Under the pieces are notes generated by a model. That model did not search any database, was not told the DNA's origin, and saw only the letters and a program-made list of their open reading frames with translations. From positions 72 through 64,071 of the forward strand of contig JAHWJI010000002.1 in NCBI GenBank assembly GCA_019348495.1: a stretch of 64,000 bases of DNA. The letters are read 5' to 3'. The DNA comes from Actinomycetota bacterium (GTDB taxonomy: Bacteria > Actinomycetota > Acidimicrobiia > Acidimicrobiales > CADCSY01). Positions 1-64,000 of this stretch are shown here, piece after piece; the stretch's first letter is position 1, and each line of letters opens with the position of its first letter. The position numbers and the translations under genes are program-made.

Positions 1-4
1 GGGC

Positions 5-703
5 ATGGAGCCCACCGGCGACGTCACGCCGGCGGTGGAGGCGGCGCTGGCGGCCGCCACCGAACCCACACCCCAGGTTCCCGACGGGGGCGCTGATCGG
101 GTGGAGATCGACCTGCCCCGCCAACTGTTGTTCCTCTACAAGGGGGGCGACCTGCGCCTCATCAGCCACATCTCCAGCGGGAACAACAAGCGCTACTGCG
201 CCGAGGGCGGCTGCGGCACGGCGGTCACACCAGTGGGTGCCCACCGCTTCATGTGGCGCTACTCGGGGTGGCGCACGTCCCGGCTCGGCAAGCTCTACAA
301 CCCCGTGTACTTCACCGGCAGCGGCATCGCCATCCACGGCTCCTCCTCGGTACCCACCTACCCGGCTTCCCACGGGTGCGTCCGGATCCCCATGCACATC
401 GCCGAGTACTTCCCCGGCCTGGTGGCCAGGGGCGACGCCGTGTACGTGCTCGACGGCAAGACCGACGTCGGTCCCGCTCCCGCCCTGCCGGCCGAGGTGG
501 GGCCGCCTCCGGCCGACGCTCCTACCACGCCGGACACGGTCGCCGAGCCGACGACCACCGTGCCGCCGCAGACCACGGTGGCGCCCAGCACCACGACCAC
601 CACGGCGCCCGTCCCGGCCAACTCCGACGTCGACGACAGCACCAACGCCGAACCCGGGTCGCCGACGGTGGAGGAGTTGCGTCGTCAGTACTCCTCCGAC
701 TGA
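5..703 (+). CDS. L,D-transpeptidase (YkuD domain) with a Pro/Thr-rich C-terminal tail. The frame is open to the window edge, so the N-terminus may be truncated.
   Basis: ORF 5..703. Catalytic motif HGSSSVPTYPASHGCVRIP (H...SHGC[IV]R of the YkuD family). Confidence 0.75.
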   Translation: MEPTGDVTPAVEAALAAATEPTPQVPDGGADRVEIDLPRQLLFLYKGGDLRLISHISSGNNKRYCAEGGCGTAVTPVGAHRFMWRYSGWRTSRLGKLYNPVYFTGSGIAIHGSSSVPTYPASHGCVRIPMHIAEYFPGLVARGDAVYVLDGKTDVGPAPALPAEVGPPPADAPTTPDTVAEPTTTVPPQTTVAPSTTTTTAPVPANSDVDDSTNAEPGSPTVEELRRQYSSD

Positions 704-769
704 GCGGGCCTGCAGTCGGGCGGGCCAGCCCGACGAGGTAGCCGGATGGACACCCACTAGGGTCGGACG

Positions 770-2086
770 ATGGCCGTGGTCCCCCTCGAAGCTCCGCCGG
801 AGGGGGGCCCTCCGTCGTCGCCGCCGCCCGAGCGCCGACGAGCGGGCAAGGTCGCCCTGGCGCTGGCGGTGGTCCTCACGCTCGTGGCCAACGCCGGCGC
901 CATGGTGCTCCTCGACGACGCCGACGAGGAGTCGGTGCTGGCCCAGCGCCCGTCCGAGCGGGGCGGCGAGTCGCCCCCACCACCGCCCGCGGCGCCCGAA
1001 CCGACCGCGAGCAGCGCTCCGTCGAGCACCCGGGCCACCTCCACGACGGTTCCCGACACACCTCTCGCACGGGAGGTTGCCGCGCTCTCGCGATTCGTGG
1101 AGGACCAGCGCGAGCTCGAGTTCCTCCGCCCCGTCGAGGTGCAGGTGCTCACCGACGAGCCCTTCTTGGCCCTCCTGTTCGCCGACGCCGAGGAGAACCG
1201 GGAGGAAACCGACCAGAGCGAGAAGGTGCTGCGGGCGCTGGGGCTCATCGAGCCCGGCGTCGACCTGTTCGAGGCCTTCACCTCGTTCTACGGCGACGCC
1301 GTGCTGGGCTTCTACGACGCCGAGACCGACCAGCTCGTGATCCGGGGCTCCGAGCTCAGCGCCTACACCCGCACGACGCTGGTCCACGAGCTGGCCCACG
1401 CCCTCGACGACCAGCACTTCGAGCTGTACCGGCCCGAGGTCTACGACGCCGACGACGAGTCCTCGTTGGCCTTCTCGTCGTTGATCGAAGGGGTCTCCCT
1501 GGCGGTGGAGTTCGCCTACCGCCAGACCCTCAGCGCCGCCGAGAAGGAGGAGTCGGCGCGCCTGGCCGCCGAGTTCGCCGGCAGGGCCGGTGCGTCGCCC
1601 ATCCCCTCGATCGTGTCCAGCTTGGTCCAGTTCCCCTACCTGGCCGGGCCCTCGTTCGTGGGTGCCCTGGTGGAGGAGGGTCGAGAGCCGCGCATCGACC
1701 AGGCGTACCGGCAACCGCCCACCACCAGCGAGGAGATCCTCGACCCGTCGGTGTACCTCCGGGGCGAGCAACCGGTCACCGTGGCTGTGCCCGCGGCCGG
1801 GGGCCCGGTCGTGGACGAGGGGACCTACGGGGAGTGGGCGCTGTCGCTCACCCTCGCCGAGCTCATCGGCAGCCAGGCCGGGACGCAGGCAGCCAACGGC
1901 TGGGGCGGTGACAGCTACGTGGCCTGGGACGAGGCGGGCCGGACCTGCGTGCGCATGGCCTATGCCATGGACTCCCCCGGTGACCTGGTCGAGCTGGAGC
2001 GGGCCTGGCGCCAGTGGGCGGAGGTCCACGGGGACGCCACCGTCGAAGCCGGGTCGGCACTGGTGACGGTCACCGCCTGCGGCTGA
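770..2086 (+). CDS. Membrane-anchored putative zinc metalloprotease (HExxH)
   Basis: N-terminal hydrophobic segment VALALAVVLTLVANAGAMVLL. Zincin motif TLVHELAHALDDQH. No closer family recognised. Confidence 0.55.
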   Translation: MAVVPLEAPPEGGPPSSPPPERRRAGKVALALAVVLTLVANAGAMVLLDDADEESVLAQRPSERGGESPPPPPAAPEPTASSAPSSTRATSTTVPDTPLAREVAALSRFVEDQRELEFLRPVEVQVLTDEPFLALLFADAEENREETDQSEKVLRALGLIEPGVDLFEAFTSFYGDAVLGFYDAETDQLVIRGSELSAYTRTTLVHELAHALDDQHFELYRPEVYDADDESSLAFSSLIEGVSLAVEFAYRQTLSAAEKEESARLAAEFAGRAGASPIPSIVSSLVQFPYLAGPSFVGALVEEGREPRIDQAYRQPPTTSEEILDPSVYLRGEQPVTVAVPAAGGPVVDEGTYGEWALSLTLAELIGSQAGTQAANGWGGDSYVAWDEAGRTCVRMAYAMDSPGDLVELERAWRQWAEVHGDATVEAGSALVTVTACG

Positions 2087-2137
2087 ACGAGGGCGTCCCC
2101 CGCCCGGGCGGTTGCCGGGAGCGCCGGTAGCGTCCCG

Positions 2138-3538
2138 GTGATGGAGGCCGGCCACGACGAGCAGCGCATCGAGCACGACACCATGGGCGAGGTGGCGGTG
2201 CCGGCAGCGGCCCGGTGGGGAGCGCAGACCCAGCGGGCGGTGCAGAACTTCCCGGTCTCGGGCCAGCGGGTGGACGCAGGCTTGATTCGGGCCCTGGCCC
2301 GCATCAAGGGGGCGGCGGCGGTGGTCAACGCCGGTCTCGGCGTGGTGGACGCCGCCGTGGCCGGTGCCATCACCACCTCTGCCGACGAGGTCGCCCAGGG
2401 CCGTTGGGAGGACCAGTTCCCCGTCGACGTGTTCCAGACGGGTTCGGGCACGTCGTCGAACATGAACGTCAACGAGGTGTTGGCGTCGCTGGCGAGCGAG
2501 CGACTGGGTCGGCCCGTCCATCCCAACGACGACGTCAACGCCAGCCAGTCGAGCAACGACGTGTTCCCCTCGGCCATCCGCCTGGCCGCGGCCATGGCGG
2601 TCACCGGCGAGCTGGTGCCGGCGCTCGCCCACCTGGCCGACACCCTGCGGGCCAGGTCGGCGGCGCTGGCCGGTGTGGTCAAGGCCGGACGGACTCACCT
2701 GATGGATGCCACCCCGGTCACCTTGGGCCAGGAGCTCGGAGGCTACGCCCGGGCCATCGAGCTGGGGATCGAGCGCCTGGCCGGGGTGCTGCCCCGGCTC
2801 GGCGAGCTTCCCCTGGGAGGCACGGCGGTGGGCACGGGCCTCAACGCCCCCGAGGGCTTCGCCGCCCAGGTCGTCGCCCATCTGGCCCAGGTCCTGGAGC
2901 TTCCCCTCACCGAGGCCGCCGACCACTTCGAGGCCCAGGGCAGCCAGGATGTCCTCGTCGAGTGCTCGGGGTTGCTTCGGGTGGTGGCCGTGTCCCTCAC
3001 CAAGGTGGCCAACGACCTGCGCTGGATGGCCAGCGGGCCCCGAACCGGCCTGGCCGAGATCCGGCTGCCCGACCTCCAGCCGGGCTCGTCGATCATGCCG
3101 GGCAAGGTCAACCCGGTCGTGCCCGAGGCCGTCTGCCAGGTGGCGGCCCAGGTGGTGGGCAACGACGCAGCTGTGGCCTTCGCCGGCACCGCCGGCAACT
3201 TCGAGCTCAACGTGATGTTGCCGGTCATGGCCCGCAACCTGCTGGAGTCCATCCGGCTGCTGGCCGCGGTCAGCCGCCTGTTGGCCGACTCGTGCGTGGC
3301 CGGCATCGACGCCGACGAGAGCCGGTGCCGGGCCTACGCCGAGTCGTCACCGGCGGTGGCGACCTCGCTCAACCCGGTGCTGGGCTACGAACGCACCGCC
3401 CGGGTCGTCAAGGAATGCCTGCGCAGCGGTCGCTCGGTGCGGGCGGTGGTCCTGGAGTGGGGATGGATGAGCGAAGGCGAGCTCGACGCCGCCCTCGACG
3501 TGTTGGCCCTCACGCGCGGCGGCCTGAGACCCCACTGA
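2138..3538 (+). CDS. fumC: Class II fumarate hydratase (aspartase/fumarase superfamily)
   Basis: [13 protein letters not shown] and the SS-loop signature [17 protein letters not shown]-terminal region resembles actinobacterial FumC as I remember it. Aspartase cannot be fully excluded without an alignment. Confidence 0.8.
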
Positions 3539-3564
3539 GAGATCAGCACCGGCGCTGTGCGCGC

Positions 3565-3888
3565 TCAGGCCCGCCGGCGCAGGCTCTCCTCCCGTTCTTC
3601 GTCGAGCGGGTCCTTGAACTGAGCTGGGCCGCCCGAGCGCTGCGGCCCCATGCCGGCGGAACCGGGGGCGGCGTCGGACGGCGGGGCCGCCGGGTCGGGC
3701 CACTCCCCGCCCCCCCGGCGGTTCCCGGGGCCCACGTTCTGCTGCTCGACAACCTCGTCGTCGACGTCGTCGGAGAGATCCAGCGGCTCGCTGACCACCA
3801 TCTCGTCGATCGGCTGGTTGGAAGGCTGGGCCTCGTCGCCGGGCACCGCGTCGGGAGGCTGGTGGTCGTCACTCGTGTCGCCGGGCAC
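3565..3888 (-). CDS. Small acidic hypothetical protein (107 aa), start overlapping the stop of the upstream FAD/Rieske gene
   Basis: GTG at 3888-3886 shares one nt with the TAG of the 3888..5411 gene. Third codon positions in this frame are almost all G/C. Acidic sequence ...EPLDLSDDVDDEVVEQQ...QFKDPLDEEREESLRRRA. No family recognised. Confidence 0.4.
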   Translation of the reverse strand: MPGDTSDDHQPPDAVPGDEAQPSNQPIDEMVVSEPLDLSDDVDDEVVEQQNVGPGNRRGGGEWPDPAAPPSDAAPGSAGMGPQRSGGPAQFKDPLDEEREESLRRRA

Positions 3889-5411
3889 TACTGCTCCTCG
3901 ACGGGCACGGGGGCGAGGTCGGCCACCGCCGGGCCGTTGAGCACGGCGCCCTCGCAGTCGAAGCGCGAACCGTGGCAGGGGCAGTCCCAGGTCGTCTCGG
4001 CCGGGTTCCATTGGACGGTGCAGCCCATGTGGGTGCACACCGCCGACACGGCGACCAGGCTGCCGTCGGGCCTGCGATAGGCGGCCACGTCGTTGCCGTC
4101 GACGTTGACCAGGCCTCCCTGTCCCGGTGCCAACTGCCCGGCCGGGGGAGAGTCGGAGCGGGCCAGGTGGTCCTTCACGAAGCGCTTGCCCACGTTGAGG
4201 TTCTCCTTGACGAACTCCTTGATCGAGCCCTTGGGATCGACCCGGGTGGCGTCGAACACCTCGGCCCAGGGGTTGGCCCGACCGACCAGCAGGTCGGCCA
4301 GGATCATCCCCGCCGCCGTGCCGTTGCTCATGCCCCACTTCTTGAACCCGGTGGCCACGTGCACCCGCTGGTGGCGCGGGGAGCGTCCCACGTAGGGGAT
4401 CGAGTCGACCGGGACGTAGTCGTGGGCCGACCAGCGGTAGTCGATCGAGCGGATCGGGAAGGAAGCTCGGCCCCAGGCCTCCAGGTCGGCGTAGTACTGG
4501 CCGGTCTCGCCCCCTTGGCCCACCTTGTGGCTCTGGCCTCCGAGGATCAGGCCCGTCTCCCCGTCGAGGCGCACGGGACGCACCGAGCGAGTGGGCGAGT
4601 CGACGCCCAGGTACATGCCCTGGGGCACCTCGCCGTGGACGCGCACGGCCATGGCGTAGGACATCATCGGATGGGCCTTGGAGAAGAAGCCGCCGAGGTC
4701 GACGAAGGGGAGCAAGGTGGCCACCACCACGTCGGCGGCCACCACCTCGCCGCCGCCGGCACGCACGACCGGGCCGCCGCCGGTCTCCTCGACGTCCCGG
4801 GCCCGGGTCATCTCGAAGACGTGGGAGCCGTCCCCGGGGATGGCCCCGGCCAGGGCCAGGCAGTAGCGGCGGGGGTGGAACTGGGCCTGGTCTTCCAAGC
4901 GGACGGCCGCCTCGACCGGATAGGGCAAGGCGGTGTCCTCTGTGTAGGAGGCGGGCAGGCCGAGCGTGGTGGCTGCCTCCACCTCGGCGGCGATGTCGGC
5001 CCGACGGGCCGCCTCGGTGGTGTAGGTGAAGGCCGGCTGGTGCTCGAACTGGCAGTCGATGCCCAGCTGGTCGACTAGGGCGGCGACCTGGCCGACGGCC
5101 GCCTGGTTGGCCTGGGCGTACTGGCGGGCCTTGTCCTCACCCTGGGTGTCGATGAGCTCGGCATAGGTGAGGCCGTGCAGCGACGTCACCTTGGCCGTGG
5201 TGTAGCCGGTGGTGCCCGATGCCACCCGGTCGGCCTCCACCACGGCCACGGTGGCCCCCGCCTGCTTGAGCAGCAGGGCGGTGGTCAGCCCGGTGATGCC
5301 GCCTCCGACGACGGCGACGTCGACCTCGACCCGATCAGCGAGGGGCGGGTACGAGGAGGCGGCGCTGGTACCCACCCAAAGGGACGGGTTGTACAACTCG
5401 AGTAGGCCCAT
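3888..5411 (-). CDS. FAD-dependent oxidoreductase (DAO-like) fused to a C-terminal Rieske [2Fe-2S] domain
   Basis: N-terminal dinucleotide fold DVAVVGGGITGLTTALLLKQAGATVAVVE. C-terminal Rieske motifs CTHMGC ... CPCHGSRF. Confidence 0.8.
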   Translation of the reverse strand: MGLLELYNPSLWVGTSAASSYPPLADRVEVDVAVVGGGITGLTTALLLKQAGATVAVVEADRVASGTTGYTTAKVTSLHGLTYAELIDTQGEDKARQYAQANQAAVGQVAALVDQLGIDCQFEHQPAFTYTTEAARRADIAAEVEAATTLGLPASYTEDTALPYPVEAAVRLEDQAQFHPRRYCLALAGAIPGDGSHVFEMTRARDVEETGGGPVVRAGGGEVVAADVVVATLLPFVDLGGFFSKAHPMMSYAMAVRVHGEVPQGMYLGVDSPTRSVRPVRLDGETGLILGGQSHKVGQGGETGQYYADLEAWGRASFPIRSIDYRWSAHDYVPVDSIPYVGRSPRHQRVHVATGFKKWGMSNGTAAGMILADLLVGRANPWAEVFDATRVDPKGSIKEFVKENLNVGKRFVKDHLARSDSPPAGQLAPGQGGLVNVDGNDVAAYRRPDGSLVAVSAVCTHMGCTVQWNPAETTWDCPCHGSRFDCEGAVLNGPAVADLAPVPVEEQ

Positions 5412-5421
5412 GACCCTTCCC

Positions 5422-5913
5422 TCAACGCCGCCGGGCCGACAGCGCGACGATGACCAGGCCGACCAGAGCGCTGGCCAGGTGGAACCAGTTGTCGGCGGTG
5501 TTCATGGACAGGACGTTGATGTCGTCGTTGTCCACGGCGAACAGGCCGTAGACGAAGGCGGCGCCGTAGCCGATGAACAGCAGAGCGCCGAAGGTGCGGG
5601 CCCCGGCGAGGGTCCACCACAGGGCCAGGCCCAGCAGGCCGATCACCAGGTGGACGACGTTGTGGGCGGGGTTGATCTCCAGCCCGAGGAGGAACTGGTC
5701 GGTGTCTCGGGCGAAGAAGTCGTCGAAGCCGGTGATGTCCAGGCCGGTGACGAAGAACCCGGCCACGCCGGCGCCGACGAAGGCCAGGCCCACGACGAGG
5801 GCCAGGTACTGGCTGATGCTCCGGCCGGACCCCGTCCTCGCCCTCGTCTTGGTGGACGTGGCCGGCGCAGCGGTGGTCCGTCGGAAGGTGTGTGGCTGAT
5901 CTTGGGTCTCCAT
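5422..5913 (-). CDS. DUF4383-like four-helix membrane protein
   Basis: Start trimmed to the ATG at 5913 (METQDQ...), preceded by GAGGAG. Motifs NPAHNVVHLVIGLLG and ADNWFHLASALVG resemble DUF4383. Confidence 0.6.
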   Translation of the reverse strand: METQDQPHTFRRTTAAPATSTKTRARTGSGRSISQYLALVVGLAFVGAGVAGFFVTGLDITGFDDFFARDTDQFLLGLEINPAHNVVHLVIGLLGLALWWTLAGARTFGALLFIGYGAAFVYGLFAVDNDDINVLSMNTADNWFHLASALVGLVIVALSARRR

Positions 5914-6037
5914 GGGTCTCCTCCTCTTGATGGGGCGGACTTCACCATGCCCCGCCGCGGCCCAAGGCCAACCGCACGTCCGGCGGGGCCGGGGGGTACC
6001 GTCGGCGACGGCGTCGAGCACAGGAGGAAGCACGGCC

Positions 6038-6520
6038 ATGGGAGTCTCGGGTTCGCTCTACCGGTTCGTGCTGCTGCTGCACATCCTCACCGTGGTGGTG
6101 GCCTTCGGCAGCCTCGTCACCAACGCTGCCTACGCCCGGCTGGCCCGCGAACGGGGTGGGGCCGAGGGAGTCGCCATCAACGAAGCCAACGCCTCGGTGA
6201 CCAAGCGGGTGGCCCAGAGCTCGTTCTACGCCGTGGCCGTCCTCGGCATCCTCTTGGTGGTGCTGAGCGACGGCGCCATCGGCTTCGAAGAGCCGTGGAT
6301 CAGCCTGTCGTTCCTGCTGTACATCGCCGCCGCCGTGGTCTTGGTGGCCGTGCTGATCCCCACCCAACGTCGGATCAACGCCTTGACCGCCGGCCGCTCG
6401 GGCGGCGACCAGGAGGGGGCACGCCCGCGCCTGGACAAGAAGCTGGCCGCCTTCAGCGGCATCTTCAACCTCATCTTCGTCGCCATCCTGGTCCTCATGA
6501 TCTTCAAGCCCGGGGCGTGA
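6038..6520 (+). CDS. Integral membrane protein, unknown function (possibly DUF2269-like)
   Basis: Start trimmed to the ATG at 6038, preceded by AGGAGGA at 6022-6028. About four hydrophobic helices (FVLLLHILTVVVAFGSLV, AVAVLGILLVVL, LLYIAAAVVLVAVLI, IFNLIFVAILVLMIF). Confidence 0.55.
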   Translation: MGVSGSLYRFVLLLHILTVVVAFGSLVTNAAYARLARERGGAEGVAINEANASVTKRVAQSSFYAVAVLGILLVVLSDGAIGFEEPWISLSFLLYIAAAVVLVAVLIPTQRRINALTAGRSGGDQEGARPRLDKKLAAFSGIFNLIFVAILVLMIFKPGA

Positions 6521-6590
6521 TCGGCCTAGGCCTCCCCCGAGCCCGTCTCGAGTTCGCCCGAATGGAGCGACGCGAGGGAGGGCGACGGCG

Positions 6591-7079
6591 TCAGCCCAGG
6601 GCGGGGGTCCCGTCGTAGGGGGCGGGGTCGCCCCGGCCGGGGATGGTGGGCCGGCTCCAGCTCATGGCCAGGGACAGCCGGTCGGTCACCTCCCGCCACT
6701 CGTCGGGATGCCAGCCTTCGGCCATCCCGGCCACGCTGAGGTCCTGGCGGATGTGGACCAGTGCGGGGAGCCGTTCCAGGCCCAGTGCCTTGACCGCCTC
6801 CCGGTCGGGGTCGGCGAAGGTGAGGAACTCCTGAGCGTAGGGGCCGAGGAACTGGCGGGCCTCCTCGGCGGTGCAGGTGATGAGGATGGCCACCCGGCAG
6901 TCGGCCTGGTCGTAGACCCGAAAGATCCGGGTCACGGTAGGCAGCAACCAGGCGCTCTCCGAGGTGAAGGGATCCAGGGCGGCGACGACCAGGTGAAAGG
7001 TGGTGAGCCACTGCTCCAGAGGATGAGCCGACCCGTTGAGCGGGGCCAGGGCCACATCGGCGGGGGCGTCGGTGGGCAC
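6591..7079 (-). CDS. Hypothetical protein (possibly thioredoxin-fold-like, no CxxC)
   Basis: ORF 6591..7079 with a normal amino-acid composition, unlike the overlapping Arg/Pro-rich frames. No diagnostic motif. Confidence 0.45.
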   Translation of the reverse strand: MPTDAPADVALAPLNGSAHPLEQWLTTFHLVVAALDPFTSESAWLLPTVTRIFRVYDQADCRVAILITCTAEEARQFLGPYAQEFLTFADPDREAVKALGLERLPALVHIRQDLSVAGMAEGWHPDEWREVTDRLSLAMSWSRPTIPGRGDPAPYDGTPALG

Positions 7080-7156
7080 TCCGGTGAAAGGTAGCGCGAC
7101 CTCTCAACGGCCACGAAGTCGACTCGGGTGGGCAGGCACGAATCGCTAGGGTCCAA

Positions 7157-7945
7157 GTGGTGCACCCCATCGAGCGGCTGCGCAACCTGGCCCGGGCCGG
7201 TCCCCTCGAGCACGGGGTCCTGGTACGAGAGAGCGCTCTGGCCCTGGGCGCCCTGGGCGGCAACCCCGCCGAGCTGCTGCTCTCGTGCCGCCGGCTCCTC
7301 CACCACCACCCCGCCTCCGGTCCACTGCGGTGGCTGTGCGCACGGACGCTGTGCAGCGACAGTCCTCGCCGTGAGGCCTGGCGCTGTGTCGAGGAGCTCG
7401 ACGACGACCTCACGGCTGGCTGGCTTCGTGCCGAGCTGCCCGAGGCCGCCAGCGTCGTCGTCCTCGGCTGGCCCGAGGTGGCCACCGAGGCCCTGGCCCG
7501 GCGCGGCGACCTCCGCGTGTTGGTGATCGACGCTCTGGGCGAGGGGGCATTGCTCGTGCGCCGTCTGCGCGGTGTCGGGGTCGAGGCGGTGGAAGTGGAC
7601 GAGGGGGGCACGGGACCAGCCGTGGTCGCCGCCGACCTCGTCGTCCTGGAGGCGGCGGCCGTCGGCCCCGACGGCTTCGTGGCCGTACCGGGCACGGGCG
7701 CGGCCGCGGCCGCGGCCGGCAACGCCGGGCTCCCGGTGTGGCTGGTGGCCGGGGCCGGTCGCGTGCTCCCCCCCGGGCTGTGGTCCTCGCTCGTCACCGA
7801 CCTCGCCGGTGAACAGCCGCCGGCGGCGGAAGAGGTCGTCCCGCTCGACCTGGTCGACATGGTCGTGCGTCCATCGGGTGTGCTCGACCGGACCGAGCTC
7901 GCCTCCAGCCCACCCGATTGCCCCGACGCACCCGAGCTCCTGTAG
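7157..7945 (+). CDS. Hypothetical protein, weak resemblance to the eIF-2B alpha/beta/delta-type fold
   Basis: Pattern DLVVLEAAAVGPDGFVAVPGTGAAAAAAGNAGLPVWLVAG resembles the C-terminal half of IF-2B family proteins. Weak. Confidence 0.4.
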   Translation: MVHPIERLRNLARAGPLEHGVLVRESALALGALGGNPAELLLSCRRLLHHHPASGPLRWLCARTLCSDSPRREAWRCVEELDDDLTAGWLRAELPEAASVVVLGWPEVATEALARRGDLRVLVIDALGEGALLVRRLRGVGVEAVEVDEGGTGPAVVAADLVVLEAAAVGPDGFVAVPGTGAAAAAAGNAGLPVWLVAGAGRVLPPGLWSSLVTDLAGEQPPAAEEVVPLDLVDMVVRPSGVLDRTELASSPPDCPDAPELL

Positions 7946-7978
7946 CCACGATGCGGCCTCCTGGGTAGGTCGCTGGCC

Positions 7979-8656
7979 ATGGGAGAGCAGATCGACCTCG
8001 AAGGCAACGAGCGCGGCTACCTGGCCACGCCCGAGCAGGGGGCCGGGCCGGGTCTGGTGGTGATCCAGGAGTACTGGGGCCTGGTGCCCCACATCGAGGA
8101 CCTGTGCGACCGATTCGCCGCCGAGGGCTTCACCGCTCTGGCGCCCGACCTGTTCCGGGGCGAGACGGCCAGCGAGCCCGACGAAGCGGGCAAGCTCATG
8201 ATGGCGCTCAACTTGGCCCAGGCGGCACGCGACATGGGTTCGGCGGTGGACCACCTGCGGGGAAGCCCCGACGTGCGGGGCGACGGTGTGGGTGTGGTGG
8301 GGTTCTGCATGGGCGGCGGCCTGGCGTTGATGCTGGCCACGCAGCGCCCGCAGGACATCGACGCCTGCGTGGTGTTCTACGGCCTCATCCCCTGGGAGTC
8401 GGCCCAGCCTGACTGGACCAAGCTCGACGCGCCGGTGCAGGGACACTTCGCCGAGGACGACGACCTCTTCTCTCCCGACAAGATGCGAGAGCTGGAGGCC
8501 TCGCTGGGCGACGCCGGCAAGGAGACCGACTTCCATCTCTACGCCGGTGTCGGCCATGCCTTCTTCAACGACACCCGACCCGAGGCCTACGACGCCTCGG
8601 CCGCCAGCCTGGCCTGGACCCGCACGTTGGAGTTCCTGCGGGCCAAGCTGGGGTAG
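7979..8656 (+). CDS. Dienelactone hydrolase family protein
   Basis: GPGLVVIQEYWGLVPHIEDLCDRFAAEGFTALAPDLF. Nucleophile elbow VVGFCMGGGLAL. Conserved ...YAGVGHAFFND. Confidence 0.8.
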   Translation: MGEQIDLEGNERGYLATPEQGAGPGLVVIQEYWGLVPHIEDLCDRFAAEGFTALAPDLFRGETASEPDEAGKLMMALNLAQAARDMGSAVDHLRGSPDVRGDGVGVVGFCMGGGLALMLATQRPQDIDACVVFYGLIPWESAQPDWTKLDAPVQGHFAEDDDLFSPDKMRELEASLGDAGKETDFHLYAGVGHAFFNDTRPEAYDASAASLAWTRTLEFLRAKLG

Positions 8657-9870
8657 TGCCGCTCGACTTGCTCGATCCCGACCACGATCCCGTCACCCGC
8701 TACCTCCAGCTGGGACTGGCCCTCGGTCGCCACGTCGACGGCCTGGTCGACGCCTACTTCGGTCCGACGGCGCTGGCCGTCACCGTCACCGAGGGACCCG
8801 TGGTTCCCGCCGCCCGCCTGGCCGGGGCCGCTCGGCGCCTGCTGGCCGACCTCCAGACCGGTGACGACCCCGAGCCGAACCGACGCCACTGGCTGGCGGC
8901 CCAGGTCCGAGGACTGCACACGACCGCCGCCCGCCTGGCCGGGGAGGCGCTGGGCTACGCCGACGAGGTCGAGGCGTGCTACGGCGTGCGGCCGAGGATG
9001 GTGCCCGAGGATGCCTTGGCCGAGGCCCACCGGCGCCTCGACGCCGCCCTTCCCGGCGCCCATGACCTGCAGAGCCGCTACGGCGCCTGGCGAGAGGCGC
9101 AAGCGGTGCCGGCTGGTCAGCTCGAAGCTGCCATCGCCTCGTTGCTCGAGGACCTGCGGGAGCGCACGCAACGGTGCTTCGGCTTGCCCGAGGGTGAGCA
9201 CGTCGACATCGAGCTCGTCACCCACCAGCCCTGGTCGGGTTTCAACTACTACCTCGGCGGCCTTCGCTCCCGGGTGGCGATCAACGTCGACCTGCCCGTG
9301 CTCAGCCCCGGCCTGGCCCACCTGGTGGCCCACGAGGCCTACCCGGGCCACCACACCGAGCACTGCCACAAGGAGGTGGGCCTCGTCCGCCGGCGGCAGT
9401 GGCTGGAGGAGACCATCTTCTTGGTGGGCACGCCGCAGTGCCTGCTGGCCGAGGGCCTGGCCGACCTCGGCCTCGAGTTGGTGGTGTCGGCCGACCCGGC
9501 GGAGCGGGCAGCCATGCTGGCCGGGCACCTCCGGCCCCTCGGGATCGCCTTCGACGCCGAGGTGGTGGCCGAGGTCGCACGAGGGGCCCACGGCCTGGAG
9601 GGGGTGCGGGGAAACGTCGCCCTGCTCCTCCACGAGCACGGGGTCGACGTCGACGAGGCCGTGGCCTACGCCGAGCGCTGGGGTCTGCTGCCGCGTCGGC
9701 GGGCCGAGAAGTTGGTCGCGTTCCTGACCGATCCCACCTGGCGCGCCTACATCACCTGCTACGTGGAGGGCCTGCCCCTGTGCCGGCGCTTCGTGGCCGG
9801 CGAGCCCGCCCGCTTCGAGCGTCTCCTCACCGAGCAGCTCACCCCCGACCAGATGGTCGCCGCCGCGTGA
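8656..9870 (+). CDS. DUF885-like protein (putative metallopeptidase fold)
   Basis: GTG at 8656 overlaps the upstream TAG by 1 nt. Motif HEAYPGHHTEH matches the HExxPGHH signature I associate with DUF885. Confidence 0.55.
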   Translation: MPLDLLDPDHDPVTRYLQLGLALGRHVDGLVDAYFGPTALAVTVTEGPVVPAARLAGAARRLLADLQTGDDPEPNRRHWLAAQVRGLHTTAARLAGEALGYADEVEACYGVRPRMVPEDALAEAHRRLDAALPGAHDLQSRYGAWREAQAVPAGQLEAAIASLLEDLRERTQRCFGLPEGEHVDIELVTHQPWSGFNYYLGGLRSRVAINVDLPVLSPGLAHLVAHEAYPGHHTEHCHKEVGLVRRRQWLEETIFLVGTPQCLLAEGLADLGLELVVSADPAERAAMLAGHLRPLGIAFDAEVVAEVARGAHGLEGVRGNVALLLHEHGVDVDEAVAYAERWGLLPRRRAEKLVAFLTDPTWRAYITCYVEGLPLCRRFVAGEPARFERLLTEQLTPDQMVAAA

Positions 9871-10586
9871 GCGTCCCCCACGGGCGGGCCCTTCCGGGTG
9901 TGACGCTCGACGTGGTCATGCCTGCCCGCAACGAGGCGACCACGGTGGGGACGAACGTCGCCGCCGCCCAAGGCTGTCGCTATGTGCGGGAGGTCATCGT
10001 GGTCGACGACGCCTCGTCCGACGCCACCGCCGAGCAGGCCTCGGCGGCCGGGGCCAGGGTGGTCCGCCGGGAGGCGGGCGTCGGTTCCAAGGCCCTGGCC
10101 ATGGCCACGGGGGTGGCGGCGAGCGACGCCGAGGCCATCCTCTTCGTCGACGCCGACTGCGCCGGGCTGACGCCCGTCCACCTCGACGAGGTGTGCGTCC
10201 CCTTCATGGAGGGGCGGGCCACCATGTCGATCGGCTTCTTCGACTACGGCCGCTTCTGGAACTGGGTGGTGCTGCGCTGCCCGCCGCTCAGCGGTGAGCG
10301 CGTGGTGCCCCGCTGGGTCTTCGAGGCGGTGCCGGCCACGAAGCTCGACGGCTACACCATCGAGGTCCGGCTCAACGAGGTCATCTGCGAGGCCCGCCTG
10401 CGCACCAGCGCCCGGATCATGGAGGGGGTCCAGCACCGCACCAAGCGGGCCAAGGTGGGCCGGCGCGAGGGCCTGCGCCAGACGTGGCGGATGTACAAGT
10501 CCCTGGTCTCGCTGCTCATCCCCCTCGGCGACATCCGCTGGCGCACCTACTGGTTCTATCTCCGGGGCCTGACGATCGAGCGGTAG
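9867..10586 (+). CDS. Glycosyltransferase family 2
   Basis: GTGA start/stop overlap with the upstream gene. LDVVMPARNEATTV...VREVIVVDDASSDAT...ILFVDADC (GT-A fold with DxD-type motif). The longer ORF from 9399 was rejected because of its Arg/Gly-rich N-terminus. Confidence 0.7.
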   Translation: MSVPHGRALPGVTLDVVMPARNEATTVGTNVAAAQGCRYVREVIVVDDASSDATAEQASAAGARVVRREAGVGSKALAMATGVAASDAEAILFVDADCAGLTPVHLDEVCVPFMEGRATMSIGFFDYGRFWNWVVLRCPPLSGERVVPRWVFEAVPATKLDGYTIEVRLNEVICEARLRTSARIMEGVQHRTKRAKVGRREGLRQTWRMYKSLVSLLIPLGDIRWRTYWFYLRGLTIER

Positions 10587-10676
10587 CCCACGCCGTCTCG
10601 TTCGCTTGGGTCCCGAAAAACGGCACTCACGCCCACGAGACGCAGAGCCGGGAGAGCTGGCTAGCATCCCGCCACC

Positions 10677-12830
10677 GTGGCTGCACCGTGGACCTTCGCC
10701 GGCGAGCCGCCCCCGGTCAGCCAGGCCGCCGGCATCGTCACCCTGGTGGAGGGCTCCACCTTTTGCATCTCGGGCCCGGCGGGCGACATCGACGGGGGCA
10801 TGACCCACGGTCTGTTCTTCCGCGACACCCGCTTTCTGTCCTCCCTCGAGCTGCGTCTCAACGGCATGCCGCTCCAGACGCTCTCGTCGCTGGTGGGCGA
10901 CCCGTTCAGTGCCACGTTCGTGACCCGGGCCCGGCCTCGGCCGGGGCGGGCGGACAGCACCCTGGTGGCGTTTCGCACCCGCTACGTGGGTCAGGGGATG
11001 CGCGAGGACCTCGTCATCCGCAACTTCGGGCCCGAGCCGGCGGCGTGTGTGCTGGAGCTCGCAGTCGACGTCGACTTCGCCGACCTGTTCGACGTCAAGG
11101 AAGGCAGGGTCGAGCTCCGGGGGGAGCACACGCTCGAGACCCTCGACAACGCTCTGGTCTTCGGCTGTCACCGGGACGGGATCCACCGGGGAACGGTCCT
11201 GTCCTGCTCGGGGTTGGCGGTCATCGAGCACCACCTGCTGGGCACCGAGGTGGTCATCGGGCCCCAGGGTTCGTGGACGGGTTGTGTCGAGCTGGCGCCG
11301 GTGATCGACGAGGCCCGGGTGGAGCCCCTCTACCGCTGCGGACGGCCGGTGGCGCGGGCGGCGCCCACCGAGCGGCTGCAACGCTGGCGACGCCAGGTCC
11401 CCACGCTGTCGTCGTCGCACCCCGGCCTGGAGGCGGTCGTCGCCCGCAGCCAGGCCGACCTGGGCGCGCTGCGGATCTTCGATCCCGAGTTCCCCGAGCG
11501 AACTGTGGTGGCCGCCGGGGCGCCGTGGTTCATGACCCTGTTCGGGCGCGACTCGTTGCTCACCTCGTGGATGACCATGCTCATCGATCCCGACCTCGCC
11601 CTCGGCGTGGTCCAGACGCTGGCCCGCTTCCAGGGGGAGAAGGTCGACCCCGACACCGAGGAGGAGCCGGGCCGGATCCTCCACGAGATGCGCTTCGGAT
11701 CGGCGGCCACCCTCTCGCTCGGCGGCGGCCACGTCTACTACGGCACCGCCGACGCCACCCCGCTGTTCGTCATGTTGCTGGGTGAGCTGCGCCGCTGGGG
11801 GCTGGCGGCCGAGCAGGTCGACCGGCTGCTGCCCCACGTCGACCGGGCCATGGACTGGATCGCCGACTACGGCGACGCCGACGGCGACGGCTTCGTCGAG
11901 TACGAGCAGGCCAGCGGCCGGGGCCTGCGCAACCAGGGGTGGAAGGACTCCTGGGACGGTGTGCGCGACGCCCGAGGCGAGTTGGGCAAGGGCCCCATCG
12001 CCCTGTGCGAGGTCCAGGGCTACACCTACGCCGCCTACGTGGCCCGGGCCCACTTCGCCCACGAGGCCGGCGACGAGGCCGTCGCCGCCGGCTTCCGGGT
12101 CCGGGCCGCCGAGCTCAAGGAAGCGTTCAACCGCCAGTTCTGGCTCGAGGACCGGCAGTGGTTCGCCATGGCCCTCGACGGCGACAAGCGCCCGCTCGAT
12201 GCCCTGACCTCCAACGTGGGCCACTGCCTGTGGACGGGCATCGTCGACCGTGACAAGGCGGCGGCGGTGGCCCGGCATCTGATGTCACCGGCGATGTTCA
12301 GCGGCTGGGGGGTGCGCACGCTGGCCACGACCATGGTCGGCTACAACCCCATCAGCTACCACAACGGCTCGGTGTGGCCCCACGACAGCGCGCTCGTCGC
12401 CGCCGGGCTCATGCGCTACGGCTTCGTGGAAGAGGCCCAGCGGGTGGTGATGGGCCTGATCGAGGCGGCCATGGCCGTGGGGGGCCGCCTGCCCGAGCTG
12501 TTCGGGGGGCTCGACCGCTCCGAGCTTCCGGTGCCCCTCGGCTACCCGGCCTCGTGCTCGCCCCAGGCGTGGGCGGCGGCGTCGCCTCTGCTGCTGTTGC
12601 GCCTGCTGTTGCGCTTCGATCCCTGGCTGCCGCACGGCAAGCTGTGGCTGGCCCCGGTGGTGCCCGCAGTCATCGCCCGTCTGCGGGTGGGCCACATTCC
12701 CCTGGGGGGAGGGCGGGTGGCCGTCGAGGTCGACGGCGACGACGTGTCGATCGAGGGGCTGCCACCGGGGGTGGAGCTGGTCAGAGAGCCTCGCCGGCCC
12801 CTGTCGGCCGAGGTGCCGGAAGGGCCGTAG
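10677..12830 (+). CDS. Amylo-alpha-1,6-glucosidase / glycogen-debranching-type protein (GDE_N + GDE_C)
   Basis: 717 aa. Regions ...VAAGAPWFMTLFGRDSLLTSWM... and ...GFVEYEQASGRGLRNQGWKDSWDGV...YHNGSVWPHDSALVAAGL are typical of the bacterial GDE_C family. Confidence 0.8.
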   Translation: MAAPWTFAGEPPPVSQAAGIVTLVEGSTFCISGPAGDIDGGMTHGLFFRDTRFLSSLELRLNGMPLQTLSSLVGDPFSATFVTRARPRPGRADSTLVAFRTRYVGQGMREDLVIRNFGPEPAACVLELAVDVDFADLFDVKEGRVELRGEHTLETLDNALVFGCHRDGIHRGTVLSCSGLAVIEHHLLGTEVVIGPQGSWTGCVELAPVIDEARVEPLYRCGRPVARAAPTERLQRWRRQVPTLSSSHPGLEAVVARSQADLGALRIFDPEFPERTVVAAGAPWFMTLFGRDSLLTSWMTMLIDPDLALGVVQTLARFQGEKVDPDTEEEPGRILHEMRFGSAATLSLGGGHVYYGTADATPLFVMLLGELRRWGLAAEQVDRLLPHVDRAMDWIADYGDADGDGFVEYEQASGRGLRNQGWKDSWDGVRDARGELGKGPIALCEVQGYTYAAYVARAHFAHEAGDEAVAAGFRVRAAELKEAFNRQFWLEDRQWFAMALDGDKRPLDALTSNVGHCLWTGIVDRDKAAAVARHLMSPAMFSGWGVRTLATTMVGYNPISYHNGSVWPHDSALVAAGLMRYGFVEEAQRVVMGLIEAAMAVGGRLPELFGGLDRSELPVPLGYPASCSPQAWAAASPLLLLRLLLRFDPWLPHGKLWLAPVVPAVIARLRVGHIPLGGGRVAVEVDGDDVSIEGLPPGVELVREPRRPLSAEVPEGP

Positions 12831-13857
12831 CCGGCCGGCGATCTCCGCCGAGCAGTGACTCGAACAGCTCCAGGTGGTCCCCGACCATCCGCTCGGTGGA
12901 GAAGCGCGTCTCCACCACCGCCCGGCAGGCCTTGCGATCGAGCTCGGCGACCCGGTGGACGGCGACGGCCATCTCGTCACGGTCCTCGCAGAGGAAGCCG
13001 GTGACGCCGTGGTCGACGATCTCGGGGGCGGCGCCCGAGCGGAAGGTGAGCACGGGCGTCCCACAGCCCAGGGCCTCGATCATGACCAGGCCGAAGGGCT
13101 CGACCCAGCGGATGGGGTTCAGCAGGCCCCGGGCCCGGGCCAGCAGATCGAACTTCTCGCTGCCTCCCACCTCGCCCACGTACTGGATCTCGCCACCGAG
13201 CAACGGCTTGACCTGTTCGTCGAAGTACTCGAGCTCGAGCGGCTCGCGCATCTTGGCCGCGATGAGCAGGGGTACGCCGGCCTGGCGGGCGACGAGCGCC
13301 GCTCGCCGGGCGCCCTTGTCCGGCGCCATGCGGCCGAGGAACAAGAAGTACTCGTCTGGCTGCTCCCCGAAGGGCAGGTCGGCCACGTCGATGCCGTGGT
13401 GGATGACCCGGGCGATGGGCACCCCGACGGCGTGATCGGCCTGGGACTGCGAGATGGCGATGATCGAGACCCACGGGGCGACGGCCCGGTAGATGTCGAG
13501 GAGCTCGTCGTTAAACGGGCCGTGGTTGGTGGTGACCGTCGTCAGGTCGGGAAAGCGCTGGGCGTAGATCGGCCCGGCCATGGTGTGGTCGTGGACGATG
13601 TCGAAGTCCTGGACGGTCCGGTAGGCGTCGATGACGTGGCGCAGCTCGGGCACCACCACCCCCATGCGCAGGTGCTCGGATCGCTCCAGCACGAAGTGGC
13701 GGGGCACCGGGCAGGTGGAGTCGCCGGTGGTGCACAGCAGCACCTCGTGGCCGGCGCCGTGGAAACCCCGGGCCAGCCGGTCGACCACCGTCTCGGTGCC
13801 ACCGTAGAGCGGGGGCGGGACGGGCACCCAGGGTGGGGCGATGAGCGCGATTCGCAT
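12781..13857 (-). CDS. Glycosyltransferase family 4 (GT-B, group 1)
   Basis: Start trimmed to the ATG at 13857: MRIALIAPPWVPVPPPLYGGTETVV. C-terminal EPFGLVMIEALGCGTPVL (E-x7-E region). Confidence 0.8.
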   Translation of the reverse strand: MRIALIAPPWVPVPPPLYGGTETVVDRLARGFHGAGHEVLLCTTGDSTCPVPRHFVLERSEHLRMGVVVPELRHVIDAYRTVQDFDIVHDHTMAGPIYAQRFPDLTTVTTNHGPFNDELLDIYRAVAPWVSIIAISQSQADHAVGVPIARVIHHGIDVADLPFGEQPDEYFLFLGRMAPDKGARRAALVARQAGVPLLIAAKMREPLELEYFDEQVKPLLGGEIQYVGEVGGSEKFDLLARARGLLNPIRWVEPFGLVMIEALGCGTPVLTFRSGAAPEIVDHGVTGFLCEDRDEMAVAVHRVAELDRKACRAVVETRFSTERMVGDHLELFESLLGGDRRPATALPAPRPTGAGEAL

Positions 13858-13953
13858 ACCGGAAAAGTAGTGGATCGTCCCGCCGAGCCCCGCGCCCTTG
13901 GACACGACGACTGCCGGGGTGATGTGGCCTAGGGTGGGTGCATCCGCCGTCGA

Positions 13954-14877
13954 GTGGCCGCATCCGTCGCTCTCGTGGTGACCTTCCTGGTCGCCGGGTC
14001 GGGAGCCGCCGCTGCCCAGGCGACCGAGGAGCCGACGGTGAGCGTCGTGCCCGGGCCGACGACAGAGAGAGAGTTCGCTCCCGAGTGCAACGACGTCGTC
14101 CTCGTGTTCGACGAGGCGACCTCGTTCGTCGTGGAGCGGACGGGGCCGACCGATGACGCCCTGACCGTGACCTACGAGGTCGACGGCTCGGCCATGGCGG
14201 GGGAGCACTACGAAGCCCTTCCTGGTGCGGTCGACTTCGAGGCCGGCGATGCCACTGCGACCGTTGACATCGACGTGCTGACCGGCCCCCGGACCGAGAT
14301 GGTGGAGCTCCGGCTCCGGCTCGTGGACGGGAGCGGCTACCAGCCGGGCGTGCCCGCGGAGGCGACGATCCCCTTCGTGCGACCCCGCAATCCGTCGCTG
14401 CCCCCGCCCGAGTGCGGCTTCTTCTTCGCCGAAGGCGATCGCATCGCTCGCACGGTCGAGGTCGGGGCCACGCCTGAGCGGGTCGTCATAGAGCAGTTCC
14501 GCCCGCCGATCCGGATCGAGGCCCCGCCCGAGGACTATCGGGTGGCGCTCACCGGCGGCGCCCTGGCGCCCGGCCTGTCGCTGGCCGAGGACGGTCGCTT
14601 CTCGGGGACCGCCGAGGAGGCGGGGACCTACCAGTCCACCATCCAGGCCTGTCGCACCCGAGCACCGGGCACCTGCGTCACGGCCACGTTGGTGATCCTC
14701 GTCGAGGGATCCGTCACCACGCCGACCGCTCCGACGCTGCCGGCCACTTCGTTGCCCCGGACCCCCCAGACCCTGCCCGCCACCGGTGCCCCCGGCGGGC
14801 CCGCGGTGGAGCTCGGCGCCGTGCTCGTCGGCCTCGGTCTCGTCCTTGCCGGGTGGGCGCGCTCAGCCCGTCGGTGA
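13954..14877 (+). CDS. Secreted cell-wall-anchored protein: signal peptide, Calx-beta-like domain, putative Ig-like domain, LPXTG sorting signal
   Basis: Signal peptide LVVTFLVAGSGAAAAQA. Calx-beta-like LTVTYEVDGSAMAGEHYEALPGAVDFEAGDATATVDIDV. C-terminus LPATG + hydrophobic stretch + RSARR. Confidence 0.7.
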   Translation: MAASVALVVTFLVAGSGAAAAQATEEPTVSVVPGPTTEREFAPECNDVVLVFDEATSFVVERTGPTDDALTVTYEVDGSAMAGEHYEALPGAVDFEAGDATATVDIDVLTGPRTEMVELRLRLVDGSGYQPGVPAEATIPFVRPRNPSLPPPECGFFFAEGDRIARTVEVGATPERVVIEQFRPPIRIEAPPEDYRVALTGGALAPGLSLAEDGRFSGTAEEAGTYQSTIQACRTRAPGTCVTATLVILVEGSVTTPTAPTLPATSLPRTPQTLPATGAPGGPAVELGAVLVGLGLVLAGWARSARR

Positions 14878-15636
14878 CGGCTCCGGGGCCGCTCGGCGGA
14901 CCAGGTGCTCGGCCAGGGCGCCGATGGCCACTACGGCGGGCGATGTCGGGTCCAGGTCGTAGGGGGCCCGGCCCAGGTGGTCGGCGTGGTCGACGGCGGG
15001 GTCCTCGGGGACAGTGAGCACCTCGGCACCGTCGATCGCCTCGGTCATGCGGGCCAGGTCCTCGTCACCGGCGCAGCGGTTGGCGACCACGACGATGCGC
15101 GCCACCCCGAGATCGGTGGCCACCTCCCGGGCCCGGCGGGCGATCTCCACCGACTTGGCGCTGGGCTCGGCCACCACCAGGACCACGTCGTTCGCTCCGG
15201 GCCTGGCCCACAGCAGGTCGTTGATCCCGGCTTCGAGGTCGGCCACGACGATGCGGTCGTCGTCGCTGAGCTCTCCGAAGAACTGGCGGGTGGTCATGTG
15301 CGAGCCGCAGCACAGGCAGGAGTCGGTGGGCCGCTCGATCTTGCCGGTGGCCACCAGCCGCACCCCGCCGGGGGCGTCGACGCCGTAGCGCCGCAACAGG
15401 TCCTCGGGGTCGGGGGTGGGGTCGTCGTGGGTGTGGCCGACGGCGATGAGGGCGTTGAGGATGGGCTCCATGGCCTCCACCCGCTCCCGCTCGACGCCGA
15501 GCGAGATGCCCAGGTTGGGGTTGGGGTCGCCGTCGACGGCCACCACCCGGTGGCCCTGGCTGGCCAGGTGGCGGCACAGGGCGCCCGAGACCGTGCTCTT
15601 GCCCGAGCCCCCCTTGCCGGTGACGGCGATCTTCAT
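14863..15636 (-). CDS. CooC-type (MinD/ParA superfamily) P-loop ATPase with CxC metal-binding motif
   Basis: Deviant Walker A MKIAVTGKGGSGKST. SCLCCGSH motif (15307-15318), like the Ni-binding CxC of CooC. The ATG overlaps the upstream stop (ATGA). Confidence 0.75.
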   Translation of the reverse strand: MKIAVTGKGGSGKSTVSGALCRHLASQGHRVVAVDGDPNPNLGISLGVERERVEAMEPILNALIAVGHTHDDPTPDPEDLLRRYGVDAPGGVRLVATGKIERPTDSCLCCGSHMTTRQFFGELSDDDRIVVADLEAGINDLLWARPGANDVVLVVAEPSAKSVEIARRAREVATDLGVARIVVVANRCAGDEDLARMTEAIDGAEVLTVPEDPAVDHADHLGRAPYDLDPTSPAVVAIGALAEHLVRRAAPEPSPTG

Positions 15637-16772
15637 ACCGGTACCTCCCGTTGGTCGTGGTCGCTGTGGTCGTGGTCACTGTGGTGGTGGTCGTGGCCGT
15701 TGCCGCCACCGGTCAGGAGATCGGCCAGCTCCCTCACCGCGGCGATGGCGGGGGAGTCGGGACACTCGTCGAGCGGGGCCAGCCCCAGGCGCTCCGCCCT
15801 GGCCACCGCCGCGTCGTCGGGGATGCGCACGGCGGGGGCCAGGCCGGGATGGTCGGGCTCGTCCCGGAAGCGGTTGGCCACCACGAGGGTGGGGACGTCG
15901 GCCACGAGGGGCAGCAGCCGGCGCGCCGTCATGGCCGAGCGCCATGCCGGGCCCACGACCACCATGACCCGGTCGGCGAAGGCGTGGTAGCGCTCGAAGG
16001 GGGTGGTGGGCCCGGCTTCGAGGTCGCCCACCACGTCCCAGGCCGGGTCCCCGAAGCCCAGGAGGATCTCCAACAGGGCGACGAGCGTCTGCTTGGGAGC
16101 GGTCTTGTCGGCGTCGTCGATCTTGCCCAGGGCCAGGAACCGGGCGCCGTCGGGGGCAGTTAGGGCGAGGCGGTCGACGGCCTGAGCCGGGCTCAGCCCC
16201 GTCCGCAGCCGCCACCCGTAGGCGGCGCCGGCGTGGGCCTCGACGGCATCAGGAGGCAGGCCGCCGGCCGTCGGGGAGACGCCCAGGCTGAAGGCCAGCC
16301 CCGGGTTGGTGTCGAGGTCGGCGGCCAGCACCCGGTGACCGCGGCGGGCCAGGAGGCGGGACAGGGTGCCCGAGATCATCGACTTGCCGGCGCCACCCTT
16401 GCCGATGACGGCCACTCGTAGACCGAGCCTGCCCTCGGCCTCGACGACCACCTTCGGATCGGCGCCCGTCAGTGCCTCGTCGGCTTCCTCCCGGTACGCC
16501 GCCAGCACGCGGTGGTGGCCGGCCAGCTCCTGTTCCCATCTCGGGGCCAGGCGACCCCGGAGCCGGGCCTCGAGGTTGCGCCCGAAGCGTCCGGCCTGGC
16601 GCTGCACGCCCCTCCACGCCAGGCAGTGAGCCACCTCGTCGCCGGCCGAACCGGGTGGACCGGTACGGGCCACGCCGGCCATGGCCTCCATCACCGCCAC
16701 CTGGCGTGTGAGTGAGTCGATCAGCCACTCGTCCCTGGGGCTGCGATCAGACTGCGTGTCCAGCTCACTCAT
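15633..16772 (-). CDS. MinD/CooC-like P-loop ATPase with an unknown ~115-aa N-terminal domain and a His/Asp-rich C-terminal tail
   Basis: Start trimmed to the ATG at 16772 (MSELDTQ...). Walker A VAVIGKGGAGKSM. No CxC. C-terminus GGGNGHDHHHSDHDHSDHDQREVPV (about 15636-15710). Confidence 0.7.
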   Translation of the reverse strand: MSELDTQSDRSPRDEWLIDSLTRQVAVMEAMAGVARTGPPGSAGDEVAHCLAWRGVQRQAGRFGRNLEARLRGRLAPRWEQELAGHHRVLAAYREEADEALTGADPKVVVEAEGRLGLRVAVIGKGGAGKSMISGTLSRLLARRGHRVLAADLDTNPGLAFSLGVSPTAGGLPPDAVEAHAGAAYGWRLRTGLSPAQAVDRLALTAPDGARFLALGKIDDADKTAPKQTLVALLEILLGFGDPAWDVVGDLEAGPTTPFERYHAFADRVMVVVGPAWRSAMTARRLLPLVADVPTLVVANRFRDEPDHPGLAPAVRIPDDAAVARAERLGLAPLDECPDSPAIAAVRELADLLTGGGNGHDHHHSDHDHSDHDQREVPV

Positions 16773-16797
16773 GCGCAACCGGACGCTACCGAGGTCC

Positions 16798-17436
16798 TCA
16801 CTCCTCGGGCAACGCCGGAGGGGGGTTGCCCCGTCGCCGGCCGACGACGTAGACGGCGGTGAGGAGGACCGAAACGGTGGTGAGGACCACGACGTTGTCG
16901 GCCACGAACGCCAAGGCGGCGTCGACCGGGCCGGCGACGACGTCACCGAAGCGACGTAGGAGCAGGATGGTGGCGACGGTGCCGGCGATGTTGAGCACCA
17001 GGAACACGACCGTGGGCATCCGCGAGGCGCCGGCCAGCACGCACACCACGCCGCCGGGAAAGACGGCCACCAGGAGCCAGCCGACACGGTGAAACCTGCG
17101 CTGCACCCAGCGCAGGCTCCGGCCCCCTCCGACCTTGGCGTCGACCCAGCTGATGGCGTCGTCGCCGTACCAGCGCCCGAGCAGGAACAACAGCGGGTCC
17201 TCCAGCAGCCGCCGCCCCAGTCCCACCAACAGGTAGGGGACGAAGTCGACGCTGGTGGAGGTGAGGATCAGGTGGCGGGTGGTGGCGTTGAGCGCCAGGA
17301 GCAGCAGCGGGTGGCCGACCACCAGCGTGGGCGCCAGCGCGTTGCCGATCACCGCCGAGGCGGCCACGACGCCGAGGGGCGCGGTCACGAGGAGCAAGGG
17401 GCGGCGCCCGGGCCGGCGGGGGTGGCCCTCGTCCAT
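16798..17436 (-). CDS. DedA/SNARE-associated (VTT domain) membrane protein
   Basis: Start trimmed to the ATG at 17436 (MDEGHPRR...). Motif LLEDPLLFLLGRWYGDDAISWV plus multiple TM helices. Confidence 0.7.
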   Translation of the reverse strand: MDEGHPRRPGRRPLLLVTAPLGVVAASAVIGNALAPTLVVGHPLLLLALNATTRHLILTSTSVDFVPYLLVGLGRRLLEDPLLFLLGRWYGDDAISWVDAKVGGGRSLRWVQRRFHRVGWLLVAVFPGGVVCVLAGASRMPTVVFLVLNIAGTVATILLLRRFGDVVAGPVDAALAFVADNVVVLTTVSVLLTAVYVVGRRRGNPPPALPEE

Positions 17437-17487
17437 CGGTGGAGACCGTAATGAGCATCGGTACCGTCGAGCGTTCCCGACGAGGAG

Positions 17488-19878
17488 ATGGCGAAATTGT
17501 CCCCCGCGCTCGTCCGTCCGGCGCTCGCGATGGCCGTGGCCCTGCTGCTTGGCGCGTGCTCCGCCGATCTGGGCCCGCCCGAGACATCGGCTGCCGACGC
17601 TCCGGTGCGGGCCACGACCACCACCGCACCCCCGCCCCCCACACTCGAACGGGTGGTCGTCGAAGCCCGCGTCCTGGGGGGCCCTGGTGACCAACGCATG
17701 CTCGCGGTGGCGGCGGGGGCCTCGCTGAGCCGAGAGGAGCGCGTCGTGGCGGTGGGCCAGGCCGATGGTCGTCCGGCGGCGTGGTGGTCACCCGACGGCC
17801 GGGCGTGGCAGCGGGCCGAGCTCGACCCCGGGCAGTTCGGCGAAGCCGCCGCGTTCGCCGATGTGGCCGCGGATCCTGTGAGCGGGGGGTGGGTGGCGGT
17901 GGGCGCCGAGGAAGGCCGAGCGGCGGCGTGGGCTTCGCTCGACGGGGTGACCTGGGAGCGGGCCGAGGTCGACCGGGGGCCGGCCATGACCACCGTCGGC
18001 GCCAGCCGGTACGGCCTGATCGCCTTCGGCACGGGCAGCACCGGCGACCCTGGTCGCGACGGGGGGGAGGAGACCGTCGCCTGGCAGTCGGTCTCGGGCC
18101 GGCAGTGGGTGCGGGCGGTCGACGATCCCGACCTGTTCACCCGCCCGGGCACCGAGCGGGTGGTCGCCGTGGCCGACACCGGCGCCGAGGTCCTGGCCGT
18201 GGTCGAGCGCGAGGGCCAAGGCCCGGAGGTGTGGCGTTCGACCGAGGGGCTGTTCTGGTCGCCGGCGCCGGCGGTGGGAACCGACCTGCTGCCTGCCGAG
18301 GGGCGACCGGGCGCCGGCGCCGCCGTGGCCCTGGGGTCGACGTTGGTGGTCGTGGGCACCGACACCAAGGCCGACGGGACCGACGCCGCCATGTGGGTGT
18401 CGACCGGTGCCCAGTCCATCCGCCAGGTCGCCCACGACGAAGCGGTCCTGGGCGGCGACGGTGCCCAGGCCATGGCCGCGCTGGCCCGCAACGGCGACCA
18501 ACTGGTGATGGTCGGCACCGAGACCGACGACGGCGGTGACGTCGACGCGGTGGTGTGGTCGTCGGCGCTGGGGTCGTCCCTGCAGCGGGTCGACGACGAC
18601 GGGCTGGCCGTGGCCGGTGACCAGCACGCGCTCGATGTCACCGTCTCGGGATCGACGCCCGTGGCGGTGGGCTGGGAGGAGTCGCCGGGGGGCGCCGACG
18701 CCGTCGTGTGGGTCGTGGCGCCGGCGGCGGTCGACGAGGCCGAGGAGCCCAACGAGGCGGCTCCACCTCCCGGACCGGCGCTGAACTGGCAGCGGGTCGC
18801 CGCCGGCGACGACTGGTCGGGACCGGGGGAGCAGCGCATGGACGCCCTGGCCGTGACCGCCAACGGCTTCCTGGCGGTGGGATCGGTGCGCGGTGCCGAC
18901 GGTGCCGACGCCGCCGACGGCGCCATGTGGCGCTCGATCGACGGCCAGGAGTGGAGCCGCCCGTCCGACATGGGCGCGTTCGCCGGCCCGGGCGACCAAG
19001 GCCTGGCCGACGTGGCCACCGCACCCGAGGCAGTGGTGGCGGTGGGCGTCGACGGCACCTCGGCGGCGGTCTGGGCCTCGACCGACGGTGAGAGCTGGCT
19101 GCGGGTGGCCCACGACGAAGGCGTCTTCGGCGGCCCGGGCGATCAGCGCATGGAGGCGGTGATGGCCCCGGCCGGCGCAGAGGGGTGGGTGGCCGTGGGT
19201 AGCGACACGGGGACCGGGAGCCAGGACGCGGCGGTCTGGCGCTCGCCCGACGGTCTCACCTGGAGCCGGGTGCGTGACGACGACGCCCTGGCTGGCCCGG
19301 GCGACCAACGCCTGGTCGACGTGGCCACGGGGCCGGCGGGGCTGGTGGCGGTCGGGGTCGACGGGGAGACGGCGTCGGCGTGGACCTCGGGTGACGCCCT
19401 GACGTGGTCACGCACCGGCATCGGGCCCGGGCGGGCGTCGGGTCTGGCCGCCGGCAGCGGGGGCGGGCTGGTGGCGGTCGGCTCGGCGGTGGGGGAGGGT
19501 CTCGACGCCGCCGTGTGGCGCTCGGCGGACGGGCTGGAGTGGTCCCGTGTGGGCGCCGACGACCTCGGCGGCCCCCTCGACCAGGAGCTGACGGCGGTGT
19601 CGGTGGGCGAGGAGCTCAGCGTTGCCGTGGGCCGCACCAGCCGGGGAGGCGGCGACGACGCCGCCGCATCGGCGTCAGGTGACGGCGGCGCCACCTGGCT
19701 CCGCGCCGCCCACGCTGAGCACGTCTTCGGAGGTGACCAGGCCCAGCGCATGCTCGACGTGGCCACCTGGGAGGGCCTGGTGGTCGCCGTGGGCCACACC
19801 GGCTCGACACCCGATGCCCGGGACGGCGCCGTGTGGGTGGCCGACCTGGCCGGAGGCGGTGGCCGAACCGATCTCTGA
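17488..19878 (+). CDS. Lipoprotein built from ~14 tandem BNR/Asp-box-like beta-propeller repeats (probably 2 x 7 blades)
   Basis: Lipobox LLLGAC. Recurring ~50-aa unit [F/L]GGPGDQRM..V....VAVG......AAVW.S.DG..W.RV. A Pro/Glu-rich linker VAPAAVDEAEEPNEAAPPPGP sits mid-protein. Confidence 0.75.
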   Translation: MAKLSPALVRPALAMAVALLLGACSADLGPPETSAADAPVRATTTTAPPPPTLERVVVEARVLGGPGDQRMLAVAAGASLSREERVVAVGQADGRPAAWWSPDGRAWQRAELDPGQFGEAAAFADVAADPVSGGWVAVGAEEGRAAAWASLDGVTWERAEVDRGPAMTTVGASRYGLIAFGTGSTGDPGRDGGEETVAWQSVSGRQWVRAVDDPDLFTRPGTERVVAVADTGAEVLAVVEREGQGPEVWRSTEGLFWSPAPAVGTDLLPAEGRPGAGAAVALGSTLVVVGTDTKADGTDAAMWVSTGAQSIRQVAHDEAVLGGDGAQAMAALARNGDQLVMVGTETDDGGDVDAVVWSSALGSSLQRVDDDGLAVAGDQHALDVTVSGSTPVAVGWEESPGGADAVVWVVAPAAVDEAEEPNEAAPPPGPALNWQRVAAGDDWSGPGEQRMDALAVTANGFLAVGSVRGADGADAADGAMWRSIDGQEWSRPSDMGAFAGPGDQGLADVATAPEAVVAVGVDGTSAAVWASTDGESWLRVAHDEGVFGGPGDQRMEAVMAPAGAEGWVAVGSDTGTGSQDAAVWRSPDGLTWSRVRDDDALAGPGDQRLVDVATGPAGLVAVGVDGETASAWTSGDALTWSRTGIGPGRASGLAAGSGGGLVAVGSAVGEGLDAAVWRSADGLEWSRVGADDLGGPLDQELTAVSVGEELSVAVGRTSRGGGDDAAASASGDGGATWLRAAHAEHVFGGDQAQRMLDVATWEGLVVAVGHTGSTPDARDGAVWVADLAGGGGRTDL

Positions 19879-19911
19879 CGTCGTCGCCGCCGCGGTGGGG
19901 CGTACGGCCAG

Positions 19912-20634
19912 TCAGATGGCGTCGGTGGAGGTGGCCTCCACCCGCACGAGACGGTCGCGGTAGTAGGACTCCATGGCGTCGTTGGCCGAGCGGATGGTCG
20001 ACAGGGCCTCGACCACCGCCGGCCAGGTGTGGCCGGGGACGGCGGTGTACAGCTCCTCGTCCCGCAGGTCGGTGGAGATGCGGTTGCCGGCGCAGCCCAG
20101 GCTGATGGCGCTGTGGCCCGATTGCATGGCCAGGGGCAACACGGCGCAACCCGGCCGCCCCGCCGTGGGCACGGTCATGGGCGACACGCCGGCCCGCAGG
20201 GCGGCTTCGTGCAACAGCATGGCCCGGCCGGGGGTGGTGGCCACGACCACCACGTCGGGATCGAACGTGACCGAGCGGGCGGGCCCGTAGGCGATGTAGC
20301 GGGGAGGCTCGGCCACCGTGGGGATGGACGGGACCTCGGCGGGCTCGACGTAGCCGACCGAGGCCATGAGCTCCAGAGCCTGTCCCAACTCGGCGCGCCG
20401 CTCCTCGGGCAGGGCCATCCCGTGGACGTGGGCGCCCACCGCGCAGTGGTGGTGCTCGGCCGGCTCGGTGTAGAAGGTCCGGCCCGCTCGGGCGTGGCGC
20501 CAGAAGGCGCACCCGGCCGCCACCGGGCCTCCCTCCCATGGGGCGACCCCCGCCGGCGGCTCGGCGAGGAAGGCGATGGCCACCGGCTCGCCGGCGAGGT
20601 CCAACACCGTGCGGGGGGCAGCGTGGTCAGCCAT
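19912..20634 (-). CDS. DUF169 family protein
   Basis: Start trimmed to the ATG at 20634 (MADHAAP...). PVAIAFL...AAGCAFWRHARAGRTFYTEPAEHHHCAVGAHVHGM resembles the DUF169 core. Confidence 0.55.
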   Translation of the reverse strand: MADHAAPRTVLDLAGEPVAIAFLAEPPAGVAPWEGGPVAAGCAFWRHARAGRTFYTEPAEHHHCAVGAHVHGMALPEERRAELGQALELMASVGYVEPAEVPSIPTVAEPPRYIAYGPARSVTFDPDVVVVATTPGRAMLLHEAALRAGVSPMTVPTAGRPGCAVLPLAMQSGHSAISLGCAGNRISTDLRDEELYTAVPGHTWPAVVEALSTIRSANDAMESYYRDRLVRVEATSTDAI

Positions 20635-20722
20635 GCCCCATCCTCGCGCAGTCCCCCGCCGCTCGTGTCGCCTCGAAGCCGGGGAGGGCGAAGGTGGGGA
20701 CGGCGTGCCTAACGTGGGGGTC

Positions 20723-21571
20723 ATGGAGACGGCCGACGCCCCCCTCGCCGGCAGGCGGATCGGGATAACCGCGGATCGCAAGGGCGCCGAGCAGGCGGAG
20801 CTGTTCCGCCGCCGCGGCGCCGACGTGGTGCACGGGCCCACCATGGTCACCGTCGACCTGTCGGCCGAGGAGCCCCTCCGGCAGGCCACCGCCGCCCTGG
20901 TGGCCCACCCACCCGATTACCTGGTGGTGACCACCGGGATGGGCCTGCGCCTGTGGCTGGAGGCGGCGGCGGGGTGGGGAGCCGGCGCCGAGCTGGGCGC
21001 CGCCCTGGCCGGCACCGCCATCTTCGCCCGCGGGGCCAAGGCCGCGTCGGCCGTGCGCCGGGCCGGGCTGGAGGTGGCGTGGCGGGCACCGGGCGAGACC
21101 ATGGACGAGGTGGTCGACCATCTCACCGCCGAGGTGTCCGGCGTCACCCGCCGGCCCCGGGTGGCCTTGCAGCTGTTCGAGCCCGGGGACCACCCGTCGA
21201 CCGAGGCCCTGCGAGCCCTGGCCGGCGAGCTGGTGGAGGTGCCGGTCTACCGCTGGAAGCTGCCGGACGACGTCGGGCCGGCCCGAGCGTTGATCGACGC
21301 CACCGTCGCCGGCCGCCTCGACGCCGTGACCTTCACCAGCCAGCCGGCGGTTCGCCACCTCGTGCGCATCGCCTCCGAGAGCGGCCGGGCCGGGGAGCTG
21401 CTCGCCGCCCTGAACGGTCCCGTGCTGGCCGCCTGCATCGGGCCGGTGTGCGCCGCCGCCGCCACCGAGGTGGGCATCGAGCACCCCGTCTGGCCCGAGC
21501 CTCCCCGCCTGCCGGCCATGGCCCGGCAGGTCACCGAGCACCTCCTGGCCGGGGCCACGGCCAAATCCTGA
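20723..21571 (+). CDS. Uroporphyrinogen-III synthase-like (HemD/HEM4 domain) protein
   Basis: Start at ATG 20723. RRIGITADRKGAEQAELFRRRGADVVHGPT ... LDAVTFTSQPAVRHL (VTFTS motif, as in the HemD half of 28073..29536). Confidence 0.6.
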   Translation: METADAPLAGRRIGITADRKGAEQAELFRRRGADVVHGPTMVTVDLSAEEPLRQATAALVAHPPDYLVVTTGMGLRLWLEAAAGWGAGAELGAALAGTAIFARGAKAASAVRRAGLEVAWRAPGETMDEVVDHLTAEVSGVTRRPRVALQLFEPGDHPSTEALRALAGELVEVPVYRWKLPDDVGPARALIDATVAGRLDAVTFTSQPAVRHLVRIASESGRAGELLAALNGPVLAACIGPVCAAAATEVGIEHPVWPEPPRLPAMARQVTEHLLAGATAKS

Positions 21572-21612
21572 GAAAGCTGATTGGATTGGTCAACTATTGG
21601 TAGGCTGGGTGG

Positions 21613-23403
21613 GTGCGACTGAGTGACCCCTCCGTGGCCCCGCTCGCCGACCCGGCGGCCCTGGCCGACATCGAGAAGTTCGAGCGGATGCTGGCCTCGT
21701 ACCTCGCCGGCGATCTCGACGAGGACCGCTTCCGGATCTTCCGCCTGAACAACGGCATCTACGGCCAGCGCCAGGGCGGCCACAACCAGATGGTGCGGGT
21801 CAAGGTCCCCTACGGATCGCTGCGCCCCGAACAGCTCGACATGATGGCCCGCATCGCCGAGGAGTACTCCCGGGGATGGGGCCACATCACCACCCGCCAG
21901 AACGTCCAGTTCCACTTCGTGGCCCTGGAGCGGGTGCCCGAGCTGTTGCGGGAGCTGGCCAGCGTGGGCCTCACCACCCGGGAGGCGTGCGGCGACACCG
22001 TGCGCAACGTGGTGGGCTGCCACCTGGCCGGGGCCTGCCCCTACGAGGTGCTCGACATCAGCCCGTGGGCCGAGGCCACCTACCGCCACTTCCTGCGCCA
22101 CCCCTACGCCCAGCGCATGCCCCGCAAGTTCAAGATCAACTTCTCGGGCTGCGCCACCGACTGCGGCCAGGCCATGTTCAACGACATCGGCGTGGTGGCC
22201 GTCAGCCGTCCCCACCCCGACGGCACCGTGGAGCCGGGCTTTCGGGTCTTCATCGCCGGCGGCCTGGGGGCCAACCCCCACCCGGCCCAGGCCCTGGAGG
22301 ACTTCACCTCCCGGGAGGACCTCATGCTCACCCTCGAGGCCACCCTGCGCACCTTCGACCACTACGGCAACCGGGACAACAAGCTGCGGGCCCGCATGAA
22401 GTGGCTGGTCGACACCATGGGCATCGAGGAGCTGCGCACGCGCATCCTCAAGGAGCGCCAGCTGCTCCACGCCTCGTCGTCGGCACCCGAGGGCCTCCCC
22501 GAGCAGGTGGCCACCTCCGGCGACGAGCCGGCCGGCGTCTCCGGCGCGGTCAGCCCCACCCCCATGGGCTGGGGGACCAACGTCGAGCTGCGCCGGAGCG
22601 ACCGCTACGGACGTTGGGACGACGCCAACGTGGTGCGGGGCGCGGCCAAGGGCACGGTGTCGGCCATGGCCTACGCCCGCCTGGGCGACATCACCGCCGA
22701 TCAGTTCCGGGCCCTGGCCTCCATCCAGCGGGAGCTGGGGGCCGAGGTGCGCGTCACCAACCGCCAGAACCTGGTGTACCGCAACCTCACCGAGGAGCAG
22801 CTCCCCACCCTGCACGCCCGCCTGGAGCGCCTGGGCATGGCCGAGCCCGGCGCCGAGCTGGCCCGTGACGTGGTGAGCTGCCCCGGGGCCGACACCTGCA
22901 ACCTGGCCGTCACCCAGTCCCGGGGGCTGGCCGACGAGATCGGCCGAGCCCTGGAGGAGGCCGGGCTGGCCGACCTCGGCGGGGTGCGCATCAACATCTC
23001 GGGGTGCACCAACTCCTGTGGCCAGCACCACGTGGCCGACATCGGCTTCGTGGGGGTCGAGCGCCGGGCCTACGGCCGCTCGGCGCCCGGCTACCAGATG
23101 ATGCTGGGTGGCTACCTGGGCCAGACCGAGGTGGAGTTCGGGCGCAAGGCCCGGCGGTTGCCGGCCAAGGCCGCGGGTGCCGCCACGGTGCGGGTGGTGG
23201 GCCGCTTCGCCGCCGAGCGCAGCCCCGGGGAGTCCTTTGCCGGCTGGCTGGAGCGAGCCGGGGGAGCCGGCGCGGTGGGTGCCACCCTGGCCGACCTCGA
23301 CGTCTTCCCCACTCCCGAAGAGGACCCCAGCTTCTTCGTCGACTTCGACGAGACCGGCCCCTACGTGAGCGAGGTCGGCGCCGGGGAGTGCATGGGCTCG
23401 TGA
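21613..23403 (+). CDS. sirA: Ferredoxin-dependent sulfite (nitrite/sulfite) reductase, sirohaem/[4Fe-4S] type
   Basis: 596 aa with a duplicated NIR_SIR architecture. FRLNNGIYGQRQGG..MVRVKVPYGSL. Cluster cysteines SCPGADTCNLA ... SGCTNSCGQHH. Followed by cysH. Confidence 0.85.
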   Translation: MRLSDPSVAPLADPAALADIEKFERMLASYLAGDLDEDRFRIFRLNNGIYGQRQGGHNQMVRVKVPYGSLRPEQLDMMARIAEEYSRGWGHITTRQNVQFHFVALERVPELLRELASVGLTTREACGDTVRNVVGCHLAGACPYEVLDISPWAEATYRHFLRHPYAQRMPRKFKINFSGCATDCGQAMFNDIGVVAVSRPHPDGTVEPGFRVFIAGGLGANPHPAQALEDFTSREDLMLTLEATLRTFDHYGNRDNKLRARMKWLVDTMGIEELRTRILKERQLLHASSSAPEGLPEQVATSGDEPAGVSGAVSPTPMGWGTNVELRRSDRYGRWDDANVVRGAAKGTVSAMAYARLGDITADQFRALASIQRELGAEVRVTNRQNLVYRNLTEEQLPTLHARLERLGMAEPGAELARDVVSCPGADTCNLAVTQSRGLADEIGRALEEAGLADLGGVRINISGCTNSCGQHHVADIGFVGVERRAYGRSAPGYQMMLGGYLGQTEVEFGRKARRLPAKAAGAATVRVVGRFAAERSPGESFAGWLERAGGAGAVGATLADLDVFPTPEEDPSFFVDFDETGPYVSEVGAGECMGS

Positions 23404-24113
23404 CCGACACCGTCGTCAACCTCCGCGTGTCGTCGCCGACGACTTCAGCCGACCTGGCGTCGTTCACGTCCGCGGACCTGGCGGAGATCAGCGCCGGCTT
23501 GGAGACGGCGACGGCCAGCGAGATCGTGGCCTGGGCCGTCGAGCGGTTCCACCCCAACCTGAGCCTCACCTCGTCGATGACCGACGCCGTGCTCATCGAC
23601 CTGGCCATGCGGGTCGAGCCGTCGATCGAGGTCGTGTTCATCGACACCGGCTACCACTTCCCCGAGACCCTCGAGACGATGGAGCGGGTCCGCCGTCACT
23701 ACGGGCTGAACCTCAAGGTCATGACCGTGGCACCGCATGACCAGGAGCTGTGGCGGGTCGACCCCGAGAACTGCTGCTCGGCACTGAAGGTGGGCCAGCT
23801 CGACCGGGCGTTGGCGGGCAAGGCGGCGTGGATGAGCGGTCTGCGTCGGGCCGAGTCGCCCAGCCGGGCGTCGGCCCCGGTCGTGGCCCACGACGTGCGC
23901 GGCCTGGTCAAGATCAACCCGTTGGCCACCTGGGACGACGACGACGTGGCCCGCTACGTCGCCGACCACGACGTGCCCGTCAACCCGCTGCTCCGCCAGG
24001 GCTACCGCTCGATCGGCTGCGCCCCGTGCACCGCCCCCGCCGAGAAGGACGCCGATGCCCGCTCGGGCCGCTGGCAGGGCAGTGAGAAGACCGAGTGCGG
24101 GCTGCACCTGTAG
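23400..24113 (+). CDS. cysH: Adenylyl-sulfate (APS) reductase, thioredoxin-dependent, Fe-S type
   Basis: GTGA overlap with sirA. VFIDTGYHFPET, CC pair (ENCCSALKV), SIGCAPCT and the C-terminal ECGLH motif. Confidence 0.85.
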   Translation: MTDTVVNLRVSSPTTSADLASFTSADLAEISAGLETATASEIVAWAVERFHPNLSLTSSMTDAVLIDLAMRVEPSIEVVFIDTGYHFPETLETMERVRRHYGLNLKVMTVAPHDQELWRVDPENCCSALKVGQLDRALAGKAAWMSGLRRAESPSRASAPVVAHDVRGLVKINPLATWDDDDVARYVADHDVPVNPLLRQGYRSIGCAPCTAPAEKDADARSGRWQGSEKTECGLHL

Positions 24114-24123
24114 ATCTCGCCCA

Positions 24124-24164
24124 CCTTCTGGCTCGCCTCGCTCGCCGGCCCGCCAGCCAGAAGG
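24124..24164 (+). terminator. GC-rich hairpin after cysH (10-bp arms CCTTCTGGCT / AGCCAGAAGG), no U-tract
   Basis: Inverted repeat read directly at 24124-24133 and 24155-24164, 11 nt after the cysH stop. The loop is long (21 nt), so terminator function is uncertain. Confidence 0.25.
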
Positions 24165-24228
24165 GGCGCCTTGGGTGCCCTCGTGGCCGGCGGCCGGGCC
24201 TCGGCGCAGCTGAAGGGACGGAGGCCTA

Positions 24229-24915
24229 GTGGCCTCGTTCGGCTACCCCGTTTGCCTGGATCTCGGTGGCCGGCGCTGTGTCGTCATCGGCGGGGGCACC
24301 GTTGCCGAGCAGAAGGTTCGCGGGCTGCTCGACGGTGAGGGCGATGTGGTGGTGATCGCCGGTGAGGTGACGCCCGGGCTGGAGCGACTGGCGGGCGAGG
24401 GCGCGCTCGAGATCGTGCGCCGGGACTACGCCCGGGGTGACCTCGACGGGGCCTTTGTGGCCATCGCTGCGACTGACGACCCGGACGTCAACGCGGCGGT
24501 GCACGAGGAGGGGACGGCGGGGCGGGTGCTGGTCAACAGCGTGGACGACATCGCCCACTGCCACTTCTCGGTGCCGTCGACCGTGCGCCGGGGTGAGCTC
24601 ACCGTGGCGGTCTCCACGGGGGGCAAGGCGCCGGCGCTGTCCAAGAAGCTGCGCAAGATGTTGTCGGCCCGCCTCGGCCCCGAGTACGCCGACCTGGTGG
24701 AGGTGGTGGGCGAGGTCCGCACCACAGCCCGGCCCGAGCGGGCGCGGGTCGACTTCGAGACCTGGGCGACTCGTTGGGAGCTGGGTCTGGACGACGACGT
24801 GATGGCCATGGTCGCCGACGGCCGGCTCGACGAGGCCCGGAGCCGGCTGCTGGCCGTCCTGGCCGGTGACGTGGGGCCACGCCCCCTGGCGGACGGGTCC
24901 CCGGTTGGCTCGTGA
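24229..24915 (+). CDS. Precorrin-2 dehydrogenase / sirohydrochlorin ferrochelatase (CysG N-terminal / Met8 / SirC-type)
   Basis: CLDLGGRRCVVIGGGTVAEQKVRGLLDGEGDVVVIA (Rossmann fold) ... VSTGGKAPALSKKLR motif typical of the sirohaem synthase N-domain. Confidence 0.75.
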   Translation: MASFGYPVCLDLGGRRCVVIGGGTVAEQKVRGLLDGEGDVVVIAGEVTPGLERLAGEGALEIVRRDYARGDLDGAFVAIAATDDPDVNAAVHEEGTAGRVLVNSVDDIAHCHFSVPSTVRRGELTVAVSTGGKAPALSKKLRKMLSARLGPEYADLVEVVGEVRTTARPERARVDFETWATRWELGLDDDVMAMVADGRLDEARSRLLAVLAGDVGPRPLADGSPVGS

Positions 24916-24953
24916 GCTTGTGAAGCGCACCAGGCCATCGGTAGGTTGGTGAC

Positions 24954-25715
24954 GTGAAGGCCCTTCGACCCCGGCGCCGCATCCCGGAGGCCACGGTCGC
25001 CCGCCTGCCCGTGTACCTCCGCAGCCTCCTCGAGCTCGCCGGCGTGGACACGGTGACCATATCCTCGGAGCGCCTGGCCGAGATGGCCGGGGTCAACGCG
25101 GCCAAGGTCCGCAAGGACCTGTCCTACCTGGGCTCCTACGGCACTCGGGGCGTGGGCTACGACGTCGAGTTCCTGTTGTTCCAGATGAGCCGGGAGCTGG
25201 GCCTGACCCAGGCCTGGCCCGTGGTCATCGTCGGGGTGGGGAACCTGGGCCACGCCCTGGCCAACTACGGCGGCTTCGGCGAGCGGGGGTTCCCCGTCGG
25301 CGCCCTGGTCGACGCCGATCCGGCCAAGGTGGGAGAGCGGGTGGGTGAGCTGGTCATTCGCAGCGTCGAAGAGCTGCCCACCGTCGTCGCCGAGCTGGGG
25401 CCGTCGATCGGCGTGGTGGCCACGCCGGCGTCGGTGGCCCAGGAGGTGGTCGACCAACTGGTGGCCGCCGGCGTGCGCTCCATCCTCAACTTCGCGCCCA
25501 CGATGGTGACGGTGCCGGCCGACGTCTCGCTGCGCAAGGTCGATCTCGCCGTCGAGCTGCAGATCCTCAGCTTCTACCAGCAGCGGCGCAGCCCGCTCGT
25601 GGCGCCCGCCGTCCCCGCCCCGATCGACGCCGAGGAGGTCGCTGCCGGCGGGAACGAGCGCTCGCCGGGCATGGTGGCCGCCCCGCTCTCCGTGGCCACC
25701 GACGCCCCCTCCTGA
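24954..25715 (+). CDS. rex: Redox-sensing transcriptional repressor Rex
   Basis: RIPEATVARLPVYLRSL...SSERLAEMAGVNAAKVRKDLSYLGSYGTRGVGYDV (winged helix) and the Rossmann motif VVIVGVGNLGHAL. Confidence 0.9.
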   Translation: MKALRPRRRIPEATVARLPVYLRSLLELAGVDTVTISSERLAEMAGVNAAKVRKDLSYLGSYGTRGVGYDVEFLLFQMSRELGLTQAWPVVIVGVGNLGHALANYGGFGERGFPVGALVDADPAKVGERVGELVIRSVEELPTVVAELGPSIGVVATPASVAQEVVDQLVAAGVRSILNFAPTMVTVPADVSLRKVDLAVELQILSFYQQRRSPLVAPAVPAPIDAEEVAAGGNERSPGMVAAPLSVATDAPS

Positions 25716-25821
25716 TGGGTGAGCGCCCGGCGGTGAGTTGGCACAGGTCCCTCAGGTCGGAGAGGCTGCAACCGGTCGAGCGAGCAGAGCCAGGACGAGA
25801 GCGAAGGGAGGCTCGGGCCAG

Positions 25822-27081
25822 GTGTCGGTGATCGTCGTCGGGCTCAACCACCGCAGCGTGTCCCTCGAGGTGCTCGAGCGCATGACCGTGCCCCAGCCCC
25901 GTATGGCCAAGGCGCTCCACGATCTCATGGGGCGCGACGACCTCTCCGAAGCCGTGGTGCTGTCCACCTGCAACCGCACCGAGATCTACGCCCACGCCGA
26001 ACGCTTCCACGGTGCGGTGGGCGACGTACGCGACTTCCTCTCCGAGCTGGGCGCCCTGGCCCCCGAGGAGTTCGCCGATCACCTCTACCAGTTCCACGAC
26101 GCCGGAGCCGTGGCCCACCTGTTCACCGTGGCCGCCGGGGTCGACTCGGCGGTGCTGGGCGAGACCGAGATCCTCCGACAGGTCAAGGGCGCGTGGGACC
26201 TGGCCTCGGCCGAGGGCGCCACCGGACCGGTCCTCAACATGCTCTTCCGCCACGCCCTGGAGGTGGGCAAGCGGGTGCGCACCGAGACGGCCATCTCCCG
26301 GCACATCACCTCCCTCTCCCAGGCCGCCGTCGCCCTGGCCGCCGAGCGCCTCGGCTCCCTGGCCGGGCGTCGGGTCCTCGTCCTCGGCGCGGGCGAGACG
26401 GGCGAGCGGATGGTGGCCTCGTTGGCCCAGGCCGGCGTGGCCGAGGTGCTGGTGGCCAACCGGACCTGGGAGCGGGCCGAAGCCCTGGCCAACCGGGTGG
26501 GGGGCCGGGCCCTCGGACTGGTCCACGTCCCCGCCGCCCTGGTCGAGGTCGATCTGTTGTTGACGTCCACCGGCGCCTCCTCGGTCCTGGTCGACCACGG
26601 CGACCTGGAAGGTGTGGTGGCCGCCCGGGGCGGGCGTCCCCTGCTCATCGTGGATGTCGCCGTGCCCCGCGACGTCGACCCCGGCGCCGCCGACCTGGCC
26701 GGGGTGACGCTGCTCGACATGGACGACCTGCGGGCCTTCGCCGAGCGGGGCCTGGCTGAGCGCCGGCGGGAGGTGACCCGGGCCCGGGACCTCATCGACG
26801 ACGAGGTGTGCCGGTACCGCGAGGCCATCACCACCCGCCAGGTGGCGCCCCTGGTCACTGCCCTGCGCCGGCGGGTCGACGAGGTGCGGGCCGCCGAGGT
26901 CGACCGGCTCAGCCGCGGCCTCGACCCGACCCAGCGCGAGGCCGTCGACGCCATCGCCCGCAACGTGGTGGCCAAGCTGTTGCACGAGCCCACCGTCCGC
27001 CTCAAGGAATCGGCCGGCTCGCCCCGGGGAGAGCGCCTGTCCGAGGCGCTGCGGGACCTGTTCGGCCTCACTGACGACTAG
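25822..27081 (+). CDS. hemA: Glutamyl-tRNA reductase
   Basis: GTG at 25822 preceded by GAAGGGAGG. VSVIVVGLNHRSVSLEVLERM...VLSTCNRTEIY...VLVLGAGETGE. Confidence 0.9.
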   Translation: MSVIVVGLNHRSVSLEVLERMTVPQPRMAKALHDLMGRDDLSEAVVLSTCNRTEIYAHAERFHGAVGDVRDFLSELGALAPEEFADHLYQFHDAGAVAHLFTVAAGVDSAVLGETEILRQVKGAWDLASAEGATGPVLNMLFRHALEVGKRVRTETAISRHITSLSQAAVALAAERLGSLAGRRVLVLGAGETGERMVASLAQAGVAEVLVANRTWERAEALANRVGGRALGLVHVPAALVEVDLLLTSTGASSVLVDHGDLEGVVAARGGRPLLIVDVAVPRDVDPGAADLAGVTLLDMDDLRAFAERGLAERRREVTRARDLIDDEVCRYREAITTRQVAPLVTALRRRVDEVRAAEVDRLSRGLDPTQREAVDAIARNVVAKLLHEPTVRLKESAGSPRGERLSEALRDLFGLTDD

Positions 27082-27090
27082 GCGTTCGGC

Positions 27091-28065
27091 GTGGAGCCGA
27101 CGGGACCGCCGGCGCCGCTGGTGCGCATCGCCACCCGGGGCAGCGCGTTGGCCCGCTGGCAGGCCGAGCACGTCGCGTCGCGGCTGCGAGCAGCCCGACC
27201 GGGTCTGGTCGTCGAGTTGGTGGTGGTCGACACCCTGGGGGACCAGGCGATCGACCGGCCCATCTGGGAGCTCGGTGGGCAGGGGATCTTCGTCAAGGAG
27301 GTGCAGGCTGCGGTGCTCGACGGGCGGGCCGACCTGGCCGTGCACTCGGCCAAGGACCTGCCCTCGGACCCGACGCTGGGCCTGCCCGGGCTGGCGATAG
27401 CCGCCGTGCCGCAACGGGGTGACGCCCGTGACGTGCTGGTCGGATGCCGACTGGCCGACATCCCGCCCGGCGGCGTCGTCGCCACCGGCTCGACCCGGCG
27501 CCGAGCCCAGCTCGCCGACCTGCGCCCCGACCTGACCTTCACCGGGTTGCGGGGCAACATCGACACCAGGCTGCGTCGAGTGGGCGACGGCGTGGTGGGC
27601 GCGGTGGTGATGGCCGCTGCCGCCCTCCAGCGCCTGGGCCGGGAGGGGTTCGTCGTCGAGGTGTTGGAGCCCTCGACGATGGTGCCCCAGGTGGGCCAGG
27701 GGGCGCTGGCGGTGGAGTGTCGTCAAGACGACGAGCCCACGCTCGCCCTGCTGGCCGGCATCGAGCACCCACCGTCGCGACGGGCGGTGGACGCCGAGCG
27801 GGCGTTCCTGGCCTGTCTGGGTGGAGGCTGCGAGCTGCCGGTGGGCGCCCACGCCACCGTGGACGAGGCTGGCCGCATGCGGTTGCGTGCCGTGCTGGCC
27901 ACCCTCGACGGTCGGGTGGTGTTGCGTGACGAGGTGGTGGCCCACCCAGGCGCCGATCCCGGTGCGCTCGGTCGAGGCCTGGGCCGGCGCCTGCTCCAGG
28001 CCGGTGGCGGCCGATCGCTCCTCTCCGACATGGGCGTGCGCACCCTCGAACGGTCCCTGCGGTAG
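27091..28065 (+). CDS. hemC: Hydroxymethylbilane synthase (porphobilinogen deaminase)
   Basis: RIATRGSALARWQAEHV...VVDTLGDQ...GIFVKEVQ...HSAKDLP...GGCELPVGAHA. Confidence 0.9.
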   Translation: MEPTGPPAPLVRIATRGSALARWQAEHVASRLRAARPGLVVELVVVDTLGDQAIDRPIWELGGQGIFVKEVQAAVLDGRADLAVHSAKDLPSDPTLGLPGLAIAAVPQRGDARDVLVGCRLADIPPGGVVATGSTRRRAQLADLRPDLTFTGLRGNIDTRLRRVGDGVVGAVVMAAAALQRLGREGFVVEVLEPSTMVPQVGQGALAVECRQDDEPTLALLAGIEHPPSRRAVDAERAFLACLGGGCELPVGAHATVDEAGRMRLRAVLATLDGRVVLRDEVVAHPGADPGALGRGLGRRLLQAGGGRSLLSDMGVRTLERSLR

Positions 28066-28072
28066 AGCCGCC

Positions 28073-29536
28073 GTGACGGTGTACCTCGTCGGTGCCGGGC
28101 CGGGTGACCCGGGGCTGTTGACCGTGCGGGCGGCCGAGGTGCTGGCCCGGGCCGAGGTGGTGGTCCACGATCGTCTCTCGGTGGCGTCCCTGCTCGACCT
28201 GGCCCCTCCCGGTGCCGAGCGCATCAGCGTGGGCAAGACCCCCCGGGGGCCCAGCACCCCTCAGGTCGACATCAACGCCTTGCTGGTGGCCAGGGGCGGC
28301 GCCGGCCAGGAGGTGGTCCGCCTCAAGGGCGGCGACCCGTTCGTCTTCGCCCGGGGTGGCGAGGAGGCGGCCGCCCTCCAGTCGGCGGGTGTCGCCTTCG
28401 AGATCGTGCCCGGGATCACCTCGGCCGTGGCCGTGCCCGCCTACGCCGGGGTGCCGCTCACCGCCCGGGGCCTCAACACCACCGTCACCGTGGTCACCGG
28501 CCACGAGGACAGCCTGAGCGGAGGGCGCACCGACTGGGAGGCGGTGGCCAGGTTGGGGGGCACCATCGTGGTGCTGATGGGTGTGGCCACCCGGGCGGTC
28601 ATCGCCGAGCGGCTCATGGCCGGCGGGCTGGCCCCGACCACGCCCGTGGCCGCCGTGCGCTGGGGCACCCGGCCCGAGCAGCACACCGTGCGCACCACCC
28701 TGGCCGGCCTCGGTCCCGCCCCGGTCGCCTCGCCCGCGGTGATCGTGGTGGGGGCGGTGGCCGGGCTGGACCTGGCCTGGTACGAACGGCTGGCGCTGTT
28801 CGGTCGCTCGGTGGTGGTCACCCGGCCGCCGGCGCAGGCCTCGGCGCTCTCCGGGCGCCTGGCCCGCCTCGGCGCACGGGTCGTCGAGCTGCCCGTCATC
28901 GAGATCCACGATCCCACCGACGGGGGCGCCGCCCTGGCCTCGGCCGCGGCGGCAGTGGCCGCCTACGACTGGGTGGTGTTCACGTCGGCCAACGCCGTCG
29001 AGCGCTTCCTGCACCTGCTGCGCGACGCCCGCGCCTTTGGCCCCGCCCGGGTGGCGGCCATCGGTCCGGGCACGGCCGCGGCCCTGGCCGAGGCCCGGGT
29101 GGTGTCCGATCTGGTGCCCGAGCGCTTCGTGGCCGAGTCGCTGCTCGACGCCTTCCCCCCCGCACCGCCCGCACGGGGGGGACGGGTGCTCCTGCCCCGG
29201 GCCGCGGTGGCGCGAGACGTGCTGCCCGACGGCTTGCGGGCGCGTGGCTGGGAGGTCGACGTGGTGGAGGCCTACCGCACCCGCACGGCCTGCCCTCCAC
29301 CGGCGCTGGTGGCGTCGGCCGCCGGCTGCGACGCGGTGACCTTCACCTCGTCGTCGAGCGTCACCGGGTTCCTGGAGGCGGTGGGACGGGAGGCGCTGCC
29401 CCCGGTGGTGGCCTGCATAGGGCCCGTCACCGCCGCCACTGCCCGCCGGCACCGGATCACCGTGGACGTCGAGGCCGACGTGCACACCCTCGACGGGCTG
29501 GTCGACGCCCTGGTGGCCGTGCTCGGGCGGCGGTGA
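28073..29536 (+). CDS. cobA/hemD: Bifunctional uroporphyrinogen-III C-methyltransferase / uroporphyrinogen-III synthase
   Basis: GTG at 28073. VYLVGAGPGDPGLLTVRAAEVL...VVRLKGGDPFVFARGGEE (SUMT), followed by a HemD half with DWVVFTSANAV and DAVTFTSSSSV. Confidence 0.85.
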   Translation: MTVYLVGAGPGDPGLLTVRAAEVLARAEVVVHDRLSVASLLDLAPPGAERISVGKTPRGPSTPQVDINALLVARGGAGQEVVRLKGGDPFVFARGGEEAAALQSAGVAFEIVPGITSAVAVPAYAGVPLTARGLNTTVTVVTGHEDSLSGGRTDWEAVARLGGTIVVLMGVATRAVIAERLMAGGLAPTTPVAAVRWGTRPEQHTVRTTLAGLGPAPVASPAVIVVGAVAGLDLAWYERLALFGRSVVVTRPPAQASALSGRLARLGARVVELPVIEIHDPTDGGAALASAAAAVAAYDWVVFTSANAVERFLHLLRDARAFGPARVAAIGPGTAAALAEARVVSDLVPERFVAESLLDAFPPAPPARGGRVLLPRAAVARDVLPDGLRARGWEVDVVEAYRTRTACPPPALVASAAGCDAVTFTSSSSVTGFLEAVGREALPPVVACIGPVTAATARRHRITVDVEADVHTLDGLVDALVAVLGRR

Positions 29537-29639
29537 AGGCGAGCCCCCGCCGGTGGTGACGACGAGAGGCACTGACCCGGGCTCCGAGGGTCCGACACGG
29601 TGGTCACGACCTGGGACGGCGGGGCTCCGTAGGCTGGGC

Positions 29640-30620
29640 GTGGTGAGCTTTCCCGCCCGACGGATGCGGCGCCTGCGGCGGACCCCGGCGCTGCGCCGGC
29701 TGGTCGCCGAAGCCCGCCTGTCGGTCGACGACCTGGTGGCCCCGCTGTTCGTGGGCGAGGGCATCGACGAGCCCCGGCCCATCGCCTCGCTGCCCGGCAT
29801 GGTCCAACACAGCCGGGAGTCCCTGCGCAAGGAGGTGGCCGCCCTGGCCGACCTGGGGATCCCCGGAGTGATGCTCTTCGGCATCCCCACCACGAGGGAC
29901 GCCGAGGGCAGCCAGGCGTGGGCACCCGACGGCATCGTCCAGGTGGCGCTGGCCGAGCTGCGGGTCGAGGTGGGCGACGACGTGGTGCTCATGGCCGACC
30001 TGTGCCTCGACGAGTACACCGACCACGGCCACTGTGGCGTGCTCGCCCCCGACGGCAGCGTCGACAACGACCTCACCCTCGAGCGCTACGCCCAGGTGGC
30101 GCTGGCCCAGGCGGGGGCCGGCGCCGACGTGGTCGCTCCCAGCGGGATGATGGACGGCCAGGTGGCGGCCATCCGCTCGGCGCTCGAGCGTGGCGGTCAC
30201 CACCGGGTGGCCATCCTGGCCTACGCGGCCAAGTACGCCTCGGCCCTCTACGGCCCTTTCCGCGACGCCGTCGACGTCACCATCGCCGGCGGGGGGGACC
30301 GTCGGTCCTACCAGCAGGACCATCGCAACCGGCGAGAGGCCATGGCCGAGGTGGCGCTCGACGTGGCTGAAGGCGCCGACCTGGTCATGGTCAAGCCCGC
30401 CCTGGCCTGCCTCGACGTCATCGCCGACGTCCGCCGGGCGCTCGACGTCCCCGTCGCCGCCTATCACGTGTCGGGGGAGTACGCCATGGTCCACGCCGCC
30501 GCCGAGCGGGGCTGGATCGACGGGCCGGCCGTGGCCGTCGAGCAGCTCCAAGCGGTCAAGCGGGCCGGGGCCGACATCATCGTCACCTACTTCGCCCGCG
30601 AGGTGGCTGGGGCCCTGTGA
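29640..30620 (+). CDS. hemB: Porphobilinogen synthase (delta-aminolevulinate dehydratase)
   Basis: FPARRMRRLRRTPALRRLV...APSGMMDGQV...VKPALACLDVI...YHVSGEYAM. The start could be GTG 29640 or 29643. Confidence 0.9.
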   Translation: MVSFPARRMRRLRRTPALRRLVAEARLSVDDLVAPLFVGEGIDEPRPIASLPGMVQHSRESLRKEVAALADLGIPGVMLFGIPTTRDAEGSQAWAPDGIVQVALAELRVEVGDDVVLMADLCLDEYTDHGHCGVLAPDGSVDNDLTLERYAQVALAQAGAGADVVAPSGMMDGQVAAIRSALERGGHHRVAILAYAAKYASALYGPFRDAVDVTIAGGGDRRSYQQDHRNRREAMAEVALDVAEGADLVMVKPALACLDVIADVRRALDVPVAAYHVSGEYAMVHAAAERGWIDGPAVAVEQLQAVKRAGADIIVTYFAREVAGAL

Positions 30621-31957
30621 GCGCCGGCGACACCAACGACTCTCTGTTCGACCGGGCCTGTCGGGTGATGCCCGGCGGGGTGAGCTCGCCCGTGCGGGCC
30701 TTCGGGGCGGTGGGCGGCACCCCGTACTTCGTGGCCCGGGCCGAGGGCGCCCACGTGTGGGACGTGGAGGGTCGTCGCTACCTCGACTACGTGCAGAGCT
30801 ACGGGGCGTCGATCCTGGGCCACGCCCACCCCCGGGTGGTCGAGGCGGTGCGAGCGGCAGCAGGACGGGGGACCACCTACGGCGCCCCCACCGAGGGCGA
30901 GGTGCTGCTGGGCGAGGAGCTGGCCCTGCGGGTCGAGGGCCTGGAGATGGTGCGCCTGGTCTCGAGCGGGACCGAGGCGGCCATGTCGGCGGTGCGCCTG
31001 GCCCGGGGGGCCACCGGGCGGTCGAGGATCGTCAAGTTCGCCGGGTGCTACCACGGCCACAGCGATGGACTCCTGGCCGCCGGTGGCAGCGGGGTGGCCG
31101 ACGCCGGTCTGGCCGACTCGGCGGGAGTGACCGCCGGCGCCGTGGCTGACACGGTGGTGGCCCCCTACAACCGGGTACCGGAGGTGGGCGACGACGTGGC
31201 CGCCGTGGTGGTGGAGCCGGTGGCGGCCAACATGGGCCTGGTCGCCCCCGCCGAGGGGTTCCTCGCCGGGCTTCGCCAGGCGTGTGACCGCGCCGGTGCC
31301 CTGTTGTGCTTCGACGAGGTGATCACCGGTTTCCGGCTCGGTCCCGGTGGTGCCAGCCAGCGCTTCGGTGTCCGCCCCGACCTGTGGTGCTTCGGCAAGG
31401 TCATCGGCGGCGGGCTGCCGCTGGGGGCCTTCGGCGGCCGGCGCGACGTCATGGAGCACCTCGCCCCGCTGGGGCCGGTGTACCAGGCCGGCACCCTGTC
31501 GGGGAACCCGGTGGCCACCGCCGCCGGGCTCGCGGTACTGGCTGAGCTGGATGCCGGCGCCTACACGATGCTCGATGGCCGGGCCGCGGAGCTGGCGGCG
31601 GCGCTGTCGGAGGTCATCACCGGCGCCGGGCTGGCCGTGCAGGTACCCCGGGTCGGTCCCCTCCTGGGGTTGTTCTTCTCGTCGAGCCCGGTGTGCGACC
31701 ACGACGAGGCCAGGGCCGCGGTGGCCAACGGTCGCTACCGGCGCTTCTTTCGGGCCATGCTCGACCGCGGCGTCGCCTTGGCCCCCGGGCCCTACGAAGC
31801 CATCTTCCCCAGCCTTGCCCACGGCCGTGACGACATCGAGCGCACGGCCGACGCCGCCGCCGCCGCCGCCCGGGAGGTCCTGGGCCACGAGGTCGAAGGG
31901 CGGGCGGGGGCGAGCGGGGGAACGGGAGTCGACCGGCCCGGTAGGGTCCGAGCGTGA
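30617..31957 (+). CDS. hemL: Glutamate-1-semialdehyde 2,1-aminomutase
   Basis: GTGA overlap with hemB. MPGGVSSPVRAF...FDEVITGFR...FGKVIGGGLPLGAFGGR. Confidence 0.9.
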   Translation: MSAGDTNDSLFDRACRVMPGGVSSPVRAFGAVGGTPYFVARAEGAHVWDVEGRRYLDYVQSYGASILGHAHPRVVEAVRAAAGRGTTYGAPTEGEVLLGEELALRVEGLEMVRLVSSGTEAAMSAVRLARGATGRSRIVKFAGCYHGHSDGLLAAGGSGVADAGLADSAGVTAGAVADTVVAPYNRVPEVGDDVAAVVVEPVAANMGLVAPAEGFLAGLRQACDRAGALLCFDEVITGFRLGPGGASQRFGVRPDLWCFGKVIGGGLPLGAFGGRRDVMEHLAPLGPVYQAGTLSGNPVATAAGLAVLAELDAGAYTMLDGRAAELAAALSEVITGAGLAVQVPRVGPLLGLFFSSSPVCDHDEARAAVANGRYRRFFRAMLDRGVALAPGPYEAIFPSLAHGRDDIERTADAAAAAAREVLGHEVEGRAGASGGTGVDRPGRVRA

Positions 31958-33516
31958 CGAAGACCGCCGATGTGATCGGTCGCGCCCGGCTGGGACCGAT
32001 CGCCGATGCCGTGGCCGTCGCCACCGACGACCTGGTGGCCCGCGACGCGCTGCGTCGCATGTGGATGGGCGACCACACCCTCTGGGACGACGAGCCCACC
32101 GAGATCGCCGATCGACTCGGTTGGCTGCACGTGGTGGGGGAGATGGCCGAGCGGGTGGGCGAGCTCGAAGCCATGGCCGCCGAGGCCGTCGCCGACGGCC
32201 TGCGCCACGCCGTGCTGTTGGGCATGGGCGGCTCCAGCCTGTTCCCCGAGGTGCTGTGGCGCAGCTTCGGGCCGTCGCCGGGGCACCTCGACCTGACCGT
32301 GCTCGACACCACCGACCCGGCAGCCATCGCCCGGGTCGCCTCCGATCACGACCTCGACGCCTGCCTGTTCGTGGCTGCCTCCAAGTCGGGCGTGACCATC
32401 GAGACCATCAGCCAGCTGGCCCACTTCTGGGAGCTGACCGGAGGCGACGGCCGTCGTTTCCTGGCCATAACCGACCCCGGCACCGAGCTGGCCCGCCTCG
32501 GCCGCGACCGGGGCTTTCACCGCGTCTACGAGAACCGCCCCGACATCGGCGGGCGCTACTCGGCGCTGTCGTACTTCGGCTTGGTGCCCGCGGCCCTGCT
32601 CGGCGTCGACCTCGCCGGCCTCTTGGCCCGCGTCCCGGACCCGATGGCGTTCACCAGCGCGTTGGAGCGTCCCGACGAGGAGCACCCTGGGGTGCGCCTG
32701 GGCGCCACCATCGCCGCCGCGGCCCTGGCCGGGCGGGACAAGCTCACCCTTGTGCTGCCCCATGAGATCGGGGCCTTCGGGCTGTGGCTGGAGCAGCTCG
32801 TGGCCGAGTCGACGGGCAAGCAGGGCACGGGCATCGTACCTGTCGTGGGCGAGCACCTGGGCCGGTCCCAGGACTACGGCGACGACCGCATCTTCGTCGC
32901 CGTCGGCTACCGGCCGGGGCTCGACGACCTGGCTGCCGCCGGGCACCCGGTGGTGGAGCTGGCCTACCGCGACCGCCTCGACGTGGGTGGCCTCGTCGTG
33001 GTGTGGGAGCAGGCCACGGCCCTGGCCGGTGCCGTGCTCGGCATCAACCCCTTCGACCAGCCCGACGTGGCCGCGGCCAAGACGGCCACCAACCGGGTGC
33101 TCTACGAGGGCCTGCCCGACATCGATGTCGTGGCCCTCTCGGGACTGCTCGAACAGGTCCGCGCCGGCGACTACCTCTCTCTGCAGGCCTACGTCGACCC
33201 CGGTGACGCCGAGCTGCTGGGCGGGCTCCACGCCGCCCGCATGGTGCTGCGTGACCGCCTACGGGTAGCCACGACGCTGGGCATCGGCCCCCGCTTCTTG
33301 CACTCCACCGGTCAGCTCCACAAAGGGGGACCGGCCACAGGGGTGTTCGTCCAGGTGGTGGGGGACGACCCACTCGACGTCGCCATCCCCGGGCGCCCGT
33401 TCGGCTTCTCGGCCCTCAAGCAGGCCCAGGCCGCCGGCGACCTGGTCGCCCTCAAGGCGCGGGGCCTGCGCGCCGGGCGGGTCCGCATCGACGATCTTCT
33501 GGAGGTGGCGTCGTGA
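31954..33516 (+). CDS. pgi: Glucose-6-phosphate isomerase (resembles the PGI half of tal-pgi fusion proteins)
   Basis: GTGA overlap with hemL. DHTLWDDEPTEIADRLGWL...LLGMGGSSL...FVAASKSGVTIET...GIGPRFLHSTGQLHKGGP. Confidence 0.75.
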   Translation: MTKTADVIGRARLGPIADAVAVATDDLVARDALRRMWMGDHTLWDDEPTEIADRLGWLHVVGEMAERVGELEAMAAEAVADGLRHAVLLGMGGSSLFPEVLWRSFGPSPGHLDLTVLDTTDPAAIARVASDHDLDACLFVAASKSGVTIETISQLAHFWELTGGDGRRFLAITDPGTELARLGRDRGFHRVYENRPDIGGRYSALSYFGLVPAALLGVDLAGLLARVPDPMAFTSALERPDEEHPGVRLGATIAAAALAGRDKLTLVLPHEIGAFGLWLEQLVAESTGKQGTGIVPVVGEHLGRSQDYGDDRIFVAVGYRPGLDDLAAAGHPVVELAYRDRLDVGGLVVVWEQATALAGAVLGINPFDQPDVAAAKTATNRVLYEGLPDIDVVALSGLLEQVRAGDYLSLQAYVDPGDAELLGGLHAARMVLRDRLRVATTLGIGPRFLHSTGQLHKGGPATGVFVQVVGDDPLDVAIPGRPFGFSALKQAQAAGDLVALKARGLRAGRVRIDDLLEVAS

Positions 33517-34430
33517 AGCTGGGTCTCATCGGCTTGGGCAAGATGGGGGCCCACATGCGCACCCGCCTCGAGCGGGCCGGCCACGAGGTGGTGGCCTTCG
33601 ACCGCAACCCCGAGGTGTCGGACGTGGCGACCATCGCCGACGTGGTGGACACCCTGGGGGCGACACCGCGGGTGGTGTGGTCCATGGTCCCCTCCGGCGA
33701 CCCCACCGAGGAGACCATCGCCACGCTGGGCGACCTCCTCGGCCCGGGCGACATCGTCGTCGACGGGGGCAACTCCAACTACCACGACTCCATCCGCCGC
33801 GGGAGCGACCTGTCCGACAAGGGGATCGGCTTCATCGACGCCGGCGTGAGCGGCGGCGTGTGGGGCCTCGAGGGGGGCTACTGCCTGATGGTGGGGGGCG
33901 CCGATGAGCACGTCGGCGTCCTCCAGCCCGTGTTCGACGCCCTGACCCCGGCTGACGGCGGCTTCGCCCACGTAGGGCCGATGGGGTCCGGCCACTTCAC
34001 CAAGATGGTCCACAACGGCATCGAGTACGGCCTCATGCACGCCTACGCCGAGGGCTACGAGCTGCTGGCCGCGGCCGACATCGACATCGACGCCGACGCC
34101 GCCGTGCAGGCCTGGCGCCACGGCAGCGTGGTGCGCTCGTGGCTGCTCGACCTGTTGGTCCTGGCCCTCGAGGGTGACCCGGGCCTGGAGTCCATCGCCG
34201 GAAGGGCCCACGACTCGGGCGAGGGCCGCTGGACGGTGCAGGAGGCCGTGCGCCTGGCCGTGCCCCTGCCCGTGATCTCCGCCTCGCTGTTCGCCCGCTT
34301 CTCCTCCCGTCAGCTCGACTCGCCGGCGATGAAGGTGGTGGCCGCCCTGCGCAACCAGTTCGGCGGCCACACCGTCGAGTCGGTGGAGCAGCGCCCCAGT
34401 GATGCCGGGGCCCAGGTCCGGGAGATCTGA
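33513..34430 (+). CDS. gnd: 6-phosphogluconate dehydrogenase, decarboxylating (short Gnd/YqeC-type)
   Basis: GTGA overlap, RBS GGAGGTGG. MKLGLIGLGKMGAHM...GGNSNY...GSGHFTKMVHNGIEYGLM. Confidence 0.85.
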   Translation: MKLGLIGLGKMGAHMRTRLERAGHEVVAFDRNPEVSDVATIADVVDTLGATPRVVWSMVPSGDPTEETIATLGDLLGPGDIVVDGGNSNYHDSIRRGSDLSDKGIGFIDAGVSGGVWGLEGGYCLMVGGADEHVGVLQPVFDALTPADGGFAHVGPMGSGHFTKMVHNGIEYGLMHAYAEGYELLAAADIDIDADAAVQAWRHGSVVRSWLLDLLVLALEGDPGLESIAGRAHDSGEGRWTVQEAVRLAVPLPVISASLFARFSSRQLDSPAMKVVAALRNQFGGHTVESVEQRPSDAGAQVREI

Positions 34431-35834
34431 GTGCTCCCTGCGCCGGCCGACGCCCTGGTCCTGTTCGGGGCCAGCGGCGACCTGGCCCGCAAGAAGCTGT
34501 TCCCCGCCGTGTACCGCCTGGCCCGGCGGGGCCTGCTCGACGGGATCCCCGTGCTCGGTGTGGCCGGCTCCGACTGGGACGACGAGCGACTGCGAGAGTA
34601 CGCCCGCACGTCGATCGACCAATGGGGCGGTGGGGTCGACGCAGCCGCCTTCTCGTCCCTCGCCCGGCGGCTGTCCTATCTCCAGGGCGACTACCGCAGC
34701 GACGCCGTCTACGACGACCTGGCCGAGCGGCTGAGCGGGTCGGCCTGTCCGCTGGTCTACCTGGCCATCCCGCCCGAGCTGTTCGACGATGTGATCTCCG
34801 GCCTGGCCCGGGTCGGCCTCAACCGGCGTGCCCGGTTGGTGGTGGAGAAGCCCTTCGGGCGCGACATGGCCTCCGCCGCCACCCTGGCCGAGTGCGTGGC
34901 CGGCGCCTTCCCCGAGGAGCGGGTGTTCCGCATCGACCACTTCCTCGGCAAGGAGTCGGTCGAGAACCTGCTGGTGTTCCGCTTCGCCAACTCCCTGCTC
35001 GAGCCGGTGTGGAACCGCCGCTACGTCCACAGCGTGCAGGTCACCCTGGCCGAGTCGTTCGGCATCGAGGGGCGGGGTTCGTTCTACGAGGAGGTGGGGG
35101 CGCTGCGCGACGTGGTGCAGAACCACCTCTTGCAGGTGGTGAGCCTGTTGGCCATGGAGCCGCCGGTGGCCGCCGACGCCGACGCCCTGCGCGACGAGAA
35201 GGTCAAGGTGCTCCGGGCCATGCGCCCGCTCGAGCCCGACCAGGTGGTGCGCGGGCAGTACGCCGGCTACCGGGACGAGCCCGGGGTCGATCCCGCCTCG
35301 GAGGTGGAGACCTACGTGGGCCTGCACGCCGAGATCGACTCCTGGCGTTGGGCGGGTGTCCCGTTCCTGGTGCGCTCGGGCAAGCGCATGGCCGCCGACG
35401 TCAACGAGTGCGTCGTGCGCTTCCATGCCCCGCCCCGGATGCTCTTCGCCCCCTCCGACGACGCCCTGCCCGAGCCCGACCTCATGGTGTTCCGCCTCGG
35501 TGGCGACGAAGGGGTCACCCTGCACCTGTCGGCCAAGGCCCCCGGCGATGCCCTGGAGACCCGCCAGGTCGAGCTGGACGTCTCCTTCGACCAGGTCTTC
35601 GGCCCCCGCCAGGGCGCCTACGAGCGGCTGTTGGAGGACGCTTTGGAGGGCGACGCCCGCCGTTTCGCCCGCATCGACGGCGTGATGGAGGCGTGGCGGG
35701 TCGTGCAGCCGGTGCTCGACGCCCCCGGCCCCGTGCACTCCTACGAGTCGGGATCGTGGGGGCCGGCCGAGGCGGCGACGTTGGCCGCTGCCTTCGGTGG
35801 CTGGCTGGATCCGGCAGTGGCCGGGTTCCGGTGA
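34431..35834 (+). CDS. zwf: Glucose-6-phosphate 1-dehydrogenase
   Basis: [20 protein letters not shown] and the active-site motif RIDHFLGKE. Confidence 0.9.
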
Positions 35835-36736
35835 GCGACGTCCTGGCCGTTGACCTGGGTGGCTCCTCGATGCGGGCCGCCCTCACCGCCGACGACGGGA
35901 CGGTCCGTTCCCGATGCGAGCGACCTACCCCCCGCTCGCCCACGGCCCAGCCGCTGATCGAGCTGGTGGGCGTGGTGCTGGCCGGCCGGGAGGTGGGATC
36001 GGCGGTGGTCGGTGTGCCCGGGCGAGTCGACTACCGCGTCGGCGTCTTGGAACACGCCCCCAACCTGGCTGCAGGCTGGGCTGACGAGCTGACCGAGGTG
36101 GGGCTGGGTGATGCCTTGGGCGTCGACGTGGCTCTGGCCAACGATGCCGACCTGGCCGCGGTGGGCGAGGCCTGGTTCGGCGCCGGTCGCGACCACCGCG
36201 ACGTGGCCTACCTCACCATCTCCACCGGCATCGGCGCCGGCGTGGTCACCGGCGGGCTGTTGGTGCACGGGCGGCGCTCTCTGGCCGAGATCGGCCACAG
36301 CGTCGTCGACTGGCGGGGGCTGGCCCAGGGCCGGGCGACCGTCGAGCAACTCGGCTCCGGGACCGCCCTGCGCACCCTGGCCGCCGAGGCCGGTCTCGAC
36401 GCCGACGGCCGGGAGGTGGAGCGACGCTGGCGGGCCGGGGACCCGACGGCCAGCGACATCTGGCATGCGGTGGTGACGGTCGCTGCCGCTGCCGCGGTGA
36501 ACCTGGCCCAGCTGTTCGTCCCCGAGGTCATCGTGGTCGGGGGCGGGGTGGGCCTGGTCGGCGACGCAGTGCTCGAGCCCATGCGGGCGCTGTTGGCCGG
36601 GTGGGGACCGTTCGGGCTCCCCGAACCCGTCAGGGTGGTCAACGCCGCACTGGGTGACGACGCCGCCCTCGCCGGCGCCGCCGCCTGGGAGCGGGCCTTC
36701 ACCCCCGCCGCCGCCAGCCGCCCGACGGTGCCATGA
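35831..36736 (+). CDS. ROK-family sugar kinase (probable glucokinase), lacking the Cys-rich zinc motif
   Basis: GTGA overlap with zwf. [15 protein letters not shown]...[18 protein letters not shown]...AEIGH. No CxCGxxGC motif. Confidence 0.65.
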
Positions 36737-37392
36737 GCGCCGCGCCGCCGGTGGGCGAGATGTGGGTGGTCGACGACGTGGCCGGCGCCTTCGCCTCCCT
36801 GGTGGTGGCCGAGGCGCCCACCACCCTGGCCCTTTCCGGTGGGGGGATGGCCCGGCGGGCCTACGAGCGCCTGGCTGGCACCCGCGGGCTCGACTGGGCC
36901 TCGGTCACCGTGGTCTTCGGCGACGAGCGCTGGGTGCCGGTCACGTCCGAGGACTCCAACGAGGGCATGGCCCGCCAGGTCCTGCTCGACCTGGTCGGCC
37001 CGGCCGAGGTGCGGTCCCTGCGGGGTGCGGGCACCACGCCGGAGGAGGCCGCGGCCGCCTACGACGTTGAGATCGCCGCCCTGGGCGGCCTCGACGTGGT
37101 GCACCTGGGCCTGGGCGACGACGGCCACACCGCGTCGCTGTTCCCGGGCTCGCCCGCGCTGGAGGTCGACGACCGACTCGTGGTCGCCACCGGCGACGAC
37201 GCCCACCCCCACCGCCGCCTCACCTTCACCTTCCCCGCCATCGCGCTCGCCCGTGTGGCCGTGGTTACGGTCGGCGGAGCCGACAAGGCCGACGTCTGGC
37301 GCCGTCTGTGTCGGGGCGACGACCTTCCCGCCGCCCGCATCCGGGCCGAGCGGGTCCTCTGGCTGGTCGACCCGGCCGCCGCCGGCTCGTAG
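36733..37392 (+). CDS. pgl: 6-phosphogluconolactonase
   Basis: ATGA overlap. FGDERWVPVTSEDSN...LGLGDDGHTASLFPGS. Confidence 0.85.
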   Translation: MSAAPPVGEMWVVDDVAGAFASLVVAEAPTTLALSGGGMARRAYERLAGTRGLDWASVTVVFGDERWVPVTSEDSNEGMARQVLLDLVGPAEVRSLRGAGTTPEEAAAAYDVEIAALGGLDVVHLGLGDDGHTASLFPGSPALEVDDRLVVATGDDAHPHRRLTFTFPAIALARVAVVTVGGADKADVWRRLCRGDDLPAARIRAERVLWLVDPAAAGS

Positions 37393-37393
37393 A

Positions 37394-38656
37394 TCAGCGG
37401 CGGGACGGCTCGGGCACCAGGCGGGCCAGGGCGGCGACGGCCCGGTAGGCAGCCTCGGCCGGGCCCAGCTCGTCGGGACGGAGCAGGTTGGCCATGATGC
37501 GCAGCACCCACTCCATGAGCGAGCGGGACTGCATCCCCACCCGGGTCAGCTCCTTCATCAGGGCCGGTCGCCCGATGAGGGCGGCGAAGCCCCGGGCCAC
37601 CTTGAAGTAGAGGCCGAACTCGGCCTCGAGCGTCTCGGGGTAGCGCCGCAGCGCCAGGCCGTCGTCGGTGGTGAGGGCTTCACCCAGGACGTCGGCGGCC
37701 AGGCGCCCGGTCTCGTAGGCGTAGTCGATGCCCTCGCCGTTGAAGGGGTTGACCGAGCCGGCCGCGTCACCCACCACCAGGTGGGTGGGACCGGCCTTGG
37801 GGTCGACCGAGCCGGCCATGGGCAGGCGCCCTCCCGTGGGCGGGCCCATCTGGGTCTCGGGGCTGATGCCCCAGTAGGCCGGGGCGGTGGCTGCGAACTC
37901 GGCCATCAGGTGCGAGGTGTTGACCTGCTTCCAGTCGCGAAAGCTCGACAGCAGGCCGATGCCCACGTTGATCGTGCCGTCACCCACCGGGAAGATCCAG
38001 CCGTAGCCGGGAAGGGAGGCACCGCTGCGGTCGCGCACGTCGAGCACGCTCTCGATCCAGGGATCGTCGTGGCGGGGGCTCTGCCAGTACCCCCGGATGG
38101 CCATGCCCTGGGGGTAGGAGCGGTTGCGGGAGGTCCCCAGCGCCCGCCCGAAGCGGGAGTTGGCCCCGTCGGCCACCACCACGTAGCGGGACCGGATCTC
38201 CTCGGTGCCCTGCGAGCCCGGCCGGCGCACGACGGCTCCCGCCACCAGGCCCCGCTCGAGGACCGGGTCGAGCGCCTCGGTCCCCTGCCTCAGGGTGGCG
38301 CCGGCCGCCGCCGCGTGATCGGCCACGAGCTGGTCGAGGTGGCGCCGGCGCACCACGTAGCCGTAGTCGGGGTACTCGGGGTGCTCGGGCCAGGCCAGTT
38401 CCAGGGTGACCCCGTGGGCCACCGCCCGCAGCCCCCTGTAGCGGTGGTGGTTGGCCGCCACCCGCTCCTCGATCCCCATGTCGGCCAACTGTCGGACCGC
38501 TCGGGGGGTCAGGCCGTCGCCGCAGGTCTTGTCCCGGGGGAAGGTCTTGCGCTCCACCACCACCACGTCGTGGCCGGCCCGGGCCAGCCAGTAGGCAGTG
38601 GCGGCCCCCGCGGGCCCGCCCCCCACCACCAGCACGTCGTGACGGTGGCCGTTCAC
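37394..38656 (-). CDS. Geranylgeranyl reductase family FAD-dependent oxidoreductase (MenJ-like)
   Basis: GTG at 38656. HDVLVVGGGPAGAATAYWLARAGHDVVVVERKTFPRDKTCGDGLTPRAV. Lies 13 nt downstream of the cytochrome c gene on the same strand. Confidence 0.8.
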   Translation of the reverse strand: MNGHRHDVLVVGGGPAGAATAYWLARAGHDVVVVERKTFPRDKTCGDGLTPRAVRQLADMGIEERVAANHHRYRGLRAVAHGVTLELAWPEHPEYPDYGYVVRRRHLDQLVADHAAAAGATLRQGTEALDPVLERGLVAGAVVRRPGSQGTEEIRSRYVVVADGANSRFGRALGTSRNRSYPQGMAIRGYWQSPRHDDPWIESVLDVRDRSGASLPGYGWIFPVGDGTINVGIGLLSSFRDWKQVNTSHLMAEFAATAPAYWGISPETQMGPPTGGRLPMAGSVDPKAGPTHLVVGDAAGSVNPFNGEGIDYAYETGRLAADVLGEALTTDDGLALRRYPETLEAEFGLYFKVARGFAALIGRPALMKELTRVGMQSRSLMEWVLRIMANLLRPDELGPAEAAYRAVAALARLVPEPSRR

Positions 38657-38669
38657 GAGGCGGTCGGCC

Positions 38670-39518
38670 TCACGATCCTGCGGCGCCCTCCCCCTTGGCA
38701 CCGCCACCACCTTCGGCCTCGTTGCCCACGTCGCCGCCCTCGGCCTCGGCCTCGCCCGCCGGCGCCCCCCCGCTCCCCTCGCCGCCCTCGTCCGGGGCCG
38801 TGGGCGCGCCCTCACCGCCCGCACCGCCCTCGCCGGCGGCCAGCGCCGATTCCGTCTCGCCGCCGAGGATCTCCCGCTCGTAGCGGACCACGGCCAGGAT
38901 CTCCTCTTCGGTCAGGCTGTCGCCGAAGGCGGGCATGGCCCCACCGCTGGTCTCCGACGAGATGTGCTGGCCCCCCGGTCGCTCGGGGTTGCCGTAGGGA
39001 GTGCCGGCGGCGGGCGAGCCGTTGACCACCCAGGCGATGTGCTCGGCCGGATCCGGGAACGTCAGCAGCACCTCGCCGCCACTCAGCGGGCGACCGGTGC
39101 CGCCGCCGCCGTCGTTGCCGTGGCAGCTGGCGCAGGACTGGTTGTAGATGCCCTGGCCCTCCAGGAGCACCGGGTCGGTGATGCCCTTCTCGGGCACCAC
39201 CAGCGCCCCGGCGTAGACCACGGCCCAGATCGGCAGCATGGCCAGCACCGGAAGGGCCCAGACGGGGACCTTGGGTCGGGCCATGGCCGCGGTCACGTAG
39301 GGAGGGGGAGGAGGTGGAGGTGGGGGTGGGGCGGGTGCGACGGGCGCCGCCGCCGGTGGTGTGGGCGCAGGGGTGGGCGTGGCCGAGGTCGAGGTGACCG
39401 AGGTGCCGGGGGTGCTCGAGGCCTCGGGCGCCGGCGTGGCGTCGCTGTCCCCCCCCAGCCCGAGCGCTGCTCGTCGCTCCCGGGAGCGCTGCAGCAGGTG
39501 CTCAGGAACCTCGGTCAC
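38670..39518 (-). CDS. Membrane-anchored mono-haem c-type cytochrome with cytoplasmic N-terminal PEHLLQR motif, poly-Pro linker and acidic Gly-rich tail
   Basis: GTG at 39518 preceded by GGAGTGGAGGTGGA. VTEVPEHLLQRSRERR; a run of 10 Pro; TM helix WALPVLAMLPIWAVVYAGALVV; haem motif CASCHG; distal Met region GGAMPAF. Confidence 0.75.
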   Translation of the reverse strand: MTEVPEHLLQRSRERRAALGLGGDSDATPAPEASSTPGTSVTSTSATPTPAPTPPAAAPVAPAPPPPPPPPPPYVTAAMARPKVPVWALPVLAMLPIWAVVYAGALVVPEKGITDPVLLEGQGIYNQSCASCHGNDGGGGTGRPLSGGEVLLTFPDPAEHIAWVVNGSPAAGTPYGNPERPGGQHISSETSGGAMPAFGDSLTEEEILAVVRYEREILGGETESALAAGEGGAGGEGAPTAPDEGGEGSGGAPAGEAEAEGGDVGNEAEGGGGAKGEGAAGS

Positions 39519-39537
39519 TTTCCACCTCCACTCCTTC

Positions 39538-39607
39538 GCTCGGGCGCTCGGCGCTCGGGCGCTCGGGTCTGCTCGGGTCTGCTCGGGTCTGCTCGGGTCC
39601 TCGGGCC
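39538..39607. repeat. Tandem array of 7-8 copies of GCTCGGG (spacings 8, 7, 8, 10, 10, 10, 9 nt), immediately 5' of the cytochrome c start
   Basis: Read directly: gctcgggc gctcggc gctcgggc gctcgggtct gctcgggtct gctcgggtct gctcgggtcc tcgggcc. Confidence 0.9.
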
Positions 39608-39762
39608 CCCGCAGCCTAGGTTCGACCCGCGGCGCAGGGCCAAGTCGGGGCCAGGTCGGGGGGAGGCCCACCGCGGGGGCGATGTGGCCCTGGTGTGAGG
39701 CTGGTGGTAGACCTGTCGCCGCTGTCAGACTGGGCGCGGTGGCTTCAGCGGGGCCACCGGCC

Positions 39763-39768
39763 TACAAT
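39763..39768 (+). promoter_or_regulatory. Candidate -10 hexamer TACAAT for the b6-type cluster
   Basis: TACAAT lies in a locally AT-richer patch, 41 nt upstream of ATG 39809. RBS GGGAGGAGGG at 39790-39799. No convincing -35. Confidence 0.4.
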
Positions 39769-39784
39769 GTGAGCACTTTCACGA
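39767..39784 (+). promoter_or_regulatory. Candidate Rex operator (ROP-like inverted repeat) overlapping the -10
   Basis: ATGTGAG-CACT-TTCACGA versus the consensus TTGTGAA-N4-TTCACAA: 11 of 14 half-site positions match, with correct GTGA-N6-TCAC spacing. Confidence 0.45.
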
Positions 39785-39808
39785 GTAGCGGGAGGAGGGC
39801 CGCCGGGG

Positions 39809-40249
39809 ATGTTTGCGTTCGTGCTGTCACTTGTCGTCACCCTCGGCTCGATAGGCGCCGCCCTCAAGTACATGAAGCGCCGGCCTGCCGACGCCCGGTT
39901 GACCTGGGGCGAGGCCGCCGCCGCCGCCGTCTTCGTCTACTTCGTGTTGTTCATGGCCTACGGCGTGGTGCCCCACCAGTGGCTCACCTGGGCCGACAAC
40001 GAGCTGAGCTGGCGTCCCGACCGGTTCCTGACGGGGCCCGGCGGGATCTTCGCCGACGCCCTTCCCTTCGAGCTCACCTACCTCGTGTTGCGTGACATCG
40101 TGGTGAGTGGCATCTACGGCGCCTTCCTCGCGGCCCAGGTGGTGCTGTGGAAGAAGTGGCAGGACCGGGGCAAGCCCGAGCCCGGCGACCGCAAGGAGCT
40201 GGAGACGTCCCCGTTCGGCCGTCCCCTCGTCAAGCTGGAAAGGGCCTGA
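39809..40249 (+). CDS. Small 3-TM membrane protein, first gene of the b6-type cluster
   Basis: ATG with a strong RBS. Helices FAFVLSLVVTLGSIGAAL, AAAAVFVYFVLFMAYGVV, VVSGIYGAFLAAQVVLW. No family recognised. Confidence 0.6.
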   Translation: MFAFVLSLVVTLGSIGAALKYMKRRPADARLTWGEAAAAAVFVYFVLFMAYGVVPHQWLTWADNELSWRPDRFLTGPGGIFADALPFELTYLVLRDIVVSGIYGAFLAAQVVLWKKWQDRGKPEPGDRKELETSPFGRPLVKLERA

Positions 40250-40252
40250 TCC

Positions 40253-40666
40253 ATGCCCAAGACCGACGCCAACCCGCCCATGCCGACCTTCTCCGGCGAC
40301 TACGTGCTCCAGGAGATCGCCCCCGAGGCGCTGTCGAAGTCGGTCAAGCCCAAGCAGTTCCTCCACATCGACCAGTCCGAGTGCATCATGTGCGAGGGCT
40401 GTGTCGACATCTGTCCGTGGAAGTGCATCCACATGCTCTCCACCGAGTCGGTGGCCGAGGCCACCAACACCATCGAGCCCGGTGTCGACCCCGACGACCA
40501 CGTGATCTTCGTGGTCGACGAGGACATCTGCACCCGCTGCGCCCTGTGCGTCGACCGCTGTCCCACCGGCGTGATCGTCCTCGGCAAGGCCGGCGTGTCC
40601 GCACGCGACGGCGACCAGCACCAGCGCGACAACAACTACGGCTACGCCTACGGGATGAGGTTCTAG
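40253..40666 (+). CDS. 2x[4Fe-4S] ferredoxin-type protein
   Basis: Two CxxCxxCxxxCP motifs: [12 protein letters not shown] and [12 protein letters not shown]. No obvious signal peptide or TM segment. 3 nt after the upstream stop and 4 nt before the cytochrome b6 start. Confidence 0.8.
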
Positions 40667-40670
40667 GCCG

Positions 40671-41453
40671 ATGGCCAAGGCGGTCCAGGGGGAGCGCGAG
40701 GGGTTCTCCGAGAAGCTGAGCAAGCGGATGGAGGCGGTGCAGGCGTCCCAGGCGTGGAACTCGATCTTCCGCCCCGGTTCGATCTTCCGCAAGGGCTACA
40801 CCGACAGCCCCCGGAACCGGTCCTACGTCATCATGAACTCGGTGCTGTACCACCTGCACCCGGTCAAGGTGAAGCGCCACGCGGTGAAGGTGAGCTACAC
40901 GCTGTGCCTGGGCGGGCTGTCGTTCTTCTTGTTCATCCTGCTGACCGTCACCGGGATCTTCCTCATGTTCTTCTACCGGCCGACGGCGGCGCAGGCCTGG
41001 ACCGACATCTACTCCCTGCACACCTCGGTCACCTTCGGCCTCCTGGTTCGCAACATGCACCGATGGGGTGCCCACCTCATGGTGCTCAGCGTGTTCCTGC
41101 ACATGGCCCGGGTCTTCTACCACGGGGCCTACAAGCCGCCGCGGGAGTTCAACTGGGTCATCGGGGTCATCCTGCTCACCCTCACCCTGCTGCTGTCGTT
41201 CACCGGCTACCTGCTGCCGTGGGACCAGCTGGCGCTGTGGGCGGTGACCGTCGGCACCAACATGATGGGCTACACCCCGGTGTTCGGCGATCAGGTGCGC
41301 TTCGTGTTGCTGGGCGGGGTGGAGATCGGCACCGACACCCTGCTGCGCTGGTACGTGCTCCACGTCTTGATGCTCCCGTTCGTCCTGGTGCTGTTCCTGG
41401 CCGTGCACTTCTGGCGGGTGCGCAAGGACGGCGGCATCTCCGGGCCGCTGTAG
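40671..41453 (+). CDS. Cytochrome b6-type protein (N-terminal four-helix half of cytochrome b)
   Basis: Haem-ligand spacing [15 protein letters not shown] and [32 protein letters not shown]. PetB-like C-terminus [14 protein letters not shown] motif at the haem-ci position. Confidence 0.85.
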
Positions 41454-41487
41454 GGTCCGCACGAGGGTAAGGAAGGAGAGGACCGAC

Positions 41488-42282
41488 GTGACCGAGATCC
41501 CCGAGCACCTGCTCAAGCGGGCCCAGGAGGCCAAGGCCAAGGCCGCGGCCAAGGCCGGCCCCGATGCGGCCGCCGGCGCCGATGGTGGCGGTGACTCGGG
41601 CAAGATCCCGGCCCACCTGTTGGCCCGTTCCCAGGCGGCCCGCTCGGCCGCCGCCGGCGGGGGGGGCGAGGCCACCGGCAGCGAGGCCGCCGGGGGCGGC
41701 GTGGCCACCGCCGAGCGCCCCGGAGGCGCGGTGGCCACGATGCCTGCCGCCGGGGCGCAGGCTCCGCCGCTGGCCACCGGGCCCGAGGGCCACACCCAGC
41801 GACTCCTCACCGTGGTCAAGGCCGGGTCCATCCAAGACGTCAAGGCCAGGCCCGTGGACAAGGTCCACACCTGGCCTCATCTTCTGGTGGTCGAGTTCGT
41901 GGCTGCGCTGGCCTGCACCGCCTTCCTGCTGGTGTTCTCGGCGTTCGTGAACGCCCCGCTGCTGAGCTTGGCCAACTTCAACCTGACCCCCAACCCGTCC
42001 AAGGCGCCCTGGTACTTCCTCGGTCTCCAGGAGCTGCTGACGATGTTCCACCCCATGGTCGCGGGGGTGACGATCCCGGGCATGGGCATCTTCGCCCTGA
42101 TCCTCGCTCCCTACTCCGACAAGAACCCGTCCCCCCGTCCCGAGGACCGCAAGTTCGCCATCATGCTCTTCACCACGTTCCTCATGTTCTGGGCCGTGCT
42201 GGTGATCATCGGGTCGTTCTTCCGGGGCCCGGGCTTCAACTTCACCTTCCCGTGGAACGACGGTGTGTTCTTTGACCTCTGA
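41488..42282 (+). CDS. Cytochrome b C-terminal-half / subunit IV (PetD-like) protein with a ~125-aa cytoplasmic N-terminal extension
   Basis: GTG with RBS AAGGAAGGAGAGG. TWPHLLVVEFVAALACTAF and the Qo-region KAPWYFLGLQELL. The N-terminus carries two PEHLL-type motifs. Confidence 0.8.
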   Translation: MTEIPEHLLKRAQEAKAKAAAKAGPDAAAGADGGGDSGKIPAHLLARSQAARSAAAGGGGEATGSEAAGGGVATAERPGGAVATMPAAGAQAPPLATGPEGHTQRLLTVVKAGSIQDVKARPVDKVHTWPHLLVVEFVAALACTAFLLVFSAFVNAPLLSLANFNLTPNPSKAPWYFLGLQELLTMFHPMVAGVTIPGMGIFALILAPYSDKNPSPRPEDRKFAIMLFTTFLMFWAVLVIIGSFFRGPGFNFTFPWNDGVFFDL

Positions 42283-42342
42283 GTCGTTGCTCTCTGCACC
42301 GGTGCGCTCGGGGAACCGGGCGATGATCGAGAGGAGTCGCTG

Positions 42343-43185
42343 ATGGAGGGGACGACGGTGCTCACCATCGCCATCCCGGTGCTGGTCGCCCTGGCCGCGC
42401 TGGTGCTGTTCACCACCGCCCGACGGCGTGACAGCGACCGGGCCCTCTCCGACGATGCCAGCCCCGACGAGGCAGCGAGCCCACGGTCCTCCCGGGGCCG
42501 TGAGGTCGAGCGCCAGGCCGTGCTGGCCCGCACGTCCTCGGGCACGGAGCTGGCCCGGGCCGACAGCCCGCCGCCGGCGCCCTATGTCCCACCCGACGAG
42601 GAGGCCATCGGCGTCACCCGGCGCCAGTTCCTCAACCGCAGCGCGGTGGGGATGATGGTGTTCTCCCTGTCGGGCTTCGGCGCCGCCTGCATCGCCTTTC
42701 TTTGGCCCCGCCTCGGCGGCGGGTTCGGCTCCACCATCAACGTGGGCACCCTCGACGACGTCCTGGCCAGCATCAGCGAGAACCGTGAGCCCTTCTACGT
42801 CCCCGAAGGGCGCTTCTACATCAACCCCTACCCGCCGGACGCCGTGGCCAAGTCGGCGAGCGTCTACGGACCGAGCGTGATGGCCGGCCTGGAGGCGGGG
42901 GTCATCGCCCTCTACCAGAAGTGCCCCCACCTCGGGTGCCGGGTGCCGTGGTGCCTCACCTCCCAGTGGTTCGAGTGCCCGTGCCACGGTTCGCAGTACA
43001 ACCGGGTCGGCCAGAAGAAGAGCGGTCCGGCTCCCCGGGGCATGGACATGTTCCCGGTCACCATCACCGGTGGCCAGATCAGCGTCGACACCGGCGAAGT
43101 GATCGACGGCGTCCCCATCGGCACCAACACCACCGGCCAGGAAGCCGAGGGCCCGCACTGCGTGGGCGGGTCGAGCGAGCACTAG
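42343..43185 (+). CDS. Rieske [2Fe-2S] subunit
   Basis: CPHLGCRV ... CPCHGSQY. Internal Tat-like TRRQFLNRSAV followed by a TM helix. An extra N-terminal TM helix. Confidence 0.85.
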   Translation: MEGTTVLTIAIPVLVALAALVLFTTARRRDSDRALSDDASPDEAASPRSSRGREVERQAVLARTSSGTELARADSPPPAPYVPPDEEAIGVTRRQFLNRSAVGMMVFSLSGFGAACIAFLWPRLGGGFGSTINVGTLDDVLASISENREPFYVPEGRFYINPYPPDAVAKSASVYGPSVMAGLEAGVIALYQKCPHLGCRVPWCLTSQWFECPCHGSQYNRVGQKKSGPAPRGMDMFPVTITGGQISVDTGEVIDGVPIGTNTTGQEAEGPHCVGGSSEH

Positions 43186-43189
43186 GACA

Positions 43190-44359
43190 GTGACCGTCTC
43201 GTCCGGGGTCCTGGCCGCCTCGCTGCAACAGTCCATAGGCATCGTCGTCGCCCTCGTCGTGGTGGTCGGCTGGGGCCTGTACCTGGCGGCCAACGTGCGC
43301 CGGGCCAAGCCCGAGGTCGGCGCCGAGCTGGAGCTGGCGCCCAACCGCAAGCCCTACCTCGACGACGAGGACCTGGAAGGTCCACGCCTGGAACGGGCGC
43401 TCACGTGGGGTCTGATCGCCCTGACCATCTGCGGGGTGGGGCTACCCCTGTACTGGCTGGCCGAGCCCGGCCGACAGGCCGGGGCGGTGGAGGATTTCGA
43501 CGAGCGCCTCAGTGGGACCTACTCCATCCACGGCCAGCCCATCGGGGGGGGTGCGCTGTTCTCGGCCACCGCCGACGGCGGGTTCAACTGTGCCGGCTGC
43601 CACGGCGGCATGGAGGCCCTGGGCGCCGAGGTGCCCCACACCCTCACCGACCCGGTGACCGGCGATCTCCGCCAGGTCCAGTGGAAGGCCCCCTCCCTCA
43701 ACGACGTGACGCTGCGCATGACCGACGAGCAGATCAGGAAGGTCCTGATCTACGGCCGGCCCTTCTCGCCCATGCCCGCCTGGGGCCTCGAGGGCGGTGG
43801 CCCGCTCAACGAGCAGCAGATCGACAACCTCATCCGCTACCTCCACCAGATCGCCATCACCCCCGAGGAGGCTCGCCAACAGAACACCGAGGCGGCCGAG
43901 GAGGAGTTGGCCCGCCTCCAGGCCGAGGGGGGCGACCAGGAAGCCAGCATGGGTGCAGCCCTGTTCAACGTGAACTGCGCCCGCTGCCACACCCAGGGGT
44001 GGTCCTACGACGAGCCCGAGCTCCCGGGAGGCGGCTTCTTCGGGCCCAGCATCTACAACGCCACCGAGCAGTTCCCGGCCATCGAGGACCACCTGGAGTT
44101 CGTGACCGACGGCGCCGAGATCGGTGACGAGTACGGCGTAGGTGGCTTCAGCGACGGCAACATGCCCTACTTCGGCCAGGTGCTCACCCCCGAGCAGATC
44201 CGGGCCATCGTCGACTACGAGCGGGGGCTGGCCCAGCAGGTCAACCGGGACGTGGCCCTCGACCAGCCGCCGCCCCCGCCCCCGCCGCCGCCCCCGCCGG
44301 AGCCGCCGCCCGCACCACCGCCCGAGCCGCCGCCATCGCCACCGCCGGCGGGTCCGTGA
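43190..44359 (+). CDS. Membrane-anchored di-haem cytochrome c with a poly-proline C-terminal tail
   Basis: Two N-terminal TM helices. Haem motifs CAGCHGG and CARCHTQG. The C-terminus has a run of 11 Pro followed by EPPPAPPPEPPPSPPPAGP. Confidence 0.8.
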   Translation: MTVSSGVLAASLQQSIGIVVALVVVVGWGLYLAANVRRAKPEVGAELELAPNRKPYLDDEDLEGPRLERALTWGLIALTICGVGLPLYWLAEPGRQAGAVEDFDERLSGTYSIHGQPIGGGALFSATADGGFNCAGCHGGMEALGAEVPHTLTDPVTGDLRQVQWKAPSLNDVTLRMTDEQIRKVLIYGRPFSPMPAWGLEGGGPLNEQQIDNLIRYLHQIAITPEEARQQNTEAAEEELARLQAEGGDQEASMGAALFNVNCARCHTQGWSYDEPELPGGGFFGPSIYNATEQFPAIEDHLEFVTDGAEIGDEYGVGGFSDGNMPYFGQVLTPEQIRAIVDYERGLAQQVNRDVALDQPPPPPPPPPPPEPPPAPPPEPPPSPPPAGP

Positions 44360-45165
44360 TGGTCTCGAGCCTGGTCACCCTGGCCCTGACCGTGACGTGG
44401 GACCCCACCATCCGGGGCATCCTGGTGGTGCTCGTCTCGTTCCTCGTGCTGTGCGGCTCGGGGTACCTGGTGCTGAGCACCAACGTCGGGTCCCGCCTGG
44501 GGTTCCTGGTCGCCGCCGCCGCCTTCTGGGGCTGGATGACCATCATGGGCGCAGCCTGGTGGGTGTACGGCATCGGCTTGGAGGGGGCACCGCCTGCATG
44601 GGTGGTCGTGGAGGTGCTCACCGCCACACAGGCGGGTGACACCTCCAACGCCCGGTTGCCCGAGGCGCGCGACCTGTCCGGCTGGCGCAAGCTGCCCGAG
44701 GGCGACGTGATCCTGGGCGAGGCCCAGACCGCGGCGGACGAGGCCCTGACCGGCGAGGAGAGTCCCGTCGCCCGCTTCGAAGCCACCGGGGACTACGTCA
44801 CCGTCGGTGCCTACGCCATCGGAGGAAGGGACCTCAGCAACCCTTTGTCGCGCATCCCCGGGCCGTCGCCACCCCAGCATGCCCTCGTCCAGGTCCAGCC
44901 CGCGGTGGAGGTCATCACCCTCCAGGAGGGCCAGACCTGTCCCGCCGGGGCCACCTGCATCGAGTTCGGCGAGACCCCGCCCAAGGCCGAGCCGGTCCGG
45001 GGGGCACCGGTGATCTCGGTCATCATGGTCCGCGACCTGGGCTCGGCCCGGCTGCCCCCGGCCATCGTCACCATCTCCTCGGCCGTCATCTTCGCCATCG
45101 TCGCCAACACCTTGCACCGGCGGGACAAGCTGGTCGCCGAGCACCGCGAGCAGGCTTCGGTCTGA
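44356..45165 (+). CDS. 4-TM membrane protein of unknown function, translationally coupled to the di-haem cytochrome c
   Basis: GTGA overlap. Helices ILVVLVSFLVLCGSGYLVL, LGFLVAAAAFWGWMTIMGAAWWVY, and a C-terminal IVTISSAVIFAIVANTL. Confidence 0.6.
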   Translation: MMVSSLVTLALTVTWDPTIRGILVVLVSFLVLCGSGYLVLSTNVGSRLGFLVAAAAFWGWMTIMGAAWWVYGIGLEGAPPAWVVVEVLTATQAGDTSNARLPEARDLSGWRKLPEGDVILGEAQTAADEALTGEESPVARFEATGDYVTVGAYAIGGRDLSNPLSRIPGPSPPQHALVQVQPAVEVITLQEGQTCPAGATCIEFGETPPKAEPVRGAPVISVIMVRDLGSARLPPAIVTISSAVIFAIVANTLHRRDKLVAEHREQASV

Positions 45166-45223
45166 ACTTCCCCACGGCGACCGTTGCCGCTGTCGGTGGA
45201 GGACGGACTAACCTGGCGCCGTC

Positions 45224-45745
45224 GTGGACCAGTACCTGCCGCTCGTCGTGATGTTCGTGCTGGCGGTCGGCTTCGTCGTCCTCAGCCTGCTCACGTCCAA
45301 GCTGCTTGCCCCCGATCGCCCCACCCAGGCCAAGCAGGCGCCGTATGAGTGCGGCATCGTCCCCACCCGAGAGCCGGCCCGGCGATTCCCGGTGCGCTTC
45401 TACCTGGTGGCGATGATCTTCATCGTGTTCGACATCGAGATCATCTTCTTGTTCCCGTGGGCGGTGGTGCACCGGGAGCTGGGTGCCTTCGGCCTGTGGG
45501 CCATCGTGGCCTTCATCGTCCCGTTCTTCTTGTCCTTCCTGTGGGAGATCGCCGAGGGCGGCCTCGACTGGGGCCCGCTGGCCCGCTCCCGCTCGTTGGG
45601 TGTGCTCACCGGTCCGGAGCGGGCCACTGCGCCCTCCGTCCGGGTGGTGGGCCTCGAAGGCCGCCTGGCGGCCCGGCCCGAGGGGCGTGCGACCGTGGCG
45701 GTGGGAGCGTCGTCGGGGGGAGACGCCGGGGGGGTCGGGCACTGA
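45224..45745 (+). CDS. nuoA: NADH-quinone oxidoreductase subunit A, with a ~50-aa C-terminal extension
   Basis: PYECGIVP...[28 protein letters not shown]. Confidence 0.85.
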
Positions 45746-46332
45746 TGGACGACCAGGGCCTCGCTGGTCTGCAGCACAACTTCTTGACCGGCAGCCTCGA
45801 GTCGGTGGTGCAGTGGGCCCGGCGCAACAGCATGTGGCCGGCCACCTTCGGGCTGGCCTGTTGCGCCATCGAGATGATGGCCACCGGCGCCTCGCACTTC
45901 GACCTCAGCCGCTTCGGCATGGAGGTGTTCCGGGCCTCACCCCGCCAGGCCGACCTGATGATCGTGGCCGGCCGGGTGAGCCAGAAGATGGCGCCGGTGC
46001 TGCGCCAGGTCTACGACCAGATGATGGAGCCCAAGTGGGTCATCTCCATGGGGGTGTGCGCCTCGAGCGGCGGCATGTTCAACAACTACGCCATCGTGCA
46101 GGGAGTCGACCAGGTGGTGCCGGTCGACGTCTACGCGCCGGGCTGCCCGCCCAACCCCCAGACCCTGCTGCACTCCATCTTGACCCTGCACGAGCTGGTG
46201 CGCAGCGGCGAGTTGGTGACCCGCCGCCAGGGCACCGGCGCCGGCGCCGAGGTCCGGGTCGACGAGCAGGCCGGCGGTGATCAGAGGGTCACGGTGGTCC
46301 GTCCCCCCGTCCACGTCGGCACCCCCCGGTAG
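45745..46332 (+). CDS. nuoB: NADH-quinone oxidoreductase subunit B
   Basis: ATG overlaps the nuo[45 protein letters not shown] (N2 cluster ligands). Confidence 0.9.
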
Positions 46333-46343
46333 CGGAGACGGCC

Positions 46344-46829
46344 GTGAGCGAGCCCGGCGCCGAGTACGGCGTGGCCTCGACCCTGTCGGTCGGCCAGGTC
46401 GTCTTCCACCCCGATCGGGCGGGCTACCGGGCGTTGGTGTCCGACCTGCGCCAGGCCGGCTACACCGTCTGCCTCGACGTCACCGCCGTCGACTACCTCA
46501 CCCATCCCGGGCGCTCCCTGCCCGCAGGCGTCCTGGCCGAGCGCTTCGAGGTGGTGGCCATCCTGTTGTCCTTCGAGCGCAGGGAGCGGGTACGGGTACG
46601 GGTACAGGTGCCAGGGGCCGACCCGGTCGTGGCCTCGCTCTACGACCTGCATCCCGGCTCGGAGGCCATGGAGCGGGAGGTGTTCGACATGTTCGGGATC
46701 ACCTTCGAGGGCCACCCCGACCTGACCCGCATCCTCATGCCCGAGGACTGGGAGGGCCACCCCCTGCGCAAGGACTACGCCGTGGGCCGCATTCCCGTGC
46801 AGTTCAAGGGTGCCCCGGGGGCGCGCTGA
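46344..46829 (+). CDS. nuoC: NADH-quinone oxidoreductase subunit C
   Basis: HPGSEAMEREVFDMFGITFEGHPDLTRILMPEDWEGHPLRKDY. Confidence 0.9.
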   Translation: MSEPGAEYGVASTLSVGQVVFHPDRAGYRALVSDLRQAGYTVCLDVTAVDYLTHPGRSLPAGVLAERFEVVAILLSFERRERVRVRVQVPGADPVVASLYDLHPGSEAMEREVFDMFGITFEGHPDLTRILMPEDWEGHPLRKDYAVGRIPVQFKGAPGAR

Positions 46830-48157
46830 TGGCCACCACCGACGTCTATCCGGGGGCGGCCACGTCCGAGGGCGCCCAGGAGCTGGCCGCCCGGGACGGG
46901 TCGACGGCAGCCGAGCTGCTGCGGGAGTCGGGTTCGGTGCTGCGCCTCTCGGAGGCGGCGGTGGCGGCGCTGTCGGAACAGGCGGTGCCCGAGGACGAGA
47001 CCATGATCATCAACATGGGGCCCCAACACCCCTCCACCCACGGGGTGTTGCGGCTCATGCTCGAGCTCGAGGGCGAGACGGTGCTGCGCACCAAGCCCAT
47101 CGTGGGCTACCTCCACACCGGGATGGAGAAGACCGGCGAGGACCTGACCTACCTGCAGGGACCGACCAACGTCACCCGCATGGACTACGCCGCCCCCCTG
47201 TTCAACGAGTTGGTGTTCTCGCTGGCGACCGAGGCCTTGCTCGGGGTGGAGGTCCCCCCCCGGGCCACGTGGATCCGCATGCTGATGTGCGAGCTGAACC
47301 GGATCTCGTCGCACTTCCTGTTCCTGGCCACCAACGGCATGGACCTGGGTGCGATCTCCATGATCCTCTACGGCTGGCGCGAGCGCGATCTCGTGCTCCA
47401 GTTCTTCGAGAAGACCAGTGGGTTGCGGATGAACCACAACTACATCCGCCCCGGGGGCGTGGCCGCCGACCTGCCCGACGGCTGGCGCGACGACCTGGCC
47501 GGCATCCTCGACGCCCTCCCGGCCCGCCTGGGCGAGTACGACAGCCTCATGACCGCCCAGCCCATCTGGCAGGGTCGCACCCAGGGGGTGGGCGTGATCA
47601 CCCCCGAGGAGGCGCTGGCCCTGGGGACGACGGGGCCGATCCTGCGCTCCACGGGCACGCCGTGGGACCTGCGCAAGGACATGCCCTACCTGGCCTACGA
47701 CCAGGTCGAGTTCGACGTGGTGGTGGGCAGCTACGGCGACGTGTTCGACCGTTACGCCATCCGCCTGAACGAGATCCGGGAGTCCATGCGCATCGTGGCC
47801 CAGATCCTCGACGCCATGCCCGGCGGTGACTACCGGGTGCAGGACAAGAAGGTCACACCTCCACCCCGGGCCCGCATCGATGAGTCGATGGAGGCGCTCA
47901 TCCACCACTTCAAGATCTTCACCGAGGGCTTCCGGGTGCCCGAGGGTGAGGTCTACGTGGCCGTCGAGTCGCCTCGGGGCGAGTTGGGGTGCTACCTGGT
48001 CTCCGACGGGAGCGCCAAGCCCTACCGCCTGCACATCCGGGGCCCGTCCTTCGTCAACCTCCAGACCCTGCCCCACATGCTGCGCGGCGGCCTGATCGCC
48101 GACGCCGTGGCCATCATCTCCTCCGTCGACCCCATCATGGGCGAGGTCGACCGGTAG
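46829..48157 (+). CDS. nuoD: NADH-quinone oxidoreductase subunit D
   Basis: ATG overlaps the nuoC TGA. NMGPQHPSTHGVLR...GYLHTGMEK...ESPRGELG...DPIMGEVDR. Confidence 0.9.
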   Translation: MATTDVYPGAATSEGAQELAARDGSTAAELLRESGSVLRLSEAAVAALSEQAVPEDETMIINMGPQHPSTHGVLRLMLELEGETVLRTKPIVGYLHTGMEKTGEDLTYLQGPTNVTRMDYAAPLFNELVFSLATEALLGVEVPPRATWIRMLMCELNRISSHFLFLATNGMDLGAISMILYGWRERDLVLQFFEKTSGLRMNHNYIRPGGVAADLPDGWRDDLAGILDALPARLGEYDSLMTAQPIWQGRTQGVGVITPEEALALGTTGPILRSTGTPWDLRKDMPYLAYDQVEFDVVVGSYGDVFDRYAIRLNEIRESMRIVAQILDAMPGGDYRVQDKKVTPPPRARIDESMEALIHHFKIFTEGFRVPEGEVYVAVESPRGELGCYLVSDGSAKPYRLHIRGPSFVNLQTLPHMLRGGLIADAVAIISSVDPIMGEVDR

Positions 48158-48177
48158 TGGGCGCCTGCGGCGCCCAC
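48157..48177 (+). other. Perfect 9-bp stem / 3-nt loop hairpin in the nuoD-nuoE spacer (GTGGGCGCC-TGC-GGCGCCCAC)
   Basis: Read directly. A second small hairpin GCGCC-TTC-GGCGC lies at 48191-48203. Confidence 0.6.
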
Positions 48178-48224
48178 GGAAGGGCAGGGAGCGCCTTCGG
48201 CGCGCCTCTGGGGGTGGATCGCTG

Positions 48225-48821
48225 ATGGGCCGGTTGACGAGCGAGAACGTGGAGCTGGCGCGGGAGATCATCGACCGCTACCCCCGGTCGCGCTCGGCGT
48301 TGATCCCCCTGTTGCACGTGGCCCAGGAACAGGACGGATGGGTGAGCACCGAGGCCATGAGCCACATCGCCGAGCTGCTCGGCCTGACCCCGGTCGAGGT
48401 GTTGGGCACGGCCAGCTTCTACGGCATGTTCAAGCGGGAGCCCGTGGGCCGCTACGTGGTCAGCGTGTGCACCAACATCTCCTGCCTCCTGCTCGGGGGC
48501 GAAGAGCTGCTCGAGCACTGCGAGGCACGCCTCGGGGTCAAGGCCGGCGCCACCACCCCCGACGGGGTGTTCACCCTCGAGGACGTGGAGTGCATCGCGG
48601 CCTGCACCGACGCCCCCTGTCTCCAGGTGAACTACCGCTTCTTCCTCAACATCACCCACGACGAGGTCGACAGGCTCCTCGACGACCTTCGGGCCGGACG
48701 CCGCGACGAGGAGGTGCCACCGCACGGGACCCTGACCCGGGTGCGCCCGCGCGTGCCCGCGGAACGCTGGTCCGGCCACGGCGCCGAGGGCCTTCCCGTG
48801 CTGCCGGGGCAGTCCCGCTGA
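48225..48821 (+). CDS. nuoE: NADH-quinone oxidoreductase subunit E
   Basis: RSALIPLLHVAQEQDGW...VCTNISCLLLGGEEL...ECIAACTDAP ([2Fe-2S] ligands). Confidence 0.9.
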   Translation: MGRLTSENVELAREIIDRYPRSRSALIPLLHVAQEQDGWVSTEAMSHIAELLGLTPVEVLGTASFYGMFKREPVGRYVVSVCTNISCLLLGGEELLEHCEARLGVKAGATTPDGVFTLEDVECIAACTDAPCLQVNYRFFLNITHDEVDRLLDDLRAGRRDEEVPPHGTLTRVRPRVPAERWSGHGAEGLPVLPGQSR

Positions 48822-50164
48822 TGGCCGTCAGCGACGCCGCCCCCATCATCTCCACCCGCTTCGACCAGACCGACGCCCACACCCTCGACGGGTACCTGCG
48901 CACCGGTGGCTACGCCGCCCTTCGCAAGGCCCTGGCCATGACCCCCGACCAGGTGCTCGAAGAGGTCAAGGCCGCCAACCTGGCCGGCCGGGGCGGTGCG
49001 GGGTTCCCCGCCGGTGCCAAGTGGGGGTTCCTCCCCGAGGACGTCTTCCCCCGTTACTTCGTGGTCAACGGCGACGAGAGCGAGCCGGGCACCTGCAAGG
49101 ACCGCCCCCTCATGGAGCGAGATCCCCACCAGCTCATCGAGGGGCTGCTCATCTCCTGCTACGCGGTGGGCGCGGCCCAGGCCTTCATCTACGTGCGGGG
49201 AGAGATGGCGCTGGCCCAGGAGCGCCTGGCCATCGCCCTCAACGGCGCCTACGCCGCCGGCTACGTCGGCAAGGACATCCTCGGGTCGGGGTGGTCGCTC
49301 GACGTGGTCCTGCACTGGGGGGCCGGCGCCTACATCGTGGGCGAGGAGACGGCGCTGATCGAGAGCCTGGAGGGCCAGCGGGGCATGCCCCGGCTCAAGC
49401 CCCCCTACTTCCCGGCGGCCAAGGGCCTGTACATGCAGCCCACCGTGGTCAACAACGTGGAGACGCTCTCGTACATCCCCTGGGTGCTGCAGCACGGGGG
49501 CGAGGCCTATGCCGCCATCGGCACCGAGAAGGCGACGGGGCTGCGGCTGTTCGCCCTGTCCGGCCACGTCCGCCGCCCGGGCGTCTACGAGGTGGAGATG
49601 GGCACCACCACCTTCCGCGACCTGGTGGAGGCGCCGGTCTACGGCGGGGGCATGCGCCACGGCAACGCCCTCAAGGCGTTCATCCCCGGGGGGGCCTCGG
49701 CGCCGTGGCTCTACCCCGAGCAGCTCGACCTGGGGCTGGACGCCGGCCCGGTGGGCGCGGCCGGCTCCATGCTCGGCTCGGGGGCGGTGGTCATCATGGA
49801 CGAGACCACCTGCGCGGTGCGGGCGGCATGGCGCCTGGTGCGCTTCTTCGCCCACGAGTCCTGCGGCAAGTGCACCCCGTGCCGGGAGGGGGGAGCCTGG
49901 TTGGAGAAGATCATGCGTCGCATCCTCGACGGCTACGGCAGGGAGGAAGATCTCGACCTGCTGCTGGATGTGGGGGACAACATCAGTCCCGGCCCCTTCC
50001 CCCATCCGGCCTCCGACGGTGAGGATGCCGTGCCCTTCCCGTTCAAGCAGACCACCATCTGCCCCCTGGGCCCCTCCACGGTCTCGCCCGTCTACTCGTC
50101 CATCTGGCGCTTCCGTGACGAGTACCTCGTCCACATCAAGGAAGGGGGCTGCCACCATGGCTGA
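48821..50164 (+). CDS. nuoF: NADH-quinone oxidoreductase subunit F
   Basis: GRGGAGFPAGAKW...VVNGDESEPGTCKDR...ESCGKCTPCREG. Confidence 0.9.
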   Translation: MAVSDAAPIISTRFDQTDAHTLDGYLRTGGYAALRKALAMTPDQVLEEVKAANLAGRGGAGFPAGAKWGFLPEDVFPRYFVVNGDESEPGTCKDRPLMERDPHQLIEGLLISCYAVGAAQAFIYVRGEMALAQERLAIALNGAYAAGYVGKDILGSGWSLDVVLHWGAGAYIVGEETALIESLEGQRGMPRLKPPYFPAAKGLYMQPTVVNNVETLSYIPWVLQHGGEAYAAIGTEKATGLRLFALSGHVRRPGVYEVEMGTTTFRDLVEAPVYGGGMRHGNALKAFIPGGASAPWLYPEQLDLGLDAGPVGAAGSMLGSGAVVIMDETTCAVRAAWRLVRFFAHESCGKCTPCREGGAWLEKIMRRILDGYGREEDLDLLLDVGDNISPGPFPHPASDGEDAVPFPFKQTTICPLGPSTVSPVYSSIWRFRDEYLVHIKEGGCHHG

Positions 50165-52940
50165 GGCCGACCAGAAAGAGAAGGAGGAGGAGAAGGAGAA
50201 GACGACCGTCACCGTCACCCTCGACGGCCAGGACATCGAGGCCGAGCCCGGCGAGCTGGTCATCGCTGCCGCTGAGCGCCACGGCACCTACATCCCCCGG
50301 TTCTGCTACCACCCCCGCATGCGCGAGGTGGGCATGTGCCGCATGTGCATCGTCGAGATCGACAGCGGTAGGGGCCCGGCCCTCCAGCCGGCGTGCATGG
50401 CGCCGGTGGCGGATGGGATGAAGGTCGACACCGAGTCGGCTCGGACCAAGAAGGCCCAGGACGGGGTGCTCGAGTTCCTGCTCATCAACCACCCACTCGA
50501 CTGCCCGGTGTGCGACAAGGGCGGGGAGTGCCCGCTGCAGGACCAGACCTTGGCCTTCGGCCCGGGCGAGAGCCGCTTCGTCGAGGAGAAGCGCCACTTC
50601 GAGAAGCCCATCCCCATCAGCGACCTGGTCTACCTCGACCGGGAGCGCTGTGTCCTGTGCGACCGCTGCACCCGCTTCGCCGACGAGGTGGCCGGCGACC
50701 CCTTGATCTCCTTCATCGACCGGGGCAACCACACCCAGGTCAACACCTTCCCCGACGACCCCTTCGCCTCCTACTTCAGCGGCAACACCGTGCAGATCTG
50801 CCCGGTCGGCGCCCTGTTGGCCCGTCCCTACCGCTTCCGGGCCCGGCCCTGGGACCTCGACCAGGTGGAGTCCACCTGCACGGCGTGCTCGGTGGGCTGT
50901 CGCATCGCGGTGCAGTCGTCGTCCAACCGTCTGGTGCGCAAGCTCGGCGTCGACGTCGACCCCGTCAACTGGGGCTGGCTCTGCGACAAGGGCCGCTTCG
51001 ACTTCGAGGCCGTGGGCAGCGACGACCGCCTGGGCGCGCCGCTGGTGCGGGCTCCGGGGGCCGAGGACCTGGCCGAGGCGTCGTGGTCCCAGGCCCTGGC
51101 CGCCGCAGCCGAGGGGATCACCCGGGCCCGCATCCGCCGGGGGCCGGAGTCCATCGCCGTGCTCGGCGGAGCGCGGGGGACCAACGAGGACGCCTACGCC
51201 TGGTCGAAGCTGGCCCGCACCCTGCTCGGCACCGACTCCGTCGACGCCCAGATGGGCGACGGCCTCCCGGCCGAGGCGGTCGTGGGGCTACCCCGGGCCA
51301 CGATCGACGCCGCCTGTGCGGCCGACACCATCCTCCTCCTCGGGCCCGACGTCAAAGAGGAGCTGCCGGTGCTGTACCTGCGGCTGCGCGAGGCCGTGGT
51401 CGAGCGGGGCGCCACCCTGGTGGAGCTGAGCCCGGTGGAGACGGGCATGACTCGCTACGCCGAGGCCTCCCTGCGCTACCGGCCGGGCGAGGTCACCGAG
51501 CTGGTGCGGGCCCTGGTCGACGAGTCGGCTGCGGTGGGCGACAGCGAGCGTCCCGGGGGCCTGGCCCCGGCATCCGCCGTGCGCGAGGCCGCGGCGCTGC
51601 TGCGTCGGGGTTCGCTGGTGTGCCTGCTCGGCCGCCCGTCGCTGGCTGAGCCCGCCCAACCCGTCGTCGACGCTGCCGGGGTGCTGCTGGACGCCTTGCC
51701 GGAGACGACCTTCCTGCCGGTGCTGCGGCGGGGCAACGTGGCCGGCGCCTTGGACATGGGCCTGGCACCGGGCCTGTTGCCCGGCCGGATCGGCCTCGAC
51801 CAGGGCCGCCCCTGGCTCGCCCGGGAGTGGGAGGCGCTTCCCGGCGGCCGGGGCCTCGACGCCCAGGGCATCATCACCGCCGCAGCCGAGGGTCGGGTGG
51901 GCTGTCTCGTCCTGGTGGGGGCCGATCCCCTGGCCGACTTCCCCGACCGGGAGCTGGCCCGCCGTGCCCTGGCCGGCGCCGGCTTCGTGCTCGCCGTCGA
52001 CTGCTTCCTCACCGACTCCTCCCGCCGGGCCGACGTGGTGCTGCCCGCCGCCGCCTTCGGCGAGAAGTCGGGCACCACCACCAACATCGAGGGGAGGGTC
52101 AGCCGCCTCCACCAGAAGGTCACCGCCCCGGGTACGGCCCGGGCCGACTGGATGATCGCCGCCGAGCTGGCCTTCCATCTCGGCGGCGATCTCGGCTTCG
52201 ACTCGGTGGACACGATATGGGACGAGATCGAGCGCCTGGCGCCCTCCCACCAAGGCCTCACCCGAGCCCGGCTGGCCTCGCCCGAGGGGTTCGACGGCAT
52301 CGTCGCCGGCACCGTGCACGACGCCGAGACGCACGGAGGACCTCCCTCGATGGCCCAGACCGACTCGCCCGGGATCCAGGGAGCGTTGGCCCACACCAAG
52401 GTCGACACCCTGGCCTCGTCGGCCATGGGCACAGCCGACAAGCCCGATCCCAGCTCGGGGCTGGCCATGCAGCCACCCGACCCGTCGGGAGGCGGAGGCG
52501 GGGGCACCGGCACGGTCGCCGGTCGTCCCGCCGTCCTGCGGTGGACGCCGGGCCCCAGTGCCGGCGGCCCGCCCCCGCTCGACCGCTACTCGCTGCGCCT
52601 GGTGACCTCACGCCGGCTCTACGACGACGGGACCTTCGTGCACCACTCGCCGTCGCTGGCGCCCCTCGCCCCCGGTGCCCGCCTGGGGGTGAACCCGGCC
52701 GACTTGGCCCCCCTCGGGGTGGGCACCGGCGCCCGTGTGCAGGTGACCAGCGGTCGGGGCCGGGTGGTGCTCGAAGCCGTGGCCGACCCCGGCGTGCCCC
52801 AGGGCAGCGTGGCACTGGCGTGGAACCAGCCCGGGCCGGGCGCCGCCGACCTGATCGACGTCACCCTCGCCGTCACCGAGGTCCGTCTCGAGACCCTGTC
52901 GGTGCCGGCGCCCACGAGCGGGAGGGGATCCGACGCGTGA
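50157..52940 (+). CDS. nuoG: NADH-quinone oxidoreductase subunit G (927 aa)
   Basis: ATG at 50157 (8-nt overlap with nuoF). IPRFCYHPRM..VGMCRMCIVE...HPLDCPVCDKGGECPLQD...CVLCDRCTRF. Confidence 0.9.
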   Translation: MAEADQKEKEEEKEKTTVTVTLDGQDIEAEPGELVIAAAERHGTYIPRFCYHPRMREVGMCRMCIVEIDSGRGPALQPACMAPVADGMKVDTESARTKKAQDGVLEFLLINHPLDCPVCDKGGECPLQDQTLAFGPGESRFVEEKRHFEKPIPISDLVYLDRERCVLCDRCTRFADEVAGDPLISFIDRGNHTQVNTFPDDPFASYFSGNTVQICPVGALLARPYRFRARPWDLDQVESTCTACSVGCRIAVQSSSNRLVRKLGVDVDPVNWGWLCDKGRFDFEAVGSDDRLGAPLVRAPGAEDLAEASWSQALAAAAEGITRARIRRGPESIAVLGGARGTNEDAYAWSKLARTLLGTDSVDAQMGDGLPAEAVVGLPRATIDAACAADTILLLGPDVKEELPVLYLRLREAVVERGATLVELSPVETGMTRYAEASLRYRPGEVTELVRALVDESAAVGDSERPGGLAPASAVREAAALLRRGSLVCLLGRPSLAEPAQPVVDAAGVLLDALPETTFLPVLRRGNVAGALDMGLAPGLLPGRIGLDQGRPWLAREWEALPGGRGLDAQGIITAAAEGRVGCLVLVGADPLADFPDRELARRALAGAGFVLAVDCFLTDSSRRADVVLPAAAFGEKSGTTTNIEGRVSRLHQKVTAPGTARADWMIAAELAFHLGGDLGFDSVDTIWDEIERLAPSHQGLTRARLASPEGFDGIVAGTVHDAETHGGPPSMAQTDSPGIQGALAHTKVDTLASSAMGTADKPDPSSGLAMQPPDPSGGGGGGTGTVAGRPAVLRWTPGPSAGGPPPLDRYSLRLVTSRRLYDDGTFVHHSPSLAPLAPGARLGVNPADLAPLGVGTGARVQVTSGRGRVVLEAVADPGVPQGSVALAWNQPGPGAADLIDVTLAVTEVRLETLSVPAPTSGRGSDA

Positions 52941-54157
52941 CGGGAGACCCGCTCTTCGCCGACGGCTTCGACTGGGTGGTGCTGGCCATCTTGGTGGCCA
53001 AGGCCGTCATCGGCTTCACCATCGTCGTCGTCGGCGTGATCTTCATGATCTGGTTCGAGCGCAAGGTCGTGGCCGACATGCAAAACCGCATCGGCCCCAA
53101 CCGGGCCGGCCGCTGGGGCCTGGGCCAGACCTTGGCCGACGGCATCAAGCTCATCTTCAAAGAGGATCTCAAGCCCGACCGGGCCGACAAGCCGGTCTTC
53201 CGTCTCGCCCCCTACCTGTCGGTGGTGCCGGCGTTCTTGACCTTCACCATCGTGCCCATCGGGGGGGTGTTCACCGGCGGCAACGACGGGGGCGTCGAGC
53301 TGTTCGGCCGCCGCACCTGGATGCAGGTGGCCGACCCGCCGGTGGGGGTGCTGTTCCTGCTGGCCATGTCCTCCATCGCCGTCTACGGGATCATGCTGGC
53401 GGGCTGGTCGTCGGGCTCGAAGTACCCGCTGCTCGGCTCGGTGCGGGCGACCGCCCAGATGGTGAGCTACGAGGCGGCACTGGGCCTGTCGGTCGTGGCC
53501 GTGGTCTTGTTGAGCGGGTCGCTGTCGACGCACGACATCGTGGCCGCCCAGGCCGGGAGCATCTTCGACTGGAACGTCATCGCCACCGCCGCCGTCCCCT
53601 TCGTCGTCTTCTGCGTGGCCGCCACCGCCGAGCTCAACCGCCCGCCGTTCGACCTGGTGGAGGCTGAGCAGGAGCTGGTGGGGGGCTTCCACACCGAGTA
53701 CTCCTCCATCCGCTTCGGCATGTTCTACCTGGCCGAGTTCATGAACACGATCACCATGTCGGCCATCATCGTCACCCTGTTCCTCGGCGGCCCGGCCGGC
53801 CCCGTGCTGTTCGGGCCCCCCCTGATCTGGGGGACGCTGTGGTTCACGCTCAAGCTGTTGGTGTTCCTGTTCATCTTCGTGTGGCTGCGGGCCACGCTGC
53901 CCCGCTACCGCTACGACCAGCTCATGGACCTGGGGTGGAAGCGCCTGATCCCGCTGTCGCTGGGCTGGCTGCTGGTCATCGGGGCCATCAGCATCGGACG
54001 CGACGCCGGGTGGAACCGGCCCCTCACCCTCGTGGGCGCCTTCTCCCTGGGCGTCATCTCCTGGGCCGCGCTGATCGGAGCCATGCGGGTGGCCAAGCTG
54101 CGCCGGGGCGGCGACGAGTTCGGAGAGCTCAGCACCGCCACGGAGAGGGTGGGCTGA
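52937..54157 (+). CDS. nuoH: NADH-quinone oxidoreductase subunit H
   Basis: GTGA overlap. WFERKVVADMQNRIGPNRAG..GLGQTLADGIKL...AELNRPPFDLVEAEQELVGGFHTEYS. Confidence 0.9.
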   Translation: MTGDPLFADGFDWVVLAILVAKAVIGFTIVVVGVIFMIWFERKVVADMQNRIGPNRAGRWGLGQTLADGIKLIFKEDLKPDRADKPVFRLAPYLSVVPAFLTFTIVPIGGVFTGGNDGGVELFGRRTWMQVADPPVGVLFLLAMSSIAVYGIMLAGWSSGSKYPLLGSVRATAQMVSYEAALGLSVVAVVLLSGSLSTHDIVAAQAGSIFDWNVIATAAVPFVVFCVAATAELNRPPFDLVEAEQELVGGFHTEYSSIRFGMFYLAEFMNTITMSAIIVTLFLGGPAGPVLFGPPLIWGTLWFTLKLLVFLFIFVWLRATLPRYRYDQLMDLGWKRLIPLSLGWLLVIGAISIGRDAGWNRPLTLVGAFSLGVISWAALIGAMRVAKLRRGGDEFGELSTATERVG

Positions 54158-54891
54158 TGGGCTACACCGGCGGGTTCTGGGTCACCCTCAAGCAGATCTT
54201 CCAAGAGCGGATCACCTCGGAGTACCCCGACGAGAAGCGGCCCAAGCCGCTGCGCCACCACGGCCGCCACGTCCTCAACCGCTACGAGGACGGGATGGAG
54301 AAGTGCATCGGCTGTGAGCTGTGCGCCGGGGTCTGCCCGGCGCGCTGCATCTACGTCCGCGGCGCCGACAACCCGCCCGAGGCCCCCGTCTCGCCCGGGG
54401 AGCGGTGGGGCTTCATCTACGAGATCAACTACCTGCGCTGCATCCACTGCGACCTGTGCGTGGAGGCCTGCCCCACCGAGGCCATCACCGAGTCCAAGCT
54501 CTTCGAGTTCTCCTTCACCAACCGGGCCGACGCCATCTACACCCGTGACGAGCTGTTGGTGGGCGATGACGGTCGACCCCGGAAGCTGGCTTGGGAGGAC
54601 TGGCGCGAGGGCGAGGACGAGCACACCTCGGCGTGGATGCGGGCGACCTCGCCCAGCGGCAGCGCCGCCTACGAGGGCCGGGTGTCGTGGTCGGGCGAGC
54701 TGGGCTACGGGGTGCGTCCGCCCGAGGCCGGCCAGTCCGACGACCCCGACCTGGCGCCGCCCAAGGACGTGGAGGCCAAGGCCGGACCGGTGCAGGGCCG
54801 CAGCGACACCGCCCCGGGGGAGCGAGCCAGCGACCACGATCCAGACGGTCCTCGGGCCGCAGGGGGCGGCGAGGGGGCGGTGAGCAGGTGA
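54157..54891 (+). CDS. nuoI: NADH-quinone oxidoreductase subunit I, with a ~100-aa C-terminal extension
   Basis: [12 protein letters not shown] and [12 protein letters not shown] (2x[4Fe-4S]). Confidence 0.9.
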
Positions 54892-55499
54892 TGGTCGACA
54901 CCGTGGTGTTCCTGGTGGCCGCCGTGGTGATCCTGGTGGGGGCGCTGGGCGTGATCTTCTCCCGCAACCCGGTGCACTCGGCCCTGATGCTGGTGATGAC
55001 CCTGTTCGGGGTGGCGGTGCTCTTCGTGGCCCAGGGGGCCCACTTCCTGGCCGCCGTCCAGGTGATCGTCTACGCCGGGGCCATCGTGGTCCTCTTTCTC
55101 TTCGTGATCATGCTCCTCGGGGTGGACACCGCCGAGAACCTGTCGTCGGAGCCCCTGGCCGGCCAACGGCCGGCTGCCGCCGTGGTGGCGGTGGCCTCCG
55201 TCGGGCTCCTGGCCGTGCTGGCGGTGCGGGCCGTGCAGGTGAGCACCGGGGCCGAGGCGACCACGCTGCCCCTCGACTCCGAGCGGTCCAACATCGCCGT
55301 GCTGGCCGAGGTCCTCTTCACCGACTACCTGTTCGCCTTCGAGGTCACCTCGGTGCTGCTGGTCATCGCCGTGGTGGGCGCGGTGGTGATGGCCCGCCGA
55401 CCGCGCCCGGCCGCCACCGACGAGCTGGAGGACGACGGCAGCGACGGCGACGACCTGGGCGTCGAGCGCCACACCCAGACCGAAGCCGAGTTGGCGTGA
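54891..55499 (+). CDS. nuoJ: NADH-quinone oxidoreductase subunit J
   Basis: ATG overlaps the nuo[54 protein letters not shown]. Confidence 0.85.
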
Positions 55500-55801
55500 C
55501 CGTCGACGAGACCTGGTACCTGGTGCTGTCGGCCATGTTGTTCACCATCGGCGCCTGCGGCCTGATGGTACGGCGCAACCCGTTGGTGATGTTCATGTGC
55601 GTGGAGCTCATGCTCAACGCCGTGAACCTGACCTTCGTCACCTTCTCCAACGTGCTCAACGACGTGGCCGGCCAGGTGGTGGTGTTCTTCGTGTTGGTGG
55701 TGGCCGCCGCCGAGGTGGTGGTCGGCCTGGGCATCATCGTGGCCATCCTGCGCCGCCGGCCCGAGGCCACCGCCGACGACGTCTCCATGCTCCGGGGCTG
55801 A
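55496..55801 (+). CDS. nuoK: NADH-quinone oxidoreductase subunit K
   Basis: GTGA overlap. [17 protein letters not shown]...[17 protein letters not shown]. Confidence 0.9.
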
Positions 55802-55843
55802 GTCGGCTCGCCCGTTGCTGCGCTGCGGTAGGGTCGGCCCGCC

Positions 55844-57796
55844 ATGCTGAGCGCCGTCTGGTTGATCCCTGCGCTGCCGCTGCTGGGGTTCATCGTCCTG
55901 TTGGCGTGGGGACGCAAGCTGGGCGAGCCGGCCGCGGGCTGGTTGGCCACCTTGATGGTCGCCGGCTCCTTCGTGGCCGGCCTGGTCACCCTCGTCGGGC
56001 TGTTGGGCGAGGACCAGCACCACCGCCAGTTCGCCTTCACCGTCTTCGAGTGGCTGCCGGTGGGGGGGCTGTCAGTCGACATGGGGCTCCTGGTCGACCC
56101 GTTGTCGATCACCATGGTGCTCTTCGTCACCGGCGTGGGGTCGCTCATCCACCTCTACTCCATCGGCTACATGCACGGCGACCCCCGGTTCCACACCTTC
56201 TTCGTCTACCTCAACCTGTTCGCCTTCTCCATGCTCATGCTGGTGCTGGGCGACAACCTGCTCATCACCTTCCTGGGCTGGGAGGGCGTGGGGGCGTGCT
56301 CCTACCTCCTGGTGTCGTTCTGGTTCGAGCGGAACTCGGCGGCGGTGGCCGGCAAGAAGGCCTTCGTCACCAACCGGGTGGGCGACTGGGGCTTCATGGT
56401 CGCCATGTTCCTGACCTTCGCCTCGCTCGGCACCCTCACCTACGCCGGTGAGGGGGGCGTGCTGGAGAACGTGGGCAGCCTGTCGGAGACCACGGCGCTG
56501 GCCATCGCCCTGCTGCTGTTCGTCGGCGCCGCCGGCAAGTCGGCCCAGCTCCCGCTCTACGTCTGGCTTCCCGACGCCATGGAGGGCCCCACGCCGGTGT
56601 CGGCCCTCATCCATGCCGCCACCATGGTCACCTCGGGCGTCTACCTCATGGCCCGCATGAACCCGTTGCTCGACGTGGCCGGCGAGGCCCTGACCGTCAT
56701 CGCCATCGTCGGCGCGGCCACTGCCTTCTTCGCGGCCACCTGTGCCGTGGCCCAGCGCGACATCAAGAAGGTGCTGGCCTACTCCACCATCTCCCAGCTC
56801 GGTTACATGTTCCTGGCCGTGGGGGTGGGCGCCTATGTGGCCGCCATCTTCCACATGATCACCCACGCCTTCTTCAAGGCCCTGTTGTTCCTCGGGGCCG
56901 GCTCGGTGATCCACGGCATGCACGACGAGCAGGACATGCGGCGCATGGGGGCCTTGCGCAAGCTCATGCCCGTGACCGCGGCCACGTTCATCGTGGGGTG
57001 GCTGGCCATCGCCGGGGTGCCGCCGTTCTCCGGCTTTTGGTCCAAGGACGAGATCCTGGCCGCGGCCTGGGACTTCAGCCCCCTGTTGTGGTTCGTGGGC
57101 GTGGTCACCGCCCTGCTCACGGCCTACTACATGAGCCGCCAGGTGTTCCTGGTCTTCTACGGCCAGCCCCGGTGGAAGGAGGCCGGTGCCGGCGAGTCGA
57201 CGGGCCAGGCCCTGGCCGAGGCAGACCACGAGCCGGCGGCAGCAACCCATGCCCCTAGCACTCCCCATGAGTCACCGCCGCTGATGACCGTGCCGTTGGT
57301 GGTCCTGGCCGTGCTGGCGGCCGTGGGCGGCGTGCTCAACCTGCCCGAGGTCTACACCTTGGAGCACTTCCTGGAGCCGGTGTTCGAAGACCGTCTGCAC
57401 GCCTTGGGCATCACCGGGTGGATGCAGATCACCCTGGCCGGGATCACCGGCATCGGCGCCATCGTCGGCATCCTCGTGGCCCGGGCCATCTACCTGCGCC
57501 ACACCCAGCCAGCCGAGCGCTTCGAGCCCGAGCTGCTGCGCCGGGCCTGGCGTTTCGACGAGGCACTGGCAGCGTTCTTCGACGGGCCGGGGCGTGCCTT
57601 TTCCTCCTTCGCCTCCAGGGTCTTCGACGGCCGGGTCATCGACGGCGCCGTCAACGGTGTGGCCACCCTGGTGCGCGAGGGTGGCTCCCGCCTGCGGGTG
57701 ACCCAGACCGGCTACATCCGCAACTACGCCCTGGGCATGGCCGCCGGCGCCGTGCTGCTCCTCGGCTTCTTCGCCCTGCGCACTGGCCTCGTCTAG
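55844..57796 (+). CDS. nuoL: NADH-quinone oxidoreductase subunit L
   Basis: 650 aa. GWEGVGACSYLLVSFW...AAGKSAQLPLYVWLPDAMEGPTPVSALIHAATMV. Confidence 0.9.
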   Translation: MLSAVWLIPALPLLGFIVLLAWGRKLGEPAAGWLATLMVAGSFVAGLVTLVGLLGEDQHHRQFAFTVFEWLPVGGLSVDMGLLVDPLSITMVLFVTGVGSLIHLYSIGYMHGDPRFHTFFVYLNLFAFSMLMLVLGDNLLITFLGWEGVGACSYLLVSFWFERNSAAVAGKKAFVTNRVGDWGFMVAMFLTFASLGTLTYAGEGGVLENVGSLSETTALAIALLLFVGAAGKSAQLPLYVWLPDAMEGPTPVSALIHAATMVTSGVYLMARMNPLLDVAGEALTVIAIVGAATAFFAATCAVAQRDIKKVLAYSTISQLGYMFLAVGVGAYVAAIFHMITHAFFKALLFLGAGSVIHGMHDEQDMRRMGALRKLMPVTAATFIVGWLAIAGVPPFSGFWSKDEILAAAWDFSPLLWFVGVVTALLTAYYMSRQVFLVFYGQPRWKEAGAGESTGQALAEADHEPAAATHAPSTPHESPPLMTVPLVVLAVLAAVGGVLNLPEVYTLEHFLEPVFEDRLHALGITGWMQITLAGITGIGAIVGILVARAIYLRHTQPAERFEPELLRRAWRFDEALAAFFDGPGRAFSSFASRVFDGRVIDGAVNGVATLVREGGSRLRVTQTGYIRNYALGMAAGAVLLLGFFALRTGLV

Positions 57797-59335
57797 ATGG
57801 AGATCGACTTCCCGCTGCTGAGCCTCCTGGTCGTGGCCCCCGCCGTGGGTGCCGTGCTGGTGGCGCTGGTGCCCAAGGGCAACGACGCCCTGGCCCGGGC
57901 GCTGGGGGTGGGCACGACCCTGGTGGCGGCCGTGTTGAGCATCGGGGTGCTGGTGGCCTTCGAGGGCGCCGACGCCGGCTTCCAGCTCACCGAGCGCTAC
58001 ACCTGGATCGAGGACTTCGGCATCGCCTGGAACCTCGGGGTCGACGGCATCTCACTTTTCCTGGTGGTGCTCACCGGGCTGTTGTTCCCCGTCGCGGTGA
58101 TCGGGGTGCGCCCCCACCACGACCCCAGGGCCTACCTGGCCTGGCTGCTGTTGCTCGAGGCCGGCTGCCTGGGGGTGTTCGTGGCCCTCGACCTGTTCCT
58201 GTTCTTCGTCATGTTCGAGATCGTGCTCGTGCCCATGTACTTCCTCATCGGGGGCTGGGGCTACGGCGAGCGGGTCTACGCCGCCCTCAAGTTCTTCCTG
58301 TTCACCATGTTGGGCTCGGCGTTCATGCTGGTGGGGATCCTGGCCCTGGCCTTCCTCCACCAGCGGGCCACCGGGGTGTTGACCTTCGACCTGGTGACCA
58401 TCGCCGAGGCCGACGGCGCCATCGCCCAGACCACCGCCCGCTGGCTGTTCCTGGCCTTCGCCGTGGCCTTCGCCGTCAAGGTGCCCGTGTTCCCGCTCCA
58501 CACCTGGCTGCCCGATGCCCACACCGAAGCCCCCACCGCCGGCTCGGTGATCCTGGCCGGGGTGATGCTCAAGCTCGGGACCTACGGCTTCCTGCGCTTC
58601 GGGCTGTACCTGTTCCCCGAGGCCGCCACCTACTTCGCCCCCCTGCTGGTCACCCTGGGCGTGATCGGCATCATCTACGGGGCGGTGGTCGCCGCCATGC
58701 AGCGCGACCTGAAGCGACTTGTGGCCTACTCCTCGGTGGCCCACCTCGGCTTCATCATCCTCGGCACCTTCGCCTTCACCACCCAGGGCCTGCAGGGCGG
58801 AGTGATCCAGATGGTCAACCACGGCATCTCCACCGGAGCGCTGTTCCTCCTGGTGGGCATGATCTCCGAACGCCGCCACACCCGGGAGATCGCCAAGTTG
58901 GGCGGGCTGCAGAAGGCCGCTCCGCTGCTGGCCGGGGTGTTCACCGTGGTCATGCTCTCCTCGGTGGGCCTGCCCGGCCTCAACGGCTTCGTGGGCGAGT
59001 TCCTCATCCTCATCGGCAGCTTCCCCACCCGTCGGTGGTGGACGGTGGTGGCCACCGCCGGGGTCATCCTGGCGGCGTTGTACCTGTTGTGGGCCTACCA
59101 GCGGGTCTTCCACGGCGCCCCCGAGGGCGACAACGCGGCCATGCCCGACATGACCCGGCGCGAGCTGGCGGTCATGGCCCCGCTCCTGGCGGCCATCGTG
59201 TTCCTCGGCGTGTACCCCAAGCCGGTGCTCGAGCGCATCGAGCCGGCCGTCGACCGCCTCATCGCCCACGTGGAGGAGCGCTCCGACTTCACCCAACCCG
59301 AGGTGGCGGCCACCGGAAGGGGTGAGCAGCCCTGA
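57797..59335 (+). CDS. nuoM: NADH-quinone oxidoreductase subunit M
   Basis: AFAVKVPVFPLHTWLPDAHTEAPTAGSVILAGVMLKLGTYG. Confidence 0.9.
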   Translation: MEIDFPLLSLLVVAPAVGAVLVALVPKGNDALARALGVGTTLVAAVLSIGVLVAFEGADAGFQLTERYTWIEDFGIAWNLGVDGISLFLVVLTGLLFPVAVIGVRPHHDPRAYLAWLLLLEAGCLGVFVALDLFLFFVMFEIVLVPMYFLIGGWGYGERVYAALKFFLFTMLGSAFMLVGILALAFLHQRATGVLTFDLVTIAEADGAIAQTTARWLFLAFAVAFAVKVPVFPLHTWLPDAHTEAPTAGSVILAGVMLKLGTYGFLRFGLYLFPEAATYFAPLLVTLGVIGIIYGAVVAAMQRDLKRLVAYSSVAHLGFIILGTFAFTTQGLQGGVIQMVNHGISTGALFLLVGMISERRHTREIAKLGGLQKAAPLLAGVFTVVMLSSVGLPGLNGFVGEFLILIGSFPTRRWWTVVATAGVILAALYLLWAYQRVFHGAPEGDNAAMPDMTRRELAVMAPLLAAIVFLGVYPKPVLERIEPAVDRLIAHVEERSDFTQPEVAATGRGEQP

Positions 59336-60852
59336 TCGGCCAGATCCAGCCCATCGTCACCCCCACCATCGACTGGTTCGCCCTGTCGCCCCTGCTGGTC
59401 CTGGTGGGCGGGGCGCTGTTCCTGCTCACCGCCGCGGCCCTGGCCTCCGGCCGTCCTCCCCGCGGGTTCTACGCGCTGTTCACCGTGATCACCGCGGTGC
59501 TGGCCATGGTGGGTTCGGCCCTGGCCTGGGGGCGGGTGACCGACCCGGCCCGTGGGGCCTACAGCGCCATCGGCGACGCCATCATGGTCGACGGCTTCAG
59601 CGTCTTCTTCGGCATCGTCATCACCGTGGCCATCGCCCTGGCCGCCTTGCTGGCCGACGACTACCTGCGTCGGGAGGGCCTCGACGGCCCCGAGCTGTAC
59701 GTGCTCATGCTGCTGTCGGGCACGGGTGGCCTGGTCATGGCCATGGCCAACGACCTCATCGTCGTCTTCCTCGGGCTGGAGACGCTGTCCATCGCCCTCT
59801 ACGTCATGGCGGGGTTCCAGCTACGGCGCCTCGAGTCCCAGGAATCGGCCATCAAGTACTTCGTGTTGGGCTCGTTCTCCTCGGCCTTCCTGCTCTACGG
59901 CATCGCCCTGGTCTACGGCGCCACCGGCTCCACCAACTTCAGTCGCATCGCCGACTTCCTGGCCGACAACCTGCTGGCGGCCAACGGCCTGTTGCTGGCC
60001 GGCTTCGCCCTGTTGCTGGTGGGCCTGGGCTTCAAGGTGGCCGCCGTCCCCTTCCACGTGTGGACGCCCGACGTGTACCAGGGTGCCCCCACCCCGGTCA
60101 CGGCCTTCCTGGCCTCGGCCTCCAAGGCCGCCGGCTTCGCCGCGCTGCTGCGGGTGTTCCTGTCGACCTTCGATCTCTACCGCCTCGACTGGCGCCCGAT
60201 CATGTGGGTCCTGGCCGTGCTCACCCTGGTGGTGGGATCGTTCCTGGCCGTCGTGCAGACCGACGTGAAGCGCATGTTGGCCTACAGCTCCATCAGCCAC
60301 GCCGGCTTCGTGCTGGTGGGCGCCGAAGCCGCCAGCGACCGGGGGCTGGCCGGAGCCCTGTTCTACCTGCTGGCCTACACGTTCATGGTGGTGGGCAGCT
60401 TCGGCGTGGCCACCCTGGTCGGACGGCGGGGTGACGCCGACCACAGCCTGCCCGCCTACCGGGGCCTGTCCCAGCGTCGGCCGCTCCTGGCCCTGGCCTT
60501 CACCGTGTTCCTCCTGGCCCAGGCCGGGGTGCCCCTGACCTCGGGCTTTTTGGCCAAGTTCTACGTCATCGGCGCCGCGGTGGAGGCCGAGAGCTACGCC
60601 CTGGCCCTCATCGCCATGATCTCGGCGGTGGTGTCGGCCTTCGTCTACCTGCGCATCACCGTGGCCATGTACATGACGGTGGAGGAGGGAGACGACGCCG
60701 CCGCGGCCCTCCCCTTCGTCCGGGTCCCCCCCGCCGCCGCTCTCAGCCTGGGCATCGCCCTGGTCTTCACCGTGGTGGTCGGCCTGGTCCCCTCACCGGT
60801 GGTCGACTTCGCCCGCGACGCCCTCCCGGTCCTGGTCAGCGCCGGCCCGTAG
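59332..60852 (+). CDS. nuoN: NADH-quinone oxidoreductase subunit N. The start is uncertain: CTG 59332 or another non-ATG codon versus GTG 59404.
   Basis: [28 protein letters not shown]. The in-frame upstream segment [21 protein letters not shown] looks like a conserved NuoN N-terminus, and the frame opens right after the nuoM stop. Confidence 0.8.
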
Positions 60853-60872
60853 CCGGGCCGCGCCTTGGCCCC

Positions 60873-60890
60873 TCGTGAGGCGGGTCACTA
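60873..60890 (+). promoter_or_regulatory. Candidate Rex operator upstream of the second nuo operon, abutting a TAGGCT -10-like hexamer (60889-60894)
   Basis: TCGTGAG-GCGG-GTCACTA versus TTGTGAA-N4-TTCACAA: 10 of 14 half-site positions match, with GTGA-N6-TCAC spacing. The start GTG is at 60903. Confidence 0.35.
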
Positions 60891-60902
60891 GGCTGCTCGA
60901 AA

Positions 60903-61268
60903 GTGGCCGAGTTCCTCCGTGCCTACCTCACCGTGGCCGTCTTCGCCGGCGCGGCCGGTCTGCTCGTGGCCCTGTTGTCGACACTCGGATGGGCTGTGCG
61001 CCCGTCACGGCCCAGCCGCCAGAAGTCCATCGCCTACGAGAGCGGGGTCGATCCCGCAGGTACGGATTTCGGCCAGAGCCAGGTCCGCTACTACATCTTC
61101 GCCCTGCTCTTCGTGCTCTTCGACGTGGAGGCGGTCTACATCTTCCCCTGGGCCCTGCGCCTGGAGGGCTACGGCGTGTTCGGGCTGGTGGAGATGGGCG
61201 TCTTCATCGTCATCCTCGCCCTCGGGCTGGTCTACGCCTGGCGCAAGGGGGTGCTGCGGTGGGTCTAG
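60903..61268 (+). CDS. nuoA2: Second-copy NADH-quinone oxidoreductase subunit A
   Basis: YESGVDP...[25 protein letters not shown]. 121 aa, without the C-terminal extension of copy 1. Confidence 0.85.
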
Positions 61269-61759
61269 TCGAGCGGGGGCGCATGCCCAAGCCCCTCAGC
61301 CACCTGCTCAACCTCAGCCGCAGCTACTCGCTGTGGGTCTACCAGTGGGGCCTGGCCTGTTGCGCCATCGAGATGGGCGCCTGCTTCGGCTCGCCCCGCT
61401 ACGACGTGATGCGCCTGGGCGTGATCCCCTTCCCCGCCAGCCCCCGCCAGGCCGACCTGGTGGTCATCTCCGGCACCGTCACCGACAAGATGGCCCCCGC
61501 CATCCGCCGCCTCTACGAGCAGATGCCCGACCCCAAGTACGTCATCTCCATGGGCAGTTGCGCCAACTGCGGCGGTCCCTACTGGGACTCCTACTCCGTG
61601 ACCAAGGGTGTGGACCAGATCGTGCCCGTCGACGTGTACGTGCCCGGGTGCCCACCCCGGCCCGAGGCGCTGCTGGAGGGCATCGTCCTGCTCCAGGAGC
61701 GCATCAGGGGCGAGGACATGGCCGAGCGCTGGAAGGGCGATCCCATTGTCGTCGGCTGA
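61259..61759 (+). CDS. nuoB2: Second-copy NADH-quinone oxidoreductase subunit B (alternative start ATG 61283)
   Basis: [43 protein letters not shown]. Confidence 0.85.
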
Positions 61760-63020
61760 GGGGTCGCCCGACGAGGGCGACGAGCAGCGCCGGCCCGATC
61801 CCGGCTCGCCCCCGGCCGAGGAGGTGACCGACCCGGCGCTGGCCGCCGAGGTCGACGACCCGGGTGCTTCCAACGTGCCCACCGGTGCCGAGACCGGGCC
61901 CGACGACGGGGTGGCTGCGGCCGACCAGGGCCCGATCCCCGGAGCTGGTGCGCCCGGCGAGCTGTCCAGCGACCAGACCCCGTCCCAGGGCGCAGAGCGG
62001 GGCGAGACCGTAGCGGCCGAGTCCGTCGGCGACGTGGCCGGGGGCGACGCCGGTTCCCCGGAGTCGGGCCCGACGGCCGACGCCAGGCCCGCCCCGGAGG
62101 CCACCCCGGATCCTGAAGGCACCGCAGCCCCCGAGGCCCCCGAGGCGACACCGGCGCCGGGCACCGCGCCTGTCGACACCGCCCAGACCGACCCGGGCGA
62201 GGGGTCAGCCGCGGCCGTGGTCTCCGAGCAGCCGTCGCCCAGCCCCAGCGCCGCTCTCTCCCAGGGAGCGGCCGTGCAGCGGGCCACCGAGGAGAAGGTG
62301 GCCCAGGCCGTGGCCGCTCGAGAGTCGGCCGTCGCCCAAGCGGAGCCGGCGCCGGGCGAGTCCGACGAGGCCCGCCAGCGCCTGATCGACACCCTCCAGC
62401 GGGTCCTGGGCGACGCCGTGGTGGGGTCCCACCTCGCCGCCGGGGTCGACACCTGGGTCCGGGTGCGAGTCGACGCCTGGCGCCACGCCTGCGAGGTGTG
62501 CCGGGACGAGCTGGGCCTCACCTACTTCTGCTACCTCTCGGCCATCGACTGGCTCCCGTCCCCCTACGGCCGCAGCGAGGACCCGCCTGCGGTCGACGCT
62601 CCCGAGGGGGGCGAGGCGGCGTCGGGCGACACGGGGGCGAGCGTGGCCGAGACCGGGGTGGCGGCCGACGAGGTGGAGCACGGCTACGCCGGCGGGGAGT
62701 CCCGCTTCCAGCTCCTGGCCCGCCTGGTCTCGCCCACCACATCCATGGGCCTGACCCTCAAGGGCGATCTGGACGAGGCCCAGCCCGTGGCCCCTTCGGT
62801 GCGGGAGATCTTTCCCGGCGCCGACTGGCACGAGCGGGAGGTGTGGGAGATGTACGGCGTGGACTTCACCGGTCATCCCAACCTGGCCCACCTCTACCTG
62901 CCGGGCGGCTTCGAGGGCCGTCCCCTGCGCAAGGACTTCCCCCTGCTCGCCCGCGAGGTCAAGCCCTGGCCGGGGTTGGTCGACGTCGAGGCCATGCCCG
63001 GCGAGGGCGACGGCGCCTGA
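61746..63020 (+). CDS. nuoC2: Second-copy NADH-quinone oxidoreductase subunit C with a long acidic low-complexity N-terminal region. The start is uncertain: TTG 61746 or GTG 61824 are candidates.
   Basis: NuoC core [40 protein letters not shown]. The frame stays open with high GC3 from about 61746. An insertion lies within the core (62560-62700). Confidence 0.7.
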
Positions 63021-64000
63021 TGGCGGTCACCGAGCGAGAGCAACGGGCGTACATCGGCGGCCAGGCCGCCGACGCCCGGGTCAACGTCGAGCTCGAGACC
63101 GACGGCATGACCCTCAACATCGGGCCCCAGCACCCCGCCACCCACGGCACGCTGCGCATCATCACCCGCCTCGACGGCGAGCAGGTGATCTCCGCCGAGC
63201 CGGTGATGGGCTACATGCACCGCGGCTACGAGAAGCTGTGCGAGGTTCGCACCTACCCCCAGATCACCACCCTGATCAACCGCATCGACTGGCTGGGCAG
63301 CTTCGCCAACGAGGTGCCGTTCATCCTCGCCGCCGAGCAGCTCATGGAGGTCGAGGCACCGGCCCGGGCCCAGTGGATCCGCACCGTCTTCTTCGAGCTC
63401 AGCCGCATCGCCAACATCACCCTGTTCCTGGGCGACATGGGCGTGCAGCTGGGCGCCATCACCGCCGTCTTCTACGCCTTCCGGGACCGGGAGCACGTCC
63501 TCAACCAGATCGAGGCCGCCACCGGCGGGCGCTTCCACCCCAACTTCGACCGCATCGGCGGCCTGAAGCAGGACCTGCCCCGGGGGTGGGTGGCCGAGAC
63601 CAAGTCGGTGATGCACAAGGTCAGGGACTTCTGCGACGAGATGGAGACGTTGCTCATGGGCAACGAGATCTTCGAGACCCGCACCCGGGGGATCGGCGTC
63701 ATCCCCCCCGACATGGCACTGGGCTACGGCCTCTCGGGGGCCAACCTGCGGGCCTCAGGGGTCGACTGGGACCTGCGCCGCGACAGCCCCAGCCCCCTGG
63801 CCTGGTCCGAGGCCGACTGGAAGGTGTGGACCCACCCCGACGGCGACAGCTTCGCCCGCTACTGGGTCCGCCTCCAGGAGACGCGCGAGGCCACCCACAT
63901 CGTCGACCAGCTCCTCGACGGCCTGCCGGCGGGGCCGATCATGGCCAAGGTACCCCGCATCATCAAGGTGCCGGCCGGCGAGGCCTGGGTCTCCACCGAG
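63020..64000 (+). CDS. nuoD2: Second-copy NADH-quinone oxidoreductase subunit D (3'-truncated by the window end)
   Basis: My own translation from ATG 63020, which overlaps the nuoC2 TGA: MAVTEREQ...NIGPQHPATHGTLRI...GYMHRGYEKL...GGRFHPNFDRIGG. Not in the ORF track because no stop lies within the window. Confidence 0.85.
   Translation, partial: MAVTEREQRAYIGGQAADARVNVELETDGMTLNIGPQHPATHGTLRIITRLDGEQVISAEPVMGYMHRGYEKLCEVRTYPQITTLINRIDWLGSFANEVPFILAAEQLMEVEAPARAQWIRTVFFELSRIANITLFLGDMGVQLGAITAVFYAFRDREHVLNQIEAATGGRFHPNFDRIGGLKQDLPRGWVAETKSVMHKVRDFCDEMETLLMGNEIFETRTRGIGVIPPDMALGYGLSGANLRASGVDWDLRRDSPSPLAWSEADWKVWTHPDGDSFARYWVRLQETREATHIVDQLLDGLPAGPIMAKVPRIIKVPAGEAWVSTE

Follow-up and report, generated by a model that had tools for sequence, protein, structure and literature searches.

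A conserved seven-gene cytochrome b6/Rieske cluster of Actinomycetota with an embedded ferredoxin: a possible complex III carrying a cytoplasmic iron–sulfur subunit

Seven co-directional open reading frames at positions 39809-45165 of the 64,000-nucleotide stretch of actinobacterial DNA analyzed here (the window) form a gene set that is present, complete and in the same order, at all 50 loci long enough to be eligible, drawn from Acidimicrobiia, Nitriliruptoria, and unclassified Actinomycetota. The best reading across Acidimicrobiia, Nitriliruptoria, and related Actinomycetota is that the cluster encodes a complex III. With roughly even confidence, we propose that the seven products constitute a single menaquinol:cytochrome c oxidoreductase, whose b6c-type core belongs to the APWY clade and which carries an FeS subunit on its n-side; inward electron flow from that subunit is the direction we prefer. 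Such a complex III may exchange electrons with the cytoplasm through its own ferredoxin, and inward flow, if true, would add a ferredoxin:quinone reductase function to it.

Gene organization and conservation

All seven genes lie on the + strand. The first (g1, 39809..40249) encodes a 146-aa membrane protein with three predicted transmembrane (TM) segments, and is followed by genes for a 137-aa 2x[4Fe-4S] ferredoxin (g2, 40253..40666), a 260-aa cytochrome b6 with four TM segments (g3, 40671..41453), a 264-aa subunit IV with three (g4, 41488..42282), a 280-aa Rieske [2Fe-2S] protein (g5, 42343..43185), a 389-aa membrane-anchored di-haem cytochrome c (g6, 43190..44359), and a 269-aa membrane protein with an extracytoplasmic domain (g7, 44356..45165). 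The successive intergenic gaps are 3, 4, 34, 60, 4, and -4 nt; gaps of 3-4 nt and 4-nt overlaps of this kind suggest translational coupling, and no terminator-like sites beyond chance level were found. In each of the seven frames GC3 is 0.92-0.98 and GC2 0.39-0.54, a contrast which, in a genome of 70% GC, marks them as real coding sequence. The composition described in an earlier note on this DNA is upheld by the reading frames, spacings, and domain matches alike: Pfam and NCBIfam searches of the seven proteins confirmed Fer4, Cytochrome_B, Cytochrom_B_C, and Rieske domains, and g6 has two CxxCH motifs.

The conserved order of the seven genes is far beyond chance and is no local oddity. At 39 of the 50 loci the set was established by tblastn, and at the other 11 through a positional g1 or g7 reading frame with the family hallmarks. 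The ferredoxin and both membrane proteins are thus syntenic with the b6 and Rieske genes at every eligible locus, while the flanks vary (nuo, ccdA/resB/ccsA/rex/hem, or cbb3 oxidase genes). In the window, nuoA (45224..45745, + strand) starts 58 nt past the end of g7 and opens a complete nuo (complex I) operon, which is context outside the module. The earlier note had treated this adjacency as part of the picture, but nuo follows the cluster in Acidimicrobiia only. Outside that class, the cluster is flanked by genes for cytochrome c maturation and haem synthesis and by rex, with ccdA at 37, resB at 29, and ccsA at 25 of the 42 long loci. No conserved gene for a catalytic or NAD(P)-binding partner was found near the cluster in the loci examined.

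The cytochrome b6 and subunit IV core

Cytochrome b6 matches Pfam Cytochrome_B with E = 1.4e-45 and, when aligned to Chlamydomonas b6 (1q90_B), keeps all four haem-b His ligands. It also carries the Cys of the haem cn/ci site, in the sequence LCLGG. Both CLGG and RKDGGISGP are found in 77/77 orthologues, and the PetB-like C-terminus claimed in the earlier note is real, the segment R-K-x-G-I-S-G-P-L aligning with PetB. A family-specific cytoplasmic N-terminal extension of 53 residues bears the motif W.SIFRPGS..RKGY, which is present in 68/77 orthologues.

Subunit IV matches Pfam Cytochrom_B_C and an ExtQ-like NCBIfam model. Its Qo motif, APWYF, occurs in 60/60 orthologues, and the Glu of WPHLxxxE in 59/60. 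In a profile alignment with PetD (1q90_D) and Aquifex cytochrome b (6kls_B), HMMER places this Glu one residue ahead of PetD Phe40; that it serves as a ligand of haem cn is therefore no more than suggested. These Qi-side features (CLGG, RKDGGISGP at the b6 C-terminus, and the Glu of subunit IV) are nearly universal in the orthologues, and the site itself appears complete. Subunit IV has a cytoplasmic N-terminal extension as well, which is long, of low complexity, and furnished with two PEHLL-type motifs. By homology to b6f topology, the extensions of both proteins would lie on the n-side.

The embedded ferredoxin

The product of g2 is a Fer4 dicluster protein (Pfam) with two CxxCxxCxxxCP motifs, and it is assigned to the cytoplasm because its sequence has neither a signal peptide nor a Tat motif. 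It has 2102 homologues, of 74-93% identity and fixed length; the first Cys motif is kept in 84/84 orthologues and the second in 82/84, and the N- and C-terminal extensions are conserved too. AlphaFold gives the core a pLDDT of 70-83 and the tails values < 50, so that the conserved tails are predicted to be disordered in the isolated protein. Foldseek matched it to generic dicluster ferredoxin modules only, such as FwdF, NdhI/NuoI, and PscB. Within Acidimicrobiia, only one product of the cluster is more conserved than the ferredoxin (80% identity, compared to 51% for g7 and 52% for the cytochrome c), which surpasses the Rieske protein as well; this fits a constrained subunit and not a loosely associated carrier. 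Between classes, its identity falls to ~39%, whereas b6 holds 73%.

Rieske protein, cytochrome c, and the two unassigned membrane proteins

The Rieske domain of g5 was recognized by Pfam and NCBIfam, with a PetC-type top match. An additional N-terminal TM segment precedes a Tat-like RRQFLN motif, which stands ahead of the second TM segment. The cluster boxes are CPHLGC and CPCHGSQY, the latter aligned to PetC (7zxy_D) and bearing the Ser+Tyr signature of the high-potential type; since CPCHGS.Y is invariant in 57/57 orthologues, a high-potential cluster is suggested. In the di-haem cytochrome c, two TM segments lie at the N-terminus and a poly-Pro tail at the C-terminus; its haem motifs are CAGCH and CARCH, and its orthologues have one or two CxxCH motifs each.

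Searches of Pfam, NCBIfam, and PDB assigned neither g1 nor g7 to a family or match, and neither protein matched the CCB families. By hydropathy, g1 has three TM segments; an outside loop (PHQWLTWADNE) and the cytoplasmic C-tail (TSxFGRPLVK) are conserved. The protein has 1053 homologues, with some alignment columns invariant, its positional orthologue lies directly upstream of the ferredoxin gene in all eligible loci, and we propose that it is a membrane anchor or a partner of the ferredoxin. The earlier note had counted four TM segments in g7; it is a membrane protein, but the AlphaFold model (pLDDT 81.6) has three long TM helices and a short N-terminal helix, which makes the count of four approximate. 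Two TM helices at the N-terminus are followed by an extracytoplasmic alpha/beta domain of ~160 residues and a C-terminal TM helix. Foldseek found no fold match for it in the PDB (best E = 0.13, TM < 0.2), and its homologues number 575. Between classes, g1 and g7 evolve fast, with median identities of 26-33%.

Comparison with known complexes

The b6/subunit IV pair belongs to the 'APWY clade' of Kao & Hunte 2014 (PMC4122944), whose members have a split cytochrome b bearing CxGG and which corresponds to subfamily G in Dibrova et al. (PMC5600118); as of 2014, none of its members had been characterized (PMC4122944). The clade includes the actinobacterial Ilumatobacter (Acidimicrobidae) and Rubrobacteridae (PMC4122944), so the split design is not new in Actinobacteria, and its restriction to cyanobacteria, Firmicutes, and heliobacteria in the earlier note does not stand. 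FeS or NAD(P) oxidoreductases are likewise known from genomes to accompany short cytochromes b within this broad group, for example in anammox bacteria (PMC5600118, PMC12954380); an FeS module on the cytoplasmic side is therefore a variant and not a first, and these cases supply a precedent for the FeS-subunit reading. PDB and literature searches returned no solved structure or paper with the same seven-subunit composition. What appears to be undescribed is the ferredoxin, invariant across the loci, together with the two accompanying membrane proteins.

Compared to ExtP/ExtQ/ExtO of Geobacter, a curated APWY example, the cluster shares a four-TM b6 with CxGG and a three-TM subunit IV with APWY, and b6 exceeds the cutoff of the NCBIfam ExtP model (303.7 against 290 bits). 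However, the Geobacter core is accompanied by multihaem cytochromes, a porin, and a rhodanese, with no ferredoxin (PMC5877670), and its models begin at b6 residue 54 and subunit IV residue 128, so that the N-terminal extensions are absent there. The usual motif of the clade is reportedly WCMGG, in place of LCLGG here.

In Kuenenia, the anammox complexes (Kuste4569-4574 and Kustd1480-1485) likewise have haem cn in a b6-type core, a Rieske protein of the high-potential Ser(/Tyr) type in an organism that uses menaquinone, and a cytoplasmic [4Fe-4S] subunit, predicted to be wired to bN/cN (PMC12954380). That subunit, though, is an FAD/NAD(P) oxidoreductase of large size containing four FeS clusters, and the p-side partners are hexa-/octa-haem cytochromes and HAO-like proteins; the cluster here has only a dicluster ferredoxin, a mono-/di-haem cytochrome c, and two unrelated membrane proteins. 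The 'PDWF-FeS' clade (Magnetospirillum, Turneriella, Alicycliphilus; PMC4122944) likewise joins cytochrome b to a 4Fe-4S/ferredoxin module, but as fusions in a separate clade with a PDWF motif and without a Rieske gene in the cluster.

Among solved structures, b6f PetB is the top match for b6 (E = 3e-47), with the four His and Cys35 aligned, and PetC has the same CPCHGSQY box. Unlike b6f, the cluster has no cytochrome f and no PetG/L/M/N, its Qo motif is APWY and not PEWY, its substrate is likely menaquinone, and its ferredoxin is operon-encoded where that of b6f is a soluble partner. The reduction of haem cn by ferredoxin in cyclic electron flow is an old hypothesis (PMC5600118). QcrCAB of the same phylum (CIII2CIV2 of Mycobacterium/Corynebacterium) also has an anchored di-haem cytochrome c, extra TM helices in its Rieske protein, and presumably menaquinol for a substrate, but QcrB is unsplit and lacks CxGG, and no ferredoxin is present. 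Low scores were obtained with the QcrB_actin model (118 bits, cutoff 500) and, far under cutoff, with those for QcrA and QcrC.

Proposed electron path and alternative readings

We infer the physical assembly, the ferredoxin position, and the electron path, the core of the path on the basis of residue conservation and known b6f/bc1 chemistry. Menaquinol would be oxidized at a Qo site formed by b6 and the APWY of subunit IV. The first electron would pass through the Rieske cluster to the anchored cytochrome c and from there to another cytochrome c or an oxidase; the second would cross the membrane from haem bL through bH to haem cn (covalently bound, probably with Glu as ligand) at Qi, where menaquinone would be reduced. 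The ferredoxin would be a permanent peripheral subunit on the n-side, attached through the g1 C-terminal tail and the N-terminal extensions of b6 and subunit IV, and its two clusters could wire the bH/cn haem pair to the cytoplasm over a short distance; in the direction we prefer, electrons would run inward from a soluble low-potential donor via these clusters and cn to menaquinone. On the p-side, g7 would be an accessory subunit translationally coupled to the cytochrome c. The drop in ferredoxin identity between classes and the lack of a conserved catalytic or NAD(P)-binding gene nearby count against this scheme. Of the distinct quinol-oxidising or ferredoxin-coupled respiratory module put forward in the earlier note, the distinct conserved module is supported, and ferredoxin coupling is a proposal.

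The same complex could instead use the ferredoxin as the outlet of its low-potential branch (outward bifurcation), a reading we consider unlikely. Menaquinol oxidation at Qo would be pulled by the high-potential Rieske/cytochrome c/oxidase chain, and the bL/bH electron, then at very low potential, would leave through the FeS wire to a cytoplasmic low-potential acceptor, either ferredoxin or, through a partner, NAD(P)+, as proposed for anammox Rieske/cytochrome b complexes (PMC12954380). The invariant H-bonding Ser and Tyr of the Rieske protein are of the type found in PetC and in Kuste4569, whose Em was measured at +303 mV (PMC12954380), and Kuenenia Rieske proteins (9rk4, 9rk3) are among its nearest solved relatives. 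A MenJ-like menaquinone reductase gene (NCBIfam) adjoins the cluster. Actinobacteria are menaquinone users. By the argument of PMC12954380, a high-potential Rieske protein in a menaquinone organism implies a very low-potential bL, which would favor the outward direction and count against the inward one. Against outward flow, the conserved Qi-side features argue for a working quinone-reduction site that would compete with an uphill exit, the operon has no FAD or NAD(P) domain in Pfam, and sequence motifs are an unreliable guide to potentials.

Alternatively, the core could run an ordinary Q-cycle, with g1, g2, and/or g7 acting as biogenesis, assembly, or regulatory factors (for example, in n-side haem cn attachment, FeS insertion, or redox sensing) that are co-transcribed for stoichiometric supply; we give this a low probability. 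The maturation genes, haem synthesis genes, and rex that flank the cluster outside Acidimicrobiia would suit it, as would the fast evolution of g1 and g7; moreover, the haem cn motif is present while g1 and g7 have no CCB match, so some other maturation system must exist. Yet the ferredoxin outconserves the Rieske protein and cytochrome c within Acidimicrobiia and occurs together with family-specific n-side extensions on b6 and subunit IV, and assembly factors are seldom operon-first with 3-4 nt coupling to structural genes. That the ferredoxin, g1, or g7 are parts of complex I or unrelated genes beside a bc complex is very improbable and largely refuted by synteny: in Acidimicrobiia nuoA does follow g7 by 3-58 nt with no terminator seen, and NuoI is the best NCBIfam match of the ferredoxin (42 bits, far under the cutoff of 113), but Nitriliruptoria and other Actinomycetota keep all seven genes without nuo, the nuo operon has its own separate nuoI, and the 4-nt overlap of the g7 start with the cytochrome c stop is kept in all lineages checked.

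Returning to the proposed complex III, a candidate for its electron acceptor is the membrane-anchored mono-haem cytochrome c (CASCH) encoded by the divergent neighboring gene (38670..39516, - strand). This gene adjoins the cluster in Acidimicrobiia (loci L001, L002, L004, and L088-L090), and the likely true N-terminus of its product, MTEVPEHLLQRS, has a motif in common with subunit IV.

A conserved seven-gene unit

Seven open reading frames occupy positions 39809-45165 on the + strand with gaps of 3, 4, 34, 60, 4, and -4 nt, in agreement with the seven co-directional genes and spacings of -4 to +60 nt described in an earlier note on this DNA. These genes, numbered g1 to g7, encode a small membrane protein (g1, 39809-40249), a ferredoxin (g2, 40253-40666), cytochrome b6 (g3, 40671-41453), subunit IV (g4, 41488-42282), a Rieske protein (g5, 42343-43185), a di-haem cytochrome c (g6, 43190-44359), and a membrane protein with an ectodomain (g7, 44356-45165). 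The GC content of the window is about 70%, and GC3 is 0.92-0.98 in all seven reading frames with a much lower GC2, as expected for genes of this genome, which indicates that they are real genes. Searches of the seven products against Pfam and NCBIfam models matched the ferredoxin, b6, subunit IV, Rieske, and cytochrome c proteins and so bore out the identities proposed in that note. Of its membrane topologies, the three transmembrane segments of g1 were recovered by hydropathy. The four assigned to g7 are approximate, since an AlphaFold model shows three long transmembrane helices and a short N-terminal helix. The Rieske protein and the cytochrome c each have, by hydropathy, two transmembrane segments before the soluble domain.

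The cluster is widespread in the phylum. In a protein database with clusters defined at 90% identity, the ferredoxin has 2102 homologue clusters, g1 has 1053, and g7 has 575; those that are named belong to Acidimicrobiia, Acidimicrobiales, or Actinomycetota metagenome-assembled genomes (MAGs). Three MAGs (GCA_030446965.1, GCA_030447835.1, and GCA_030446845.1) are nearly identical to the window. Three further Acidimicrobiia contigs, with g7 identities of 51-72%, show the same seven-gene order with the nuo (complex I) operon downstream and a divergent mono-haem cytochrome c and a MenJ-like reductase upstream, and a closed 3.4-Mb genome carries the seven genes followed by nuoA and nuoB and lacks the upstream cytochrome c/MenJ-like pair. 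An exhaustive HMMER search with the ferredoxin recovered distant full-length relatives of 39-50% identity, on contigs where the order is again a small membrane protein, ferredoxin, b6, subunit IV, Rieske, cytochrome c, and a membrane protein of about 270-340 aa. There the cluster adjoins genes for a cbb3-type oxidase and cytochrome c maturation, and nuo is not adjacent.

When GTDB genomes, one for each species, were scanned with the ferredoxin alignment, at least 593 loci came up, confirmed among the 600 stretches listed. The best 80 of these loci (at least 593) come from Nitriliruptoria (Nitriliruptoraceae, Euzebyaceae, and Egibacteraceae) and unclassified Actinomycetota, and the matches listed include the cultured genera Euzebya, Nitriliruptor, and Egicoccus. 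Fifty loci have the length to contain all seven genes; tblastn found these in order in 39, and the remaining 11 have at the expected position a reading frame with the hallmarks of g1 or g7, which for g7 include the conserved 4-nt overlap of its start with the cytochrome c stop. The synteny of the ferredoxin and both membrane proteins with the b6 and Rieske genes, on which the earlier note had staked its proposal, is therefore kept in 50 of 50 eligible loci.

The neighbours of the cluster are less constant. Outside Acidimicrobiia, the 42 long loci have ccdA/dsbD in 37 cases, resB in 29, ccsA in 25, rex in 24, hemL in 17, and hemB in 13. In the window, rex, hemA, hemC, hemB, and hemL lie about 8-15 kb upstream of the cluster. 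Because the order is kept in 50 of 50 loci while the neighbours change, the seven genes are one old, vertically inherited unit. The placement 58 nt before nuoA that the note gave is correct for the window but is not a feature of the module, as adjacency to complex I is a lineage-specific arrangement limited to Acidimicrobiia; a functional link to complex I was rejected for this reason.

The cytochrome b core and its probable electron acceptors

The g3 product matches the cytochrome b/b6 family (E = 1.4e-45), and its b6 domain aligns throughout with cytochrome b6 of Chlamydomonas and cyanobacteria (E = 3e-47). Alignment to the Chlamydomonas chain 1q90_B shows that the PetB-like C-terminus and the four histidine ligands of haems bL and bH (MHRW...LHMAR and LHVL...VHFW) are kept, and that the cysteine of LCLGG falls on Cys35 of Chlamydomonas b6, a predicted CxGG site for haem cn/ci. 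Both CLGG and RKDGGISGP are present in all 77 extracted b6 orthologues. The g4 product has a cytochrome b C-terminal/subunit IV domain, so that cytochrome b in the window is split between separate genes for a b6 protein of four transmembrane segments and a subunit IV of three. At the Qo position, g4 reads KAPWYF, with APWYF in 60 of 60 subunit IV orthologues, and the glutamate of WPHLxxxE, aligned beside Phe40 of PetD, is kept in 59 of the 60.

The best curated match of g3 is the model for ExtP, a part of the Geobacter split cytochrome b (303.7 bits, cutoff 290), ahead of the cytochrome b6 model (212 bits) and the QcrB_actin model (118 bits against a cutoff of 500). The model for its partner ExtQ gave 48 bits against a cutoff of 150. 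Two extensions on the cytoplasmic (n-) side are specific to this family: a b6 N-terminal extension of 53 residues, with W.SIFRPGS..RKGY in 68 of 77 orthologues, and a long N-terminal extension of subunit IV with invariant columns. The Geobacter models begin at residue 54 (ExtP) and residue 128 (ExtQ), after these extensions, and the Geobacter cluster has no ferredoxin; thus, the n-side extensions co-occur with the ferredoxin.

The Rieske [2Fe-2S] protein is closest to PetC-type models (Pfam/NCBIfam). Its first box, CPHLGC, is found in 56 of 57 orthologues; the second, CPCHGSQY, is identical to that of PetC and is found as CPCHGS.Y in all 57. The g6 product falls in class I of the cytochromes c (Pfam/NCBIfam) and carries CxxCH twice. 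Since 32 of the 56 extracted cytochrome c orthologues (loci L005-L087) have only one CxxCH, the haem count of this subunit varies among lineages.

Several sequence features accompany the cytochrome c genes. The C-terminal tail of g6 (44266-44350) carries a poly-proline stretch, PPPPPPPPPPPEPPPAPPPEPPPSPPP, and the divergent upstream cytochrome c (38670-39516, - strand) has a poly-proline linker. The divergent intergenic/leader region between this mono-haem cytochrome c gene and g1 holds a tandem array of about 5-8 copies of a unit of about 10 nt, GCTCGGGTCT (39537-39606). The N-terminal peptide motif TE[IV]PEHLL.[RK][SA] has only three copies in the 64 kb of the window, two in the cytoplasmic extension of subunit IV (41497 and 41605, + strand) and one at what is probably the genuine start of the divergent cytochrome c (39509, - strand). 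It is kept in Acidimicrobiia loci (also L001, L002, and L004) and absent from Nitriliruptoria and other loci, and the shared motif suggests a common cytoplasmic binding partner for the two proteins.

The ferredoxin and the two membrane proteins

The g2 product is a two-cluster, 2x[4Fe-4S] ferredoxin of 137 aa with Fer4 domains only, a length that is constant within Acidimicrobiia. Its cysteine motifs are C-I-x-C-x-x-C-x-D-x-C-P-W-x-C (84 of 84 orthologues) and C-T-R-C-x-x-C-V-x-R-C-P (82 of 84). It carries neither a Sec nor a Tat signal and is thus cytoplasmic. Identities to the proteins of the homologous locus L002 are 87% for b6, 80% for the ferredoxin, 63% for the Rieske protein, 58% for g1, 52% for the cytochrome c, and 51% for g7, and the ferredoxin ranks second in conservation behind b6 within Acidimicrobiia. 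In its AlphaFold model, the dicluster core has a pLDDT of 70-83, and the conserved N-terminus, inter-cluster insert, and C-tail fall below 50; these segments may become ordered only on a partner. Foldseek and sequence searches returned generic wire modules only (FwdF polyferredoxin, NdhI/NuoI, and PscB).

Neither g1 (146 aa) nor g7 (269 aa) matched any family in a Pfam scan to E <= 10. In g1, the loop on the outer side, P[HS]xW[LVM]x[WYF]A[DE], and the cytoplasmic tail encoded directly before the ferredoxin gene are both conserved; a PDB search with the g1 sequence gave only spurious 15-residue matches to ETV6 fusion constructs. For g7, AlphaFold predicts a confident fold (pLDDT 81.6), and the PDB yielded no match to its sequence and no significant match to the model.

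Many public homologous proteins appear to fuse g1 to the ferredoxin or the ferredoxin to b6. These long proteins (P0255, P0262, P0302, P0305, P0311, P0334, and others) are frameshift read-throughs of this high-GC operon and were therefore dropped as Rosetta-stone evidence of physical association. Such entries could mislead domain-fusion analyses.

Comparison with known systems

The earlier note held the split design to be that of cyanobacteria, Firmicutes, and heliobacteria. This is incomplete, as the literature already records split cytochrome b among deep actinobacteria. Kao & Hunte 2014 (PMC4122944) describes it in Ilumatobacter coccineum (Acidimicrobidae), gives unsplit cytochrome b as characteristic of Actinobacteridae, and assigns the Ilumatobacter form to either the PEWY-cyt c clade or the APWY clade. 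The APWYF Qo motif, CLGG, and ExtP as best model suggest that the b6 and subunit IV of the window belong to the APWY clade, which groups delta-proteobacterial, Chloroflexi, Nitrospirae, and Planctomycete split cytochromes b, with motifs and an HMM score serving as proxy.

Compared to other cytochrome bc complexes, the cluster differs in several respects. First, QcrCAB, the textbook actinobacterial complex III, has an unsplit QcrB of 8-9 transmembrane segments without CxGG, whereas the window has split genes and CLGG. Second, the cyanobacterial and plastid b6f complexes have cytochrome f, PetG/L/M/N, and PEWY, while the window has a class I di-haem c-type subunit and APWY, and its cluster contains no small Pet genes. 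Third, the anammox type combines a cytoplasmic FAD/NAD(P)-binding subunit with FeS clusters, whereas g2 consists of Fer4 alone within 137 aa, and no FAD/NAD(P) oxidoreductase gene is conserved near the cluster in the compared loci. Fourth, the Geobacter Ext cluster includes multihaem cytochromes, a porin, and a rhodanese and has no ferredoxin (PMC5877670), and none of this context (ExtH-N, ExtS multihaem cytochromes, porin, rhodanese) is found in the window cluster. The label "selenite/tellurite reduction" was rejected on the grounds of this difference in composition and the missing ferredoxin, although ExtP scored above its cutoff.

Genome data already show short cytochromes b with cytoplasmic FeS partners in anammox bacteria and others (PMC5600118). 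Fusions of cytochrome b with FeS domains are known from another cytochrome b clade. The literature searched, with the supplementary operon maps of PMC5600118 outside its scope, gave no account of a b6c core accompanied by a ferredoxin, g1, and g7, and searches on the Rieske and b6 proteins of Acidimicrobiia and on 4Fe-4S partners of b6c complexes returned nothing on the seven-gene composition. The PDB holds no chain like g1 or g7 and none in which a ferredoxin of this kind accompanies a bc complex. In keeping with the distinct module suggested in the earlier note, no published structure or biochemistry of this exact composition was found in these sources. The new part, for which we found no description, is the invariant small dicluster ferredoxin with g1 and g7 beside a b6c core across Actinomycetota.

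Proposed electron flow

The intact cofactor sites, together with the established chemistry of b6f and bc1, support a Q-cycle core, in which the APWY Qo site would oxidise menaquinol. The outer branch would run from Qo through the Rieske protein to cytochrome c on the outside, and the inner branch from bL through bH and cn to the Qi site on the inside. Actinobacteria make menaquinones, and this, with the adjacent MenJ-like reductase, points to menaquinone as the substrate. The ferredoxin could be a fixed n-side subunit whose two clusters link the bH/cn pair to the cytoplasm. That it is a stoichiometric subunit with its clusters within tunnelling distance of haem cn/bH is a tentative proposal, to which we give a little less than an even chance.

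We favour inward flow, from the FeS clusters to the Qi site, because the Qi-side features are all conserved. The opposite direction, in which bifurcation at Qo would send electrons out through the FeS clusters, is a serious rival: the invariant Ser and Tyr of the Rieske signature match those of Kuenenia proteins measured at +303 and +335 mV, for which the case has been made (PMC12954380) that the b chain has a very low potential and that electrons leave to NAD(P)+ through FeS clusters. As a third reading, g1, g2, or g7 may serve in biogenesis, for instance of the n-side haem, in keeping with the cytochrome c maturation genes nearby; however, this fits poorly with the conservation of the ferredoxin and its coupled place at the front of the operon. 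A specific form of it, with g1 and g7 as CCB (System IV) factors for haem cn maturation, was rejected, as neither matches CCB1, CCB2/4, or YGGT at E <= 10.

If g2 is wired to cn/bH, electrons would pass directly between this complex III and the low-potential pool of the cytoplasm. The complex would then work as a ferredoxin:menaquinone reductase or, in a bifurcating mode driven from Qo, as a ferredoxin reductase. It would also be a natural, genetically fixed counterpart of the link from ferredoxin to haem cn hypothesised for b6f cyclic electron flow, which to our knowledge has never been shown. Should the ferredoxin prove to be a true subunit, complex III would differ from QcrCAB in a large and environmentally abundant section of Actinomycetota (at least 593 loci among GTDB species representatives, and over 2000 ferredoxin clusters defined at 90% identity), and an aerobic system would be at hand in which to ask what haem cn is for. 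Cultured genera for this question are Euzebya, Nitriliruptor, and Egicoccus from the scan matches listed and Ilumatobacter from the literature, so that it could become experimentally tractable in aerobic bacteria. The same system addresses whether FeS proteins can feed or drain Qi-side haems, in b6f cyclic electron flow and in anammox complexes, and a genuine ferredoxin subunit would support the descent of bc complexes from cytochrome-b-anchored FeS dehydrogenases. The g1 and g7 proteins, for their part, represent two families without recognised fold or function that are invariably tied to a central enzyme of respiration.

Surrounding genes

The region upstream of the cluster (20576-31957) holds hemD, a sirohaem-type nitrite/sulfite reductase, rex, hemA, hemC, hemB, and hemL, and in other Actinomycetota (loci L011-L087) the cluster stands directly beside ccdA/resB/ccsA, rex, hemL, and hemB; together this looks like a conserved haem and cytochrome-biogenesis neighbourhood. 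The cytochrome c maturation genes are of System I (Ccm) in L006 and ResB/CcsA in other loci. A cbb3-type oxidase pair (COX1 and FixO), a candidate terminal acceptor, lies a few kb away in 4 of the 42 long loci (L005, 1761-3787, - strand; L006, 56-1953, - strand; L011; and L012). Downstream, NuoA (45224-45745 in the window; also L001, L002, L004, and L091) has a variable C-terminal extension in these Acidimicrobiia, with called lengths of 126 to 234 aa across loci and a Pfam domain covering residues 19-116 only. Elsewhere in the window, positions 3888-5411 (- strand) encode a 507-aa fusion of a DAO-type FAD oxidoreductase with a C-terminal Rieske [2Fe-2S] domain.
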